64,000 nt of DNA, taken from NCBI GenBank assembly GCA_965227295.1, contig OZ245742.1:640001-704000 (forward strand). Direction: 5' to 3'. Both the position numbers and the translations under genes were made by a program. This DNA comes from Leptonemataceae bacterium (lineage in GTDB: Bacteria > Spirochaetota > Leptospiria > Leptospirales > Leptonemataceae). The first letter of the stretch is position 1, and each line of letters opens with the position of its first letter. This document shows, in pieces, positions 1-64,000 of this stretch. Below the pieces are notes generated by a model. It saw only the letters and a list, made by a program, of their open reading frames with translations. It was not told the DNA's origin and did not search any database.

Positions 1-473
1 CCTTCCAGCGTGATGGGATACGCGATCTCACCGAGAAATGTGTCGAGATAGACGGTGCCGTCCAGCTTGTAGTCGACGTTGCCGCCGCGGATGAGCGCGG
101 ACAACAGGCCGCCGCCGACCTGAGACGGACTCGTACGAACGTCCAGCGTCACCGTACGTTCTTCGCCGGCGGGGATGCGCACGTTTTCCTTGTGTTCGCC
201 CTCGGCAATCTGCCGGTCGCTGCCGCCGGTATAGAGTTTGAAGTCCAGGCGATCGAGGATCACCGCACTTGCGTTCGGATTCATGATGCCTACGAAAACG
301 CGCAGATCGAGCTTCGTCAGTCCCACCTCGGCCACTTCCAGCCCACGGAACTCGAATTCACACTTCTGTAGATTTTCGCGCGGCTCGCGGATGTTGCATT
401 CCGTTAACAACACAACAATCGCCGCTCCGAGAACGAGTCGATAGATTGAGGACGAGGGATGTTGGAATTTCAT
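1..473 (-). CDS. LEA type 2 (WHy-domain) lipoprotein, partial (runs off window start)
   Basis: Manual translation from ATG 473: MKFQHPSSSIYRLVLGAAIVVLLTEC-NIREPRENLQKCEFEFRGLEV...IMNPNASAVILDRLDFKLY; lipobox-like Cys and NPN motif; paralog of 2318..2833; absent from the ORF track. Confidence 0.8.
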   Translation of the reverse strand, partial: MKFQHPSSSIYRLVLGAAIVVLLTECNIREPRENLQKCEFEFRGLEVAEVGLTKLDLRVFVGIMNPNASAVILDRLDFKLYTGGSDRQIAEGEHKENVRIPAGEERTVTLDVRTSPSQVGGGLLSALIRGGNVDYKLDGTVYLDTFLGEIAYPITLE

Positions 474-515
474 TTTGACAGCTCCGCCGGATTTGTGAGT
501 TCGTTGAGATAGTTG

Positions 516-1607
516 ATGAAGGGCGAGAATTACTTTTCTCCGGGTTATCGCTCGGCCCGCAAGCGATTTCGCAAGGCCGCGAAAAAAGCCGGCGCAAAAC
601 TCTGGAAACTTCACTGGGGACTGCGGGGCGTCTTCGGTGAAAAGCTGGCCGTAGACGTTGCCCTGCTCGGCTCAAAGAAAGCTCGTCGGGTCCTCATTCA
701 CAGCTCCGGCGTCCACGGCGTGGAGGGCTTCGCCGGCTCGGCCATCCAGCTGAAGCTGCTGGAACAACCGCCGGATCTTCCGGAAGACGGGGCGCTTGTA
801 ATCATCCACTGCGTCAATCCGTACGGCATGTCCCAACATCGGCGGGTCAACGAATCCAATGTGGATCTCAATCGCAACTTTCTGAAGAAAGGCCAGTGGT
901 ACGGCGCACACGAGGGCTACCATGTTCTGCACTCGCTGTTGAATCCGGCGCATTTGCCGCGCCTGGATCTGTTCATGCCGAAGTTGGTTTATAAGATCGC
1001 GCGCCACGGATGGGACTACCTCAAGCAGGCCGGGGCGGAGGGACAGTATGAATATCCGGAAGGCCTCTTCTTCGGCGGCAACAACCTGGAGCCCGGGCCA
1101 CGACTCCTGATGAAGTGGGTCAAAAAAAATCTTAAGCGTGCACGGCGGATCTGCGCCATCGATGTGCACACGGGTGTCGGCGAGTCCGGCCAGGACTGGC
1201 TGATCGTTGATCGAACTTCAGACGGTAACTATGCCAGCCACCTGAGTCCCCACTACGACGGCAATCGACTGGATACGAACTTCGACGTATCATACCAGAA
1301 CAAAGGCGGCCTGGATGCGGGCTTCGTGAAAACTCTAAAGAACGATGTCGCCCTGGACTTCGTGACCCAGGAATTCGGGACGGTCTCGGGGCCGAAGCTT
1401 TTGTCTGCGCTACGGCGGGAAAACCACTACTTCCGCCAGGGCGCAGACACGGATCACCCGGCTCGCCGCAAACTCAAAGACGTTTTCTCGCCGCCGTCTC
1501 TACAATGGGAGCGCGACGTCGTGGAAAACGGCCTGCGCCTGGTAGAACGCACCGCGCAGTTCCTCTTTGGGCGCGGTGTCATTGTGCCGCCCGATGCGGA
1601 CGCCTGA
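516..1607 (+). CDS. M14 family metallopeptidase (DUF2817-like)
   Basis: HSSGVHGVEG zinc motif, RVNESNVDLNRNF, IDVHTG, TQEFGT. Confidence 0.85.
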   Translation: MKGENYFSPGYRSARKRFRKAAKKAGAKLWKLHWGLRGVFGEKLAVDVALLGSKKARRVLIHSSGVHGVEGFAGSAIQLKLLEQPPDLPEDGALVIIHCVNPYGMSQHRRVNESNVDLNRNFLKKGQWYGAHEGYHVLHSLLNPAHLPRLDLFMPKLVYKIARHGWDYLKQAGAEGQYEYPEGLFFGGNNLEPGPRLLMKWVKKNLKRARRICAIDVHTGVGESGQDWLIVDRTSDGNYASHLSPHYDGNRLDTNFDVSYQNKGGLDAGFVKTLKNDVALDFVTQEFGTVSGPKLLSALRRENHYFRQGADTDHPARRKLKDVFSPPSLQWERDVVENGLRLVERTAQFLFGRGVIVPPDADA

Positions 1608-2228
1608 TCACCTTCGCCGCCGGGTCTCTCGCTGACGCTGAATCAATCCATACGACCTGCGATCGTTGTAGTATTCGATCCGTAAGGTCATGGGCAGCCA
1701 ATCTCGGTGTTTCGGACGCAGTCTGAGTCGGCGCTCGTACCGGTTTTGTGCAAAAAACAACCGCTCGATAAACTCCAACCGATTCGGATAGGCGTGATCG
1801 TATGCCTCCAGGGAATTTGTAGGAACTCGTACACATCCGTCCCCACCCCCTGTAAGTTCGAGCCGGGCAAGCCAGACAAATAACAGACATCGGGACACGC
1901 CGAGGAACGCCGCGATCAAACCGAGCTCGATCCAGACCTCGTTCTCCACACGAAATGAAACCTTGCGCGGGCAAGTACCGGCCGCTTGATAGCGTCGCTT
2001 CACTCCGCCCATCTGCGGGAGCCCATGCTCAAGACATAAGCCGCGGTACTTTCGGACCAGCCTTCGCACGAACCGCCCGAGGCCCCATCCATGCTCGGCG
2101 AGTAGAGTTTTCAATTCATCGGCGATTTCGATTGGAATCAAGAGGCTGCACGGGGTGGCCACGGACGCATAACGATGATCCGTGTTTCGGCTGTACTCCA
2201 GTTCGGTGCGATATCGTGTGGGTTGCAT
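1608..2228 (-). CDS. DUF1564-like Leptospira-family protein
   Basis: KRRYQ...KVSFRVENEVWIELGLIAAFLGVSRCLLFVWL matches the pattern I recall for DUF1564. Confidence 0.7.
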   Translation of the reverse strand: MQPTRYRTELEYSRNTDHRYASVATPCSLLIPIEIADELKTLLAEHGWGLGRFVRRLVRKYRGLCLEHGLPQMGGVKRRYQAAGTCPRKVSFRVENEVWIELGLIAAFLGVSRCLLFVWLARLELTGGGDGCVRVPTNSLEAYDHAYPNRLEFIERLFFAQNRYERRLRLRPKHRDWLPMTLRIEYYNDRRSYGLIQRQRETRRRR

Positions 2229-2317
2229 TGTGACCTCCGCCGGAAGAACAATCGAAAAGCGACGATCGTTTCACAAAAAACGGCCACCCAGCAAATATTT
2301 GTGCTCAATACGAATCG

Positions 2318-2833
2318 CTACAATCTGTCCTCAACGGTCAGGGGAAACTTCAGCTCGCCAAAACTCTCTGTTTCCACAAAGGCATGACCCTTGAGCCGGT
2401 AAAGGACCTGCCCGTTGGATAGAGACGATAGGACCCCGGCGCCGACCTGGGCCACGGTCGTTTGAAAATCCAGAGTGATCACCTGTCGTTCCGCAGATTG
2501 GATCGTGACCTGCTCTTCATGGCTGCCCTTCCCGGCGTTGTTATTATTGATGAACAGATCGAACGCCAGTCGATCGACGATCACGGGATACGGATTAGGA
2601 TTGGTGATTCCGAGCAAAATCTTGAGCTTCAGATCGAGCGCCGACTGAGCTTCAATCTGCACATCCTCCAGATCAAACTCACAGCGACGAATACTCTCCC
2701 GCTGGAGAATTCCCGCCAGCACCTGGCATCCCATCATACTCCCGCCACAGAACACAAGCATAACGGCCAACAGAGCCTTTCGCACCACGCCCATCCTATT
2801 CACGATCATCCCTCGAACCTCCGGAACACTCAA
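2318..2833 (-). CDS. LEA type 2 (WHy-domain) lipoprotein
   Basis: Signal peptide with Cys; ITNPNPYPVIVDRLAFDLF; start codon uncertain. Confidence 0.8.
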   Translation of the reverse strand: MSVPEVRGMIVNRMGVVRKALLAVMLVFCGGSMMGCQVLAGILQRESIRRCEFDLEDVQIEAQSALDLKLKILLGITNPNPYPVIVDRLAFDLFINNNNAGKGSHEEQVTIQSAERQVITLDFQTTVAQVGAGVLSSLSNGQVLYRLKGHAFVETESFGELKFPLTVEDRL

Positions 2834-2857
2834 AGCAAACCTATCCAGTGCGCGAAC

Positions 2858-4891
2858 TCAGAACCGACGCAGACGATAAGTCATCTCGCTCAAGATCTTT
2901 TCAAAATCTACGCCGCCCAGTGTCACGCTGTAAATCGCCCACGCCACGGGATACTTCTCCGGATCAATGCGAATCAACTGCGACAGATGCTTAATACCCA
3001 TAAGCCCCGCCGACTTGTACTCCGGATCGGCCGTTCCGTAGACCAGGTCATGCCCGTACTGGCGATCATGGGCATCCTGCCCGAAACAACTGAGCATAAG
3101 ATCCGTGAGGCCGCTCAGCCCTTCAAACGTACTCTCTTTGCCGCCCAGTTCCACACCGATCGTGCTCATCTCACGAAAGATGCGATTCGAAATATGAAAC
3201 AATGCATTGTCGCTGTTCCCGCCCAGGTTGATTTCATAGTAGCCGTCCAGCAGACCGACACCAAGCGCATAGATATTCTTCAACGCCCCGCCTAATTGAA
3301 GCCCGCGCACGTCATCCGGATTCACCGCGGGCCGGGTAAAGACGTAGCCGGTACTGAACAGTTTCGCCAGGTGCCCGACCATATCCGGATTCCGTGCCGC
3401 CACCTCAAATCCCGAAATCTTACGTTCAAGAATTTGATCCGGATAATTCGCGCCGGCCACAACGGCCATCCGGCTCTGATCCACCCCGTAAATCTTTTCG
3501 AGATCCTCCGTGACCAGACCGTACTGTGATCCGGTAAACCCTTTGACCATGTTAATGATCGGTGCCTGACTTTTAGCCAGGCGATCCTTGATCGGTCCGT
3601 AGTAACGATCCAGTTCCCAGGGCCGCACACCGTTAATGAAAATCGTCGCATCCTCCAGGTCCGCGCTTTCGGAGGTGAACTCGATGTTCGGCGGCAGCTT
3701 GAAGATGGGATAGTTGTCCGCATCAAGATTGCGCTCGTTGAAGTATTCGGCCTTCTCCGCCTCGTCGATGTAAATGCGCACGCGTACTTTCTTGTTCGCA
3801 AGAATCGTAGCCGCCGCCGTACTGTATGGGGAATGACCGATCACGGCGATCTGCTCCACCGGCGCCCTCGGAATGGCGATCAGTTCGTTCGCGTCCGGCG
3901 ACGTGGCGTCCCCGCGATACAGGTTCCGGTACGTCCCGTGGCGGTGCCGGTGCAGATTCTGACCGATCAACAGCGCCAGGTTATCGATGATGAATTGCTT
4001 TTTATCGCCGCTGCCCGACGGCATCTCCAGGCGATCCACGTAGTCCGGCAACTCGTCCATTAACTTCGACGGAAGTTTCCCTACGAGGATGGGCTTGCCG
4101 ATCGAAAGTTTGCCGTGGGCCGCGTTGAACATGAACGTCCCCGCGGGCAGAACCTTCTCCGTTCCTTCCAACGATACCGGAATGATCACCTTGTTCGCAA
4201 CGTAGTGGTACACGGTGTCGACGAAATTGATCAGCTTGCCGGTACGCGAGCGCGTACCCTCCGGAAATATCGCGATGACCTTGCCCTGTTTCTGCAACTG
4301 CTGCGACTGCCGGAACGAACGCATATTGATGCGCGTCATCAGGTCCGCCATACCCGGGTTATCGGCCATGTCCCGCTTCGAGCAGACGAGCAGCGTGTTG
4401 ATCATATACAGACCCAGGCGCGTGAAGTCCGGCTCAAAGGCCAGGCGGCCGGCAATGAAAACGAGATTGTCCGCGAGCTCCCGGGCCGCCCCGCCTTCTT
4501 TGTAAAGAAGATTGTAGATGGCGACCGTATCGAAGTGGCTCACGTGATTCGAAATGAGCACCATGGGAAACTTACCTCGCAGTCCCACGATGTGCGGCAG
4601 GTTCTCTTTGCCCTCGATGTGAAAGTTGCGCATGAGCGGCTGGAAGAACTCGGTCATGAAATCCCGAATAAACGGAATCTTCTGCGTGTAGACACCCACC
4701 TCCTCCAGCGCAGTCGGCTCCCGAAAGCTCTCCATGACCTTCGGCATCGGTGTCTCGCCGGAGAGCTTCAGGAACTTCATGAGCAGTTCCCGGGCCCGCT
4801 CCTCGCTGATCCCGTACTTCACGAAGTTTTCTATGTTCTTGAAAAACTCCCGCTGCCAGGGAGCGTGAGTCCCGCCTTCTTTTTCCGCCAT
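2858..4891 (-). CDS. gpsA: Fused 1-acyl-sn-glycerol-3-phosphate acyltransferase / NAD(P)H glycerol-3-phosphate dehydrogenase
   Basis: NHVSHFD and FPEGTRS acyltransferase motifs N-terminally; GGALKNIYA and GLSGLTDL GpsA motifs C-terminally; start trimmed to MAEKEGG. Confidence 0.9.
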   Translation of the reverse strand: MAEKEGGTHAPWQREFFKNIENFVKYGISEERARELLMKFLKLSGETPMPKVMESFREPTALEEVGVYTQKIPFIRDFMTEFFQPLMRNFHIEGKENLPHIVGLRGKFPMVLISNHVSHFDTVAIYNLLYKEGGAARELADNLVFIAGRLAFEPDFTRLGLYMINTLLVCSKRDMADNPGMADLMTRINMRSFRQSQQLQKQGKVIAIFPEGTRSRTGKLINFVDTVYHYVANKVIIPVSLEGTEKVLPAGTFMFNAAHGKLSIGKPILVGKLPSKLMDELPDYVDRLEMPSGSGDKKQFIIDNLALLIGQNLHRHRHGTYRNLYRGDATSPDANELIAIPRAPVEQIAVIGHSPYSTAAATILANKKVRVRIYIDEAEKAEYFNERNLDADNYPIFKLPPNIEFTSESADLEDATIFINGVRPWELDRYYGPIKDRLAKSQAPIINMVKGFTGSQYGLVTEDLEKIYGVDQSRMAVVAGANYPDQILERKISGFEVAARNPDMVGHLAKLFSTGYVFTRPAVNPDDVRGLQLGGALKNIYALGVGLLDGYYEINLGGNSDNALFHISNRIFREMSTIGVELGGKESTFEGLSGLTDLMLSCFGQDAHDRQYGHDLVYGTADPEYKSAGLMGIKHLSQLIRIDPEKYPVAWAIYSVTLGGVDFEKILSEMTYRLRRF

Positions 4892-5052
4892 GGCGTTTCC
4901 GTACCCCGCCGTCCACAGGGCGGGCAATACCTTTTTTTGTATTTCGCCGAAGGCTGCCCGGAACACGCGTTCCCATACGCCGGAAAAGGGATTGACCGGC
5001 AGGGCCCATCCGGCGATGCGAAAGCTGCGGCGGCAGCCGCGGAGCCCCACCT

Positions 5053-6315
5053 CTGGCACGCACACCGAAAAAAAAGGGACAGTCGTCCGGTAAGGATTCC
5101 TCCTCCCGCGGCACCGGCGGACGTCGAAACGGCGGGAATTCCGGCGGCAAACGGGGCCGCAAAGCCGCAGCCACCCCCGATCCCCTGCGCGTGGACGACG
5201 AGTACGCGACTCACCTGCGCGACGAAAGCGCCCCGGCCGGCCGACGCCCCCTGTCGCGCCGATCCGGCCGCACATTTCACGAGCTCTGGGAGGACGCCCG
5301 GGCCCGTTTCGAAGATTTTCTGAGCCGTGTCCACAAGCGCGGCCGGGAGCGCCTCACCATCATGGTGATCCCGCACACCGAGCAGAAAATCCTCAACGCC
5401 CACGTCAGCCTCTATGCCATCACCATCAGCCTGGCCGCGCTGGTTCTGGTCCTGGTCATCTCCATGGTGAGCCTGGTCGGCAAGAGCGGGGAAGACATCC
5501 AGTACTACGACATGGGCCTCACGAACTCGCAGTTCAACCTGCAGAGCGTGAAGATGGCGGAGGAGATGATTCCCCTCCACGAACTGGTAAACGATTACGC
5601 GGCAACGATTACGGAACTCTACGTCAAGCTCGACGGCGACGAAGACGCCTTGCTCGGCCAGGGCGGCGTCGCCCAGAGCGTCATCGATTCCGAGGTGGAT
5701 CAGCTCCGCGAACTCGTCGCGCAATGCCGGGCCGCCGGAGACGACTGCGACCAGCGGACCACCGAAGAAATCTTACGGCGGGTCATCTACCTCTCCCGTC
5801 AGGACAACCACAACCTCAAGAAGGCTGTAGAGATTTCGGATCGTATTCTCGCCGAACTCGGCACCCGGGAAAAACAAAATCTCCTCGGCAACACGCCGAG
5901 CATCTGGCCCACCCGTGGTTACGTGCTCAGTCCTTACGGCACCCAGACCGACGCCGTGGTCCAGGGCCGGGACTACTTTCATCGCGGCATTCGCATCGGC
6001 GCGTTGCCCGGCACCGAGGTCTACGCCACCGCCCCCGGCGAAATCGTAGACGTCGCCTACGATGAATCCTACGGCCTGCAAATTCGAGTGAAACATCGCT
6101 ACGGTCTGGCCACATTCTACGCCCACCTCGATCGCACGCGCGTCGAGAAGGGCGACCAGGTCACGAAGGGCGAGGTCATCGGTTATGTCGGTCGCAGCGG
6201 CGCCGTTCCCGAGCCCATGTTATACTACGAAGTGCATGTGGGAACGGTTGCCTACAACCCCCATGCCTTCCTCAATCATTTACAGGATCAATGGCTGATT
6301 CGTCCGAGAACCTGA
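5053..6315 (+). CDS. M23 family metallopeptidase (peptidoglycan hydrolase-like) with TM and coiled coil
   Basis: SIWPTRG, HRGIRIG, TFYAHL, GEVIGYVGRSG; start either CTG 5053 (GGAG upstream) or GTG 5191. Confidence 0.85.
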   Translation: MARTPKKKGQSSGKDSSSRGTGGRRNGGNSGGKRGRKAAATPDPLRVDDEYATHLRDESAPAGRRPLSRRSGRTFHELWEDARARFEDFLSRVHKRGRERLTIMVIPHTEQKILNAHVSLYAITISLAALVLVLVISMVSLVGKSGEDIQYYDMGLTNSQFNLQSVKMAEEMIPLHELVNDYAATITELYVKLDGDEDALLGQGGVAQSVIDSEVDQLRELVAQCRAAGDDCDQRTTEEILRRVIYLSRQDNHNLKKAVEISDRILAELGTREKQNLLGNTPSIWPTRGYVLSPYGTQTDAVVQGRDYFHRGIRIGALPGTEVYATAPGEIVDVAYDESYGLQIRVKHRYGLATFYAHLDRTRVEKGDQVTKGEVIGYVGRSGAVPEPMLYYEVHVGTVAYNPHAFLNHLQDQWLIRPRT

Positions 6316-6629
6316 TCGTCAACAGCCTGATCGGTGAGGGCTCGGAGTTCCGCGGTGAGTTTAAGGTCAAAGACCTCATTCGCATTGACGGTTATTTCAA
6401 GGGCAACATCATCACCGAAGGCAAGGTCCTGGTCGGGCGCTCCGGCATCGTGGAGACGGACATCCGCGCCGGTGTCGTCGTCGTGGGCGGCGAGGTTCGC
6501 GGCTCCATTCACGCGACGCGCCGTGTCACGCTGCTGTCCACCTGCAAGCTCTACGGTGATGTGGTGACGCGCAGCCTGGTCGTCGAAGAAGGCGTCGTCT
6601 TCGAAGGCCGCTGCACCATCAACCGCTGA
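6291..6629 (+). CDS. Bactofilin (polymer-forming cytoskeletal protein)
   Basis: SLIGEGSEFRG...IRIDGYFKGNI...VEEGVVFEGRC beta-helix pattern; overlaps the end of the M23 gene. Confidence 0.9.
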   Translation: MADSSENLIVNSLIGEGSEFRGEFKVKDLIRIDGYFKGNIITEGKVLVGRSGIVETDIRAGVVVVGGEVRGSIHATRRVTLLSTCKLYGDVVTRSLVVEEGVVFEGRCTINR

Positions 6630-6753
6630 GCGCGATCGAGTGCGATCGTAACCGGATTTTCCACGATTCTTTTGGCGCGACGATCATCGCGCTTCCGCGA
6701 AATGCTTGTCAGATCTCCGAAAGACTGAGATCGTAGAGTACGAAGCCGCAATC

Positions 6754-7605
6754 ATGGAAAGTTATCTAAAAGAAGTCTCAGATCTCAGCACGATCGAAAA
6801 AGGCTCGGTGGTGCGCCGGCAAGGCAACGGCAAGAACCAACAGGGTCACTACGTGCGCCCGGCGGATGAAGGCGAAGGCCTCATCGTCGCCGAGGTGCTG
6901 GACCTGAGCACCGGCGAGTACATCGCCGAGGCCGGCATCCTGCGCCCCACGGACGGCGACACCTTCTATGTGCACCAGTCCCGCTTCGGCCAGGACGCCG
7001 AGAAAACCCAGTCGGCCCTGGAAGTCGTAAAATCCTGGAGCCTCTTCGAAAAATCTCCGGCGCTGCATCAGGACATTCTGGCCTTCGTGCAGGCGGCGTT
7101 TTCGCCGGAGCAAGTCCTGGCCTGGAAACGCAACGACGAACTCAAAAACCTGTTCGTACCCATTCAGCAGAAGTTTAAGATCGGCCGCTTTGAAGAAAAG
7201 ATCGACTACGACAAGGTCCGCGAAGAGCGCTTCGGCGAACAGCTCGTCGCCCTGCACAGCGGCAAACACATGACCTACGTCGCCTTCATTCCCCGCGAGG
7301 GCAGCCACAAGCCCATGTTTTACTCCATCGGCACCAAGCCGCACCTGGAGACCCTGAAGAACCTGGAGCGCGAGCCCTTCGCGTTTCGCCCGAACCACGG
7401 CGGGCACATCAAGTGCGTCATCGAAGAAGCGGGCGAGCAGAAGCAATTCCTCGTCGACGCCGGTTCCAACGATCTGGGCGCCGGCATGCACACGTCCGTG
7501 GCCATCGCCGAAATGGTCGTCGAAGCGCTGCTGGAGTTGTATCCGGATCACGCCTATAAGCCGTTACCGGGGCGGGAAGCGTTTGGTTTGCAGCAGAGTT
7601 ATTGA
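6754..7605 (+). CDS. Hypothetical protein
   Basis: Long ORF with host-like codon usage; followed by a terminator-like hairpin. Confidence 0.75.
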   Translation: MESYLKEVSDLSTIEKGSVVRRQGNGKNQQGHYVRPADEGEGLIVAEVLDLSTGEYIAEAGILRPTDGDTFYVHQSRFGQDAEKTQSALEVVKSWSLFEKSPALHQDILAFVQAAFSPEQVLAWKRNDELKNLFVPIQQKFKIGRFEEKIDYDKVREERFGEQLVALHSGKHMTYVAFIPREGSHKPMFYSIGTKPHLETLKNLEREPFAFRPNHGGHIKCVIEEAGEQKQFLVDAGSNDLGAGMHTSVAIAEMVVEALLELYPDHAYKPLPGREAFGLQQSY

Positions 7606-7608
7606 GAG

Positions 7609-7641
7609 ATCGCGGACGCCCTGTACGGCTTCGCGTCTTTT
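7609..7641 (+). terminator. Probable intrinsic terminator
   Basis: Imperfect stem cgcgga-cgcc / ggc-ttcgcg followed by tctttt. Confidence 0.45.
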
Positions 7642-7668
7642 CTATGACTCTGCCATTAGCTCCGGGGG

Positions 7669-8304
7669 ATGGTACTTGTGAAAGCACTCGAAAGAAACAA
7701 GCCGACTCTCGAAAGATTATTCAGTGAAATCATTCTACCTGTCATCTTGCTTATGGACTTCGCAATCGTCCTGTACCTGGTATACCTACTACAGGCGAAT
7801 ACACAGAATGTGGATTACAGAGTGCCGCTACTAACCGGAATTGTAGTCGGACTCACAGTAGCGAGCGGTTTAATACAATTCGTCATCAATTCCGATGTTC
7901 AGCGGCGGCGCGCCGCGATTAGCGACTTGCCTGCAATCGCTACAAAACTTGTCAAACTCGGCCGAGAACTCGGAGAGACGGTGAAGGAGGAAGACTACAT
8001 TCGAAAGTGCTTTAATAACCTTGAAGCAATTCCCGCGGATAAACTTGAAAAATGGAACAAGAAGTTCGGTCGCAAACCCGATCGTCTTATGCTGGATATG
8101 ATTAACGATTTGGAGCTTGTTTCGATCGGCATACTCAGCAATGTATACGATGAAACAATTGCCCTCCACTATATGAAGGGCGTCCTGACGCGGTTTCGCG
8201 CCTTGTTTGCGGTTTTCATTACGAACCGACAGGCCGAACAAACGACCTTCGCTGAAAACTTTCTTACATTAGCCCGTCGATGGCTGGGAGCAGCATCGAC
8301 TTAG
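7669..8304 (+). CDS. Membrane protein, DUF4760-like
   Basis: Two N-terminal TM helices; INDLELVSIGILSNVYDETI motif; low GC. Confidence 0.6.
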   Translation: MVLVKALERNKPTLERLFSEIILPVILLMDFAIVLYLVYLLQANTQNVDYRVPLLTGIVVGLTVASGLIQFVINSDVQRRRAAISDLPAIATKLVKLGRELGETVKEEDYIRKCFNNLEAIPADKLEKWNKKFGRKPDRLMLDMINDLELVSIGILSNVYDETIALHYMKGVLTRFRALFAVFITNRQAEQTTFAENFLTLARRWLGAAST

Positions 8305-8539
8305 AGATCAATGATAATATCTTGCATATTGTGCTCCAGAATAGCCGGGAATCAGAGAATTACAAGGCATAATTCCATACTCTGTTCCTGATCATCCTCA
8401 ATATCGACCGAATTTCGGGAAAAAGTGTCCTTGTCCACAGTTTTTTCGAGTTATGTCTCATTCCGGCGCTTGATTCTTCCATCGGAGCACTCTCGAAAAT
8501 GCTGGAACCCTCCGAACATTTACCCGATACTTTCACTAT

Positions 8540-8953
8540 ATGGACTCCTCCACACGAGCGGAACTGATTCGCCAGGGCAACCGGGCTTTCAACGACGGCG
8601 ACTATCGCAAGGCACGCGAGTTGTTCACCGCGGCCAACTACAAGGACGGCCTGGTCCGCATCGGGGACTATTACATGTACGACCGGCGCCTCCCGCTGCT
8701 CGCCTACGGTTATTACAAAAAAGCCGGGGACCAGAAGAAGATCGCCGATCTGCATCGCCGCATGATCGGCGCGCTGGGGGAATGGATCGGCCACGATAAA
8801 ATCCGCGACGAATCCAAAGCGCAGCTCGGCATGGGGCAGCAGTCCTACGATCTGGCGGAATTTTCGGAACCTGACGCCGACGGCATGATCCGCGTCCCCG
8901 TCGCCAACGAACTGCGCGAAGCCGCCCTGGCCATCCTCAAGCGCGGCGGCTGA
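8540..8953 (+). CDS. Hypothetical TPR-like protein
   Basis: LIRQGNRAFNDGDYRKARELF helical-repeat pattern; host-like codon usage. Confidence 0.7.
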   Translation: MDSSTRAELIRQGNRAFNDGDYRKARELFTAANYKDGLVRIGDYYMYDRRLPLLAYGYYKKAGDQKKIADLHRRMIGALGEWIGHDKIRDESKAQLGMGQQSYDLAEFSEPDADGMIRVPVANELREAALAILKRGG

Positions 8954-9001
8954 ACCGCAAGATGCAAGATCGGCGGATCGGCGCTACACCAGGCCGGCGG
9001 C

Positions 9002-10039
9002 TCAGCCCGAACCGATGCGCGGCGAAACGCCTTCGGGCAGCGGGGCCCCTTTTTTCTTGATTACGTGGTAGCGTCCGTCCTTACGCATCACGTGGTGGCC
9101 TAACTTCAGATACTCGTAAATTAGCCGAAAGCGCCGATTGCACATGGACTCATCGTCGCCGGAGAGGAAATAGTCCTCGACTTCACGAAAGACCTTTCGC
9201 AAACCGTCGACCTGGTAAATGTTCTGCAGACCGACGCCCTTGAGTCGCTGCTCGCCGACGAAACGACAGTCGAAGAAATCCCGCACTTTCTGATAGACCG
9301 CTTCCGATACGGTGATCTGCCCTTCGGGGGCCACGGTTTCAATCCGCGAAGCCACGTTTACCGCATGGCCCCAGATATCGAAGGCGATCTTGGAATGGCC
9401 GACCACCCCGGCGACCAGGGGGCCGGAGTGCACGGCCACGCGCATGCCCCAGGCCGTCTCGCCTTTGCCTTCTCGCTGCATCTGCCGCCGATACGTGAAG
9501 CGCATCATCTCCATGGCCGCGAGGATGGTATCGAGGTGTACCGTGCGGGCAGTATGCCGGGACGCGCCGCGCACGCCGCCGACGCAGAGCAACGAATCGC
9601 CGATGGTCTTTACTTTCTCAAGACCGTAGCGTTCGAGGATCTGCTCGAACGCGTCGAAGTAGATCGTCAGCTCCCGCAAGAGTTCCCGGGGCGACATGTA
9701 ACGCGAGAGACGAGAGAAACCGACGAAGTCCGTAAACAAAATGAACGCGTTCTCGTGATGCGCGGGCGTCACCTTGCCGTGGGCCTTGAGTTCTTTGATC
9801 ATGTACGACGGCAGGATGTTATGTAACAGGACGTCCGCCTTGCGTTTTTCGGCGGCGAGCTGGTTGCGATCGGTGTCGGCCAGGTGGCGGAGCAGCTCGC
9901 GCAGCATGCGTTCTTTGTTGTGATGCCGGGAAATGCGACTCAGGGCGCGATAGTAGTCCTCTTCTTTGCGGATCTCCAGCGCTTCTTTTTCTTCCGGAGA
10001 GCGCGGCTCCACGGCTAACTTTTGCAGACGGATGTTCAT
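9002..10039 (-). CDS. Class III adenylate/guanylate cyclase with no recognisable sensor domain
   Basis: LFTDFVGFS, KVKTIGDS, AFDIWGHAVNVASR; adenine-specifying K and D present. Confidence 0.92.
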   Translation of the reverse strand: MNIRLQKLAVEPRSPEEKEALEIRKEEDYYRALSRISRHHNKERMLRELLRHLADTDRNQLAAEKRKADVLLHNILPSYMIKELKAHGKVTPAHHENAFILFTDFVGFSRLSRYMSPRELLRELTIYFDAFEQILERYGLEKVKTIGDSLLCVGGVRGASRHTARTVHLDTILAAMEMMRFTYRRQMQREGKGETAWGMRVAVHSGPLVAGVVGHSKIAFDIWGHAVNVASRIETVAPEGQITVSEAVYQKVRDFFDCRFVGEQRLKGVGLQNIYQVDGLRKVFREVEDYFLSGDDESMCNRRFRLIYEYLKLGHHVMRKDGRYHVIKKKGAPLPEGVSPRIGSG

Positions 10040-10061
10040 ATATTGATCGGCGACGCGGAGC

Positions 10062-10868
10062 TCAGTGGATCTTCATGGCTTCGGCGTCAATGAGGTCCAT
10101 GCCGCAGGGCAGATCCCAGAGGTCCTTCATAATATCGGGAAACTGATTGCCGGGGATGAGCTGGCCGTGCTGCGGGCAAATGCGTTCGGCACCGACGCGC
10201 TCGATCAAGCGCAGCGCATACCGGAGCACACGATTGGAAGGCATGATCAGTTGCATGAACTGCTTCATGTTCTGCATAGCTGCTTCCGTATGATACAGTT
10301 CCCAGTCCGCGCCGAGACCGCCGAGGATATCGCTGGTAAAGAGCGTATTCGTCGTTTTATCCAGGGTCATCATGGCCCCGAAGGAATGCGCGTACGGCGT
10401 CCAGATAAACTCCAGTTCCCGACCGCCCCGGGTGACGTGGCGCACCGAGGTTTCGTGCGGAATGCGCACGAGGTTGCCCTTAATGCCGTAGTGATGAATG
10501 AGATACGAGGTCCCCTGCATGGAAATGATGTCGTGATCGATGTTCTCTTTTAGATCTTCGAAGATCGGTACCGCGGCGCAGAGGTCCGGGTCCTGATGTT
10601 GCAGGATGAACGTGCTCAAAGACTCCGCCGGAACGATGGAAAAGACCTTTCGGGCCACTACCGGAAAGTCCGGCACGGAACCGGCGTCGATGAGAATGCT
10701 CTCGTCGCCGTTCTTAATGAGATAGGGATTGCAGTGAAGCTGCTCGTGCTCGTCGTAAAAACCGACCCAGAAAATATCCGGGGCGATTTCTACGGAGTAG
10801 CGGGTGTCGACCTCAAGCTGGAGGTCCTGGCTGTTCGAATCGCCGCTGATGTGCGTTGCCGATGACAA
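10062..10868 (-). CDS. Metallo-beta-lactamase-fold di-iron protein (ODP-like)
   Basis: CNPYLI, IDAGS, QHQDPDLC, YAHSFG, LFTSDI, CPQHG; no flavodoxin domain. Confidence 0.85.
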   Translation of the reverse strand: MSSATHISGDSNSQDLQLEVDTRYSVEIAPDIFWVGFYDEHEQLHCNPYLIKNGDESILIDAGSVPDFPVVARKVFSIVPAESLSTFILQHQDPDLCAAVPIFEDLKENIDHDIISMQGTSYLIHHYGIKGNLVRIPHETSVRHVTRGGRELEFIWTPYAHSFGAMMTLDKTTNTLFTSDILGGLGADWELYHTEAAMQNMKQFMQLIMPSNRVLRYALRLIERVGAERICPQHGQLIPGNQFPDIMKDLWDLPCGMDLIDAEAMKIH

Positions 10869-10961
10869 TTATCAAGCCTCTATACCAACGTACGACAGGA
10901 GCGTCGAGCGTCCATAATTAAATTACGGACCAGGCCAGCCCTAACTGTTCCCCGCCGAGTA

Positions 10962-12197
10962 TTAGCCGCGGTTTTTGAGAATCTCATGCCCCATCTTATC
11001 CCGCTTGGTTTCTAAGTAGCGGGCGTTGTGGGGGTTCGCTTCGACTTCCAGAGCGACCTTCTCGACGATCTCCAGGCCGTAACCCATGATCGCCGCACGT
11101 TTAGCGGGGTTGTTGGAAATGAGACGCATTTTCGTTATGCCCAGGGCACGTAAGATTTGCGCGCCGACGCCGTAGTCGCGTTCGTCCATCTTGAAGCCGA
11201 GCTTCAGATTCGCTTCTACGGTATCCAGGCCGTCTTCCTGGAGTTTGTAGGCTTTGAGCTTGTTCACCAGGCCGATGCCGCGGCCTTCCTGTTGCATGTA
11301 AAGCACCACGCCCTTGCCGGCGCGATCCACCATCTCCATGGCACGATGCAACTGCCCGCCGCAATCACACCGACAGGAGCCGAAGATGTCCCCGGTCACA
11401 CAGGACGAGTGCACGCGCACGAGCACCGGTTCATCGTCCGCCCACTCGCCTTTCCTCAGTGCCAGGTGCATTTCACCGGAATCCTTTTGCCGAAAGGCGT
11501 GCATCTGAAAATCGCCCCAGTCCGTGGGCATCTGCACGTCGATGACTTCTTCGATCAACGTGTCGTGGCGCAAACGATATTCAATGAGATCTTTGATCGT
11601 GATGAGCTTGAGATCGAAACGCTGCGCGATCTTCGCCAGGTCCGGCAGGCGTGCCATCGACCCGTCCTCGTTCATGATTTCGACGATGACGCCGGCCGGT
11701 TGAAAGCCTGCGAGACGCGCCAGGTCCACCGTGGCTTCGGTGTGCCCGGTGCGCCGAAGCACACCGCCTTCGCGCGCGCGCAACGGAAAGATATGCCCCG
11801 GCTTGCCCAGGTCCTCGGGCCTCGTCGCGGGATCGATGAGCGCGCGCACGGTCTTCGCGCGATCGTGCGCGGAGATTCCCGTCGTGCAACCGTGACCGAG
11901 CAAATCCACGGAAATCGTGAACGGCGTCTCGTAGACCGCCGTATTCGATTGGTTCGTCACCATCATTTGCAACTGTAGTTCGTCGCAACGCTCCTGGGTC
12001 AGCGGCGCGCAAATCAAACCGCGTCCGTGCGTCGCCATGAAGTTGATCGTCTCCGGTGTCACCGTTTCGGCGATGGCCATGAAATCGCCCTCATTCTCGC
12101 GGTCCTCGTCATCCACGACGATGACGAGCTTCCCCTGGCGCAGATCATCAAGGGCTTCCTCAATGGTGTTCAGTTGGATGGGTTCTTGATCGGACAT
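10962..12197 (-). CDS. ribBA: Bifunctional DHBP synthase / GTP cyclohydrolase II
   Basis: [25 protein letters not shown]...[12 protein letters not shown]. Confidence 0.97.
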
Positions 12198-12334
12198 AAT
12201 CTTACTACTCGCGATAGCCATGACGCCGGCCGCAATCCCGACGGTGACGGGGAGACAGCATCCCGGGCGCTCAATTTACAAGTAAATAAGAATTTCCTTA
12301 CCGGGCGGTCAGAAATTCAAGGGAACGGCGCGCC

Positions 12335-13474
12335 TCACACCGCCGCAGCCGCGAGTTCCCGGCTCACCGCCACCAGGCGTTCCATCTGCTCGCGGGTACC
12401 GATGGTAATGCGCACGAATTCGCCGATACGGCCGCCGCCGAAATAACGCACGAGAATCTTACGCTCTTTCAGTAACTCGAAGAACGCCTGGGCCCCGTTC
12501 ACCGGTGCCTCCCCGGCCGGTAACTTCGTCTCCGCAAAAGCTACCGGCGGTTTCGTAAAAATAAAATTCGCCGACGGGGGCACCGTTTCGAAACCCAGCG
12601 CCTTCAGTTCGGTAACGAGGTAATCACGATTCGCGCACACCGTTTCAATGCGACGACGCAGTTCGTCCTGGTCCTCCCAGGCCGCCAGGGCCGCGACCTG
12701 TGCCAGGCGGCTGACGTTGTACGAATCCCGGACCTTGTCGAACTCGGCGATCAAGTCGGGCGCGGCGATCAGCCAACCGATGCGCTGGCCGGCCAGGCTG
12801 TAAGTCTTCGAAAAGGTACCGCAACAGAGCAAACGCGGGTACTCCGATGTGCCGGCGAACTCCGCGACACGGTGCGCGCCGAAGTCGGCGAAGTCCGCAT
12901 AGGCCTCGTCCGAAAGCGTGAGCGCCGGATTGGCCTGAGCGTACGCGAGCACGTCTTCGCGCGCCTCCACGCGACCTGTGGGGGCATTCGGATTGGCGAA
13001 GACGCTAATCTTTGATGAAGTAAAATTAACGGCCTCTCGCATTCCGTCCCAGGAAATGGACCAGTCCGCGTTCACGTCGACTTCGGCCAGGGTCGCCCCG
13101 ATCATGTCCACCAGGGTCGGGTACAGACTGTACGTCGGTCGCGGAATGACCATGAGATCCCCCGGAGCCAGCACGGAACGAAACAGAATCGACAGCACGT
13201 CGTCCGAGCCGTTGCCGATGAGTACACATTCGGGGCCGCGGCCGAACCTGGCGGCGACGGCCGCACGCAGTTCCGCGGACCGCGGTTCCGGATACAAATG
13301 CAAACGATCGTCGCGCAGCGCTGCTTCCAGGGCGGCACGAACGGCGGGCGAAACCGGAAAGGGGTTTTCGTTCGTGTTGAGTTTGATGATTTCCGGGTCG
13401 TTCAGTTGCAGGCCGGGCACGTAACCGTGCATGGAACGAATGCGCGGAAGAATGAACTCCAGCGGGTCTTTCAT
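12335..13474 (-). CDS. hisC: Histidinol-phosphate aminotransferase
   Basis: KLNTNENPF, GNGSDD, NPNAPTG, DEAY, TFSKTYSLAGQRIG. Confidence 0.92.
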   Translation of the reverse strand: MKDPLEFILPRIRSMHGYVPGLQLNDPEIIKLNTNENPFPVSPAVRAALEAALRDDRLHLYPEPRSAELRAAVAARFGRGPECVLIGNGSDDVLSILFRSVLAPGDLMVIPRPTYSLYPTLVDMIGATLAEVDVNADWSISWDGMREAVNFTSSKISVFANPNAPTGRVEAREDVLAYAQANPALTLSDEAYADFADFGAHRVAEFAGTSEYPRLLCCGTFSKTYSLAGQRIGWLIAAPDLIAEFDKVRDSYNVSRLAQVAALAAWEDQDELRRRIETVCANRDYLVTELKALGFETVPPSANFIFTKPPVAFAETKLPAGEAPVNGAQAFFELLKERKILVRYFGGGRIGEFVRITIGTREQMERLVAVSRELAAAAV

Positions 13475-13476
13475 GA

Positions 13477-14346
13477 TCAGCGCAACTCCGAAAGCATATC
13501 GGCGGCGTGTCGACGCGAGCGGGACTCCGGCAGATGCGCGGCCGCGTACTGTAAATCGGCGCGGGCCTCGTCGCCGCGGCCGGCGGCCTTCAACGAGACG
13601 CCCCGGTAGAAACGCGCGTAGGCGTAATCCGTGTCGCGCTGCTCATCGTATTTCTTCAGGAACTCGTCCCAGTACTTCAACGCCGCCGCGTAGTCCTTCA
13701 GGTCCATGGAAGCCACGGCGCTGTTGTAAAGCGCGTCCCGGCGCTTACCGCGCTCGACGTTGTTACCGGCGTTACCGCGATACGCGCGCAGGAAGTACCG
13801 TCGCGCCGAAGCCGCGTCCCCGCTCTCGTAATAATAAACGCCGGTTTCGAAGTTCAGCAGCACGCTTTCCGGATCGCCCTTGAGTTTATCCAGGAGTTCG
13901 TTCTCACGTTGGCTGCGCCGGTGAATGTCTCGCAATCGCCGGGCAAACACCCGCTTCGGCATGTAACCGTCAATGCGATCCACTTCCGTGCCGTTCGCAT
14001 CGAATACGATGATCGTAGGATAACCCCGCACGCGGTAACGCATCATGAGGTTGCGGTGCTGCTCCCCGTCCAGGCGCACGGGAACGAAGTCCCCCACAAG
14101 CTCCCGGACCTCCGTGCTCGGATAAACTTCCTTTTGCAGCTTTCGGCAGTACCCGCACCAGGGGGCGTAGATATCCAGCAACACCGGCTTGCCCGTACGT
14201 TTCGCTTCGTCGAAGGCGGCGTTCAAGTCGCTCCCCCAGGTAGTCGCCGAAAGACCTGCCGGGACCAGGAGCATTCCGAATAAAAAAGCAAACGCACAGA
14301 AGACTAATCCCCGGCGCGAAGAGTTTCTGTTCTCTCGCGTTAACAT
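13477..14346 (-). CDS. Exported thioredoxin-fold protein with TPR domain
   Basis: Signal peptide; WCGYC; VRGYPT; C-terminal TPR helices. Confidence 0.85.
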   Translation of the reverse strand: MLTRENRNSSRRGLVFCAFAFLFGMLLVPAGLSATTWGSDLNAAFDEAKRTGKPVLLDIYAPWCGYCRKLQKEVYPSTEVRELVGDFVPVRLDGEQHRNLMMRYRVRGYPTIIVFDANGTEVDRIDGYMPKRVFARRLRDIHRRSQRENELLDKLKGDPESVLLNFETGVYYYESGDAASARRYFLRAYRGNAGNNVERGKRRDALYNSAVASMDLKDYAAALKYWDEFLKKYDEQRDTDYAYARFYRGVSLKAAGRGDEARADLQYAAAHLPESRSRRHAADMLSELR

Positions 14347-14368
14347 AACTTTCCCAAATATTACCGCA

Positions 14369-15295
14369 CTACGCCGCCAACTGCGTGGCCGCCGTGTTGT
14401 ACGCGGCAATGATCGCGCGCGTCTTTTCCTGCCCCTGGGGGTTCACGTCCGGATGATACTTCTTCAACAGCTCGCGATAGTGTTTCTTCAATTGTTCCGG
14501 CTCCGGCACGCGATCCGCCGGCAGCTCCAGCACCTGCAGCGCCTCCTTGAGCTCGTCGGGCATGAGCACGTACCGCAGACGCTCCTCTTCGGCGTCCTGC
14601 TCGTCGATCAAACCCAGGTCGACGGCCCGCCGACGGAGCATATCGCGCAACGCCGTTTTACTGAGATCTTCCCAGATGATGTTACGCTGACGGATCTGCT
14701 CGCGGGCGTAGGCGCCGAGGATGGAACGACTCGCGTGATGCGCTTCGACGCCGTAGTGTTCCAGGAAACGCTCCGCGGCGAAGGCGATGAACTCTTCCGG
14801 GTCGAAGCTCGCGTGCACGTAGAAATCCACGGCGTCGGAGAAGTAGCGGCAACCCGAGACGGCCGTTTCCAGCAGTTCCTCGTCGATCTCCCGGCTCTGC
14901 ATACGCGCGAGGCTCACCGAGTGAAAGAACTCCAACCAGTGCAGCAGATGATCTTCGTTGAAATAGTAACCGGCGCGGTGGAATTCGCGCGGGGCCTGGG
15001 CCACACCCTCGTTCATGAGAAACTCAACGAGTTCGCGGGTATTGTGCGGGCCGAAGCCATCGGCGAGTTGATCGGTCCAACCGCCGCGGTCCCGACGACT
15101 GTAAATGTAACGAAAGAACTCTTCGCGGCTCAGCCCGAGCAGGCCGAGTACGAACTCCAGCGGCAAATCCCAGGACTCGCCGATGCGGACGGATTCGATC
15201 TCATCCAACAGCTCTTGAATAAGAGCCGACGGATCTTCCTCCGTCACTCGCGTCGGCACTGCCGGCGGATTCGTCGTGTGTTCCCACGCCTGCAT
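14369..15295 (-). CDS. DnaJ-domain protein (C-terminal J domain)
   Basis: [18 protein letters not shown]; start uncertain (ATG 15295 or GTG 15247); overlaps the hflX 3' end. Confidence 0.8.
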
Positions 15296-17015
15296 CCGGC
15301 TGACAGTCTGAAGACTCGGGTTGACCCTGACCATTCTTTTTCGATGCCGATGCGCCGCCGGAAGTTTCCGAATTTTCCGGTGGAACATCCGCGCCGAAAA
15401 CACACGCCTCCATGGCAAGCAGCAACTCCTCCAGGTTCTCCCGGGCGAGCGCCGACACACAGAGACCATCCTTGCGTTGCTCCAACACCGCCCGATCTTC
15501 CACAGAAAGACAGTCACTCTTGTTGTACACGCGCAATTGCGGGATGCCCAGGAGTTCCATGCGGGCCAGAATCCCGTGCACCGCTTCGATCTTTTGGTCG
15601 CGCTGAGCCGGCGCGTCCGAAGCGTCGATGACATGCAGCAGGAGATCCGAATCGAACAGTTCCTCCAGGGTGGCCTCGAAGGCACGGCTCAGCTCCGGCG
15701 GCAGATCGTGAATGAAGCCCACGGTATCGGACAGGACGATTTCTTTTTCTTTCGGGAAACGCACCCGCCGGGTCGTGGGATCCAGCGTCGCAAACAAACG
15801 ATCTTCGGAAGTTACCTCGGAGTTTGTGAGCGCGTTTAATAACGTGGATTTTCCCGCGTTCGTGTAACCCACGATCGAAACGATGGGCACGCGATTCTCG
15901 TTGCGGCGGTTGCGATTCAGTTCCCGGCGTTGCTTGAGCGATGACAGTTCCTTTTCCAATCGCGAGATGCGATCGTTCACCCGGCGGCGGCCGATCTCCA
16001 GCTTCGTCTCACCGGGACCGCGCCCGCCGATGCCGCCGGTCAACCGGGACATGTTGTCGTCCTTCTCGGACAGGCGACCTTTTAAGTAACGCAACTGCGC
16101 GAGTTCCACCTGCAACTTACCGTCGCGGCTGCGGGCGTTGCGCGCGAAGATGTCGAGAATCAACTGCGTGCGATCGATGATCTTTAAGTCCGTAATGGCC
16201 GACAGGCGTTGCGCCTGAGCCGGGGACAACTCCAGGTCGAAGATCATCATCTCCGCGTTTTTCTGCACTGCCTGGATCGAAATCTCCCGCGCCTTACCGG
16301 AACCGACCAACGTTACCGGATCCAGCTTCGGCCGGCGCTGGGCGATGGCATCCACCGGCTGCACGCCCGCCGTGAGACACAGCTCTTTGAGTTCGGCCAG
16401 GCTGTCTTCCGGACTGCGCTTACGCCGCATCTCCGGAGTATAGACACCCACGAGCAGCGCCCGGGGCAAATCGCTGGCCCGGCGCAACCGATCTTCTTCG
16501 CGTTCGAAGAGTTCTTCGACGTGGCGCAGGGTGTCCGTAAAGTTCTCCGGTAGTTGTCCCGGTGCATACGGCTTCTCGACGTGATAGCCCGGGTCCTCGC
16601 CGGGCTGCAGGTACGCGTTGTGGAACTTCTCCGGCAAACCTTTGCGGTCCATGGTGATGGCCGTGACGTAGTCCAGCCGCAGAAGTGTGAGGTCGTAGAA
16701 GTCTTCCTGGCTCAGCGCCTCGCGCTTGAGGTGCGTTTTGATGAGGCGGAGCCCGCGCAGCCGGGCGGAGCGATTGCGTTCCAGTTCGGGGATAAAGATG
16801 CGCTGAGCGTCACCTACGGTAAGATAGCGCACATACCCCTGACGATCGACGAGCACGCCGAGCTGCCGATTCAGTTCAAAGGAGAGTTCACAAAGGGAGC
16901 GGGCAAAGTCCTGGGTGACGACGGCGTCGCCGCGGATGCGCCGCTCGGAGATCTTCTTCAGACGTTTGGTCTGATTACTTTTGAGGTCTTGAGTATTTCC
17001 AGTGATGCGGGCGAT
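15201..17015 (-). CDS. hflX: Ribosome-splitting GTPase HflX (long N-terminal form)
   Basis: [47 protein letters not shown]; start probably ATC 17015 (track uses TTG 17036). Confidence 0.95.
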
Positions 17016-17054
17016 GGGCTGTTCTCCGTCGCGCAAGAGCGACTCTGAATACTA

Positions 17055-17084
17055 ATAATAGACGGAGTACGCCGCACCGTTCAA
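17055..17084 (-). promoter_or_regulatory. Sigma70-like promoter of hflX
   Basis: TTGAAC-18 nt-TATTAT on the minus strand. Confidence 0.55.
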
Positions 17085-17107
17085 GAATTTTCCGCGCCGG
17101 GCGTGTT

Positions 17108-17362
17108 TTATTTTTCGTAACGGGCCAGGATGCAAATAGCCCGGGCCAGTTCGACGTACTTCAGCCGTGCAAGGTCTTCCACCGTCTTAATGCCGAAGGC
17201 TTCTTCCAGCATTTTAGCGTGGCGGGCCGTCAGGCCGTCCAGGGCGTCAATGGGCGCCTGACTCAATTCCCCGAGAGTATTCTCTTCGTACTCCCGGGTC
17301 ACGGCGCCGCGAATCGAAATCGGTGTGACTTTCTTTTTACTGGTTTTCTTTTTCGAACCCAT
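17108..17362 (-). CDS. Putative nested in-frame 84-aa protein (MGSKKKTSKKK...)
   Basis: AAGGAG 10 nt upstream of the internal ATG at 17362; the domain resembles stand-alone small proteins. Confidence 0.55.
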   Translation of the reverse strand: MGSKKKTSKKKVTPISIRGAVTREYEENTLGELSQAPIDALDGLTARHAKMLEEAFGIKTVEDLARLKYVELARAICILARYEK

Positions 17363-18370
17363 GGCGTAGTTGCTCCTTGCCTTTCGAATAAACTCCCGTA
17401 CGTCGCCCGTACGCCCGTTGCCGCTGACTACCGGCTGCGGCTCCGCACGGACCGCGGTCAGCACGGCCTCGTCCTCATCATCTTCCCCGGCGAGGACCGC
17501 CGCGGCAGACCCGGCTTCGGCCCGGCGCAGCGGGGAAACCTCACCGCCCGTCAGGATCTCAAGGGCCCCGGCTTCCTCATCGTCCAACTGGTGGTCTTCA
17601 CGCCGCGTGTGGCCGCGGAAAAACGCCAGCCATTGATCCGGATAGAGACCAAAGAACAGCATGAGAATGAGCAAGAGAACCGTGAGGGGAATAAAGATCG
17701 CTTCCGTGCTGAATCCGTCGGCGCTTCCCTCCGGATCGCCCGGGGCGGCCTCGGGATTCGATTGCGCCGGTTTGTCGGAGTCGTCCGGACTGTCCGGCGC
17801 GGCGGACAGAGTTGCCCGCGTCGCCGCGTTGATTTTTGCGGCCTTCGCATCGGCCGCGCGGGCTGCCGCACGCCAGGCATGTTCCTCGTCGAAGTAGACC
17901 AGTTCCGCCCGGCGATGTTTTACGCGGGGCTCCCCGGCAAAGACCACGGGCGTTGCCGTCAGCACGCGCCGCGTTTGCAGCCCCAGGCCGGCGAGACTCG
18001 CCTGGACTTCCGTGCCGCGATTCATAGCGACGATGTACGAGGCATCGAAGCCGCCGGTGTCGCAGGCGAAACCCTGCACGAGAAAATAACCGTTCGGCCG
18101 GGCCGAAAAAAACGCGCGCAGTTGTTCGGCCCGGCCCGCGTCGATGTCCGTCGCCTGAAGCGGAAAGTACAAAATGAGCCGGGAATCCGGAGCCTGGGCG
18201 GCCAGGTCGCTCAGCACGGGAAACCAGCCGGGCACGGCAAAAACGGCAGCGAATACGACGATCCGGAGGCGGCGATGGTTGAGTATCTTGAACCGGGACG
18301 CGGGCATAGAAAGCGCAAGCGCGAGACCTGCCCGCGCATATAAATTTTCGGTCTGATCGGCCGGTTGCAC
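17108..18370 (-). CDS. OmpA-like domain membrane protein fused to a small conserved C-terminal domain
   Basis: VQGFACDTGG...MNRGTEV...KHRRAEL OmpA_C-like motifs; one TM; C-terminal APIDALDGL...AFGIKTVEDLA domain. Confidence 0.7.
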   Translation of the reverse strand: MQPADQTENLYARAGLALALSMPASRFKILNHRRLRIVVFAAVFAVPGWFPVLSDLAAQAPDSRLILYFPLQATDIDAGRAEQLRAFFSARPNGYFLVQGFACDTGGFDASYIVAMNRGTEVQASLAGLGLQTRRVLTATPVVFAGEPRVKHRRAELVYFDEEHAWRAAARAADAKAAKINAATRATLSAAPDSPDDSDKPAQSNPEAAPGDPEGSADGFSTEAIFIPLTVLLLILMLFFGLYPDQWLAFFRGHTRREDHQLDDEEAGALEILTGGEVSPLRRAEAGSAAAVLAGEDDEDEAVLTAVRAEPQPVVSGNGRTGDVREFIRKARSNYAMGSKKKTSKKKVTPISIRGAVTREYEENTLGELSQAPIDALDGLTARHAKMLEEAFGIKTVEDLARLKYVELARAICILARYEK

Positions 18371-18431
18371 CGATATTTTCTAGTAATATCGCCCCGCCAC
18401 CGCGGCACGAGACAGAAACGGAACACACGAG

Positions 18432-19052
18432 ATGCAGAACATCGACTTTTCCGCTCACATGCGCCGGACCCCGGGCCGGCCGGAGCCGAAACAGGCCACC
18501 GCCGTCCCGGTGCCGGCCCACGAACTGAGAACCCGCAACCGGGCCTATGTCTGGATTCTCGTCCTGCTGATTTTCGCCTTCACGGCCGGCCTGGTGGCCG
18601 GCCTCCAAATCGGTCGCCTGCGCCACATCGAAGCCAACCTGGTCAGTCGTCCGGACGAAGAGCGCTTCGGCAATTCCGACGAGAGCACGGAATCCGCCCC
18701 AACGTCGAACACCGAGAGTACGTCGTTCGCCAATACCGGCGGCGATCCGGACGAAGGTCGCTTTCTCATTAAGGCCGGAACGTTTGCGCCCAACGCGGCC
18801 GAGTTGCTCGCACGCCGGCTCAACAATCTGCCCGAGCTGGCACAAATCAAACCCGTGAAGTGTAAGAATATTCGCGAAAGTGAACCCGGCCGGTACCTGG
18901 CTTTCCGCGTCCGCCTGAACGACGGCAGTGATCGCCAGAATGTTTTCCTGGGATGTTTTCTTTCTCAGGGGCGTGCGCGGGAAGCACTGGAAGCGGCGAC
19001 GGCCTCCGGTCTGCCCGGACTCTCCGGTGCCCGCCTCTATGAAATCGAATAA
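18432..19052 (+). CDS. Single-TM protein with SPOR-like periplasmic domain
   Basis: TM helix, Ser/Thr linker, FLIKAGTF...VFLGCF...AREAL. Confidence 0.6.
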   Translation: MQNIDFSAHMRRTPGRPEPKQATAVPVPAHELRTRNRAYVWILVLLIFAFTAGLVAGLQIGRLRHIEANLVSRPDEERFGNSDESTESAPTSNTESTSFANTGGDPDEGRFLIKAGTFAPNAAELLARRLNNLPELAQIKPVKCKNIRESEPGRYLAFRVRLNDGSDRQNVFLGCFLSQGRAREALEAATASGLPGLSGARLYEIE

Positions 19053-19148
19053 AACCAATGCCGGTCCGGGCTGCGCCAGTCTAAACAAAAAACTACTTGC
19101 ATAGAGGTGTACACACCTGGTCCATTGCCTGGCAGGAGACTCTGAAAC

Positions 19149-19559
19149 ATGGCAAAGAAGAAGACCGCGAAAAAAGCGGCCAAAAAAACCGCGAAAAAGA
19201 CGGCAAAAACGGCCGCCTCCGGCAAGTACTCGTTAGTCGAAGACGTACTCGACAGCATCATGGAAGTCGCCGAGGTCAGCAAGAAAGGCGAAATCAAACT
19301 CAAGAAGACCGACGTTAAGAACCTGCTGGAAGAATGCTTTCAGCGCGCGGCCGTCGTCGCCACGGGCGGCGAGAAAGTGAGAATCCCGTTCCTCGGCAAC
19401 CTCATGTTCTCCGAAGTGAAAGCACGCAAGGCCGGCAAGGGTGTGAATCCGTTCACCGGCGAGCCCATGGAAATCAAAGCGCGACCGGCATCCCGCAAGC
19501 CGCGTTTCTCTTTCGCTCGCACCGCTAAAGAAACCTTCGCCAACAAACGGAACTGGTAA
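19149..19559 (+). CDS. HU family DNA-binding protein with Lys/Ala-rich N-terminal tail
   Basis: GGAG RBS; VRIPFLG, KARKAGKGVNPFTGEPMEIKARPASRKPRF. Confidence 0.9.
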   Translation: MAKKKTAKKAAKKTAKKTAKTAASGKYSLVEDVLDSIMEVAEVSKKGEIKLKKTDVKNLLEECFQRAAVVATGGEKVRIPFLGNLMFSEVKARKAGKGVNPFTGEPMEIKARPASRKPRFSFARTAKETFANKRNW

Positions 19560-19620
19560 TCATTCGGCGCCGCATTCCCGGCGTTCCCGTTCCACCGACG
19601 TTCCCTCCCGCAAGTTTCCT

Positions 19621-19652
19621 CATCCCGACCCGAATCACCAGGGGTCGGGATG
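19621..19652. terminator. Stem-loop downstream of the HU gene
   Basis: catcccgaccc / gggtcgggatg perfect 11-bp stem; no clear U tract. Confidence 0.45.
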
Positions 19653-19740
19653 CGGGGAAGCTGTGCGACATAAGCCGGGCGAGCGCGAAATTTTTCACGA
19701 AAACGCTTTTCCTGAAACGGCACGCGTACATCCTGCGGTT

Positions 19741-20073
19741 ATGCCGTACGTAAAGCAGCAGACTCACTTCAAGCAAACGATCCAGATCAACAACGGAGAA
19801 ATCACCGCCCAGGAAGATCTGATCTTCGACTGTAACTTCACCGGAAACAACGTCAACGTCGGGACCAACACGATCGTGGTCGGCCTGCCGTGCACCATGA
19901 ACGCGAACATCCAGGCGGGCGTGGTGGAGATCATCGGCACGTTGAACGGAAACATCGTCGCCAGCGAGTCCATCCAGATTCGCGACACGGCCGTGGTGAA
20001 CGGCGACATCCAGGCACCGCTCATTCGCGTGGAACCCCTCGCGCGATTTCAGGGCCGCATTACGTATACCTGA
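19741..20073 (+). CDS. Bactofilin-like protein
   Basis: GEITAQEDLIFDCNFTGN...VEIIGTLNGNIVA...VNGDIQAPLIRVEPLARFQGRI. Confidence 0.85.
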   Translation: MPYVKQQTHFKQTIQINNGEITAQEDLIFDCNFTGNNVNVGTNTIVVGLPCTMNANIQAGVVEIIGTLNGNIVASESIQIRDTAVVNGDIQAPLIRVEPLARFQGRITYT

Positions 20074-21116
20074 TCCCCGGCCGGCGGGCGCGCATCCAGC
20101 GTCTCCGCCGGTAACTCCAGCAACGCCCGGCGCAGAAGTTCCACCACGTCTTCGTTCGTGGCGCTCCCGCCGCGTTCGCTGAACGCGCGGCGAAACCGAC
20201 GCGCCCCGCGCATCCCCGTAAACAGTCCGAGCATGTGTCGCACAATGCTGTGCGCCGGTCGGCCGTCATTCCGCCGGCGTTCTTCGATGTACGGCAACAT
20301 CGCTTCCAGAACGTCGCGTCGACTCGGCGGCGCAGCCTCGCTCCCGTAAAAATCCCGGTCCGCCGTGGCAAACAGATACGGCTCGTCGTATGCGGCGCGG
20401 CCGATCATTACACCGTCGGTGGAGGCGAGCAGTTCCCGCGCCAGGCCGAACGAACGCACCCCGCCGTTGATCTCAATCGCTAAGTTCTGACGATCTTGCT
20501 TTAAGCGACATACATCGTCGTAACGCAGCGGCGGGACCTCGCGGTTTTCTTTCGGATTCAGACCTTCCAGAATCGCAATGCGCGCGTGCACGATGAAGCG
20601 ATCGCAACCGGCGGCCGCCACGATGTCCGTAAAGCGCAGTAAATCCTCGTAACGATCCAGTACGCCGATCTCCGGTTGCTGCGACGAAATCCCGATGCGA
20701 TGCTTCACCGTCACGGGAATGTTGCACGCGACCCGCATGGCGCTCACGCATTCCGCCACCAGCTCCGGCCGCGCCATTAAACACGCGCCGAAGTTGCCGG
20801 ACTTCACGCGATCGCTCGGACAACCCACGTTCAGGTTGACCTCGTCGTAACCATAGTCTTCGGCAATGCGCGCGCACTCGGCCAGGCTGCGCGCATCGTC
20901 GCCGCCGAGTTGCAACGCAATGGGATGTTCGTCGGGATGATAGCCCAGAAAACGTTGCCGGTCGCCGCGCAGGATGGCCCCGGTGACCACCATCTCCGTA
21001 TACAGAAAGACGCGTTTGGACAACCGGCGCAGAAAGTACCGGAAGTCGCGGTCCGTGCGATCCATCATGGGCGCGACGGACAGCGGACGGTATTCGGAAT
21101 CGGAATGATCAAACAT
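20049..21116 (-). CDS. dusA: tRNA-dihydrouridine(20/20a) synthase
   Basis: SVAPMMDRTD, LYTEM, NLNVGCPSDRV, TVKHRIG, HAR, NGG, MIGRAAY. Confidence 0.93.
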   Translation of the reverse strand: MFDHSDSEYRPLSVAPMMDRTDRDFRYFLRRLSKRVFLYTEMVVTGAILRGDRQRFLGYHPDEHPIALQLGGDDARSLAECARIAEDYGYDEVNLNVGCPSDRVKSGNFGACLMARPELVAECVSAMRVACNIPVTVKHRIGISSQQPEIGVLDRYEDLLRFTDIVAAAGCDRFIVHARIAILEGLNPKENREVPPLRYDDVCRLKQDRQNLAIEINGGVRSFGLARELLASTDGVMIGRAAYDEPYLFATADRDFYGSEAAPPSRRDVLEAMLPYIEERRRNDGRPAHSIVRHMLGLFTGMRGARRFRRAFSERGGSATNEDVVELLRRALLELPAETLDARPPAGDQVYVMRP

Positions 21117-21909
21117 ACTGCGCTTCGATCTGGAACGAGAACTCCTGCTCGCCTTCCGCCGAGCCTTCCGGGCCGAAACGACGTTCGTGCATGACGACAT
21201 GCCCGCCGCGATCGATCGTGAGAAACGTGGACGCCCGGGTCCCGTACACCGGCGACTGAATAAAGCGGGAGGAGAGCCAGCGCTCACGTTCCAGACCGAT
21301 GCCTGTATCCGGCAGGCGCTCGTCTGAGGCGACGGAGTTATGACTCAAGATTTCGAAGAACGCCCTGGCGTCCAGCGCATCGCCGGCTTCCATGAGAGCA
21401 CGGAACTCGGCCGTGCCGTCGGCGACCTTGGGCCAGGCCGTATCCAGAAAGGCGTTGGAGAGGCCGTAGAATCCCGGCCCCAGCGCACGACGTTCCCCGC
21501 TACGGTTCGAATAGTACCATACGGCGCTCGCATCTTCCGGCGCGCCGAAATCCGCCAGGATCACATTGAAACCGGCGTAGGCGTCGCCGTCGGTTGCGAC
21601 GTCCGCGAGAAAGTCGCCGGGCGGTTCAGCGGCAGTAAGATAGTCGCGCAACAGCAGGCCGCGGGAACGTCCCTGCTTGCCGAACTCCTGCGGATCGCGG
21701 TAGTTCGTCACAGTGGCGAAGCGCCCCCCGGTGCTGATGGCGAGCCAGGTCCCGCCGTGTTCCAGGTCTCGGCCGCCGAGAATTTGACCGTCGGCTTCGT
21801 CCCAGTAATCGGCGGGCTTTGTCGGCCGCGCGTAGAACTCGTCGCGATTGCCGGCCAACACCCACAGGTACTCCGGGTGTGCATCGTATGCAAAGTAGAT
21901 CAGACACAT
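21109..21909 (-). CDS. NRDE / TANGO2 family protein
   Basis: MCLI...AGNRDEFYARPT, GGTWL, SRG, YGTRAST. Confidence 0.92.
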   Translation of the reverse strand: MCLIYFAYDAHPEYLWVLAGNRDEFYARPTKPADYWDEADGQILGGRDLEHGGTWLAISTGGRFATVTNYRDPQEFGKQGRSRGLLLRDYLTAAEPPGDFLADVATDGDAYAGFNVILADFGAPEDASAVWYYSNRSGERRALGPGFYGLSNAFLDTAWPKVADGTAEFRALMEAGDALDARAFFEILSHNSVASDERLPDTGIGLERERWLSSRFIQSPVYGTRASTFLTIDRGGHVVMHERRFGPEGSAEGEQEFSFQIEAQYV

Positions 21910-21988
21910 CGCAATTTTTTTGCCTGCCAACAGGTAAAAGAGAAAACAATCCATCGCACAGCTTCGTCAAATCATTTCAGATCAAGCC

Positions 21989-22083
21989 CCTCCGCTTCGG
22001 AGGCTATCGCATGAACTTCCTCCATTTGAACCGCATATAACGCACGGCTGCCGCATCCGCGACACTCGTGCGTCCTGTTTTTT
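21989..22083 (+). promoter_or_regulatory. Putative attenuator leader: sequestered RBS, 9-aa uORF, terminator-like hairpin
   Basis: cctccg-ctt-cggagg hairpin containing GGAGG; uORF 22011..22040 MNFLHLNRI; acgcacg/cgtgcgt stem, then T6 at 22078-22083. Confidence 0.5.
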
Positions 22084-22167
22084 CTCCAAATCCGTTTCGC
22101 CTGTTATGACCTGCGCTCCGCGCCGGCCGCCCGGGTGAGTTGTATCGTTACAGCGTTTGATCTTACT

Positions 22168-24486
22168 ATGAATCGTTTTTCCGAAAAAACGAAGGCGTGG
22201 CATGCGCCCGTCTTCTTCGCCCTGGCTCACGGCCGGGAGGGTTTTGTGTGGCTTGGTAGCGGGCGGCGCCGATCCCTCCTGGAAACGAACGGACTTGTCG
22301 GCTCCCCGTCGAACGTCGGCAGCCTGTTCGAACTCTATCGCCTTTCGGTGGACATGGTTCCGCCTCCGTTGTGGCCGGACGCACGGCGCATCCTGAATCC
22401 ACTGCGCCTCGATCGCGGCGCGTATCTGGGCGACCTGCCCGAGGACTTCGCCCTGTACTTCGCGCCCTTGCTGCGCCGGGAGCGGGATCGCCGGCGCTTT
22501 CTCGGATTGTACTGGGGCCTCGGCCTGCAGTACAATCCAGGTCTGAACGCATCGGCCCACCGCCTGCTGTTGAACTACGGTCCATCCGCGGCCGCCTGGC
22601 TCGAACCGCTGCTCGGTCAGTTGCCTGCGGTGCGGGACCCGCTGGCCGCGCTGCTCGTTGAACTGGAGATCCCTTCGCTTAGCTTTCTACGAAACAACAT
22701 TAGCGAACCGAACGATTTCTACGCCGCGCTCTGCGACGGCTTTCATAACATCCAGGGCATCAACCCGGAATCTGAGGGCTACGTAGAACTCCTGTACGCC
22801 TTCGTGAAGGGCGTCTCCCTGGGAATGAGTTATGATCATCTCCTGGACGGACTGCGCCTGCACCGGCGCCTGGACCTCCGGATTCAGACCCGCGAATTCC
22901 AGGCGTGCCCGGACTACGCCCCCGGTCCCGTCGGGTTGATGATCGAACTCATGCGGGCAGACGATAGTAACATCAGCAAGTACCAGATCCGTAATTTCTG
23001 GCAGGCTCTGGGTAAGCTGCCGGGTTACGTTGACGTTTGTCGCGAATGGCTCCGATGGGAATTCGCCGCGGAAAGTCTGCATGCCTTCCTGCGTTTCATG
23101 GATGAATTCGCCCCGGAACATTGCCGGCAACGCATGTGGTCGACGCTGCGTGAACGTCTGCCGGCCCTCATGCGAGACCTGGGCCTGCTGCGCGACGCCG
23201 AAAATCGGGAAAACCAACTCGCCGTTCTGGCGAACTTTACATATTTAGCGGATCCGGAAACGCTGCCGGAGCTGTGGCCGCGCTTCCGTTTGCTCGCTGC
23301 TAAGTTACGTGAATACAAACTTACCGATCACAGCTTCACCTCCACGGAATTGCTCTTCGAATTTGCGCTCCTGGATGCCGATCTGTTTGCGCAGTGCCTG
23401 CATGCGCCCCGTTCTTCTTTTCGCCGCCTGGATCACGCCTCTCGCTCGGACAATCGCCGGGGTTTCATAGATTCGGGCCTGAGCCGCCTGCGGCGCATGC
23501 TGCCGCGATTCCTGGCAGCGGCCTTCCGGAATTTCCCGGCAAAGCTTCTTCGCAGCGCCGAACTCCTGGGCAGCCTGACTCAGGCCGAAGCCATGCGGAC
23601 CGTAAACGACTTTCGCCGGGCCGGCGGACAGTGTTTGGTAGAGTGCGACGTGCTGAGCCCGCTCGCGGTCTTAGCTATTACCGGGAGCATCTTAGCGAAT
23701 GAACCGGGTCTCTTTCATCCGGTGCCGGAACGCCTGCGTGCTTATCTCGTCGGCGAAATCGAACTTACCGGAATCCGCCTGCGGCACTCCATCGAGGTCA
23801 TGCAACGGGATCGTACTCTCACGGGACTGGAACTCCTGGATCGTTGCATCCGGCGCCGCCTCTGTACGGAGCACCGGGAACCGGAAACGGCCGACCTGCA
23901 TACGTTTCAAATGATCGGCTCGCTGGCGAAAGAAGACCGCAATCCGCTGAAGAAATTCCTGCGCGCCCATGCCCGGGGCCGGCACGACTATCTACATCAA
24001 CATCCGCGCAACGCCGGTTGGATTCGCGAACGCCGCAAGCTGAACACGCGCGCCTGGTTCGACGGCCTCGCTGTGCGTCGCATTGTTCCGGGCCGCAGCC
24101 TGAGCCTGGCTCCGGAACGCGATCCGCACGAGATGCTTAAGATGGGCACGTACGCCGGTAGTTGTACCGGTCTGGGAGGCATGCATCAATACAACGCCGC
24201 GACGACCTTGCTGGACGCGAACAAACTACTCATCTATGCGCGAGACGCGAACGGCGCCTTCGTCGCGCGGCAGCTCCTGGCCGTCACCGACGACGAACGC
24301 CTGGCCTGCTTCGAAGTCTACCCGACAACGGATGCGAACATCCGGGCCGCCTTTCGGGAGTACGACCTGCGCTTCGCCGAACGCATCGGCCTGGACATTG
24401 TCGACGATTACAATTACCATGTCTCCGTTCTGATCGGCAAGCAGTGGTATGACGACGGCATCTGGAAATGGGACGACGATGAGTGA
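22168..24486 (+). CDS. Large hypothetical protein
   Basis: ~770-aa ORF; C-terminal block LKMGTYAGSCTGLGG...LDANKLLIYARD...ARQLLA; overlaps the next gene. Confidence 0.75.
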   Translation: MNRFSEKTKAWHAPVFFALAHGREGFVWLGSGRRRSLLETNGLVGSPSNVGSLFELYRLSVDMVPPPLWPDARRILNPLRLDRGAYLGDLPEDFALYFAPLLRRERDRRRFLGLYWGLGLQYNPGLNASAHRLLLNYGPSAAAWLEPLLGQLPAVRDPLAALLVELEIPSLSFLRNNISEPNDFYAALCDGFHNIQGINPESEGYVELLYAFVKGVSLGMSYDHLLDGLRLHRRLDLRIQTREFQACPDYAPGPVGLMIELMRADDSNISKYQIRNFWQALGKLPGYVDVCREWLRWEFAAESLHAFLRFMDEFAPEHCRQRMWSTLRERLPALMRDLGLLRDAENRENQLAVLANFTYLADPETLPELWPRFRLLAAKLREYKLTDHSFTSTELLFEFALLDADLFAQCLHAPRSSFRRLDHASRSDNRRGFIDSGLSRLRRMLPRFLAAAFRNFPAKLLRSAELLGSLTQAEAMRTVNDFRRAGGQCLVECDVLSPLAVLAITGSILANEPGLFHPVPERLRAYLVGEIELTGIRLRHSIEVMQRDRTLTGLELLDRCIRRRLCTEHREPETADLHTFQMIGSLAKEDRNPLKKFLRAHARGRHDYLHQHPRNAGWIRERRKLNTRAWFDGLAVRRIVPGRSLSLAPERDPHEMLKMGTYAGSCTGLGGMHQYNAATTLLDANKLLIYARDANGAFVARQLLAVTDDERLACFEVYPTTDANIRAAFREYDLRFAERIGLDIVDDYNYHVSVLIGKQWYDDGIWKWDDDE

Positions 24487-27400
24487 GGCGCAGGGCTGGC
24501 GCTTCTGGATCGATCGCGGCGGCACATTCACGGACGTCGCCGCCGTCGACCCCGACGGGGCCTTGATCACCACGAAGCTGCTCTCGGAAGATCCCGAACG
24601 CTACGAGGACGCGGCCATCGAGGGCATCCGTCGTTTACGCAAAGAACACGCCGATGGAAGTTACGCGAACGCGCCCATCCTCGAAGTTCGCATGGGTACC
24701 ACCGTGGGCACGAACGCCCTCCTCGAACATAACGGTGCACCCGTCGCGCTGCTGATCACGGCCGGCTTCGAAGATGCCCTGCGCATTGGTTACCAGAATC
24801 GCCCGGATATCTTCGCCCTGGACATCGAGGCCGGGCGACCGCGCATGCTTTACGAGCGCCTGATCGGCGTGCACGAGCGCCTCGCCGCCGACGGAAAAAT
24901 ACTGCAAACTCTCGATGAAAGTAAGCTAAGGGCAGAGCTGACCGAAGCGCGCAAGGCCGGCCTGCGCAGCGCGGCCGTCGTTTTGATGCACGCGTATTGC
25001 AATCCCATTCACGAACTACGCGCCGGGGAGATCGCCCGGGACGTCGGCTTCGAAGACGTGTCGTTGTCTCACGAGGTGAGCCCGCTCATCAAACTCGTCC
25101 GCCGGGGCGACACCACCGTCGTCGACGCTCACCTTTCGCCGGTATTGCGTCGTTACACGGAACGCGTGCGCCACGGTCTGGCGAATCTGAGCGATGCGGC
25201 ACCGCGGCTTTTTTTTATGCAGTCTCATGGCGGCCTCACCGTGGCCGAGAATTTTCGCGGGCGGGACAGCTTGCTCTCGGGGCCGGCCGGCGGTGTCGTG
25301 GGCGGCGTGGCCGTGAGCGAAGCAGAAGGTTATCGCAAGATCATCGGCTTTGATATGGGCGGCACGTCCACGGACGTCTGGCACTACGCCGGTGAACTGG
25401 AACGCAGTTTCGAAAGCGAGATTGCCGGCGCGCGTTTACAATCCCCGGTGCTCGCGATTCATACCGTGGCGGCCGGCGGCGGCTCCGTCCTGGAATTCGA
25501 CGGCGAACGTTTGCGCGTGGGCCCGCGTTCGTCCGGTTCCCGTCCCGGCCCGCGCTCCTACGGCCACGGCGGCCCTCTGAGTTTAACTGACGCTAATCTA
25601 ATATTAGGCCGCGTGCAGCCGGCGTTTTTTCCGCACGTCTTCGGCTCCGCGGGCACCGCCCCCCTGGATCACGCCGGCGTGAGCGCGGCCTTCGAGGACC
25701 TGGCACGCTCGGTGGGCGCCGCGACCGATCGCAAACTTTCTCCGGAGCAACTGGCCGCCGGCTTCGTGGACATCGCCGTGGAGCACATGGCCCGGGCCAT
25801 CCGGAAAATCTCGGTGCAACGCGGTTACGATCCCGGCGAGTACGTGCTCTGCTCGTTCGGCGGCGCCGGCGGGCAGCATGCCTGCGCCATCGCCGCGGCG
25901 CTGAACATGACCGAAATTCTTTTACACCCCCTCGCCGGTGTGCTCTCGGCCTACGGTATGGGCACGGCCAAACTGCGACGCCTGGACGAATGTTACTCCG
26001 GTGCGGATCTCGATGATTTAGACCTTGCCGCGATGGACGACGAATTGGGGCGGCTGCAAACTTCTGCCGGCCAGGAGTTAGCGCGTCACCTGGACGGTGA
26101 GGCTCCGGAACACCAGATCAGCGCGCACTTGAAGTATGCGGGCAGCGATACGACCATCGAAGTACCGTGGCCTTCTTCGGAGACCGAACGGCGGCGCGAA
26201 GCACTGCGGCGGCAGTTCGAAGAACAGCATCGCCGGGGTTTCGGTTTCGTACGCGAAGCAGCGGCAATCGTCCTGGATCGCCTGGTCGTGGAAACCTCCG
26301 GCGGCGGCGCGAACCCCATCACTGCGAAATCACAGCAAACGACAGCGAAGCCCGAGGCCGCCGCCGTCGTACAACTCTGGTGCCGCGGCGACAGCGAAGG
26401 GGCCGGCATGCGCGACGCGCCGTTGTATCGCCGGGCGGACCTTGGCGCCGGCCACGAGATCGCCGGCCCCGCTCTCATCGTTTCAGAAACGGACACGGTC
26501 TTCGTGGATACGGGCTGGACGACCTCCGTCACGGCATCCGGGGCCCTGCGTTTGTTTAATGCAAATCCTATCTTGCAAACTTCTAGTGGCATTACTTCAG
26601 ACGAACCTTCTCGGAACGTCGATCCGGTGCGCCTGGAGATCATGAACCACGCCTTTCGGGCCATCGCCGAGGAGATGGGTGTCGTTCTACAAAAGACCAG
26701 TGTCTCCGTAAACATCAAGGAACGCCTCGATTTTTCCTGCGCCCTGTTCGACTCGGAGGGCCGGCTGGTCGCGAACGCGCCGCACATCCCGGTGCACCTG
26801 GGTTCCATGTCGGCCAGTGTCGACGCCGTGCGCGAGCGCTTCGGCGCGGATATGCAACCCGGCGATGCCTTTGTACTGAATGATCCCTACGCCGGCGGCA
26901 CGCATCTGCCGGACATTACCGTGGTTACCCCCGTCTTTCTCGGCGAGGCGAATGCGGAAGCGCGCCTGCTTTTTTATACGGCGTCGCGCGGCCATCATGC
27001 GGACATCGGCGGCATTGCGCCCGGGTCCATGCCGGCCAGGAGTCGCAGCATCGTCGAAGAAGGCGTGTTGATCGAACCGCGGTATCTCTGTCGCGGCGGC
27101 CGCATTCTGGAAGATGAGATCCGCACGCTGCTTATCGGCGCGAAACATCCGGTGCGGAACCTGAAGCAAAACCTGGCGGACCTCGCGGCCCAGGTTGCGG
27201 CCAACGAACGCGGTAGTGCGTTACTTGCAGAACTCTGCCGGCGCTACGATGCGGATACGGTACTGTTTTACATGCAGGCGGTGCAGGACAACGCCGAACG
27301 CGCGGTACGCCGGGCCCTCGCGAACGTCCGCCGGGGTTCCGCCGAACGCGTGCTGGATAACGATCTGCACGTTCGCGTCGACGTACGTGATTATGCGCCG

Positions 27401-28186
27401 ACGGACGGAGCGCCGGAGCGATTCGGCGCAACCCCGTTGATCACGGCGGACTTCACCGGAAGCTCGCCGGCCCACGCCGGCAACTTCAACGCCCCCCTGG
27501 CGGTGTTGCACGCGGCCTTAATTTATGTTGTACGCACATTAGTCGAGGACGAGATTCCGCTGAACGCCGGTTGCCTGCGCCCGGTGCACATCATCGTCCC
27601 CGTTGATTCGTTTCTGCATCCGCGGGCGCCCCGGGCCGTCGTCGCGGGCAACGTGGAAACGTCACAGATGATCGTGGATACGATCTACGCCGCCCTGGGA
27701 ATTCTCGCCGGCTCCCAGGGAACCATGAACAACCTCACCTTCGGCAACGCAAACTTTCAGTACTACGAAACGATTTGCGGCGGCGCCGGGGCCGGACCGG
27801 GCTTCGCCGGCGCCTCCGCCGTACACACGCACATGACCAATTCGCGGCTCACGGATCCCGAAGTACTCGAGGAACGTTTTCCCGTGCGCGTCGAAGAGTT
27901 TTCCCTCCGCCGGGGCAGCGGCGGCAGCGGTCAGTTTCGCGGCGGGGACGGCGTCCTGCGGCGTTTACGTTTTCTGGAAGATGTGAGCGTGTCCTTACTT
28001 ACGAATCATCGCAAGATAGCGCCGGGGGGAATCCGGGGCGGCGGGGACGGACAGCCGGGCCGCAACCGATTACTGCGCGGCGACGGAACAGAAACAACGC
28101 TGGACTCCTGTGATCAGGTGGAGCTGCGCTCCGGGGATGCGATTATCGTAGAAACGCCGGGCGGCGGCGGCTGCGGCGATGCTTAA
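24479..28186 (+). CDS. 5-oxoprolinase (ATP-hydrolysing), fused hydantoinase A/B
   Basis: [68 protein letters not shown]. Confidence 0.95.
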
Positions 28187-30033
28187 TCGCCGGGGATTAA
28201 CTTCGTTTCGCCTTCGATTAAACGGTCCCCGCGCTTGAATATGATTTTATACGCGCGATCCGCGGACGCGTCGGAAAGGAAACTCATGTAATCGTTGATG
28301 TCGTTGATCTTTTCTTCGCCCAGTTGCACGATGATGTCGCCGGACTGCAGGCCGGTCTGTTTCACCGGGGCCTTCTCGTTGACACTGCCGACTTCCAGGC
28401 CGCCGGCATTCGACTCGTAATTGCCGGGCATAATGCCCAGACGCACCCGAAACTCGAAAGCCGACCGCTGCGGCTCCGACGGCGCGCGCCGATACGATAA
28501 TCGTGTTTCGCCGCCGGCCGGATCGTGGAGGACCGCCAGCCCTTCGACTAATTTTAAGTTAAACTGAGTTACGTGAACGAGGCCTTCCAGGTTGATCGTT
28601 TCGAAATCGTCGTCGGGCGTATGATAATTTCGGTGCCCGCCCGTAAACACAAAGGCCACGGGAATCTTGCGCGTATAAAAGGGCGTGTGATCGCTCGGCC
28701 CGCTGCCGCCCTTTACCGTGCGCAGCTCCAGGCCTTCCGGAAAGTCCACGGCGGCGAAGGCTTCGCGGATCAACTTCTCCCAGCGCGCATCGGCACTCTG
28801 CGCGCCCTGCACCATGAGGCCTTTCTCTTTGCGCAGCCGACCGACCATGTCCAGGTTGATCATCGCGACGGTGTTTGCTTCGGCAAAAGCTTTGGATCGC
28901 ACGAAGTGCCGCGAACCGAAGAGGCCGCGCTCTTCGGCGTCGAAGTGCAGAAACAAAACGTTTACGCCGTCCGGCAACGTGGGAAGCTCAGCGCCGTCGG
29001 AGCGGTCTTGTTTCGAAAACGCCATGGCGACTTCCAGCACCGCCGCCGTGCCGGAGGCATTGTCATCGGCGCCGTTGTGAATCTTGCCGCGACCGCGCAG
29101 CGAAGAAAATTCGCCGAGCCCCAGGTGATCAAAGTGCGCGCCGATCACGATGATGCGATCGTTCTCTTTGCGCTCCCGCGCGTAAGCACCGACGTTATAA
29201 CCCGTAGATTTTTTTGAACCCCAGTCGGATTGCACGACGGCGCGTCCCATCTTACGCTGCTGCGCGCTCAGCTCTACGACTTCGCCTTTGCGCATGCGGT
29301 GCTCTGCATCCTTTAGAAAATCGAAAGACTCGTAGAACTTTTCGGGTTCCACAAATACGGCAATGGGACCGCGGGCGAAGTCCGTACGAAAATCACCGGG
29401 CTCGAGCGGATCGAAGCCGGGATGGCCGAGAAAGATGATGCCGGCCGCGCCCAGTTTCTTAAGGGCGGCGAACTTGGCGCGAAACGAGATGGCGCTCCGG
29501 TACTTCTCGTTCTTCGGGCCGCCCGGACCGTGCCGCAAACATACAACGATGCGCCCTTTGACCTCAAGGCCCTTCAGGTCGTTCCAGTCCGGCGCCTGCA
29601 AACAAAAGCCCGCGAAGATTGCTTCGGCTTCGGCCTTTCCCTGTTGAACAATGGGCAGCGGCTGCACTTCATCGTATTCAATCTTGCGCGCACCGTCCGG
29701 CGTCGTCAGCTCGACGCGGTTCTCTTCGCCCACGGCGACACCGGCCGTGAAATCAAAGCTCTGATAAAACGAAGGTTGCCCGTCGTCGTCCGTAAACGCG
29801 GGCGCGAGACCGCCGCCCTCGTAGCGCTCGACGAGAAAGTCCGCGGCCCGCCGGGCGTACACCGTACCGGACTCGCGACCGCGCAGGTTATCGTCGCTTA
29901 ACGTACGCACATAGAAGGTTAGATCGGACTGGCGGATCTCCGCGCGTTCGGGATGATGCGGGCCGCAACCCCAGGCGCAGACGCCGAGGAGCAGCAGTGC
30001 GGGGAGGAGGAGATGGGCACGGGGATCAGTCAT
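28183..30033 (-). CDS. M28 family aminopeptidase lipoprotein with PA and PDZ domains
   Basis: GAHFDHLG, NGADDNASG, AEERGL, NLDMVGR, SDH, YHTPDD; C-terminal LGIMP PDZ. Confidence 0.92.
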   Translation of the reverse strand: MTDPRAHLLLPALLLLGVCAWGCGPHHPERAEIRQSDLTFYVRTLSDDNLRGRESGTVYARRAADFLVERYEGGGLAPAFTDDDGQPSFYQSFDFTAGVAVGEENRVELTTPDGARKIEYDEVQPLPIVQQGKAEAEAIFAGFCLQAPDWNDLKGLEVKGRIVVCLRHGPGGPKNEKYRSAISFRAKFAALKKLGAAGIIFLGHPGFDPLEPGDFRTDFARGPIAVFVEPEKFYESFDFLKDAEHRMRKGEVVELSAQQRKMGRAVVQSDWGSKKSTGYNVGAYARERKENDRIIVIGAHFDHLGLGEFSSLRGRGKIHNGADDNASGTAAVLEVAMAFSKQDRSDGAELPTLPDGVNVLFLHFDAEERGLFGSRHFVRSKAFAEANTVAMINLDMVGRLRKEKGLMVQGAQSADARWEKLIREAFAAVDFPEGLELRTVKGGSGPSDHTPFYTRKIPVAFVFTGGHRNYHTPDDDFETINLEGLVHVTQFNLKLVEGLAVLHDPAGGETRLSYRRAPSEPQRSAFEFRVRLGIMPGNYESNAGGLEVGSVNEKAPVKQTGLQSGDIIVQLGEEKINDINDYMSFLSDASADRAYKIIFKRGDRLIEGETKLIPGD

Positions 30034-31351
30034 CGGTGACGCTCGTTCTTAATCTTAAAGAATACAACAACGTGAGAATCAGCAAGACGGCAATGCACAG
30101 GTACGTCGTTTCGTAACCGAACGTCCAGTAGGCATAGGCGCCGGCCAGGGGACCAATGGCCCGCCCCAGGGAACCGGCGGAGCGCAACAGGCCGAGGCTC
30201 AGCCCCTGACGATCCGCCGGAGCGGCCAGGCTCGCCAGGCCGGCCAACGACGGCTGCACCAGGGACGCGGCCAGGGAAAACGGAAAGAGCACCACCAACG
30301 ACCAGGCCACCGACGGAGGCGTCCACGCGAAGAGATACATCGGCACCGGCAAGAGACCAAGACCGATCCACAAAAGATACTTTGACGGCAAACGTTTACT
30401 GAGCGCGCGCACCAGCCCGCCCTGGCCGATCACCAGTACCACGCCCAGATACAAAAAGACGAAGCCGATCTCCGCCGGGCTGAGACCGAATTCCAGCTTA
30501 TACAAAAACGTAAACGTAAACTCGTACGCGGAGAAGATGATGATATAGGCAAAGTTGATGAGCAGTACGTCGCCGAAACCGGGGAGCCGCAAATTTTCAA
30601 AGAGGCGCGCCACGGGATTCGCAATCCAGACGTGCTCGGAACCGCTGTGCACCGTAAACGTTTCCTGAAAGAACATCAGGTTGAATACGGCGCTGGCCGC
30701 GGATAACAAAAATGCCACCAGGGCCGGCGCCGAAAACGGATGCAGGACCTCGGGCCACAGACTCATCACCGATTCTGCCGGAAGCGCGCTTAATCCGCCG
30801 ATCACCGGGCCCACGATGAAGCCCATGCCGAAGGCCGCGCCCACCATGCCCATGGACTTCGTTCGCTCCTCGGGCGGCGTTATGTCCGCCATGGCGGCGG
30901 AAGCTACGCCCATATTGCCGGACATAAGCCCGCCGACAATACGCGAAATCGCGAACAGCGTAAAGCTCTGCGAAAAAAACCAGATTACGTACGAAGCCGC
31001 AAGCCCCGCGCTCGTGAGCAACAAGACCGGACGCCGGCCGATGCGATCCGAAAGCCGACCCCAGTACGGCGCCGCGAGAAACTGAATGAACGAGTAGAGG
31101 GCCGCGAGCACGCCGCCCAGCAGGATGATCAAATAGCCCCGATCGTCACGCCGATCCGCCGGGAGCATGGACTGAAGATAGTCGCCCGCGTCGATCAACC
31201 ATCCATCTCCGGCAAGGTGTTGCGCCTGCGCGAGATAATGTTCCAGCATCTCCGGTACGAGCGGGAAGATGAGCGTGAAGCCCATGAGATCGAGAAACAA
31301 AATCAGAAGCAACAGGACTTTGTTACGCGATGATGCGGGAGAGCCGGTCAT
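30026..31351 (-). CDS. MFS transporter (DHA1/TetA-like)
   Basis: WGRLSDRIGRRPVLL motif A; GFIVGPVIGG motif C; many TM helices. Confidence 0.92.
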   Translation of the reverse strand: MTGSPASSRNKVLLLLILFLDLMGFTLIFPLVPEMLEHYLAQAQHLAGDGWLIDAGDYLQSMLPADRRDDRGYLIILLGGVLAALYSFIQFLAAPYWGRLSDRIGRRPVLLLTSAGLAASYVIWFFSQSFTLFAISRIVGGLMSGNMGVASAAMADITPPEERTKSMGMVGAAFGMGFIVGPVIGGLSALPAESVMSLWPEVLHPFSAPALVAFLLSAASAVFNLMFFQETFTVHSGSEHVWIANPVARLFENLRLPGFGDVLLINFAYIIIFSAYEFTFTFLYKLEFGLSPAEIGFVFLYLGVVLVIGQGGLVRALSKRLPSKYLLWIGLGLLPVPMYLFAWTPPSVAWSLVVLFPFSLAASLVQPSLAGLASLAAPADRQGLSLGLLRSAGSLGRAIGPLAGAYAYWTFGYETTYLCIAVLLILTLLYSLRLRTSVTDD

Positions 31352-31476
31352 GAAGATGCGAAACGTGAGGTGAGCTGGCGGCGCAAGACCGCAGAAACCA
31401 TGCTGAGATGCCGCGCACAGGGGCATACGAAAAAAATTGTTGTGTCCGTGGCGGGCCCCGGGATTACTCTGGTCCG

Positions 31477-32307
31477 GTGAGTTCCGGCGAAGCCATCAGC
31501 GTCGAAGCCCTTGAAGCTCAGGACCAACTCCTGCCCATCGGGCGGGACTATATCCCCACGGTCGAGAACCGCCTCCGGAACACCATCTACCGGCTCTTCG
31601 GCGAAGGTTCCGCGGACGGCAGCGCCGCCGACGAGCAGGAAATCAGCGACCGCGAACTGCTGGCCGAGGCCGTATTCTGGTCCATCGGCGAACTCATCAA
31701 CAACGCGAACAAGGCCAACAACCGCTGGGCCGTGCTGCGTCAGGCTTTGCACCAAAAAATCAAAAAACAGAACCCCATGGGGGACGATTCTCAGATCTAC
31801 AAAGACATCGACTACGCCATCCAGCACAACCAGACGGACATGCTCACGAAGTACGGCCTGGCGAACATCGACCTCACCGCTTCGATTTTGCGACTCATCG
31901 AAATGCACAAGACGAACTCCTTCGCGCTCTCGGAGAAGTTCGGCAAGAAGATCGACGTCACCCTGCGCGTGCGCAAGAAGTCCGGCTCACAGCTTCTGAC
32001 AATCAATGTCATTAACAATTCGCCCATGAGCGTAGTGGACAAGAACCGCGTCGAGTACAACCTGGACAAAATCAAAGAAGACCTCATCAACGCCACCCGC
32101 AATCCTTACGAAGCCGCCGTGCAACTCTACGACAAAATGGACGACCACGCCGGCGGCGGCTTCGGCGCCGGTCTGCGCAGTATCGTACTTTTCTTAAAAG
32201 AAGGTTACCGCCCCTTTGAGAGCATCGAGATCATTTTCTCGCGGCTCATCCAGTATCGTTCCGCCGGCAACTCCACGATCTTCTCCATTGAACTTCCGGT
32301 CCCCTGA
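31477..32307 (+). CDS. Stand-alone GHKL/HATPase-like protein
   Basis: IGELINNANKA (N-box-like), VINNS, GGGFGAGL (G-box-like), STIFSIELP. Confidence 0.6.
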   Translation: MSSGEAISVEALEAQDQLLPIGRDYIPTVENRLRNTIYRLFGEGSADGSAADEQEISDRELLAEAVFWSIGELINNANKANNRWAVLRQALHQKIKKQNPMGDDSQIYKDIDYAIQHNQTDMLTKYGLANIDLTASILRLIEMHKTNSFALSEKFGKKIDVTLRVRKKSGSQLLTINVINNSPMSVVDKNRVEYNLDKIKEDLINATRNPYEAAVQLYDKMDDHAGGGFGAGLRSIVLFLKEGYRPFESIEIIFSRLIQYRSAGNSTIFSIELPVP

Positions 32308-32328
32308 GACCGAGGCGCATCCGCGCAT

Positions 32329-34131
32329 ATGTCCACCGCCACTACGCTGACACTTGTTGTTCTCCTGGGTGTCCTGGCCCAATGGGCCGCCGCACGGTTG
32401 CGCACGCCGTCGATCCTGGTCCTGTTGATGGCCGGCTTCCTGGCCGGCCCCATCAGCGGTTTCCTGAATCCCGACGAACTCCTCGGCGATCTGCTCTTCC
32501 CGGTGGTGTCTTTGTCCGTGGCCATCATTCTGTTCGAGGGCGCCTTAAGTCTCGGCATGGGCGAGTTGCAAAAAGTCGGTAGCGTTGTCCGCAATCTGCT
32601 CACCGTCGGCGTCGTGATTACCTGGGGCCTGTCGGCGTTGTGCGCATACTATGTACTTCAATTCGATGCGCCCATGTCCGCATTGCTCGGCGCGATCTTA
32701 ACGGTTACCGGGCCGACGGTGATCCTGCCCATGCTGCGCCACATCCGGCTGAACGGCCAGAGCGGTTCCATATTAAAATGGGAAGGCATCGTGGTGGACC
32801 CGATCGGCGCGGTGCTCGCGATTCTGGTGTTCGAGGCCATCGTCGCCGGGCCGGAGGGTACCGTGGGGCACACGGCGCTCGGGATCCTCAAAACGGTGCT
32901 GATCGGCGGCGGCTTCGGGGCCGCGGCGGCTCTGCTCTTAACCCTGGCTCTGCGCCGGGACTGGGTTCCCGAGACGTTGCACAACCCGCTGTCGCTCATG
33001 ACGTTGCTTACGGCCTTCGCCCTCTCCAACGAAATCCAGCACGAGAGCGGCTTACTCGCCGTAACCGTCATGGGTTTTATGTTAGCGAACCAAACGCGCG
33101 TACCGGTGCGGCACATCGTGGAATTCAAGGAGACCCTCGGGACGCTGCTCATCGCCACGCTGTTTATCGTGCTCGCGGCGCGCATTGAAATCGCCACGCT
33201 CATGCGCATCGACTGGCGTATGTTCGTCTTTCTGGGCGCGCTGCTCTTCGTTGTTCGACCGACAGCCGTATTTCTGAGTACCATCGCGCAGGATGTCAGT
33301 TGGAAGGAACGGCTCTTTCTTTCCTGGATGGCGCCCCGGGGCATCGTCGCCGCCGCGGTAAGTTCGATCCTGGCGCTGGACCTGGTGCGCAAGGGTTACC
33401 CGAAAGAGGACGGCCAGTTGTTCGTTGCCACGGTCTTTTTCGTGATCGTGGGCACTGTAGCGGTCTACGGCATAACGGCGCGGCCCCTGGCGCAATTGCT
33501 GGGCCTGGCCGGAGGAGAACGCCGGGGCATCCTCATCGTAGGAGCGCATGACTGGGCCCGGGAAATCGCGGCGGTGGTGCAGGAAAAGGGCATTCCCGTT
33601 CAGCTCATCGACACGAACACGCAGAACGTAAGCACCGCGCGACTCCAGGGACTCGAAGCAACAACCGGCAACGTGCTCAACGCCGACGACGTCGCGGAAC
33701 TGGACCTCACCGATACCGGTCGGCTCTTCGCGCTGACGTCCAACGACGAGGTAAACTCACTGGCTGCCCTGAATCTGATTCCGTTCTTCGGACGCGCTAA
33801 CATCTATCAAATCTCACCTTACCAGGAAGCGGACCAGCGCAGCAGTTCGGTGCCCCGGGACCTCCGCGGACGATCGCTGTTCAACCGTGACCTGACGTTC
33901 CGCAAGTTCAGCGAACTCTACGTGAAGGGCTGGCGCATGCGTGCAACGCGGCTGACCAAAGAATTCGGTTACGAACAGTTAAAAGAACATTATCACGGAC
34001 GCATCCATCCTCTGCTCAGCATTGCCGACGGGGTGGTGACGGTCTTCTCCACGGAGCGACGGATCGATCCGCGCACGGGACAATTGCTGATCAGCCTGGC
34101 GGCGCCGGAAGAAAAGGGCGAGCGCGGCTGA
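32329..34131 (+). CDS. Cation:proton antiporter (CPA1/NhaP type) with TrkA-N/RCK domain
   Basis: AIILFEG, VTGPTVI, KWEGIVVDPIG, APRGIVAA; ILIVGA Rossmann fold. Confidence 0.92.
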   Translation: MSTATTLTLVVLLGVLAQWAAARLRTPSILVLLMAGFLAGPISGFLNPDELLGDLLFPVVSLSVAIILFEGALSLGMGELQKVGSVVRNLLTVGVVITWGLSALCAYYVLQFDAPMSALLGAILTVTGPTVILPMLRHIRLNGQSGSILKWEGIVVDPIGAVLAILVFEAIVAGPEGTVGHTALGILKTVLIGGGFGAAAALLLTLALRRDWVPETLHNPLSLMTLLTAFALSNEIQHESGLLAVTVMGFMLANQTRVPVRHIVEFKETLGTLLIATLFIVLAARIEIATLMRIDWRMFVFLGALLFVVRPTAVFLSTIAQDVSWKERLFLSWMAPRGIVAAAVSSILALDLVRKGYPKEDGQLFVATVFFVIVGTVAVYGITARPLAQLLGLAGGERRGILIVGAHDWAREIAAVVQEKGIPVQLIDTNTQNVSTARLQGLEATTGNVLNADDVAELDLTDTGRLFALTSNDEVNSLAALNLIPFFGRANIYQISPYQEADQRSSSVPRDLRGRSLFNRDLTFRKFSELYVKGWRMRATRLTKEFGYEQLKEHYHGRIHPLLSIADGVVTVFSTERRIDPRTGQLLISLAAPEEKGERG

Positions 34132-34134
34132 CTT

Positions 34135-34314
34135 TCAGGCCACGCCGGCGGCGGCCAATTGCTCCTGAACCTCGGTGTACGGGGACGCGGTGAGGATCGT
34201 GGCCACGACCTGGCCGCTCTCTTTTTTGGCAACGATCCAGAAGTCCGGCTCTTCTTCGATTACGTAACTTCCGGCCAGTTTCGATTTGAGTTCTGATTTT
34301 TCCGTATCTTCCAT
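34135..34314 (-). CDS. Small hypothetical protein (59 aa), not in the ORF track
   Basis: AGGAG 9 nt before ATG; MEDTEKSELKSKLAGSYVIEEEPDFWIVAKKESGQVVATILTASPYTEVQEQLAAAGVA; fills the intergenic gap. Confidence 0.7.
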   Translation of the reverse strand: MEDTEKSELKSKLAGSYVIEEEPDFWIVAKKESGQVVATILTASPYTEVQEQLAAAGVA

Positions 34315-34423
34315 AAAGAAATGCTCCTGGCTGAGCTCGTTTTTATTGGACGAGATCTCGCCAGGGATTCTTCTAGAAAAATCGGCGGCGGCTGTGTAAG
34401 TTTCTTTCAGGGAAGATCAGGGC

Positions 34424-35371
34424 TCAGTCTTCGCCGATCACCACGATGCTCTCCGGTCCCGTCCGGGAATCCCGGACGCCGCGGATGGCGGCCGTGACCA
34501 GGGCCTCTCCGGGAAACCCCTGCTTCTGAGCCCGGGAGCGCCCCATACGACGGTAAAACTCTTTCGGAATTTCCGTTACGACGCCCGCGGAAACCGTTGT
34601 CCGTCCGGCATCGCGCACTGCCGCCTGGATCCGCCCGGCAACGTGGCGGGCTCCGGCTTCGGGTGTCTCGGAAAGCACGGCGACGAAGAGGCCTTCTTGA
34701 TCGTAGCGACCCGCGGCGTCGCCGGGCCGGCGCAGGCTTTCCTGAAGCGCTGCCGCGGAACGCTGCACGTTCGCGGCATCGAGAAACGCCTGGCCGTCCA
34801 TCTGCACGGCGATCACCGAAAGCGGCCAGTCGTAACGCATGCAACGCCGCCACTCGGTTTCGTGGAATCGCTCCAGGCCGTAACGATTGAATAGACCGGT
34901 TGCGCTGTCGTGAAGCTCGGGGGCCGAGGCATCCTCCACCCGGCCGGTCAATCGGCGCACGTGCCGTTCGAGGCGGCCGTGCTCCATGCGACAGGTTGCC
35001 AGACGACCGAGGTTGCGCAGCCGTAAATGAAACTCCGCCTCGGACGGCGCCCGGGATACCAGATCCCCGCTCAAGTCTTCGTCGGCCATGATGCCCTGGA
35101 TCAACGCAAAGTACTCCGGCTCCGCGATCCATAGATAGACCGCTTCGTTCGGCATGTTCGCCGCTACGGATCGATAGTCCCCGGCTGTTTCTTCGGAGTC
35201 CACGTCGAAGACCGTAAGGATCGGCTCGGCCGCGTCTTCCTCGCGCACCGAGACCATATCCTGGAGATCGGCGACGGAGTTGCAGGGTATGCATCGATAG
35301 CCGTCGTCGAGGGCGGTCTTTACAGATGATTGAAAGGCGCGGTTGGATGAGACGATGTAGGCGGCAATCAC
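34424..35371 (-). CDS. Degenerate GGDEF-domain protein with receiver-like N-terminus
   Basis: DSATGLFNR, LSVIAVQMD, LRRPGDAAGRYDQEGLF, TVSAGV. Confidence 0.75.
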   Translation of the reverse strand: MIAAYIVSSNRAFQSSVKTALDDGYRCIPCNSVADLQDMVSVREEDAAEPILTVFDVDSEETAGDYRSVAANMPNEAVYLWIAEPEYFALIQGIMADEDLSGDLVSRAPSEAEFHLRLRNLGRLATCRMEHGRLERHVRRLTGRVEDASAPELHDSATGLFNRYGLERFHETEWRRCMRYDWPLSVIAVQMDGQAFLDAANVQRSAAALQESLRRPGDAAGRYDQEGLFVAVLSETPEAGARHVAGRIQAAVRDAGRTTVSAGVVTEIPKEFYRRMGRSRAQKQGFPGEALVTAAIRGVRDSRTGPESIVVIGED

Positions 35372-35638
35372 CCGAATGATTGGCCGCGGATTTCGATGGT
35401 GGTCAAGAATTTTAAGGCGTGGAATCCAGGCGGGCTTGCATGATTTCGTGGAGTTTCTGGAAGTCGGCGGGTTGGTCGGTGAGATTAAGCCCTGGATCGA
35501 ATCGTGGTCATTTCATAATGTCCGAACTGTATTGTTTCTGGCCGCCGCTTTGTATGGAGCTTTTTATGGGTACGGCACCTGAAGAGTTGCGGATTGTTAT
35601 GGGGTGGTGAACGGCGCCTTCGGCCTGGAACGTCGGAG

Positions 35639-36700
35639 TCACTGTACCGGCTGGTTTTCGAGGATTACGCGGCGGTCGGCGTCCACCGATCCGAAGACCG
35701 CCTCGGAGTGCGTCGAGATGATGTATTGATTCCACGGGGCGAGTTCGTGCAGCGTGCGGATGAACGTTTGCTGCCATTCGTAGTTGAGGTGCAGTTCCGG
35801 TTCGTCGATGAGCACAAGGCCGGGTTGATCCTTCGTGTGGTTCCAGATGAGGAACATGGTGCTGATGATTTCTTTTTGGCCGGAGCTGAGGCTATCGAAG
35901 GGGATCGAGCCTGAGCCGTCGTTGAGGGTGACTCGGAGTTGTATGCGGTTCTCATTGCCGGCGCGTAATTTCTCGAATGTTCCATTAGCGTACCGGTCTA
36001 CCAAATCATTGAGTAATTCCAGTCGCCCTTTAGAGTAAGCTGAATCAACATCTTCAAAAACTCCGCTCTTTCCAAAGAGCAGTTGGAGGACCTGCAACTT
36101 AAATACAGCCAGGATCGCATCATATCTTCTAGGATATTCCCTCAGATCAAAATACTTTTTCCGAGCACCTCGCATGATTTCCGAAAACTCTCCATCACCT
36201 TCGGATATTTTACGATAACTGTGTAGATAGAGTAGGTCTCTTGTGACCAGAGGATTGGGCTCCCATCCCAAAAGGTTTACAATGTCACCCTCGACCTCGC
36301 GTCGACGATAGCGCCTGAGATCATCGCGCTTAGAGCGACCTTCAATGCTACCGGACAGATTGACCTCATTTGATGTGAAAGTCACCTTAAAGTTTCCGGA
36401 TGAACTCTGACCCTGGATCTCAGAATCAACGCTGGCCACTCGCTCGTTGGCTCTGAGAAACAACTCTCCGATCCGATTCTCACGATCAAACATGAGAGAT
36501 CGCTCACGCTTATCCATAGGAAGTACGTAATAAACCAGAGCACACGCCTCAAGAATCGACGTCTTCCCGATCCCATTGCGACTCCCGATGACCGTCACAT
36601 CCGGATCGCCCTCCATGCGCGGAGGCGGGAACTCCAGCTCGAATTCTTCGAAGGCCTTGAAGTTTTCCAGGCGGATCTTGTTGATACGAAGCGGCGGCAC
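35639..36700 (-). CDS. ABC/AAA-type ATPase (AAA_15/AAA_21-like)
   Basis: IRLENFKAF, GSRNGIGKTS, LSSGQK, LIDEPELHL, ISTHS. Confidence 0.88.
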   Translation of the reverse strand: MPPLRINKIRLENFKAFEEFELEFPPPRMEGDPDVTVIGSRNGIGKTSILEACALVYYVLPMDKRERSLMFDRENRIGELFLRANERVASVDSEIQGQSSSGNFKVTFTSNEVNLSGSIEGRSKRDDLRRYRRREVEGDIVNLLGWEPNPLVTRDLLYLHSYRKISEGDGEFSEIMRGARKKYFDLREYPRRYDAILAVFKLQVLQLLFGKSGVFEDVDSAYSKGRLELLNDLVDRYANGTFEKLRAGNENRIQLRVTLNDGSGSIPFDSLSSGQKEIISTMFLIWNHTKDQPGLVLIDEPELHLNYEWQQTFIRTLHELAPWNQYIISTHSEAVFGSVDADRRVILENQPVQ

Positions 36701-36776
36701 AATCTTACCCGGGCAGTTTCATCATACTATATCGACCACCGAACTCGCCCACTCCCGCTGCCGGCGGCGTGTTTTC

Positions 36777-38342
36777 TTACTCCGCCGCGGCCAGGATGGC
36801 CGCCGGTAACAACAGGCGATTCAACATCTTCTCGGTCGCCTTGATCGCCGCGACGACCTGGTCGGGATCGACGCCCACCGTGCGGATGTGCCGGCCGTCC
36901 GCCGTCTCCCAGGTGATGACCGTTTCGACGAGGGCGTCGGTCTTGCCGCCGGGAGGAATGCGCACCTCGTAGTCCGTGAGACGCGGGATTTGCAATTCGA
37001 TTTTCTCCGCGATGCCGCGCAGAGCGTTCATGAAGGCGTCGTAACCACCGTCGCCCTTCGACTCGGCGGTGTAAGATTCGCCGCGGTACTCCAGTTCGAT
37101 GCGCGCCGACGGCGAGGCGCCGAGGTGCGTCGTAACAATCGCTTCGCGAATCTTAAGAAAATCGATGCTTTCCTGTTCGCTCTTGCTGCCGAAGAGATCC
37201 ACGATCAGGAACGGCAGGTCGTCGATGGTGACGGTCTTCTTCTGTTCGCCGAGTTGTTTGATGCGATCCAGCAACTTCTGCTCACGCTCGGGGCTCAGTT
37301 CCATGCCCAGGTACTTCAGGTTGTTCGAGATGGATGCCCGCCCCGCGAGTTTGCCCAGGGCGTAGACGCGCTGGCGACCGAAACGCTCCGGCAAAATGGG
37401 ATTCGCGTAGAGGTTGTTCTTTTTGTCGCCGTCGGCGTGAATGCCGGCGGTCTGGGTGTAGACGTCGGCGCCGACCACGGGGCGGTTGGACTGAATGCGT
37501 TTGCCGCTGAACGTTTCGACCAGGCGCGAGGCGGCGGTAATTTCTTTTTCGACAATGTTAGTGCGCGCGCCGAGCTTGTCGTGCAGGGCCGTGACCACGC
37601 TCTCCAACGGTGAGTTCCCCGCGCGTTCGCCCAGACCGTTGACCGCCACGTGCAGTCCGTAGACGCCGGCCTTCGCGGCGCTCAGGCAGTTCGCCACGGC
37701 CAGGCCGTAGTCGTTGTGCCCGTGGAAATCGACGGCCAGCCCATCATGCCGATCCAGCAAATCACGTATGCCGTCGTTGACTTCGTACGGCGACATAACT
37801 CCGAGCGTGTCGGGTAAGAGCAGACGATGCACCGGCATTTCGCGCAGCACGGCCACCATCTCGCGGACATAATTCGGGGAATGCAGATATCCGTTGGACC
37901 AGTCTTCGAGGTACACGTTCACCCGGACGTTGTTTGCGTGCGCGTACTCGACGGTGCGACGGATGTCGTCCAGGTGTTCGGAGAGAGTCTTGCCGAGTTG
38001 CTGCTCGCAGTGGCGTTGCGAACCCTTGGTGAGCAGGTTGATGACACTGCCGCCGGCTTCCAGGATCCAGTCCACGGACTTGCCGTGGTCGGTAAAGCCC
38101 AGGATCTCGATGCGATGATCGACGCCGACGGACCGCGCCCACTGGAAGACCTCGCGCACGCTGTCGAGTTCGCCCGCCGACACCCGGGCACTGGCGATCT
38201 CAATGCGATCCACGCCGAGTTTTTCGAGGAGAAAGCGGGAGAGCTGGAGCTTTTCGAACGTGGAAAAGGACACGCCGTCGGTCTGCTCCCCGTCCCGCAG
38301 GGTGGTGTCCATGATTTCGATGGAATCTCGTAAGTAGTCCAT
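36777..38342 (-). CDS. cimA: (R)-citramalate synthase, Leptospira type
   Basis: DTTLRDGEQTDGVSF, RIEIASARVS, NVYLEDWSNG, HGHNDYG, GLGERAGN, LeuA-type regulatory C-terminus. Confidence 0.9.
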   Translation of the reverse strand: MDYLRDSIEIMDTTLRDGEQTDGVSFSTFEKLQLSRFLLEKLGVDRIEIASARVSAGELDSVREVFQWARSVGVDHRIEILGFTDHGKSVDWILEAGGSVINLLTKGSQRHCEQQLGKTLSEHLDDIRRTVEYAHANNVRVNVYLEDWSNGYLHSPNYVREMVAVLREMPVHRLLLPDTLGVMSPYEVNDGIRDLLDRHDGLAVDFHGHNDYGLAVANCLSAAKAGVYGLHVAVNGLGERAGNSPLESVVTALHDKLGARTNIVEKEITAASRLVETFSGKRIQSNRPVVGADVYTQTAGIHADGDKKNNLYANPILPERFGRQRVYALGKLAGRASISNNLKYLGMELSPEREQKLLDRIKQLGEQKKTVTIDDLPFLIVDLFGSKSEQESIDFLKIREAIVTTHLGASPSARIELEYRGESYTAESKGDGGYDAFMNALRGIAEKIELQIPRLTDYEVRIPPGGKTDALVETVITWETADGRHIRTVGVDPDQVVAAIKATEKMLNRLLLPAAILAAAE

Positions 38343-38456
38343 AATTCCCGCCGTCACGGCTCCGGGCCGTGCTCAGGTCATCTCACGACGACATTATCAT
38401 AAGAAAATAAAAAATCCCGCGGAATTCACCACGGACGCGCGGATTTTTCTTTATCC

Positions 38457-39467
38457 GTGTCGCGCGGAGTGCAATCCTGCATCGTGCCGTTCGATATTGA
38501 TAATGACGCCGCGGGTTTCCCGGAATCCGCCGGGGCCGGCTTCAGGGAATTCTTCGACGTGCACTTCAGCAAGTTCATCTACTCGGCTGCTGTCTTGATC
38601 ATCGGCATCTGCGCGAGCCTGTATTATCTGGCGTCGCGAACACCGGAATCTTCCGGGCGACCTCTCGTCGCGGAATCAGCGGCTTTGCCCGAGGGTGCGC
38701 GGTATCATCTCGTGCCGATCCTGTGTTTTCACAACGTGGATGGATCCGGGCCCTACGCTGTGACCCGGGAGAAGTTCCGGCAGTACATGGAAGCCATCCG
38801 CCGGAGCGGCGTGCGCGTCATTTCCCTGCGCGAACTCTACGAGGCGGCCAAACGCAACGAACTTATGTCGCAACCGTCCATCGTGCTGACGGTCGACGAC
38901 GACTACAAAAACATCGTCCGCGTGGCGGCGCCCATCTTGCGCGAGTACAACTACCCCGCGACGTTTTTCTTTTATACGCGCGGCATTTTGCCGGATCCAC
39001 GCTGGGGCACTTCCTGGCAGGACCTGCGCCGCCTGCATCGCGAAGGCTTCGATATTCAGAACCACAGCTACAGTCACACGAAGTTTCACGAAAAGCGCGC
39101 GAACGAAGACGACGACGCCTACGCGCATCGCGTGCGCCGCGAGATCATCACATCACGAGAAATCTTGCAGAAGAACCTGCCGGACGCCGACCTCTATGCG
39201 TTCGCGTATCCCATGGGCTTTTACAGCGACTACCTGCGCGAACGCCTGCTCGCCGCCGGTTACGATCTTTTGCTCACCACGGACTCGCGGCCGGTGGATC
39301 TTTCGAAGCCGTTCGATCCCACGTTCGATCGCTACACGATTCAAAAGTTTCTCGTGAAGAATCCCGAGGCGATGTTTCGCAAGCAACTGCAGTATGCGCG
39401 GAGTCCGTTTGATGCGGAGGTGGTGGCGCAGTCAGATGCGGTTGAGGATGATGAAGTGGGGAATTGA
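38457..39467 (+). CDS. Polysaccharide deacetylase (CE4/NodB) with membrane anchor
   Basis: VPILCFH, LTVDDD, QNHSYSH, FAYPMG; start uncertain. Confidence 0.88.
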   Translation: MSRGVQSCIVPFDIDNDAAGFPESAGAGFREFFDVHFSKFIYSAAVLIIGICASLYYLASRTPESSGRPLVAESAALPEGARYHLVPILCFHNVDGSGPYAVTREKFRQYMEAIRRSGVRVISLRELYEAAKRNELMSQPSIVLTVDDDYKNIVRVAAPILREYNYPATFFFYTRGILPDPRWGTSWQDLRRLHREGFDIQNHSYSHTKFHEKRANEDDDAYAHRVRREIITSREILQKNLPDADLYAFAYPMGFYSDYLRERLLAAGYDLLLTTDSRPVDLSKPFDPTFDRYTIQKFLVKNPEAMFRKQLQYARSPFDAEVVAQSDAVEDDEVGN

Positions 39468-39473
39468 ATCCGT

Positions 39474-40343
39474 ATGCGGTCTGATTCTTCCGAGCCGTCC
39501 GAACCAGTCATTACACCGATTGATTTTGCACGTCCGGCGTCGCTCGACGACGGACAAATCAATAGCGTGCGCAAGATGCACGAGGGCTTCGCGTATCTTA
39601 CCAAACAAAGGATTCAGTCTCTCTATTGCATAGACCAGGTTGAATGCCGACTCACGAACGTGGAGCAGATACTGTTTCGCGAGTATCGCGCAGGACGACA
39701 AGAACCCGGCATTTTCTCGTTCATCCAGATGAACCCGATACCTGCCGGGGCCGTTTTCGAACTGGAACCTTCCCTCGCGTTCATATTTCTGGATCTCGAC
39801 CTCGGCGGGACCGGTGATGTAGAAATTCCGAAGCGCGAGCTTTCCGATTTCGAAATGCCCCTCCTCGAAAGGCTCGTCCTGTATCTCCTGGGAAATCTAC
39901 GCGAAGTCTGGTCGTCGGTGATCGATTTACGCCCCAGGCTCGGTAATCTGGGAACAGAACTCGATTGGATTCCGATCGCGCCGGATGACGACATGACCAC
40001 GGTCGCATCGTTTGAGCTCCGCATCAACGACCTCCGGGGCACTATGAGCTTTGCTTATCCGTACGCGTGCTTCCAGGACCTGGAACTGAGCCCGCGGGAG
40101 CACTACTACAACCGGCCCACCGATCATGAAAGTTTCGGAGGCGACATTGCACGCGGCGCGAGCGTGCGGACGTTCCGTGAATTTCGAGTCGCCCGGAACA
40201 CGACTTACGCCGCCGTCAAAAAGTTACAACCCGGCCAAACCGTTTCGATCGATACGGACAACGCGAGCCGAACACTGTACACCGCGCGACTTGAGTCATA
40301 CGACGCATTGAGCGAGCACCACTCTGCGGAAGACCTTTCATGA
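39474..40343 (+). CDS. FliM-like protein (divergent paralog)
   Basis: IDFARP, MHEGFA, VEQILFREY, LDLGGTG, RELSDFE, NLREVWSSVIDLRPRL, GTMSFAYPY. Confidence 0.8.
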   Translation: MRSDSSEPSEPVITPIDFARPASLDDGQINSVRKMHEGFAYLTKQRIQSLYCIDQVECRLTNVEQILFREYRAGRQEPGIFSFIQMNPIPAGAVFELEPSLAFIFLDLDLGGTGDVEIPKRELSDFEMPLLERLVLYLLGNLREVWSSVIDLRPRLGNLGTELDWIPIAPDDDMTTVASFELRINDLRGTMSFAYPYACFQDLELSPREHYYNRPTDHESFGGDIARGASVRTFREFRVARNTTYAAVKKLQPGQTVSIDTDNASRTLYTARLESYDALSEHHSAEDLS

Positions 40344-41572
40344 ACGAGGCAGAGAAAAATCCCCCGAATACCATTGCGACCTTAGCAGACCTCCTTCCGG
40401 GAGACCTGTGTGTTCGGCTCGGCGATGGTACATTTTCGTATCAGGAATTCCTGGACGGAGCACATCGTCCCGCATCTGTTCCAGCGCAATGCCGGGAAAA
40501 ACGTGGAAGCCTTAACTTTCAGGGAGTTGACATTTGTTCCATTGAACTGTCTCCGGACGGGCAGAACCTAACCATCCAGAGCAGACCCGTTTCCGTCGAA
40601 ACGATTCGAGCCGATGCTGTCGTTGAACTGAGCGCTGAAGTCGGCCGAACGTGGCTCGACCTGGGAGACGTGGCCGCTCTAAACAGCGGAACCGTGATCG
40701 AAGTAAACCGCCACCCCGATGAACCCATAACGCTCTTCATAGCCGGCCATGCCGTGGGTACGGCGCGACCGGTCCGCATCGACGACTTCTACGGGATTCG
40801 TGTGGAATCGCTATTTGAAATGGATGCGCTGGCAGCACGGCTGAATCAGGCCGGGCCGCTTGAGGACCGCATTCATCAAGCCTCGGTGATGGCAACAGAA
40901 CGTCCCGGAATCGAGAGCCGGCTCCTCTTCGGTCGAACACGCCTGAGGTATTCCGAACTGGCCGAACTCCACGTCGGTCAATTGCTCGCGTTAGATCGCA
41001 TCGTCGGCCTGCCCGCCGAGTTCGTACTGGACTCCGGGTTGCGTTTGCCGGCAGAAGTGTGTACGTCCGCCGACTTTCTCGCGGCCCGAATCATCGGCCG
41101 GCCTCTAAACCTGCTGCCCGAAATTGACACAGGCCGACGCATCGAATCGGATGATGAGCCTGAAGTGCCCGTTGCTGTTTCGGAACCAGGCGAAGGACGT
41201 TCGGAAACCGACGCATCGTCGCCGGTACCGGATCTGCAACTACCGGACGAGCCGACTGTGTTTGACGCCGCACAACTCGTGGATCCCGCCCTCGTTGCCG
41301 GAGTGCTGATCCCGGAACTCGATCAACTCATCGCCTTCGTGCTCGTTCACTTCACATCGGATCGGGCGGCGGAGGTGTTACGCAGGTTCCCGGAATCGCG
41401 ACAGGATAAAATCTTGCGGCGCATGTCAAAGATTGAATCAACCCGGGTCGACATCGACTACGAAGTAAACCGGGTCCTGATACGAAAGCTATACTATCGG
41501 CCTACTTCGAAGGAACACGACGGCCGCGCCACCGCCGATGAAATTCGCGCGGAACTGGAAAAACCCGGGTGA
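40340..41572 (+). CDS. FliN/SpoA-repeat protein fused to a FliG middle-domain-like region
   Basis: LSAEVGRTWL...GTVIEV...YGIRV; FGRTRL...VGQLLALD; C-terminal QLIAFVLVHF...AAEVLRRFPESRQDKILRRM. Confidence 0.7.
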   Translation: MNEAEKNPPNTIATLADLLPGDLCVRLGDGTFSYQEFLDGAHRPASVPAQCREKRGSLNFQGVDICSIELSPDGQNLTIQSRPVSVETIRADAVVELSAEVGRTWLDLGDVAALNSGTVIEVNRHPDEPITLFIAGHAVGTARPVRIDDFYGIRVESLFEMDALAARLNQAGPLEDRIHQASVMATERPGIESRLLFGRTRLRYSELAELHVGQLLALDRIVGLPAEFVLDSGLRLPAEVCTSADFLAARIIGRPLNLLPEIDTGRRIESDDEPEVPVAVSEPGEGRSETDASSPVPDLQLPDEPTVFDAAQLVDPALVAGVLIPELDQLIAFVLVHFTSDRAAEVLRRFPESRQDKILRRMSKIESTRVDIDYEVNRVLIRKLYYRPTSKEHDGRATADEIRAELEKPG

Positions 41573-41844
41573 TAAAACCTTCCAGCCGGGCAGCTCCGGC
41601 CCCCGTCCCCGTGCAATTCCGCGAGCAGAAAGTACAACCGGTGTTCCGGATCATCGATGACAAAATCCAGTGGCAATTCAAACGTCCGCAACCGCGGCGA
41701 ACCGATCGAAACCATCAACGCGGCAATCTTGCCATCGGTGTCAGCCGCCTCGAAACCATCGGCTCCATCCGCCAACACCGCAAGCCCGCGCTCAATCCAC
41801 TCAGCGCCGGGAAGATCCGCAGGAACAAGACCGCCCTCACTCAC
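41494..41844 (-). pseudogene. Small hypothetical protein, possibly 3'-truncated or frameshifted
   Basis: LPGAEWIERGL...LMVSIGSPRLR...PEHRLYFLLA resembles a small family as I recall it; the tail overlaps the convergent gene by about 80 nt. Confidence 0.4.
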
Positions 41845-41907
41845 CCGACACTCTCACTCACCCACCAACCCGATCACACAAAACTCTGTGCCTCTGTGGC
41901 CAGAGGA

Positions 41908-43620
41908 TCACTGCCCACGCTTCTGATTCACCAATCGCTGCAAATCACTGAACTGCAACAGATCCCGCTGATCCTTGCCGGCGGCGATCATCGGAAAGAC
42001 CTTCTCATCCGCGGGGATCACCACTTCGAGAAACGCCGGCTCGTTCGGATCTTTCAGAAAAAACTCCACGCCGTCTTCGATCTCGTCCGGCTTCACGATG
42101 CGTTTGCCGGGGATGTCGAAGGACTCGGCAAGCTTGACGAAGTTCGGATTGTACTGCCACTCGGATTCCGAGAAGCGCTCTTCGAAGAACAGCTCCTGCC
42201 ACTGGCGGACCATGCCCAGAAAATCGTTGTTTAACAGTAAGATCTTCACGCCCAGGTTGTACTGGCGGATCGTCGCGAGTTCTTGAATGCACATCTGGTA
42301 CGAGCCGTCGCCGGTGACGCAGATCACCAGGTCGTCGGGCTTCGCAAATTTTGCGCCGATGGCCGCGGGCAGGCCGTAGCCCATGGTGCCCAGGCCGCCG
42401 GACGTGAGCCAGCGATTCGGTTCGTCGAAGAGATAGTACTGCGCCGCCCACATCTGGTGTTGACCCACGTCCGTCGAAACGATGGCCTTGCCCTGCGTGA
42501 CCTCGTAGATTCTCTCCAGCATGCGCTGCGGTTTGATGACTTCGCTGCTGTCTTCGTACGCGAGCGGAAACTTCTGTTTGTACGCATCTAAGTGATTCAC
42601 CCACTCCGATCGATCTTTCTTTTCAACGTACGGCAGGAGCGCCTGGAGCACGTCTTTGAGATCGCCGGAAACGTAATGATCCACCGTAACGCGCTTGTTG
42701 ATTTCGGCGGGGTCGATGTCGATGTGCGCACGCACGGCCTGTTCAGCAAACTGATCGGCACGTCCCGCAACGCGATCGTCGAAGCGCGCGCCGAGGGAAA
42801 AAATAAAATCACATTCGAGGATGGCCTTGTTCGCGTACGCCGTGCCGTGCATGCCGGGCATGCCCACGGACAAAATGTGCGATCCCGGAAACGCGCCGAG
42901 GCCCATCAACGTACACGTGACCGGCGCCATGGCTTTTTCGGCCAGCGAACGCACCTCGTGCGCCGCGTTGGCGTTGATGGCGCCGCCGCCGACATACAAC
43001 AACGGTCGCTCCGCGTTATTCAGCGCTTCGGCCAGCGCTTCGACATCGCCCTGTACCGGCGGATGCTTCAGGAAACGTTTGCTTAACTTCGGCTCGCTGC
43101 TGAACACAGACGTCGGCGCATTCTGCACGTCTTTCGGAAGATCGATCAACACCGGACCCGGGCGGCCCGTCGTGCACATGGTCCACGCCTCGGCGAAGAT
43201 CTGCGCGAGTTCGTCCACGTCTTTGATGAGCGCGTTGTATTTCGTAACCGGCAGGGTAATGCCGAAGATGTCCGCCTCCTGGAAGGCGTCCGAGCCGATG
43301 GCGGCCGTGGGAACCTGGCCGGTAATGACGAACAACGGGATACTGTCCATCTTCGCGTCGCAGAGGCCGGTGATGGTGTTCGTCGCACCGGGGCCGCTGG
43401 TGACGATGGCGACGCCGGGCCGGCCGGTGGCACGAGCGTAGCCCTCGGCCATGTGCACGGCACCCTGCTCGTGTCGCACGAGGATGTGTTTGATGTTGGA
43501 ATGATACAGTTCGTCGTAGAACGGAAGAATCGCGCCGCCGGGATAGCCGAAGACGAGGTCCACCCCGTGCGATTCGAGGAGTTCCACAAGCAGGCGCGCG
43601 CCGGTTTTCGTAGCAGTCAT
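41908..43620 (-). CDS. ilvB: Acetolactate synthase large subunit
   Basis: [43 protein letters not shown]. Confidence 0.96.
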
Positions 43621-43737
43621 GGTCGAGTATCCTGAAACAGTTTCTCAGATGACAGGATCGCCGGAATAGCCCAGAAAGGCAAGTACTCGCAGGGCCGGAG
43701 CCCGCATCATCTTGAAAGTCCGGAGGATTTCTCTCAT

Positions 43738-44166
43738 ATGATTACACAAAACAACCTGTCCCGCAAAGCATTACTCGGCCGCGCCGGTGCCCTCCTGGCC
43801 GCCGTCGCCGTGGTACCCTACTGCAGCCGCACGGCCCACGCAGCCGATCCGCTCACGGCGTCAGCCCTGGACTGCGTCGGCATCGGGGAAGAGTGTCTCA
43901 CCCACTGCCTCGAAAGTCTGAGCAAGGGCGACGACTCCCTCAAACGCTGCGCCGTCACGGTCCGCGACACGATCACGGCCTGCGAGGCCCTGGCCGGTTT
44001 CTCCGCCGCGAAGTCCGAACACCTCGCCGCGTACATCCCCGTGTGCAAAAAGATCTGCGAGGACTGCCGCGACGAATGTGAAAAGCACGCGAAGCACCAC
44101 GACATCTGCAAACGCTGTGCGGATGCCTGCGCCGCATGCATCGATGCAATGAACGCAGTGGCGTAA
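43738..44166 (+). CDS. Csp1-like four-helix-bundle copper storage protein with Tat-like signal
   Basis: GGAGG RBS; SRKALL signal; 13 Cys after the AHA cleavage site in CxxC/CxxxC motifs. Confidence 0.88.
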   Translation: MITQNNLSRKALLGRAGALLAAVAVVPYCSRTAHAADPLTASALDCVGIGEECLTHCLESLSKGDDSLKRCAVTVRDTITACEALAGFSAAKSEHLAAYIPVCKKICEDCRDECEKHAKHHDICKRCADACAACIDAMNAVA

Positions 44167-44261
44167 TGGATTATGAATTCTTGCGCCAGGACATACAGGT
44201 TTGAAGAGGTCGCGCGGACATTCTGATCCTTGAGAATAGTCTGTGTATCAGGTAAGATTCA

Positions 44262-44369
44262 TTTGGGCGCATCGCCGCTGCGCGGCGACCGGGCTTTCCA
44301 GGGCTCCGCTATCGCTTCGGTCTTTGCTGCGCAAAGACTCGCTTCGCGACCCTTCCAATCCCTTGCGCG
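44262..44369 (+). ncRNA. Flavo-1-like structured RNA / repeat, copy A
   Basis: TTTGGGCGCA...CGGGCTTTCC...ATCCCTTGCGCG; covarying helices with copies B and C. Confidence 0.7.
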
Positions 44370-44391
44370 AAGAAACAAAAAGAACCGCAAA

Positions 44392-45474
44392 ATGGAACTG
44401 AAGGACATCGCATCTTACCAGAAGAGTCTCGATAAACTCGATCTGGAAAACCCGCCGGTCCTCATGGTCTCCGGCACGGACCCCGGTGCGGCCGAGCGCC
44501 TCACCGAACGGCTGCGCGGACGGCTGCGCAAAGAGGTCGGCCAGTACGAGACGCTGATCTTCTCCGGCGAGCAAGGTGACGATGAACGCTTCTTAGAAGA
44601 GATCGCCAACGTGCCGCTGTTCTCCCCGTACCGGCTCATCCTCATTCGCCAGGCCGAGGAGTTGTTCAAAGGCGCGTTGCAATCGAAAGCGCAGCAGTCC
44701 GCGTTCGAGCAGGCCTTTTCCCAGGCGGCCGCGCGCACGCTGGTCTTCCTCGTCTACGAAGGCAGTCCGCCGCAGAAGTTAGTGAAGATCCTGCACGGCG
44801 CCGACAAAGAGCGCGACGGGCTGCTGCATCTCGTAACGCGGGATCTGTTTTCGAATCAGATCCTGGATCAAATCCGTCACGCTGCGAAACGCTCGCAGCT
44901 CAACCTCAGCGAAGAAGCGGTGCACCTCATGCGCGAACACCTGGAACCGCGCGCCGGGGTCATCGAACGCACTCTGCAACGATTGAACGACATGCTCAGC
45001 GAGCAGCAACGCGCGAACGTGATCGGCGTGGACGAGGTTCGCGAGGTCTTGTTTCCGGGACAGGGCGCGAACTCGTTCGCCCTCGTCGATGCCCTCTTCG
45101 CGTTGGACCAGCCCACCGTGCAGCGCGAGCTGGTTCGCTGGAATCCGAACCACGACTCGTTCTTCAGCGTGTTGAAGCTCATGCTCATGCGCGCGGATGA
45201 AATCCGCAAGGCTCGCATCGGCATCGGCATGTCCATGAACGACGCCGAGTTGATCGACTTCCTGGGCCTCAAGTCCCGCCACCCATACGTTCAAAAGAAG
45301 GTCCTCAGCCGCGTCAAAATGGAAGTGAACACGTTCACGCCGCAACGCCTCACGGATATCTACGAATTCCTGATCCAGATCCAGCACGACTTTCGCAGCA
45401 ACGTCTCCGTGCACCGGCACAACCTCATCTTTCAAGAACGCATCAGCCGCGTGTTTTTTCAAACAACGCATTGA
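44392..45474 (+). CDS. holA: DNA polymerase III delta subunit
   Basis: IANVPLFSPYRLILIRQAE, LSEEAVHL, FALVDAL, HPYVQKK. Confidence 0.8.
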   Translation: MELKDIASYQKSLDKLDLENPPVLMVSGTDPGAAERLTERLRGRLRKEVGQYETLIFSGEQGDDERFLEEIANVPLFSPYRLILIRQAEELFKGALQSKAQQSAFEQAFSQAAARTLVFLVYEGSPPQKLVKILHGADKERDGLLHLVTRDLFSNQILDQIRHAAKRSQLNLSEEAVHLMREHLEPRAGVIERTLQRLNDMLSEQQRANVIGVDEVREVLFPGQGANSFALVDALFALDQPTVQRELVRWNPNHDSFFSVLKLMLMRADEIRKARIGIGMSMNDAELIDFLGLKSRHPYVQKKVLSRVKMEVNTFTPQRLTDIYEFLIQIQHDFRSNVSVHRHNLIFQERISRVFFQTTH

Positions 45475-45491
45475 TGATCCGCACTTCTGAC

Positions 45492-45536
45492 ACGCCCCGA
45501 ATCTAAGTGTAAGTGCCCTGAAGTTAGTCCGGGCGT
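45492..45536 (+). other. Hairpin between convergent genes; shares a motif with 53002..53125
   Basis: acgccc/gggcgt and ctaa/ttag stems. Confidence 0.45.
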
Positions 45537-45546
45537 CCGGAACAGG

Positions 45547-46263
45547 TCAATCCGCATAGATATACTGCGCCGGCGCGAGATTCCCGCCGTCGTCGTACTC
45601 GACCTGGCCGGAACCGGTTGCATCGTCGAGCCGATAGATCATCGGTATGTTCGAATCCGCCAGGACAATGCGATCGTTCCCGTCGACCCACAAACCACGT
45701 ATGCCCTGGAACGGCGTGCCGTTGGAACCGTCGTACTCGCTCTGGTTCGTCCCGGACATGTCGTCGAAGCGGTATAACAGGCCGTGGATCAGGTCCGCCA
45801 CCAGGATGCGCCCGCTCGCATCCAGACCGACGCCGAAGGGCCGGTTGAACGTTGTGCCGTTGCTGCCGTCGTACACAACTTCGCCGGCGCCGCTGATGTC
45901 ATCGTAACGATAGAGCTCCCCGCTGAACGTCGAAGTAACGTAAATGCGACCGCTACCATCGACGGTGATGCCCTGCACGTTATTCCAGCCCGGCCGGCTC
46001 AGCTCCGCCTGGTTCGTACCGCTCATATCTTCAAAGCGATACACGAGCGCATCACTGTTATCGTTGACGAAAATCCGCAACGGTTCCGATGCCTCTTCCG
46101 TGATCGGTGCCGGCACTCGCTGTAGTGCCAGTGTTTGCAGCAGGATCGCTCCGGCCGGCCCGCAGGTGATATCCGATGAGTTGCACAATTGCGCCGGCAG
46201 ACAGGCTCCACACAGGGCGGTGAGGATTGCAGCCGGCAGGATCAGCAGTCGCAAAACCGTCAT
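45547..46263 (-). CDS. NHL-repeat / beta-propeller lipoprotein
   Basis: Lipobox-like Cys; repeats GITVDGSGRIYV, GVGLDASGRILVAD, GLWVDGNDRIVLAD; YRF(E/D)DMSGTNQ repeated. Confidence 0.75.
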   Translation of the reverse strand: MTVLRLLILPAAILTALCGACLPAQLCNSSDITCGPAGAILLQTLALQRVPAPITEEASEPLRIFVNDNSDALVYRFEDMSGTNQAELSRPGWNNVQGITVDGSGRIYVTSTFSGELYRYDDISGAGEVVYDGSNGTTFNRPFGVGLDASGRILVADLIHGLLYRFDDMSGTNQSEYDGSNGTPFQGIRGLWVDGNDRIVLADSNIPMIYRLDDATGSGQVEYDDGGNLAPAQYIYAD

Positions 46264-46335
46264 GGGCCGATCCTACTTGATCATGCCGGGCGAGTCGTCT
46301 CGCTCGGCCGAAAGTTACCACTACGGGACTAAGGG

Positions 46336-47055
46336 TTGACGCGAAATGCGGAGACCGGCGTGCTTCGCATCGTGGCTCATCTGGCCGGGAACATAACGCT
46401 GGTGGTCGGCGGCCTGAGCGCGTTCACCGCGGCGCTGTTTTTGTTTTCGCCGAAGGGCCGCCCGGCCTCCCTCTACGTGGGTTACCTGTTGCTGCTCGTC
46501 TTTCTCATCTACGCCACGCGCTTCAGCATTCAGCAGGGCCTGGCGTTTGCGCCGTACCTGGCTTTACTCGCGTTTCCCCTGGCGCCGCTTCACGGCCCGC
46601 TCGTCGAAGCCTATCTGCGCAAATCCTTTTTCGAGAAGCCGAATACTCCGCCGGCTTACACGCCGGCCGCAACAGCGGCGCTGCGGGAATCCGCATCGCG
46701 CACCGTGGAGGAAATCGAAGCACACCGGCGCATCGCCGACGCCGTTCGCGAGGTTTTCAAGGACGATCGCCTGCATTTGAACGAGGAGCTGTCGTTAATG
46801 GATCTTGCGCGCGAGTTAGGAGAGTCGCGGCATACGATGTCCGCTGTGATCAGCGCGGAGTTCGATACGAATTTCTACGGCCTGGTGAATCGCTATCGCG
46901 TGAACGAGGCCCGGGAGCTGCTGCGCGACCCGGACCTCGCCGACGAAACGATTCTGAACATTGCGTATCGCTCCGGCTTTCGCAGCAAGGCCGTGTTCAA
47001 TCGCGTATTCAAAGAATTCACCGGACAAACGCCGGGGGAGTTTCGTGGTTCGTAG
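46336..47055 (+). CDS. Membrane-anchored AraC family transcriptional regulator
   Basis: About 3 TM helices; NFYGLVNRYRV...IAYRSGFRSKAVFNRVFKEFTGQTP. Confidence 0.85.
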   Translation: MTRNAETGVLRIVAHLAGNITLVVGGLSAFTAALFLFSPKGRPASLYVGYLLLLVFLIYATRFSIQQGLAFAPYLALLAFPLAPLHGPLVEAYLRKSFFEKPNTPPAYTPAATAALRESASRTVEEIEAHRRIADAVREVFKDDRLHLNEELSLMDLARELGESRHTMSAVISAEFDTNFYGLVNRYRVNEARELLRDPDLADETILNIAYRSGFRSKAVFNRVFKEFTGQTPGEFRGS

Positions 47056-47069
47056 GCGCACTACCGCCG

Positions 47070-47255
47070 TCAAGAATCCGACAGCAACTTGCCTTTCTTC
47101 GCCCAGTTATCCCGCGATACTTCATCAATGACGATGTACGTGGCTTCCGGCGGTTTGCCGGCGACGTCCTGCATCACCTTCGTGATGCCCGCGACGATGT
47201 CCTTTTTCTGATCGGTCGAGAGTTCGCCCGCGACCTTTACGTTGATGTACGGCAT
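47070..47255 (-). CDS. 4-oxalocrotonate tautomerase family protein
   Basis: N-terminal catalytic Pro (MPYINVKV); DEVSRDNW; 61 aa. Confidence 0.9.
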   Translation of the reverse strand: MPYINVKVAGELSTDQKKDIVAGITKVMQDVAGKPPEATYIVIDEVSRDNWAKKGKLLSDS

Positions 47256-47332
47256 TCACGCAAAACGCGCTCTGAAGGCCAGCGGTCAATCTTTTCAGTT
47301 GTCCCCAGACCCGCCCGCCGGATCGTCGTATC

Positions 47333-48655
47333 ATGCGCCCCGCGGTCTACGTCCTCTCCACCGGCACCGAACTCAGCACCGGCCGATCCATCGATACCAA
47401 CGCCCCGTTCATCGCCCGCATGCTCGCCGAGCGCGGCTTTGCCGTCGCCGGCCTGGGCACCCTGCCCGACGACTACGACATCCTCAAAAAAGAAGTCACC
47501 CACGTCCTGGAACGACCCGACGTCGAGATCGTCATCATGACCGGCGGCCTGGGCCCCACCGACGACGACCTCACCGTCGACGTGCTCGCGGAGATCGCCG
47601 GCTCGGAACCCATGGAAGATCCCGATCATCTGCGCAAGCTGGAAGTCCTCGCGAAACGATTCTCGCGTCGCCTGGACCTGGCAAGTACGCGTCGCCAGGT
47701 CCGCATCGTCAAAGGGGCGCGCACCCTGCGGAATGAACGCGGCCTCGCGCCCGGCATGGCCCTCGAAGTACACAGTGCCGGCAAAACAAAGATTGTCGCC
47801 GCCATGCCCGGTGTGCCGCAGGAAATGGAGCAGATGATGCGCACCGACCTCGTGCCGTTCCTGGAAGAACGTTACGCGGACAGCGAGCGCGGGCGTTCCG
47901 TCTTCTACATCTACAACATGGGCGAGTCGGAGTTCCAGGCCCGCTTCTTCGGTACCGGCCGGGACGCCGCGCGCATGAAAACCGAAGCGGTCTTCGAGGA
48001 ACACGACTTCCCGCCTGGTTTTCGCTGGGGGGTGACCGCGGCCGCCGGACATCTAAAAGTTTTTTTCGAAGCGGAAAGCGCGAGCGCCATCGAGGCGATG
48101 CAGCAGCGCGTCGAGTCCGAACTGCAAAGCCAGTTTCTCACCGACACCGTGGAAGATGCGCTGCACGAGTACTGCCTGGACGCAAACGTTACCATCGCCG
48201 TGGCGGAGTCCTGCACCGGCGGACTCATCGGCAAGATTCTGACCGACCGCCCCGGGAGCTCCGGCTACTTTCTCGGCAGCCTCGCCACCTACGCCAACGC
48301 CGCAAAGGCAAACGTCTTAGGTGTTCCTGAGAGTATTTTAGTCGAGCACGGCGCCGTGAGCGCGGCCTGCGCCCGGGCCATGGCCGAGGGTGCCCTGCGC
48401 GTCCTCGGGGCCGACTACGCCGCCGCGGTCACGGGCATCGCCGGGCCGGGCGGCGGCAGCGACGAAAAACCGGTGGGCACGGTGTTCGTCGCCCTCGCCG
48501 GCAAAGACCGGGCGACCATCGTAGACCATCTCATGATCCCCCTCGACCGCGACCGCATGCGCAACTATACCGCGCGCATTGCACTCTTCGATCTTTACCG
48601 TTACATGCGCGGAACCTACGTGGAGGTCGGGCGTTTCCGTCCGCCCCGATCCTGA
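47333..48655 (+). CDS. cinA: CinA (molybdopterin-binding-like domain + NMN deamidase PncC)
   Basis: GTEL...DTNA, TGGLGPTDDDLT, MPGVPQEM, AESCTGG, HGAVS, TGIAGPGGG. Confidence 0.93.
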   Translation: MRPAVYVLSTGTELSTGRSIDTNAPFIARMLAERGFAVAGLGTLPDDYDILKKEVTHVLERPDVEIVIMTGGLGPTDDDLTVDVLAEIAGSEPMEDPDHLRKLEVLAKRFSRRLDLASTRRQVRIVKGARTLRNERGLAPGMALEVHSAGKTKIVAAMPGVPQEMEQMMRTDLVPFLEERYADSERGRSVFYIYNMGESEFQARFFGTGRDAARMKTEAVFEEHDFPPGFRWGVTAAAGHLKVFFEAESASAIEAMQQRVESELQSQFLTDTVEDALHEYCLDANVTIAVAESCTGGLIGKILTDRPGSSGYFLGSLATYANAAKANVLGVPESILVEHGAVSAACARAMAEGALRVLGADYAAAVTGIAGPGGGSDEKPVGTVFVALAGKDRATIVDHLMIPLDRDRMRNYTARIALFDLYRYMRGTYVEVGRFRPPRS

Positions 48656-49197
48656 TGCCGTTGGATCTTACCGACTACTACGCATTGCTCACGTTGCCGG
48701 ACGACGAACTATTGCAGCAATGCAAACGCAGCAACCACCAGGCCTCCGGCCCCGGCGGCCAAAAGCGCAACCGGGTCTACAGCGCGGTGCGCCTGGAACA
48801 TGCGGCGGCGGACCTCCGCGCGGAAGCGTCCGAGTACCGCGAAGCCGGGCGCAACTTAACAGACGCTCTGCAAAAGTTACGCCTGGCCGCGGCCTTCCAG
48901 GGGGCGGCCCTGGTTCCGTTTGTTCCGGCCGAAGATGCGCCGCCGGCGGAAATCCCCGAAGCGCCGCCGGAGTATCCGGCGTTCCGTGCGAAGATCAATC
49001 CCGGCCACCGGGACTTCCCCGCCGTAGTTCTGCTCGCACTGATCGCCCTGCGCCTGGGCCGGTCGGAACCCCGGCCGGCCGCCGAACGCCTCGGCGTGAC
49101 CACGTCGCAACTCGTCAAGTTCCTGAAGATCGACAAGGCCGTGCTCGCCCGGGCCAACGAACTCCGCACGCGCGCCGGCCGACCACGACTCCAGTAG
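48655..49197 (+). CDS. Peptide chain release factor-like protein (GGQ)
   Basis: ASGPGGQKRNRVYSAVRLEH; C-terminal AAERLGVTTSQLVKFL HTH-like segment. Confidence 0.82.
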   Translation: MPLDLTDYYALLTLPDDELLQQCKRSNHQASGPGGQKRNRVYSAVRLEHAAADLRAEASEYREAGRNLTDALQKLRLAAAFQGAALVPFVPAEDAPPAEIPEAPPEYPAFRAKINPGHRDFPAVVLLALIALRLGRSEPRPAAERLGVTTSQLVKFLKIDKAVLARANELRTRAGRPRLQ

Positions 49198-49335
49198 CGC
49201 CCCGCAACAATCCCGTGGCGATTCAATACCGCCGGACGTCGCCCCGGGATACGTGTCTATTTTATCCACGTCGCAGTTTTTCCTAATGCGACATAAAATC
49301 TTGCCGCCATTTCGCGGCGTGTAACACTGGTACAC

Positions 49336-50466
49336 ATGCTGCGCCTTCTGCATTGCTCCGACTTACATCTCAGCGCCCGGGACTCCGACTCCAACGAACG
49401 TGAGTACAGCCTTGATGTCCTCCGGGAAATCGTCACGCATGCCGAACGCGAGGAGGCCGCCGCCATCCTCATCGCCGGGGATCTCTTCAACACCTTCTCC
49501 GACGCCGAGGCCCTGCGCGCCCCGGTGCGGGACATCCTCGCTCAGTACTCCGGCGAGGTGTTTTACGTACCCGGCAACCACGAGGAACTGGAGCGGGGCC
49601 GCAAAAGTCTGGCCCGCCTCGACCTGGCGCCCCTCCAGGTTCTGCAGGAGCTGCCGGCTTCCCTGCTGCGCCGCGAGTACAACGGACTTACGCTGGAGAT
49701 CGTAAGCATCCCGCACCAGAAAGAGTACGGCGACGCACCGTCCCTCGGACTCCCGGCGAAGGACGCAGATCTGCGCATCGTCATGGCCCACGGCATTGTC
49801 GCCGACCTCGCTTACTCCGGGCCGGCGGGCGCCGAGGAAAACGAAGCCGGCATCCTCGACCCGCGACTCTTCGTCGGTCTGGAAGCAGACTACGCCGCCC
49901 TGGGTCACATCCACGCGCGGCGCCTGGAAAGCCGCAACGGAGTTACGTTCTGTTATCCCGGTTCGCCCCGGGTCTGGCGGCGCGGCGAAAGCGGTGAGCG
50001 CACGGTGGCCCTGCTGGATGTTAACGCCGGTGGCTCCTTCCACGTTCGCTTCGTACCGATCCAGACGGCCGGAACCTACCGGCGCGTGGAGTTGCCGCTC
50101 TCGCTACAGGGCGAGGCCCCGGAGCTCTACGACGCCGACCTGTGGCAACCCCAGGACTACGTGGACCTGCGCCTCAGCGGGCTCGTGGAAGATGAAAACA
50201 CCGTCGTCAACCTCGAAGGTGAACTGCGGCGACAGCACGGGCAACGCGTACGGCGCTTCGAAGTCCGCCGGGACGATGTGGAAGTCCTGGAAGGCGTCTC
50301 CGGCGAACCGGTGGCCCGCAAGTTCCTGGAACTCTGGAAACAGCGGGAACCCGTAGTGGCCCCGGGCAAAACCGACGACGAACGCGAATCGTACAACGTC
50401 TACCTGCGCGCCCGGGAACTGGCCCTGCACGAAATCAAACGCGCCCTGGAAGGCCGCATACGCTAA
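49336..50466 (+). CDS. SbcD/Mre11/YhaO-like metallophosphoesterase
   Basis: HCSDLHL, AGDLF, PGNHE, MAHG, YAALGHIH, YPGSP. Confidence 0.92.
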   Translation: MLRLLHCSDLHLSARDSDSNEREYSLDVLREIVTHAEREEAAAILIAGDLFNTFSDAEALRAPVRDILAQYSGEVFYVPGNHEELERGRKSLARLDLAPLQVLQELPASLLRREYNGLTLEIVSIPHQKEYGDAPSLGLPAKDADLRIVMAHGIVADLAYSGPAGAEENEAGILDPRLFVGLEADYAALGHIHARRLESRNGVTFCYPGSPRVWRRGESGERTVALLDVNAGGSFHVRFVPIQTAGTYRRVELPLSLQGEAPELYDADLWQPQDYVDLRLSGLVEDENTVVNLEGELRRQHGQRVRRFEVRRDDVEVLEGVSGEPVARKFLELWKQREPVVAPGKTDDERESYNVYLRARELALHEIKRALEGRIR

Positions 50467-50502
50467 CATCCCAACACAAACTTTTAGCCAGGATCGATCA
50501 AC

Positions 50503-52908
50503 GTGAGCACCCAATCCAACGACCTCTTCGCCCCGACCGCCGTCACTCCCGACGACGCTCCGGAAAATCAACTGCGCCGCCTGGAACTGCGCCGTTTCGG
50601 AAAGTTCCAGGATCGCAGCTTCGACCTGGGCCCGTCGCTCACCATCTTCCACGGAAAGAACGAGGCCGGTAAAACGACCCTCTTCGACGCCCTGTCCGAG
50701 GCGTTGTGTCGCCCCAAGGGCTCGCACCGCATGGGTAAGGCCATTCGCGAACGTTACGGGGACGAGTACGAAGTCGGCCTCATCGACGAACACGGCGAAG
50801 ATCTGCGCGCCGGGAAAAACGGCGCCGTCTTTTCCGAGGACGAGTTTCAGAACCTCTACGCCGTGCGTGCCGGAGAAAACGAGATCCGCCTGGACGCGGG
50901 CGGCAAGTGGGTGGAGCGTCTGAAGGCCCGTCTGTTTTCGGCGGACGTGGACCCGGCCGTCATTGCAAAGAACCTCGGAGAAATCGTGAGCGAGGACAAA
51001 CGTCGCTCGCATCAGAAAGGGCTCATCGCCGCGCAAAAAGAGTACGACGATCTCTCGGCACAGCTGGATCAGAAACGCAGCGAGTACGACGGCATCGTCG
51101 CACGGGAACAGAACATTGAACGTTTGAATGCGGCCCTCGCGGAGAATCAACAAAAGATCACGGCTTTGCAAGAACGCTTAAGTACCGGCGAACAAGAGTT
51201 AGTCCGCGAAGACCGCATTCGCGAGCGCGCCGGTTGGGCCCGGCGCTGGAAGGACCTCGTCGATCTACAGAAAGCCGAGCAGCGCGCCCGGGATCTGAGC
51301 CGCTATCGCACGGACGAACACGCGGACCTGGATCGCATCGAACAGAGCATCGCCGATGTACGCACGCAAGCCGGCTCGGTCCAGGCCGGTCTGGAGCACA
51401 AGAACGGCGACCTGGAACGCCTGCGCAAAGACCTGAGCGCCCTGGAAGAACTTTCGCCGGCCTTGAAAGCCCGGAGCGAGACCGCGGCGCTCTGCCTGGA
51501 TCGCATTCAACAGAACGTACACAATCGCTACAGCCGCCAGGTGGTGCGCTGGAACAAATGGATGCTCGGCGCCGCTACGCTCTTGACCGCGATCGGAGCG
51601 GGGCTGGGGTTCACGCTGTCCGGAGAAGTTGCTTACATCGGTATCGGCGTGGCCCTGGTCGCGGCGAGTGCCCTGGTTTCGTTTGCGCGCAGCAAAGAAC
51701 TCGTCACCGACGACGGCCCGCATCGGGAACTGCTGGCAACGTTGCAGGACGAATGGCGGTCTCGTTTTGACGAAGATCTCAGCGCGACCAACAGCCTGGA
51801 CGCTCTGCGCGAAGAACTTGTTCGCCGCCGCCATCGCTATGAGAGCGAACACCTCCGCGAAATGGATCGGCTGGCCGCTGAAATCCGCAGCCTGGAAGAA
51901 AACGTGCGTACCCTGGAGCAACAGCGCGACGACCTCGGCCGGCGCATGACGGAGCTGGAGGAACAGCGCAATGCCTGGCTGCGCGAACACGATGTCCGCG
52001 ACCGCGATGAATACCTGGAACGTTGCCGGGCTTTCGCGGCGGCACGATCCTCCGCGACGGAACTGGAACAGCGAGTGCTGCGTGAGTTAAACAAACTGCA
52101 CGCGTCCGCGAGAGACGGAGAGGCCCCGGCTTCGGGCGATCCGGAATCTCTCCGCGAGGAATGCGAACGCCGGCTGCGCGACTTTGATCGGGAAGGCGTA
52201 CCCGAAAGCGGTCGGAGCGATGCGGAGTACCGTCGCCTCAAGAACGAAACGGAAGCAGCCCGGAGCGATCTGGCAGCCTTGCAGCAGGAGAATCGCAGTC
52301 TCGCCGAACGCCGCGCCGGGGACGCCGGAGAACTACGTGGCGCCACCGCGCGGCTCAGCCGGGAAATCGGCGAGCTGGAACAACGGCTCCTGTATGTGGA
52401 GCAGGACATCGCAAAGAAGAAACTGGATCGCAAGGCGGCGGGCCTGGCGCTGGAAATCTTTGAAACACTGCAACAGGACAATCATCTCATGCTGGAAGAA
52501 CTCGCGCGGGATCTCCAGGGTTCCGTGGCAAACATCCTTCCGGAACGCGACGTGCGCTTTGCCGAGCCGTCGTTGAACATGCAGACCTTCTCGATGCAGG
52601 ACGCCGGCGGCACCGAACGTCCGGTGGCCCAACTATCCCGAAGTACGGCGGACTCATTCTTGTTCGCGGCGCGGGCGGCCCTGGCCCGTCGCAGCCACGA
52701 CGATGGGCGCCCCGGCATTCTGGTTTTCGACGAGCCCTTCGCGTCCTTCGACGACGAGCGAGACGTACGCTGTCTGGAGTTTCTACGAAAGTTTCAGAAC
52801 GAAACCGGCTGGCAGATCATCCTCTTCACGAAAGACCGCCGCTTTTTCGAAGAAGCGCGCACTATGTTCCACGACGCGGTCGCACACGAACTGGAAGCCG
52901 CCCGGTGA
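50503..52908 (+). CDS. SbcC/Rad50/YhaN-like coiled-coil ATPase
   Basis: RFGKF, GKNEAGKTT, long coiled coil with 2 central TM helices, LSRST, VFDEPFASFD. Confidence 0.9.
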   Translation: MSTQSNDLFAPTAVTPDDAPENQLRRLELRRFGKFQDRSFDLGPSLTIFHGKNEAGKTTLFDALSEALCRPKGSHRMGKAIRERYGDEYEVGLIDEHGEDLRAGKNGAVFSEDEFQNLYAVRAGENEIRLDAGGKWVERLKARLFSADVDPAVIAKNLGEIVSEDKRRSHQKGLIAAQKEYDDLSAQLDQKRSEYDGIVAREQNIERLNAALAENQQKITALQERLSTGEQELVREDRIRERAGWARRWKDLVDLQKAEQRARDLSRYRTDEHADLDRIEQSIADVRTQAGSVQAGLEHKNGDLERLRKDLSALEELSPALKARSETAALCLDRIQQNVHNRYSRQVVRWNKWMLGAATLLTAIGAGLGFTLSGEVAYIGIGVALVAASALVSFARSKELVTDDGPHRELLATLQDEWRSRFDEDLSATNSLDALREELVRRRHRYESEHLREMDRLAAEIRSLEENVRTLEQQRDDLGRRMTELEEQRNAWLREHDVRDRDEYLERCRAFAAARSSATELEQRVLRELNKLHASARDGEAPASGDPESLREECERRLRDFDREGVPESGRSDAEYRRLKNETEAARSDLAALQQENRSLAERRAGDAGELRGATARLSREIGELEQRLLYVEQDIAKKKLDRKAAGLALEIFETLQQDNHLMLEELARDLQGSVANILPERDVRFAEPSLNMQTFSMQDAGGTERPVAQLSRSTADSFLFAARAALARRSHDDGRPGILVFDEPFASFDDERDVRCLEFLRKFQNETGWQIILFTKDRRFFEEARTMFHDAVAHELEAAR

Positions 52909-52916
52909 TCGAAGCC

Positions 52917-52973
52917 GCAAATCCGCACCCCGGAGCCCCGCGGATAGAGCGGGGCTCCGGGGTGCGGATTTGC
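52917..52973. repeat. Perfect 25-bp inverted repeat with 7-nt loop
   Basis: gcaaatccgcaccccggagccccgc-ggataga-gcggggctccggggtgcggatttgc. Confidence 0.95.
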
Positions 52974-53001
52974 TTGATGGATTTTTGATTTTCCAGGCGA
53001 G

Positions 53002-53125
53002 GACGCCGTTCCGGTCCGCCTTACGACGTTCCCCGGCATGTCCTCCGTCCGTCGGCTGGAACCAGCTGTACCCATACAACCCTTACCAGAATCCAGGCAC
53101 AACTTACCCTGCGATTCGGGGCGTC
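53002..53125 (-). ncRNA. Candidate structured ncRNA of unknown class
   Basis: GACGCC/GGCGUC closing stem, further CCG/CGG and UCGC/GCGG pairs, central bubble, inner hairpins; folded by eye only. Confidence 0.35.
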
Positions 53126-53167
53126 TAAGAATTACGAACGGGATTTCCAGCAACAGCGACACGAACC

Positions 53168-54277
53168 TCAGTTCCCGCCGCCACCGCCACCGCCGCCTTG
53201 ATCGTTGTTACCACCGCCGTCCTGCTGGTTGAACGACTCCGGCTTCTTCTCGTAGTACTTCATTCGCACGAGGACGTTCACTTCTTCTTCATAGATTTCG
53301 TCACGAGAATCGGTGAGGTCACGACGATACATGGCCGGCACGCGTAGATCGAAGACCGGGTGCAGCTTCTTCGGCAGCACGTACGGGTTTTCCGTCCAGT
53401 TCATGGTAATGTCTTCGAGCGACGGAGTCTTCGGTTCTTCGAACAGGCCCTCTTCGGTAAGGCCGTGCACGTTGTGAAGCGCGTAATTGTCGAACGGGTA
53501 TTTCAGCGCGTAGATGAACGCGGCGTTGATCTTTGCCAGGCGCGCCATGCGAATGCTCGCAATGTAGTACTCGATGCGCTTCTTGCGATGGCCCGGCTGG
53601 ATCTTCTGGTTCTTCGTAAGATTGCGGTCAACGTTCAGAGCCAGGTAACGCACCTTCTTCGCGATGCCCAGGTGTTCGTAACCTTTCTCCACGTTCTTTT
53701 CCATGCGATACTTGTTCTTCGCCCAGTGCACCTCGCGCGGATCGTAACGACGCGCGGTGAGCGGGGCGTCACGGTCGTAGTTGAAGTCCCGCCGCTTGCG
53801 ACTGCCCGGCCCGTACTCCACTCCGACATCCACAACGGTCATGTCCTCGGGATTGTCCGGGTTCTTCTTTTCGATGGAGTCGCGGAGCATCTGCTCGGTA
53901 CGGTCCAGGTAAAACTGGGACAGATCTTCCAGCAAACGCTCGGAGCGAACCTGGGCATCGAGGAAACGATTGTACGCGTTGATGTAGTTGCCCTCGAAGT
54001 AGTAGATCATGCCTTCCTGGTAGATGCGCTTGATCTCCTTAAAAAGGTCTACGCGCTCCCCTTCCTGGTAGAGCGAGTCCCCTTCCCGGGGAGGCTGGTA
54101 GCAAGTCGGCCAGGGCTCGCAGGGGAAATTGTACACGATCGGCTTCATGACCCGGAGGTAGCCCATGAGCTCGATGCGTTTGTCCTGGGCCTTTTCGGCG
54201 ACGGAGTAGGCTCCGGCGGAGGCCGGCAGCAGCCACAGCCCGACGAGAAGGATGGCGATCATTTTCTTCGATTGCAT
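53168..54277 (-). CDS. Exported Leptospira conserved protein (LIC11274-like)
   Basis: Signal peptide; KRIELMGYLR...PIVYNFP; KRIYQEGMIYYFEGNY; gene order with DUF2225 and truA. Confidence 0.75.
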   Translation of the reverse strand: MQSKKMIAILLVGLWLLPASAGAYSVAEKAQDKRIELMGYLRVMKPIVYNFPCEPWPTCYQPPREGDSLYQEGERVDLFKEIKRIYQEGMIYYFEGNYINAYNRFLDAQVRSERLLEDLSQFYLDRTEQMLRDSIEKKNPDNPEDMTVVDVGVEYGPGSRKRRDFNYDRDAPLTARRYDPREVHWAKNKYRMEKNVEKGYEHLGIAKKVRYLALNVDRNLTKNQKIQPGHRKKRIEYYIASIRMARLAKINAAFIYALKYPFDNYALHNVHGLTEEGLFEEPKTPSLEDITMNWTENPYVLPKKLHPVFDLRVPAMYRRDLTDSRDEIYEEEVNVLVRMKYYEKKPESFNQQDGGGNNDQGGGGGGGGN

Positions 54278-54434
54278 AACGATATCCGAAATTCGTGGAT
54301 TTCTACTACTGTAAGCTCCAGGCGGTCGGCACCGCCGGAGCGGGCGCAGAGACAGCCCGCGCTAAGTTTCCTATCGGAAATTCAAGACAGAAACCTGATT
54401 GCCTGCAACGGAAATTTCGGGCATTATGGCAACT

Positions 54435-55325
54435 ATGGCAGCAGCGAAGACCAAGGCGATTTCGTACCGTTCCAAGAAAGAGACCCGGTGTCCGGTCTGT
54501 AACTACGAATTCGCCCAGGAAAACATGCACTCCGGCGGCGGCCGGCTCATTGCCGGAAAGCTCACCGAGGAACTTCGCCGCCTGTACGAGGTCAGCAAGA
54601 AGTACGGCCGCGTCTATCCCCTGGCCTACGAAATCGTCACCTGCCCGCAGTGTCTCTATTCCAGCTTTCCGAAAGACTTTGAAAAGCTTGAGCCCGCGGA
54701 GGCCGCCGAGCTCAAGAACGCCGGCCAGGAACGACGTACCGGCATTGAACGCATCATCGGCCCGGTGGACTTCAACGAGGACCGCCACCTGGTGCTGGGG
54801 GCGGCCTCCTACATCCTGGCCATCGATTGCTACCAGAAGCGCGACACCGGCGTGGCCCCGACGCCGAAAAAGGCCATCTGCTCCCTGCGCGGGGCCTGGC
54901 TCTTCGGCGATCTACACGAAGAGTTCCCGGACATCGGCTTCAACAAAATCTCGGATTTCCTCTATATGAAAGCCGTGACCTACTACCAGCCGACCCTGGA
55001 TATTATGAGCACCGGCCGAGAACCCCACGATCAGTTTCTGTCGCTGCTGGGTCCGGACACGGACAAGAACTGGGGCTTCGACGGCGTCATCTACATCAAC
55101 GGTTATCTCACGAAGAAGTACCTGGACCGCCTGGCGCCCACGAAAGAGAAAAAGATCGAAATGCTCGACCTCTGCAAACGCCACCTGGGCAAGTTGTACG
55201 GCATGGGCCGGGCCTCATCTTCCAAGCCGTCGGTAATCATCGACCTCGCCAAGGATTGCTACGAGGCGATTTCCGAGGAACTGGATGAACTCACCGGCGC
55301 CAACGCCGAGGCCGCCGCGGGTTAA
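54435..55325 (+). CDS. DUF2225 domain protein (Zn ribbon)
   Basis: CPVC...CPQCLYS; SLRGAWL. Confidence 0.85.
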   Translation: MAAAKTKAISYRSKKETRCPVCNYEFAQENMHSGGGRLIAGKLTEELRRLYEVSKKYGRVYPLAYEIVTCPQCLYSSFPKDFEKLEPAEAAELKNAGQERRTGIERIIGPVDFNEDRHLVLGAASYILAIDCYQKRDTGVAPTPKKAICSLRGAWLFGDLHEEFPDIGFNKISDFLYMKAVTYYQPTLDIMSTGREPHDQFLSLLGPDTDKNWGFDGVIYINGYLTKKYLDRLAPTKEKKIEMLDLCKRHLGKLYGMGRASSSKPSVIIDLAKDCYEAISEELDELTGANAEAAAG

Positions 55326-55348
55326 ACGCAATCCCGGCTCGCTGAAGC

Positions 55349-56185
55349 ATGTCCCGGTACGCTCTGGTCCTGGAGTACGACGGCGGCGGTTATGCCGGTT
55401 TTCAGTTCCAGGCCGGCCGCGATACCGTCCAGGAGCGTTTGCAAAGCGCGCTGAGCACGTATCTGCGTGAGCACATCACCATCCACTGCGCGGGGCGAAC
55501 GGACGCCGGAGTGCACGCCACCGGCCAGGTCATCTCCTTCGATTCGCAACACGAGGATCTTTCGCAAGACCGGCGTTTCCTGAAAAGCGTCAACGCCATT
55601 TTGCCCGCGGACATCGCCGTGCATTCGGTGGACGCCGTGCCGGCGGATTTCCACGCGCGTTTCTCCTGCATTGCCCGCAGCTACGAGTACTTCATCTGGA
55701 ACGATCCCATCAAACCCGCGCTGGGCAAGGACCGCGCCGTGTGGATTCGTTCACCGATCTTCGACGATACGATGATCGAGCGCACGAACGCGGAGTGCCG
55801 GGAACTCCTCGGCAGCCAGGACTTTGCCGCGTTCACCCGCGCCGAGTACCGCGACGAGGTCACCATTCGTTATCTCGATACCCTGCGCCTGGATCGTCTC
55901 CACGATCCCGCCTCGGACCGCGCTTCGCTGCTGCGCCTGTCCATTCGCGGGAACGCCTTCTTGCACAACATGATTCGCATCCTCGCGGGCACTATCGTGG
56001 ACCGCGCCCAGAACAAAATCACCGCGCCCCTGGTGGAAATACTCCACGGCCGGGAGCGCACGGCAGCGGGTCGCACCGCTCCTCCCGGCGGGCTGTATTT
56101 TCGCGCCGCGTTTTACGACCCCGCGGACGTCGGCGACGCAAGGTCCCTGCGCACACTGGAAAAATATCCGCGCTTTCGGACATAA
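55349..56185 (+). CDS. truA: tRNA pseudouridine(38-40) synthase
   Basis: LEYDG, AGRTDAGVHA, FHARF, GNAFLHNMIR, TAPPGGLY. Confidence 0.96.
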   Translation: MSRYALVLEYDGGGYAGFQFQAGRDTVQERLQSALSTYLREHITIHCAGRTDAGVHATGQVISFDSQHEDLSQDRRFLKSVNAILPADIAVHSVDAVPADFHARFSCIARSYEYFIWNDPIKPALGKDRAVWIRSPIFDDTMIERTNAECRELLGSQDFAAFTRAEYRDEVTIRYLDTLRLDRLHDPASDRASLLRLSIRGNAFLHNMIRILAGTIVDRAQNKITAPLVEILHGRERTAAGRTAPPGGLYFRAAFYDPADVGDARSLRTLEKYPRFRT

Positions 56186-56266
56186 GTCGCGGTTTTGGGT
56201 GAACAGAAAACAACATGCGGCCCTCTAACTCTGCGGGTGCTATCGCCGCTGCCTGTGCTCAGGTCT

Positions 56267-56383
56267 TGCGTTAGCGATTGGAGGGGTGCGCGTTAGCGCA
56301 GTCCGGAGGGCGAAGCCCGGAGGACCGGAGCGAAGCGGAGCCCCGGAAAGCGCGCCCCGAGCGCAGCGAGGGAAACGCCCAGA
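56267..56383 (-). ncRNA. Flavo-1-like structured RNA / repeat, copy B
   Basis: Minus strand TCTGGGCGTT...CGCGCTTTCC...ATCGCTAACGCA. Confidence 0.65.
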
Positions 56384-56452
56384 CTAACATTATTTGAATA
56401 CACATTAGTAATTTCGATTTACTGCAATAAATCCAGTGATTCTTGAGATTTT

Positions 56453-56567
56453 TTTGGGCGCCTCGCCGCTACGCGGCGACCGGGCTGCTACAGGCTCCGC
56501 CTTCGGCTTCGGTCCTCCGCGCTTCGCGCTACGGACTCGCTACGCGACCTTCCGCATCCCTGGCGCG
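56453..56567 (+). ncRNA. Flavo-1-like structured RNA / repeat, copy C
   Basis: TTTGGGCGCC...CGGGCTGC...ATCCCTGGCGCG. Confidence 0.7.
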
Positions 56568-56720
56568 AAGAATTGTCTGTTCGAACATGAGCCGGCATGC
56601 CGGGGCACGTTGCTCTTTCATCCATTCGACCGCCTTTCCCGATTTCGGTGGTTCGTTAATTTCTTGAAGGCGCGGGGCGTTCCGAATCTCTATCCAAATT
56701 CCACCGCGATCCGCGTGCTC

Positions 56721-57368
56721 ATGAAGTTTTCCGCTTTCAGTTTCCCTGGTTTGTCCCTCGCCGCCCTGGTGCTCGGCATCCTGCTGGCCGTTCCCTCCGA
56801 ACTCGCCGCCCAGGATCGCCCGTCGCGGCTGCGTCATGAGTTCGGTATCTGGGTGGGCGCCTCCAATCCCGTGCCGGGCACGGCCGTGGACGAAATCCTG
56901 GACGCGAACGTCGGCGGCGGCGGCTTTTATCGTGTCAACTGGCCGTGGGTCCTGTACACGGAGTTCGGTTTCTCGTGGAGCCAGTACTTTTCCCGGACGA
57001 CGCAGACGCTCACCGCGGCCCCGGTCTACGGCGCCATCAGCTACCAGTTGCCCATCGAGTTCAAAGTGCAGACCTTTTTGAAAATCGGGGGTGGTGCGGC
57101 CTGGCTGGAAGTCCGACCGGCGAACCGCAGCGGTTGGGAGCCGCTCTTTTATTCGGGCGTGGAGTTCTCGATTCCCGCCAGCCGGCGTCTGCGCGTGGGC
57201 CTGCGCCTGGACTACAATCTCATCTACGAAAAACACCTGGATCCGCCGGAACAAAATCTGCTGCTGCTCCTGGGCAACGACGATCCGCGCTTCCAGGAAG
57301 CCGAAGTCTACGAAATCAACAACGGCCACTTCTTCCACTTCGGCCTCTTCGTCTCGTATGCGTTCTAG
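56721..57368 (+). CDS. Outer-membrane beta-barrel protein
   Basis: Signal peptide, amphipathic strands, C-terminal FGLFVSYAF. Confidence 0.8.
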   Translation: MKFSAFSFPGLSLAALVLGILLAVPSELAAQDRPSRLRHEFGIWVGASNPVPGTAVDEILDANVGGGGFYRVNWPWVLYTEFGFSWSQYFSRTTQTLTAAPVYGAISYQLPIEFKVQTFLKIGGGAAWLEVRPANRSGWEPLFYSGVEFSIPASRRLRVGLRLDYNLIYEKHLDPPEQNLLLLLGNDDPRFQEAEVYEINNGHFFHFGLFVSYAF

Positions 57369-57395
57369 TCCGCTAAGTGTCGGCCGATAAATATT

Positions 57396-58730
57396 ATGAA
57401 ATTTTCTCGCAGCATTCTTACTCTCTTCACCGCGGCCCTGCTGGGCGGTTCGCTCGCGCATTGCAACGCCTTCGACGGCGACGACGGTCTGCCGTTGATC
57501 TCGACGCTCATCAACAGCCGCATGGTGGTGATCCTTAAGGGAACCTACGCTACGGATGCCCCGCTCAACTTTAATCAAATCAACGGTGACACGATTTTCC
57601 GCGACTCCGACGACGCGATTGGAAACATCGGCGACCCGGTAACGACCGGCTGTCTGCCCTTCGCGGATCCGGCGTGCATGCCGCGTTACTCGCAGTTGCC
57701 CATTTACATCGACATCGGAGAGATCCGCCTGTCTTCGCGGAACCCTTTAGACGAGGATCTCACCCAGGTTCAAAACCAGGAACAGTCCGAGGAGTTCTGG
57801 GACGTCGTTTCCACGGAACGCCAGGTCTACTGTTCGCAACTCTACTCCATCGACTTCGGTGAGGACGCGTGTTTCCAGACCGGCGGCCTGATCAACTTCC
57901 AGGAATTCATGAACGGACGCGGTGCCGTGTATCCCAGCCGCGACATCGGCTCCGAAGTTTACCTGCACGCCGGCGTCTTCGTGCGCGCCTTCGCCACGGG
58001 CTGGGGTTTCGTGAACGGGGCCCTGGCGGAGGACCGGTTCGATAACCGCGACATCATCGGCTCGAACGTCATTCCCCTTTTGAACTACGATCCCAACGAA
58101 GACGAGGTCATCCAGTCACTGATCGCCCCGGATTGGTTTCCGTTGCACCATACGATCCAGCTCGGCCAGGAGCCGACGCTCTACAAGGATTTCGCCAACA
58201 ACGCCCTGGTGCTTGAAATTCGCTCGAACATCAAAGAGAACATGATGCTGCATTCGTTCCAGAACGCGAACGACGAAACTCAGTCCGTCGTTACCATGAG
58301 CGATTGGCGACGCAATCACGACGACAGCTTCGACGATCGCGGCATCAACATGGGCGGCAGCGTACTGACCCGGGCACGCATGTTCTATCCCGCCGTTACG
58401 AATACGATGATCATTGACGGCGGCGTGGAAAGCACGCGGCACTACTACGCGGTCTACATTACGAACGAACAGGATCAGGGCGACCAGCTCCCCTACGCCG
58501 CGACCCCGGTGCGCAGCGGCAGCAATAACTCGCTTGCGAATCTAATGCCGCTGCCGTATACCGTCCAGTGCCGCTACGACTGCCGCCACGACGGGTACCC
58601 CGAAGTGGTCCTGAGTTCCAGCGAGACCATCTTTACAAACAACGGCCCCGGTGTGGTCTACATCAATCTGCCCTGCGGCTGCGGCATCGACCCGCCCGCA
58701 GGTTGTGATGCGGACCCGGGCTGCTATTGA
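57396..58730 (+). CDS. Surface lipoprotein (LIC11270-like)
   Basis: Lipobox LAHC; RMVVILKGTYATDAPL; IYIDIGEIRLSS. Confidence 0.75.
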   Translation: MKFSRSILTLFTAALLGGSLAHCNAFDGDDGLPLISTLINSRMVVILKGTYATDAPLNFNQINGDTIFRDSDDAIGNIGDPVTTGCLPFADPACMPRYSQLPIYIDIGEIRLSSRNPLDEDLTQVQNQEQSEEFWDVVSTERQVYCSQLYSIDFGEDACFQTGGLINFQEFMNGRGAVYPSRDIGSEVYLHAGVFVRAFATGWGFVNGALAEDRFDNRDIIGSNVIPLLNYDPNEDEVIQSLIAPDWFPLHHTIQLGQEPTLYKDFANNALVLEIRSNIKENMMLHSFQNANDETQSVVTMSDWRRNHDDSFDDRGINMGGSVLTRARMFYPAVTNTMIIDGGVESTRHYYAVYITNEQDQGDQLPYAATPVRSGSNNSLANLMPLPYTVQCRYDCRHDGYPEVVLSSSETIFTNNGPGVVYINLPCGCGIDPPAGCDADPGCY

Positions 58731-58742
58731 ACCGGAGGGTTT

Positions 58743-59273
58743 ATGTCCTCGAACCGTCAACCAATCGCAATCACTGTGATTGCACTGTTCATATTCTGCG
58801 TCGGCTGCCTGCCTTCCGAGTACAAAGTCGAGCGCAGTACCGTTATTGAAGCACCCGCCGCGGTGATCTTCGATTACGTGAACGACCTAGAAAAGAACGA
58901 GCTGTGGTCCCCCTGGGTGGCCGAAGACCCCACCATCAATACCACCCTCGGCGAGAAGACCGAAGGCGTCGGTGCCACTTACTCGTGGACCAGTGAGAAC
59001 TCCGGCGACGGAACCCTGGAAATCGTCGAGAGCGTACCGCATCGTCTCATTCGTACGAAGCTGGATTTCGGCGATCAAGGCACGGCCGAAGCGGTCTGGA
59101 ATTTCGAAGAAAGTTCGGAAGGCGTGAAGACCACCTGGGGTTTCTCGGGCAAGGTCGAAGGCATCGGCGAAGGAATCTTTGCGCTGTTCATCGACGGCAT
59201 GGTCGGCCCGTACTACGAACAGGGACTGAGCAGACTCAAAGAACTCTCCGAAGCACAAGACGCCGGTCGTTAA
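58743..59273 (+). CDS. SRPBCC / polyketide cyclase-like protein
   Basis: VERSTVIEAP, WSPW, GVGATYSW, EQGLSRLK. Confidence 0.9.
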   Translation: MSSNRQPIAITVIALFIFCVGCLPSEYKVERSTVIEAPAAVIFDYVNDLEKNELWSPWVAEDPTINTTLGEKTEGVGATYSWTSENSGDGTLEIVESVPHRLIRTKLDFGDQGTAEAVWNFEESSEGVKTTWGFSGKVEGIGEGIFALFIDGMVGPYYEQGLSRLKELSEAQDAGR

Positions 59274-59456
59274 GTGCTGCGCGCAACTTGAGTTTGTTCG
59301 CACGTTTTTTTAGCGTTCCGTAAAACTTCTTGCGACTGTAAAATCCTCCGTTCCGGAAAAATATACTTGTGTCGCTCCGCCGCGGAGTTACAGGTTAAGA
59401 CTCGTCTTCTTGGTACGAAGACGTTATGTCTCATCCTTTGCAACCCAGGTTTCGCC

Positions 59457-60764
59457 ATGCAAGTCATTCGTTTTATTCCGCGACTCTTAGCTCCGGCACT
59501 CTTTATCTTCGTATTCACGGCGCCGTTGTCCGCGGAGAGCGAAGGCCGACGCATCTTTACCACCAACGAGGCGCGAGTCCTGGTGTTGCGCACGCACTTT
59601 GAACAAGAGACCACGGGCAACGGTTCGGCCTTCATCGTAAGTTACAAAGACCGCAACTTTCTCATTACAAATTACCACGTCATTTCCGCCGGGCACATCT
59701 TCCTCGAAATTGAGGGAGAGAAAGTCGCGAACCTTCAGGTTCTGCGCGTCAACGACACCGGCGACATCGCCATCTTAACCTTTCCGAAAATCGACGACCA
59801 CCAGGCGGTTCCGTTGCAGGCCTACGAACCCTTACGCGGTGAAAAGGTCTACGCCCTCGGTTTTCCCGGTGTGCCGGGCAACAAGGACGTAAGCCTTACC
59901 ATTACCGACGGGCTCGTAAGCAACAACAACCTGGTCATCCCGGAAGAGGGGCCGCAACGCCGTCGTTTTATTCAGGTTTCCGCGGCACTCAATCCCGGCA
60001 ACAGCGGCGGCCCCATCTTTTCCGGCGAGGGGCGGTTGATCGGCATGGCCACCGGCGGCATCATGAATCGCCAGAGTATGAACCTGGCCATCCCGACCGA
60101 AGACATCATGCGGGAGATCGATCTCATTGATCGTCGACCGGAACGCAAGGATGCGGAGCAGGAACTACGAGCGCGCTTTGATCTGATCTCGGAGTCGGTC
60201 AAGGCCAAAGATTTTCTGAGATTCGGTTACTACTACTCGCCGGAGTACAAACTCAAACTCTTCGACGACGTGCGGCGCATCAACGAACGTGTCTACAGCG
60301 CTTACCGGCTCACCGCGTCTCGCGGGCCGCAGTCTCCGGAGCAGGCCATGGCCGTAACCCAGCAGTACCTGGAGCCGGACGAGTTCATGTACTACCTCAT
60401 GCTCATGCACTACTACCAGGGGCATCCGTCGGACAATTTCGGCGATGTGATCTTCGAGGTGAGCCTGAATCCCTTCCTGGCTTCTCAGTTGTATCTTTCC
60501 GGGCGTTTTCTGTATCTCATGCATCACCTGGCGGACCTGGACGATCGTAAGTTCGAGTACCGCGGACACACGATCGAGAAAATCACGTTCGATGAAAGTT
60601 ACAAAAACGCCGATGTCGAGATCACGGTGAACCTGGAGCACAAGTCCTTCCCGGCAAAGCTGAAGTTCGTGCGCGAGTGGGGCAACTGGTTCCTCGTCCC
60701 GGCCTACGACTACCAGGCCATCCTGAAGGAGGACGCCGAGAGCGTTCAGGAGAACGCCGAATGA
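59457..60764 (+). CDS. Exported trypsin-like (S1C) serine protease with unknown C-terminal domain
   Basis: TNYHVI, GDIAIL, NPGNSGGP catalytic triad. Confidence 0.9.
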   Translation: MQVIRFIPRLLAPALFIFVFTAPLSAESEGRRIFTTNEARVLVLRTHFEQETTGNGSAFIVSYKDRNFLITNYHVISAGHIFLEIEGEKVANLQVLRVNDTGDIAILTFPKIDDHQAVPLQAYEPLRGEKVYALGFPGVPGNKDVSLTITDGLVSNNNLVIPEEGPQRRRFIQVSAALNPGNSGGPIFSGEGRLIGMATGGIMNRQSMNLAIPTEDIMREIDLIDRRPERKDAEQELRARFDLISESVKAKDFLRFGYYYSPEYKLKLFDDVRRINERVYSAYRLTASRGPQSPEQAMAVTQQYLEPDEFMYYLMLMHYYQGHPSDNFGDVIFEVSLNPFLASQLYLSGRFLYLMHHLADLDDRKFEYRGHTIEKITFDESYKNADVEITVNLEHKSFPAKLKFVREWGNWFLVPAYDYQAILKEDAESVQENAE

Positions 60765-61840
60765 TCTCCGGCCGAAACGCCCCGCTCCGTTTTCTTACAG
60801 CCCTGCTCCTTACCGCCGGCACCCTCTACGGGGATTCGTCGCCGGCCGACGGTGAATCCTTCTTTGCGAAAGACGGCGAACCGCTGCGACTCATGCTCCT
60901 GCCCTTCGTGAAGGACGACGTCATCACGGACTTCGAGTATGAGCAGGTGTCTTCGGCCTTTCACCTGGCCGTATCCCGACGCCGGGAGTTCGACGTGGTG
61001 TCGCGGCTGGAACTCATTCGCATCTTACAAAAGACCGAGGACGAGGAAGGCCCCTCCCTCGACAAACCCGACAGCCTCTACGATCTCGCCGAAGAACACG
61101 ACGTGGATCTGTTGATCTTCGGCGCCGTGGGCGCGCTTCAAAACTTTGAGCTGCGCGGTATGAGCCTGCGCACGGTGGGCATCAAGGTTGAGATTGCGAG
61201 CGTCGAGCGACGCCAGGTGTTCAATCAGGTAGCGTGGTCGACGTCCCACGTCACCGGCGGCGGGACGCAGCAGGGGGATCGCATTGCGCTGTTGTCCGGC
61301 CTGGCCGCAAACAAACTCATGTGGCTCGCACCGGATTTTTATCCGGTAAACGTAAGTTTTGATTCATTCGTGCAGCACAAACCCGAGGACTACGAACTCT
61401 ACAAGAACCGTGTGCGCGGAAAGTTGAACGAACTCAAACTGCCGCCGGGCTCCGAGATCGACCTTGTGGAAGTTCAGGTGCGCGAGCGCCAGGAACTGGC
61501 TCCCACCGGCGTCGTCGGTTGCCTCACGCTGGTGGGCTGGCTCTTCTTGCCGTACTACGAAGTCAGCCACGACGTCAATCTACAGATCCGACTCAAGACC
61601 GTCAGCGCGAACGGCGTCCAGTTCGACGAATTCAACTCCGTCGCCAATTCCAGCGAGCTGTATCACATCTCCGCTTCGGACGAAAAGAAGAGCCGACCGT
61701 CCATCGGTCTTCTCGACAATACGCTTCAGGACTCCGTGGCGCGAGTGCGTAAAAACCGCGGCGCGTTTGAAGACCGCTCGGCCATCCTGCGAAAGTTTTA
61801 TCGGAAACCGGAAAACGAAGACGCCCCGGACACTAACTAA
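60761..61840 (+). CDS. Exported hypothetical protein (CsgG/TolB-N-like fold possible)
   Basis: Signal peptide; RLMLLPF...FDVVSR...VDLLIFGAV; ATGA overlap with the protease gene. Confidence 0.7.
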   Translation: MISGRNAPLRFLTALLLTAGTLYGDSSPADGESFFAKDGEPLRLMLLPFVKDDVITDFEYEQVSSAFHLAVSRRREFDVVSRLELIRILQKTEDEEGPSLDKPDSLYDLAEEHDVDLLIFGAVGALQNFELRGMSLRTVGIKVEIASVERRQVFNQVAWSTSHVTGGGTQQGDRIALLSGLAANKLMWLAPDFYPVNVSFDSFVQHKPEDYELYKNRVRGKLNELKLPPGSEIDLVEVQVRERQELAPTGVVGCLTLVGWLFLPYYEVSHDVNLQIRLKTVSANGVQFDEFNSVANSSELYHISASDEKKSRPSIGLLDNTLQDSVARVRKNRGAFEDRSAILRKFYRKPENEDAPDTN

Positions 61841-61853
61841 CGTTAATCACAAC

Positions 61854-62834
61854 TTACGGTTCGGTGACGATCATTTGATCGCGGATTGCCCGCGGTGAGG
61901 CGCCCGCATCCACTTCGGCGAACGTCCAGATCTGTTCAAAACTCACGGAACCGCCCGGCGGAATCTCACGCAGGGGCGCGTGGACTTCCACTTCGAGATA
62001 GTCCATGGTGGGCGAGTTGTATACTTCGAAGATAGCGTCGTGAGCGTAAGCGCCGGACGTTTCCACGGCGAACGAACGATGCATTGCCACGGCAGTTTTT
62101 GTCACCGGATCGATCTGTACGGAAAGGAGTTCGCCGTTTTCCGGAAGACCGGCCGCGGCAGTATTCCGCAACCGCCCGCCGTACTTGAAGTGCGACGGCT
62201 CCAGACAATCAATGCGCGTCCAATCGCCGGCCGTGGACACGACGCTCTCCCGAAGCCCGACGGCATTGCCTTCGTTCTCGTAAGCCCGAACGCGCTCGCG
62301 TTCCACAGCGGCGTAGACGCGCGCGGGTCGCAACAACTGCGTAACGTTCCAGATGCCGCGGCGAATCGTCTCGCTTTCGCCGGGATTGCGGAATTCTTCC
62401 ACGACGCGCACGCGGCCGTCCGCCCGGAGTTCGAACGTGCGCGCAATGCGTAATCCCGTCTCACGATCCACCGGGCTGAGCATGAAGACGTGATTGTCTT
62501 TCATCTCCGCGGCGTAACGACAGGCGTCCAGGTCCAGGGGCGGAATCGCTCTCTGCCAATCGCTCTGCGGTGCCACCCAGGTCTTGTCACCGCCCCACAA
62601 TCGAAAGCCGAGGGCCTGCTTCATGGAGTCGATGTCGGCAAAGGCATTCGGATCAAAGCTTTCCCCGGCGTGTTCTTGCTGATGAAACAACAGCTCACGC
62701 CCGCGATACTTCAGGGAGATGAGACGGCCTCCGATGTCCGGAGCAAAGCCGAGTTCGAGACGATCGTTCGACATTCGGTACCCGCTCCATCCGTAGAATT
62801 CGGCAGGTTCCAATTCGGGTTCGGCGTCGGACAT
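61854..62834 (-). CDS. DUF4380-like (galactose mutarotase-fold) protein
   Basis: PDIGGRLIS, WGGDKTWVAPQ, IWNVTQ, YLEVEVHAP. Confidence 0.8.
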   Translation of the reverse strand: MSDAEPELEPAEFYGWSGYRMSNDRLELGFAPDIGGRLISLKYRGRELLFHQQEHAGESFDPNAFADIDSMKQALGFRLWGGDKTWVAPQSDWQRAIPPLDLDACRYAAEMKDNHVFMLSPVDRETGLRIARTFELRADGRVRVVEEFRNPGESETIRRGIWNVTQLLRPARVYAAVERERVRAYENEGNAVGLRESVVSTAGDWTRIDCLEPSHFKYGGRLRNTAAAGLPENGELLSVQIDPVTKTAVAMHRSFAVETSGAYAHDAIFEVYNSPTMDYLEVEVHAPLREIPPGGSVSFEQIWTFAEVDAGASPRAIRDQMIVTEP

Positions 62835-62927
62835 GGCAGGGGGCCCGACATTCGGGCCCACCCGGAAGAAAAATCAGGGCGCCCGGAGTTTCAAGCGGGA
62901 TTTTTACGGTTTCCGTGCTTGCGTCGC

Positions 62928-63314
62928 TTAGATCAGGAAACGACGCACGGTCGCGAGGAGATTGTCCGCATCGAAGGGTTTCTGAATCCAGGCCCGGATT
63001 CCAGCCGCCCGCGCCTCGGTTTCGAATCTCTCGCAGCGTTCCGTGGTGAGCATCACCACCGGCGTAAAACGATGATGGCCTTCCGCGCGCAGTCGCTTTA
63101 CGAATCCCATACCGTCCACGTTCGGCATGTTTACATCGCACAGAATAAGATCGACGTCCTTGCGTTCTTCGAGTTGCACGAGTGCGTCGGCTCCGTCGGT
63201 GCCTTCGAGAATTGTGTAGCCCACTCCGGATAAAGCGATTCCCACCACCTTCCGAATGGAGGGGGAGTCATCTACGATCATGATCGTATGGGTTTTCTGT
63301 GCTACGGTGGTCAT
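62928..63314 (-). CDS. Single-domain response regulator (CheY-like)
   Basis: IVDDS, CDVNMPNVDG, MLTT, KPF. Confidence 0.93.
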   Translation of the reverse strand: MTTVAQKTHTIMIVDDSPSIRKVVGIALSGVGYTILEGTDGADALVQLEERKDVDLILCDVNMPNVDGMGFVKRLRAEGHHRFTPVVMLTTERCERFETEARAAGIRAWIQKPFDADNLLATVRRFLI

Positions 63315-63457
63315 ATGTTTTTACTCCGAATATTACGCCGGAACAAGTCCGGGACGCATTTCTGGATTATGCATGAATAGCGACCCTTCGTCAATAGTTT
63401 ATAATAGATTTGTTGCGAATAGTTGAGAAAATTTACTAAACCTTCCTGGACGCGAAT

Positions 63458-63490
63458 CCCTATCCCTTCCCTAACCCTTTCTTAACCCCT
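63458..63490. promoter_or_regulatory. Three direct repeats at 11-bp period; G-quadruplex-type motif on the minus strand
   Basis: tatccctt at 63461, taaccctt at 63472, taacccct at 63483. Confidence 0.5.
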
Positions 63491-63647
63491 ACGCTGTCAT
63501 TTTGGATATCTCAAATCGTAAACACAACAATAAATAATGATATCAACCGAGGTCCTGTAGCACGACAAAATGAGAACGTATCCCATGACTTGCCGGCGGG
63601 ATCGCAAGACTTGACAGGCCTCTCACACGAACCGACGCTGGCGACAC

Positions 63648-64000
63648 ATGAAGACCGTGACCATAGACGGTGTGGCCATCGAACTTGTTCCCCCGGACGA
63701 CCTGGACATGCAGTGGGTCGGCAACCTGGACGTGTTGCATCAGCTCCAGGCCTGCTGGATGATCGTCCATCCTGACGATATTCCCCTGAACCCCCGACTC
63801 ATCGGCCGACCGGGCGTCGGAAAAACAACGTTGGCCTGCGCCGCCGCCCGAGAAATTGACCGTCCAGTGTATATTTTTCAGGCGACCATGGATACGCGGC
63901 CGGAGGATCTGTTAATCACGCCGGTGCTTGGTGAAAGCGGACGCATCAAATACGTGGCGTCGGCTCTGGTCAGCGCCATGATCGAAGGCGGCGTGGCGAT
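63648..64000 (+). CDS. MoxR-like AAA+ ATPase, partial (runs off window end)
   Basis: Manual translation MKTVTIDG...[16 protein letters not shown]...[17 protein letters not shown] at 63611. Confidence 0.85.

Follow-up and report, generated by a model that had tools for sequence, protein, structure and literature searches.

A GC-rich intergenic repeat with a branched fold, probably a distant relative of the Flavo-1 motif, in about 210 copies in one spirochaete species

The window, a 64,000-nt stretch of a Leptonemataceae genome, holds three diverged elements whose sequences change while their base pairing is retained, which raises the question of whether they are structured RNAs or copies of a repeat that spreads as DNA. 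The first-pass annotation had placed them at 44262-44369 (+), 56267-56383 (-) and 56453-56567 (+). These positions were right, and the limits were slightly lengthened by R1, a covariance model (CM) which was built from the family and used for copy limits and for searches of relatives. Copy A occupied 44262..44372 on the plus strand (111 nt; 97.6 bits, E = 1.4e-19), copy B 56264..56383 on the minus strand (120 nt; 115.8 bits, E = 1.1e-23) and copy C 56453..56570 on the plus strand (118 nt; 110.6 bits, E = 1.6e-22). Copy A was followed by holA, the gene for the DNA polymerase III delta subunit (44392..45474, plus strand; translation, Pfam PF06144 DNA_pol3_delta, E = 9e-8); the 22 nt reported between them was correct from the end given earlier to the ATG at 44392, and becomes 19 nt from the end set by the model. 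Copy B lay 78 nt from the stop of truA (55349..56185, plus strand; translation, Pfam PF01416, E = 6e-29). Copies B and C were arranged head to head, with an AT-rich spacer of 69 nt (56384..56452; 26% G+C) between their heads. This spacer was one of 11 head-to-head spacers (50-72 nt) aligned with MAFFT, most of which align mutually, and a single weak sigma-70-like match was directed from it towards copy B.

In the fold, helix P1 closes the element and hairpin P2 branches off to the side; a stem in three parts (P3-P4-P5) with purine-rich internal loops follows, and there are three terminal hairpins (Pa, P6 and P7) which were free in length and sequence. On the plus strand of copy A, a T-run (44262-44264) was followed by P1 (44267-44271 with 44364-44368), the P2 hairpin (44272-44288), P3 (44291-44293 with 44360-44362), P4 (44295-44297 with 44356-44358), P5 (44300-44303 with 44350-44353), Pa (44308-44315), the P6 hairpin (44319-44339), the P7 hairpin (44340-44348) and the tail GAAG (44369-44372). 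The minimum-free-energy fold of copy A RNA gave the same P1, P2, P3, P5 and P6 as the alignment-derived structure. All helices described earlier could be found: P1 reads GCGCA/TGCGC in A, GCGTT/AACGC in B and GCGCC/GGCGC in C, the next long-range helix, P3, is GGG/CCC in A and C and GCG/CGC in B, and the varying inner hairpin is GTCTTTGC/GCAAAGAC in A and GTCC...GGAC in B and C. In P2 of copy B, a UC/UC internal loop equals GA/GA on the opposite strand.

Iterated nhmmer searches revealed 212 family copies in the 5.94-Mb genome, 113 on the plus and 99 on the minus strand, so the elements are indeed multicopy. Scoring with the family's own CM, of the kind that had been proposed as a check, gave matches to 150 of 150 scored candidate copies; the three in the window had E-values between 1e-19 and 1e-23. 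The unit ran from a short T-run through GGGCG ... CGC to GAAGA and spanned about 110-135 nt. It is GC-rich and intricately folding, with a typical length of about 120 nt.

In a structure-blind alignment of 164 distinct full-length rows, the top five column pairs by APC-corrected mutual information were all predicted base pairs. They lay 14-22 SD over the mean of all column pairs, and each was 96-99% Watson-Crick and included 2-4 types of Watson-Crick pair. Of the 4534 cells in the CM alignment, which comprised 130 copies, 93.3% were paired, compared to 74.5 ± 0.4% in 500 shuffles and 29-47% when partners were slid, and both-side changes were present in 34 of the 38 pairs; none of the 500 shuffles matched the observed covariation on any measure. 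When copies were compared with their nearest neighbours (102 pairs; median identity, 0.887), both sides differed in 238 base pairs and one side in 124, while 28 double changes would be expected under site independence. The long-range helices shared this excess (P1, 24 vs 2.3 expected; P3-5, 43 vs 4.6). Selection on pairing, or its maintenance, was therefore supported by covariation, shuffles and nearest-neighbour double changes, and the larger alignments of 130 and 164 rows, in which a lack of covariation would have spoken against the structure, covaried strongly. Single-sequence folding energies did not differ significantly from those of shuffles (z -0.09 to -1.83); the support for the fold thus comes from covariation and not from stability.

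The name Flavo-1, given to the elements in the first-pass annotation, fell in the comparison with Rfam, while the resemblance behind it was upheld. No Rfam family, Flavo-1 included, matched the copies at gathering score in the whole window, none matched at E <= 10 over 44000-57000, none matched nine copies from relatives, and RF01705 had no match in this genome and two congeners. R1, however, matched three of six genuine Flavo-1 loci of related genomes (E = 2e-4, 0.015 and 0.53). Its matches coincided exactly with those of Flavo-1 but lay on the other strand, and these loci had the feature order of the element: T-run, GGG, P1, P2 hairpin, CGGGCU, ..., AUCCCU, P1'. The matches and the shared order indicate a Flavo-1 relative with extra hairpins, and on balance the repeat is best seen as a distant, enlarged relative of the motif, multiplied to about 210 copies in one spirochaete species. 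The strand on which the element was first read is the opposite of Rfam's Flavo-1 strand.

Flavo-1 (RF01705), according to the motif description of Weinberg et al. 2010 (PMC2864571), is an RNA motif, and like the element it is an orphan, computationally defined and multicopy. To its consensus ccGAUuGaAGc ... gCGgAaAGCgg corresponds [stem] A [UU] G(G)AA [stem] ... [stem] (U)GGA [AA] G [stem] on the minus strand of the element. Both are indifferent to transcription sense: in Flavobacterium psychrophilum, Flavo-1 matches are described as placed 'indistinctly in sense or antisense' with respect to transcribed regions, outside which many of them lie (PMC9723704). A long-read transcriptome preprint mentions unannotated Leptospira transcripts matching Flavo-1 (10.1101/2023.03.29.534852). 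Flavo-1 forms a single long hairpin (76 model positions), whereas the element has an interior junction with the extra hairpins Pa and P7 around P6, the equivalent of the Flavo-1 inner stem, and is far more GC-rich. Its P1 and P2 fall outside Rfam's model. In the Flavo-1 loci of relatives, the Flavo-1 core is flanked by the element's T-run, P1 and P2. In the sister family, all 12 of 12 genomes had Flavo-1 matches (1-23 each), and both motifs are present there at different loci.

RNA families can evolve through wobble intermediates. Among 4475 pair cells of the element, G-U and U-G (30) were as scarce as A-C and C-A (32), which implies that neither strand tolerates wobble and that pairing is Watson-Crick only. 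Flips from G-C to C-G or A-U to U-A made up 110 of the 206 double changes, and only 66 were of the transition type, for which a route via G-U is possible. On the minus strand, 198 of 381 terminal hairpins, counted from the 133 of 212 copies that the parser could split, had a GNA triloop with a C-G closing pair, and GNA loops were confined to one strand. This triloop is the hallmark of DNA mini-hairpins of very high stability, d(GCGAAGC) among them, reportedly the work of Hirao, Yoshizawa and co-workers in the 1990s. DNA parameters predicted the minus strand to be the more stable one in 171 of 179 copies, RNA parameters in 153 of 179, and the plus strand contained 41% C and 33% G. Watson-Crick-only pairing, dominant flips and C-GNA-G triloops on the G-rich strand together point to a folded single strand, probably of DNA. 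The pairing statistics look more like those of DNA than of RNA, and of the earlier wording, 'structured RNA or non-autonomous mobile element', the first half lost ground.

The copies were intergenic, 201 of 212 lying outside called ORFs, ten at the 5' end of maximal ORFs and one within a 104-aa ORF. Between co-directional genes, 50 copies had the same and 74 the opposite sense; 46 lay between convergent and 31 between divergent genes. Element heads and tails adjoined gene starts and stops with about equal frequency, and genes read in from the tail in 107 cases and from the head in 81. A conserved -10 box was absent (even the best position had TANNNT in no more than 23 of 179 copies), no terminator of their own could be found in the copies, and replication-direction bias was absent (right replichore 49+/45-, left 64+/54-). 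Effects on neighbouring genes (mRNA ends, promoters), if any, would be secondary.

Copies that were 100% identical across 117 nt had unrelated flanks, identity beginning at TTTTT and ending after GAAGA. The core pattern matched 145 times in this genome (reversed control 4), 11 and 10 times in two congeners (controls 4 and 4) and 0-11 times in 16 other family members, a comparison in which diverged congener copies could be missed by a pattern of 20 nt; the CM search of the congeners scored 116 of more than 2000 first-look candidates. By this 20-nt core pattern, the repeat family underwent a species-specific burst. The identical copies with unrelated flanks and the core-pattern surplus over congeners support the proposed non-autonomous mobile element. 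The suggested empty-site comparison revealed a short spacer to the next gene and no element at the truA site of both congeners (G001 and G002); at holA of G002, where the upstream gene differs, no element was visible in about 350 nt upstream. Target duplication at a fixed offset concerned at most 10 of 179 copies, and free-offset flanking repeats were as numerous as in shuffles, hence no duplication signal; besides the covarying P1, there were no terminal inverted repeats of at least 10 nt, and the flanks did not covary. All 35 close pairs (<400 nt) were inverted, 20 head-to-head and 15 tail-to-tail, with exactly 11 nt between 7 of the 15. Only 12 of 130 copies reached an identity of at least 0.97 (median to the nearest neighbour 0.887). 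Most copies are thus old and pairing has long been kept in many separate copies, which suits a host or an RNA function equally.

No matches to Pfam Y1_Tnp (IS200/IS605, RAYT) or the TnpB zinc-ribbon domain were obtained; Y2_Tnp also gave none, its control likewise matching nowhere. Other mobile DNA uses the repeat as a landmark: an IS110-family element sits precisely inside one copy, and an IS5-like element (DUF772 + DDE_Tnp_1) carries a copy close to one of its ends, as is the case in several copies of the IS. This repeat copy, from a single subfamily of about eight, lies within the IS at a distance of about 116 nt from its end, and it therefore appears passenger-like.

With a probability of roughly 0.55, the element belongs among the non-coding interspersed repeats that resemble REP/BIME elements or MITEs, with mobile-element rather than gene-like behaviour. 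It may have spread by a copy process requiring a folded single strand of its G-rich strand, which would be the minus strand of copy A and Rfam's Flavo-1 sense. The folded strand would most likely be DNA, recognised by a putative trans-acting enzyme, and further copying would be limited to lineages that keep the fold, while the arms, when folded, may additionally be corrected against each other. Such copying and correction would keep pairs Watson-Crick and let them change by whole-pair swaps, and insertion would proceed without target duplication. Several observations stand against this explanation: no Y1_Tnp or TnpB enzyme was found, the replication-direction bias of single-strand DNA transposons is absent, and pairing was long kept in old copies, as under a host or RNA function. 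Purine-rich internal loops and GNA/GNNA loops suit RNA too, wobble scarcity could reflect a very GC-rich, strongly selected RNA, and identical copies at two old sites could stem from gene conversion. The Leptospira transcripts reported to match Flavo-1 (10.1101/2023.03.29.534852) count against it as well.

The seven covarying helices are retained across genera and even in a second family, and so are conserved single-stranded stretches, CUCCGCUUCGCUUCGGUC for example. This would also befit a structured RNA with a function in the Flavo-1 (minus-strand) sense, acting in cis in a transcript (3'-end protection, processing site or protein docking) or as small RNAs, with incidental spread; we consider this somewhat unlikely. 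Across the phylum, 18 of 121 sampled genomes contained the element, copies of the sister family are GC-rich (62-73% G+C) within loci of 44-47% G+C, and two species of another family have a copy at the same site, 4 nt after an ABC-transporter gene. Internal loops of the symmetric, purine-rich kind present here (GAA/GGA type) typically occur in RNA motifs that bind proteins. The weak minus-sense surplus along flanking genes, the greater read-in from the tail and the above Leptospira transcripts favour an RNA too. However, orientation is near random, so that transcription would run in the wrong sense through about 40% of the copies, and the copies lack a promoter or terminator of their own. Neither the G-U pairs, no more frequent than A-C, nor the lead of flips among double changes resembles RNA families that evolve via wobble, copy number is more than 10-fold apart between congeners, orthologous sites are empty there, and Flavobacterium matches are described as unrelated to transcription units (PMC9723704). 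A good deal less probable is a host-adopted DNA architecture element like the BIMEs of E. coli, cruciform-prone or bound by protein (nucleoid protein, gyrase, polymerase I) and retained in intergenic DNA, with both strands relevant. Only Watson-Crick pairs are kept, in a symmetric constraint that would be expected if folding were required of both strands, placement is intergenic only, and old copies remain paired. BIMEs have neighbours alternating in orientation and distinct spacer classes; here, neighbours alternate strictly, and the spacers are of two classes, since tails abut, whereas heads are separated by a conserved AT-rich module of about 68 nt. Nevertheless, the branched seven-helix fold with conserved single-stranded joints exceeds the needs of a protein-bound palindrome, the strand asymmetry in C, G and GNA loops is unexpected for a symmetric duplex site, and the tenfold congener difference speaks against a core host role.

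That the IS5-like element holds a copy near its end could suggest a classical MITE moved by a DDE transposase, which we regard as very improbable. The ends are weakly inverted (TTTTTGGGCGCC vs reverse complement TCTTCGCGCC), and the Leptospirales appear as especially MITE-rich in the figures of a MITE-Tracker census, with a median of 154 per genome (PMC11602168). Against this, target-site duplication and terminal inverted repeats beyond P1 are absent, and the IS-borne copy is internal and passenger-like. Chance resemblance, or a composition artefact of GC-rich intergenic DNA, to which the single-copy energies would point, was rejected on the CM E-values, the 212 copies, the reversed-pattern control (4 vs 145 matches) and the 500 shuffles.

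The preferred reading, an interspersed repeat of mobile-element behaviour, can be set beside known systems. REP/BIME/REPIN elements of E. coli and Pseudomonas, which have a RAYT transposase, are intergenic and number hundreds of copies. The element shares this, as well as structure formation, lack of target duplication, always inverted neighbours and distinct head-head and tail-tail linkers. REPs are targets of IS621 and IS1111-type elements, which the insertion of the IS110-family element resembles. REPs, however, are single palindromes of 20-40 nt and not branched 110-135-nt folds of seven helices, and REP systems have a Y1/RAYT gene, none of which is detectable in this genome. In IS200/IS605 ends and their non-autonomous derivatives (PATEs), folded single-strand DNA hairpins serve as recognition signals, as is proposed for the element; inverted terminal repeats and duplication are lacking in both. 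The fixed short left flank (T-run) and the fixed cleavage-like right-end motif (GAAGA) are also IS200/IS605-like, but Y1 transposase or TnpB matches and replication orientation bias are absent here. MITEs and structured repeats of the enterobacterial or neisserial kind (ERIC, Correia, RUP and BOX) are similar in size class, intergenic dispersal, species-specific bursts, predicted RNA/DNA structure and, as in BOX, modular variable parts. Unlike them, the element has no terminal inverted repeats, target duplication or matching transposase ends, and covaries over seven helices instead of forming one long palindrome. The GC-rich hairpin elements of organelles (yeast GC clusters, sponge 'repetitive hairpin-forming elements') differ in their unrelated hosts and sequences and their simple or double hairpins; like the element, they are GC-rich, hairpin-forming islands that multiply in AT-richer genomes.

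The three look-alike stretches reported by the first-pass annotation, copy A (44262–44372, plus strand), copy B (56264–56383, minus strand) and copy C (56453–56570, plus strand), could be confirmed, and they aligned over their full length with a mean column identity of 77%. The plus strand denotes the orientation chosen in that annotation; the end with a T-run and GGGCG is termed the head and the end with CGC and GAAGA the tail. The genome consisted of a single contig of 5,938,550 bp with 59.8% G+C content (window at 640001–704000), in which FlaA genes were present and SusD was absent, a combination that identifies a spirochaete. A search for related loci with holA gave no match, EF-Tu matched at 68–75% in many phyla, and TruA fell into generic protein clusters; the sister family treated below is probably Leptospira-like, judging from genome size, replicon number and G+C content. 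BLAST analysis with the three window copies as queries revealed 201 merged places, and an nhmmer search of the whole genome with a profile of 121 positions, which converged in 3 rounds, identified 212 copies (113 plus, 99 minus); the expectation of a multicopy element was borne out by this count. The unit was 110–135 nt long with seven helices. Two public sets of DNA-type contigs of one study, compared over 43000–58000, ended at the repeats and were cross-joined between copies, and no presence/absence variant was seen among them. As a practical effect, short-read assemblies break at every copy of the repeat.

The alignment suggested a branched fold comprising P1 (GCGNN with N'N'CGC), a hairpin P2, P3 (G-N-G with C-N'-C), P4 (U-N-N with N'-N'-A) and P5 (GGG(C) with (A)CCC), the last enclosing a small hairpin Pa and two variable hairpins, P6 (GGUC...GACU) and P7. 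RNAalifold predicted 31 pairs from nine seeds, with compensatory changes in 15. On a sequence-only alignment, RNAalifold recovered the long-range helices alone because the hairpin lengths vary, and therefore a structure of 38 pairs set by hand on nine seeds was used to build a covariance model, R1. The model was searched against the window and 59 loci from the genome (60 copy-richest clusters were chosen, holding 129 of the 212 copies) and gave 130 matches at E ≤ 0.001, which formed the alignment A3.

Standard pairs occupied 93.3% of 4534 cells in A3, counted over copies and not over events in a family with subfamilies, compared to 74.5 ± 0.4% after shuffling and 29–47% when the partners were slid. 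Double changes could be observed at 34 of the 38 pairs, the covariation score was 0.381 against 0.106, and none of 500 shuffles equalled any of the measures. Since A3 was fitted to the structure, the test was repeated on a sequence-only nhmmer alignment, where the five highest APC-corrected mutual-information pairs, (10,113), (36,106), (86,97), (32,110) and (9,114), were all predicted pairs with 96–99% Watson-Crick pairing; all four Watson-Crick types were seen at (10,113) and (36,106). Among nearest-neighbour copies, paired sites carried 238 double vs 124 single changes where 28 double changes were expected, and the long-range helices showed a similar excess. Helix variants were found in many combinations among copies, and single-copy folding energies were unremarkable. 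The compensatory pairing first noticed in three copies holds for the family, and the roughly 210 diverged copies suffice to fix the fold by covariation.

The first-pass annotation called the family Flavo-1-like, and membership of Flavo-1 (RF01705) by Rfam's own model failed. With Rfam 15 (RF01705 gathering score 42 bits), copies A, B and C gave no match at the gathering score in the window or at E ≤ 10 in 44000–57000, and none of the Rfam families matched the element copies, including nine copies from relatives. The sole Rfam matches in 44000–57000 were micro-RNA models, far below their gathering scores and placed on an unrelated perfect hairpin at 52916–52974. RF01705 had 0 matches in this genome and its two congeners, matched 1 of 18 genomes of the same family, and was present in 12/12 genomes of the sister family, the second family of the order, with 1–23 matches each; these loci differ from the listed R1 match loci in those genomes.

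Kinship to Flavo-1 could nevertheless be upheld. With filters off, R1 matched three of six Flavo-1 loci exactly at the Flavo-1 position and on the opposite strand, scoring 26.0 bits (E = 2e-4), 17.7 bits (E = 0.015) and 10.8 bits (E = 0.53); its other matches, at E > 2, were noise at other positions. Rfam's sense strand of Flavo-1 is thus the antisense of the orientation chosen at first. Read in the plus orientation, the Flavo-1 loci run T-run, GGG, P1, P2 hairpin, CGGGCU, two paired bases, a short stem, CUCC, AAUC-hairpin-GAUU, UCC, a short stem, AUCCCU and P1'. The order of features is alike in the element, where GGUC-hairpin-GACU replaces AAUC-hairpin-GAUU and the additional hairpins Pa and P7 stand beside it. 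The Rfam Flavo-1 consensus shares GAUUG(G)AAG and GGAAAGC with copy A read on its minus strand. The Flavo-1 stem series with conserved purine-rich internal loops, ccG-A-Uu-GaA-Gc ... gC-GgA-aA-G-Cgg, can be read on the element's minus strand, for example as GGG-A-UU-GGAA-GGG ... CCC-UGGA-AA-G-CCC in copy A, and the inner half differs. Passages of PMC9723704 describe Flavo-1 as multicopy and without a fixed relation to neighbouring genes, which is likewise true of the element with its 212 copies in either orientation. The element is a relative of Flavo-1 with added arms, and not a member by Rfam's model.

The limits of the unit were evaluated from the flanks. At the head, a T-run preceded GGGCG, with T at 52–84% in six adjacent positions, and at the tail GAAGA(G)TT followed CGC with 56–72% conservation in the first five positions; conservation was lost beyond both ends. 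The flanks showed no covariation and no extended terminal pairing. Two copies at 2,300,844 and 2,537,958 were 100% identical over 117 nt within unrelated flanks, the identity starting at TTTTT and stopping after GAAGA, and two more copy pairs of 97–98% identity behaved in the same way, one of them without the T-run. Target duplication was not seen at fixed offsets (at most 10/179 at any offset or length), with a free offset (the longest shared word equalled the shuffled expectation) or at the ends of identical copies, where the limits are exactly defined. No terminal inverted repeat of ≥10 nt was present either; there was only the covarying P1 of 5 bp and a weak similarity between the T-rich and GAAGA termini. 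Neither a -10 nor a -35 box was conserved among the copies, a promoter in the head flank was not general, and no terminator was found for the element: the T-run lies ahead of the plus-strand fold and, on the minus strand, an A-run comes after it, which is not the layout of an intrinsic terminator.

By crude gene calls (maximal ORFs with a GC3-GC2 filter; 4624 genes, 87% of the genome), 201 of the 212 copies were intergenic, and of the remaining 11, 10 lay within maximal ORFs at their 5' end and 1 in a 104-aa ORF; copy A lies in the 5' end of an over-long maximal-ORF call of holA. Orientation was nearly random: of the copies between co-directional genes, 50 shared the sense of these genes and 74 ran against it, a further 46 copies were found between convergent and 31 between divergent genes, and heads and tails faced gene starts and stops about equally. 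The close pairs (<400 nt) followed a strict rule, as 35/35 were inverted, 20 head-to-head and 15 tail-to-tail. Tail-to-tail pairs had a spacer mode of 11 nt, exactly 11 nt in 7/15, so that the conserved tails abut. Head-to-head spacers were 21–89 nt long, with two exceptions, a pair that overlaps and another separated by 277 nt. Among eleven aligned spacers of 50–72 nt, most shared an AT-rich module of about 68 nt with the pattern ...ACATTA..AAGTTAGCAT...TTTTAACTRAAAAT...GAAATTG..., and the 69-nt spacer between copies B and C (56384–56452) was one of the eleven. Because most of these spacers share the module, the head-to-head copy-spacer-copy triplet, of which B, spacer and C are one example, may form a composite unit about 310 nt in length.

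R1 matched 23 of 31 related genomes, namely 10/18 others of the same family and 12/12 of the second family in the order. In a phylum-wide sample it matched 18 of 121 genomes, among them 4/8 of a third family. Copies from nine other genomes kept the scaffold and the unpaired core and differed in hairpin length and sequence; sister-family copies had 62–73% G+C within loci of 44–47%. A 20-nt core pattern occurred 145 times here (reversed control 4) vs 11 and 10 times in the two congeners (controls 4 and 4). An empty-site comparison covered the region downstream of truA, where the site of the B-spacer-C block was short and empty in both congeners. No element was visible upstream of holA in one congener (G002), in which the neighbouring gene differs. 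The B-spacer-C block sits between truA and a motif TTAAATTCTTGAA(T/G)GCG at about 56655–56700, which precedes the gene after truA, is common to both congeners (loci L156:1340-1400 and L157:1325-1385) and may be the promoter of that gene. In low-copy genomes, the genes beside copies were mutually unrelated (ABC transporter, restriction-modification pair, PDZ/CoiA-like, pyrophosphatase), and in a distant spirochaete (G099:C99:8816-11568, locus L172) two same-sense copies flank genes for an EcoRI-like endonuclease and a Dam-class methyltransferase.

A mobilising partner was sought in the genome. The Y1/RAYT transposase (PF01797) gave 0 matches at E ≤ 0.001, with a control positive in 6/14 known genomes; TnpB (PF07282) gave 0 matches, as did Y2, the control for which was silent. 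The genome held a single IS110-family element (95126–96740, locus L164:1126-2740; length about 1489 nt; 403-aa transposase with PF01548 and PF02371), which was inserted precisely inside one repeat copy, between ...CGCAUCC and CUCACGCGAAGAG. Joining the two halves restores an intact repeat with matching P1, and no duplication was present beyond a shared CC. IS621 and IS1111-type elements target REP sequences, which this insertion recalls; the repeat marks insertion targets for IS110-type elements. An IS5-like element with a DUF772 and DDE_Tnp_1 transposase, at 38226–39631 and about seven related places (e.g. 5697358–5698763), carried within it a copy of one repeat subfamily, at a distance of about 116 nt from one of its ends. 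Ten reverse-transcriptase genes, mostly identical multi-copy ORFs which we take to be group II introns, were located at 40063–42428, 764570–766935 and eight further places, the first two being 2366-nt units with 99.9% identity; such identical copies indicate several bursts of mobile DNA in the genome. A reverse-transcriptase gene was rejected as the partner of the repeat, as one copy with mapped ends does not abut the element.

The family shares some properties of known repeat classes. As in REP/BIME arrays, clustered copies alternate in orientation with characteristic linkers. A REP/REPIN unit is an imperfect palindrome of 20–40 nt accompanied by a RAYT gene, and the element has neither the size nor the gene. 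It lacks the target-site duplication of 2–10 bp and the terminal inverted repeats matching an autonomous IS that define MITEs, and it has neither the Y1/TnpB partner nor the orientation tied to replication direction of IS200/IS605-derived elements (PATE). Leptospirales are MITE-rich according to an automatic census (PMC11602168). A literature search returned census-level statements only and no prior description of the enlarged element or of such a Leptospira or spirochaete repeat, which the MITE-census supplements, outside that search, may list.

The first-pass interpretation was partly right: the covariation, multicopy status and kinship to Flavo-1 were upheld. The best reading, with a probability of about 0.55, is that the element is a structure-dependent amplifying repeat; the roughly 210 copies show a family that behaves in this way and not as a set of genes. 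That the element is a functional RNA is a serious rival, to which we assign a low probability; if true, few multicopy RNA folds in bacteria would be as elaborate. The definition of Flavo-1 for Bacteroidetes dates from 2010 (PMC2864571), and PMC9029176 and PMC2864571 place it with the Rfam sRNA families of highest abundance, with no function assigned. Leptospira transcripts matching Flavo-1 are reported in a preprint (10.1101/2023.03.29.534852), and F. psychrophilum matches are described in PMC9723704 as sense, antisense or outside transcribed regions. In A3, G-U pairs were as rare as A-C (30 vs 32 of 4475 cells), and among 206 Watson-Crick-to-Watson-Crick double differences between nearest neighbours, 110 were flips, that is, whole-pair swaps of G-C to C-G or A-U to U-A, 66 were of transition type and 30 were other. 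Mismatches kept in the model on the plus strand were pyrimidine-pyrimidine (209) rather than purine-purine (52), and are therefore of G-A type on the minus strand. Minus-strand C-GNA-G triloops could be observed in 198/381 terminal hairpins (133/212 copies parsed), P7 also occurred with GNNA tetraloops on that strand, and predicted stability was higher for the minus strand in 171/179 copies as DNA and 153/179 as RNA. C-GNA-G loops are a signature of exceptionally stable DNA mini-hairpins. We take the loops and pairing statistics to favour folded single-stranded DNA of the G-rich strand; however, the copies show no replication-direction bias (replichores 49+/45- and 64+/54-), no enzyme was found, and most copies are old.

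Extending the amplifying-repeat reading, it is possible, as a tentative proposal, that Flavo-1 and the enlarged form constitute a widespread, previously unrecognised class of structure-dependent mobile elements in Spirochaetota and Bacteroidota, which would be moved as a folded single strand, probably of G-rich DNA, by an enzyme with no kinship to the Y1/TnpB/DDE partners known so far, the hairpin arms being rebuilt or corrected against each other while copied. This would account for pairs that are exclusively Watson-Crick, for the prevalence of G-C to C-G flips among the changes and for the free exchange of whole hairpins in a fixed scaffold. Testable signatures are the exact unit ends, the lack of target duplication, the inverted pairing rules, the C-GNA-G loops on one strand and the wobble-free pairing. 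If the mobile reading is true, many of the loci annotated as "sRNA" in Bacteroidota and spirochaetes would be mislabelled repeats, and a new mobilising enzyme remains to be found.

Two gene-poor stretches bounded by copies of the same sense, at 2.28 and 2.38 Mb, were rejected as the source of a transposase, as neither holds one. These stretches, at 2279651–2289796 and 2367716–2381510, had low GC3 and were separated by same-sense repeat copies; one consisted of a PT-HINT/DUF6973 polymorphic-toxin cassette with a small downstream ORF, and the other had no Pfam match. This layout suggests that orphan toxin-immunity cassettes are arrayed here with the repeat interspersed between them. The window also held another high-copy repeat, unrelated to the first, at 52916–53085. 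Its core of about 80 nt (~53000–53080) had about 190–200 BLAST matches in the genome, about 30–50 of them also with the adjacent perfect 25-bp hairpin (52916–52974), and the contig depth at this repeat was 2000–2400 compared to about 150.
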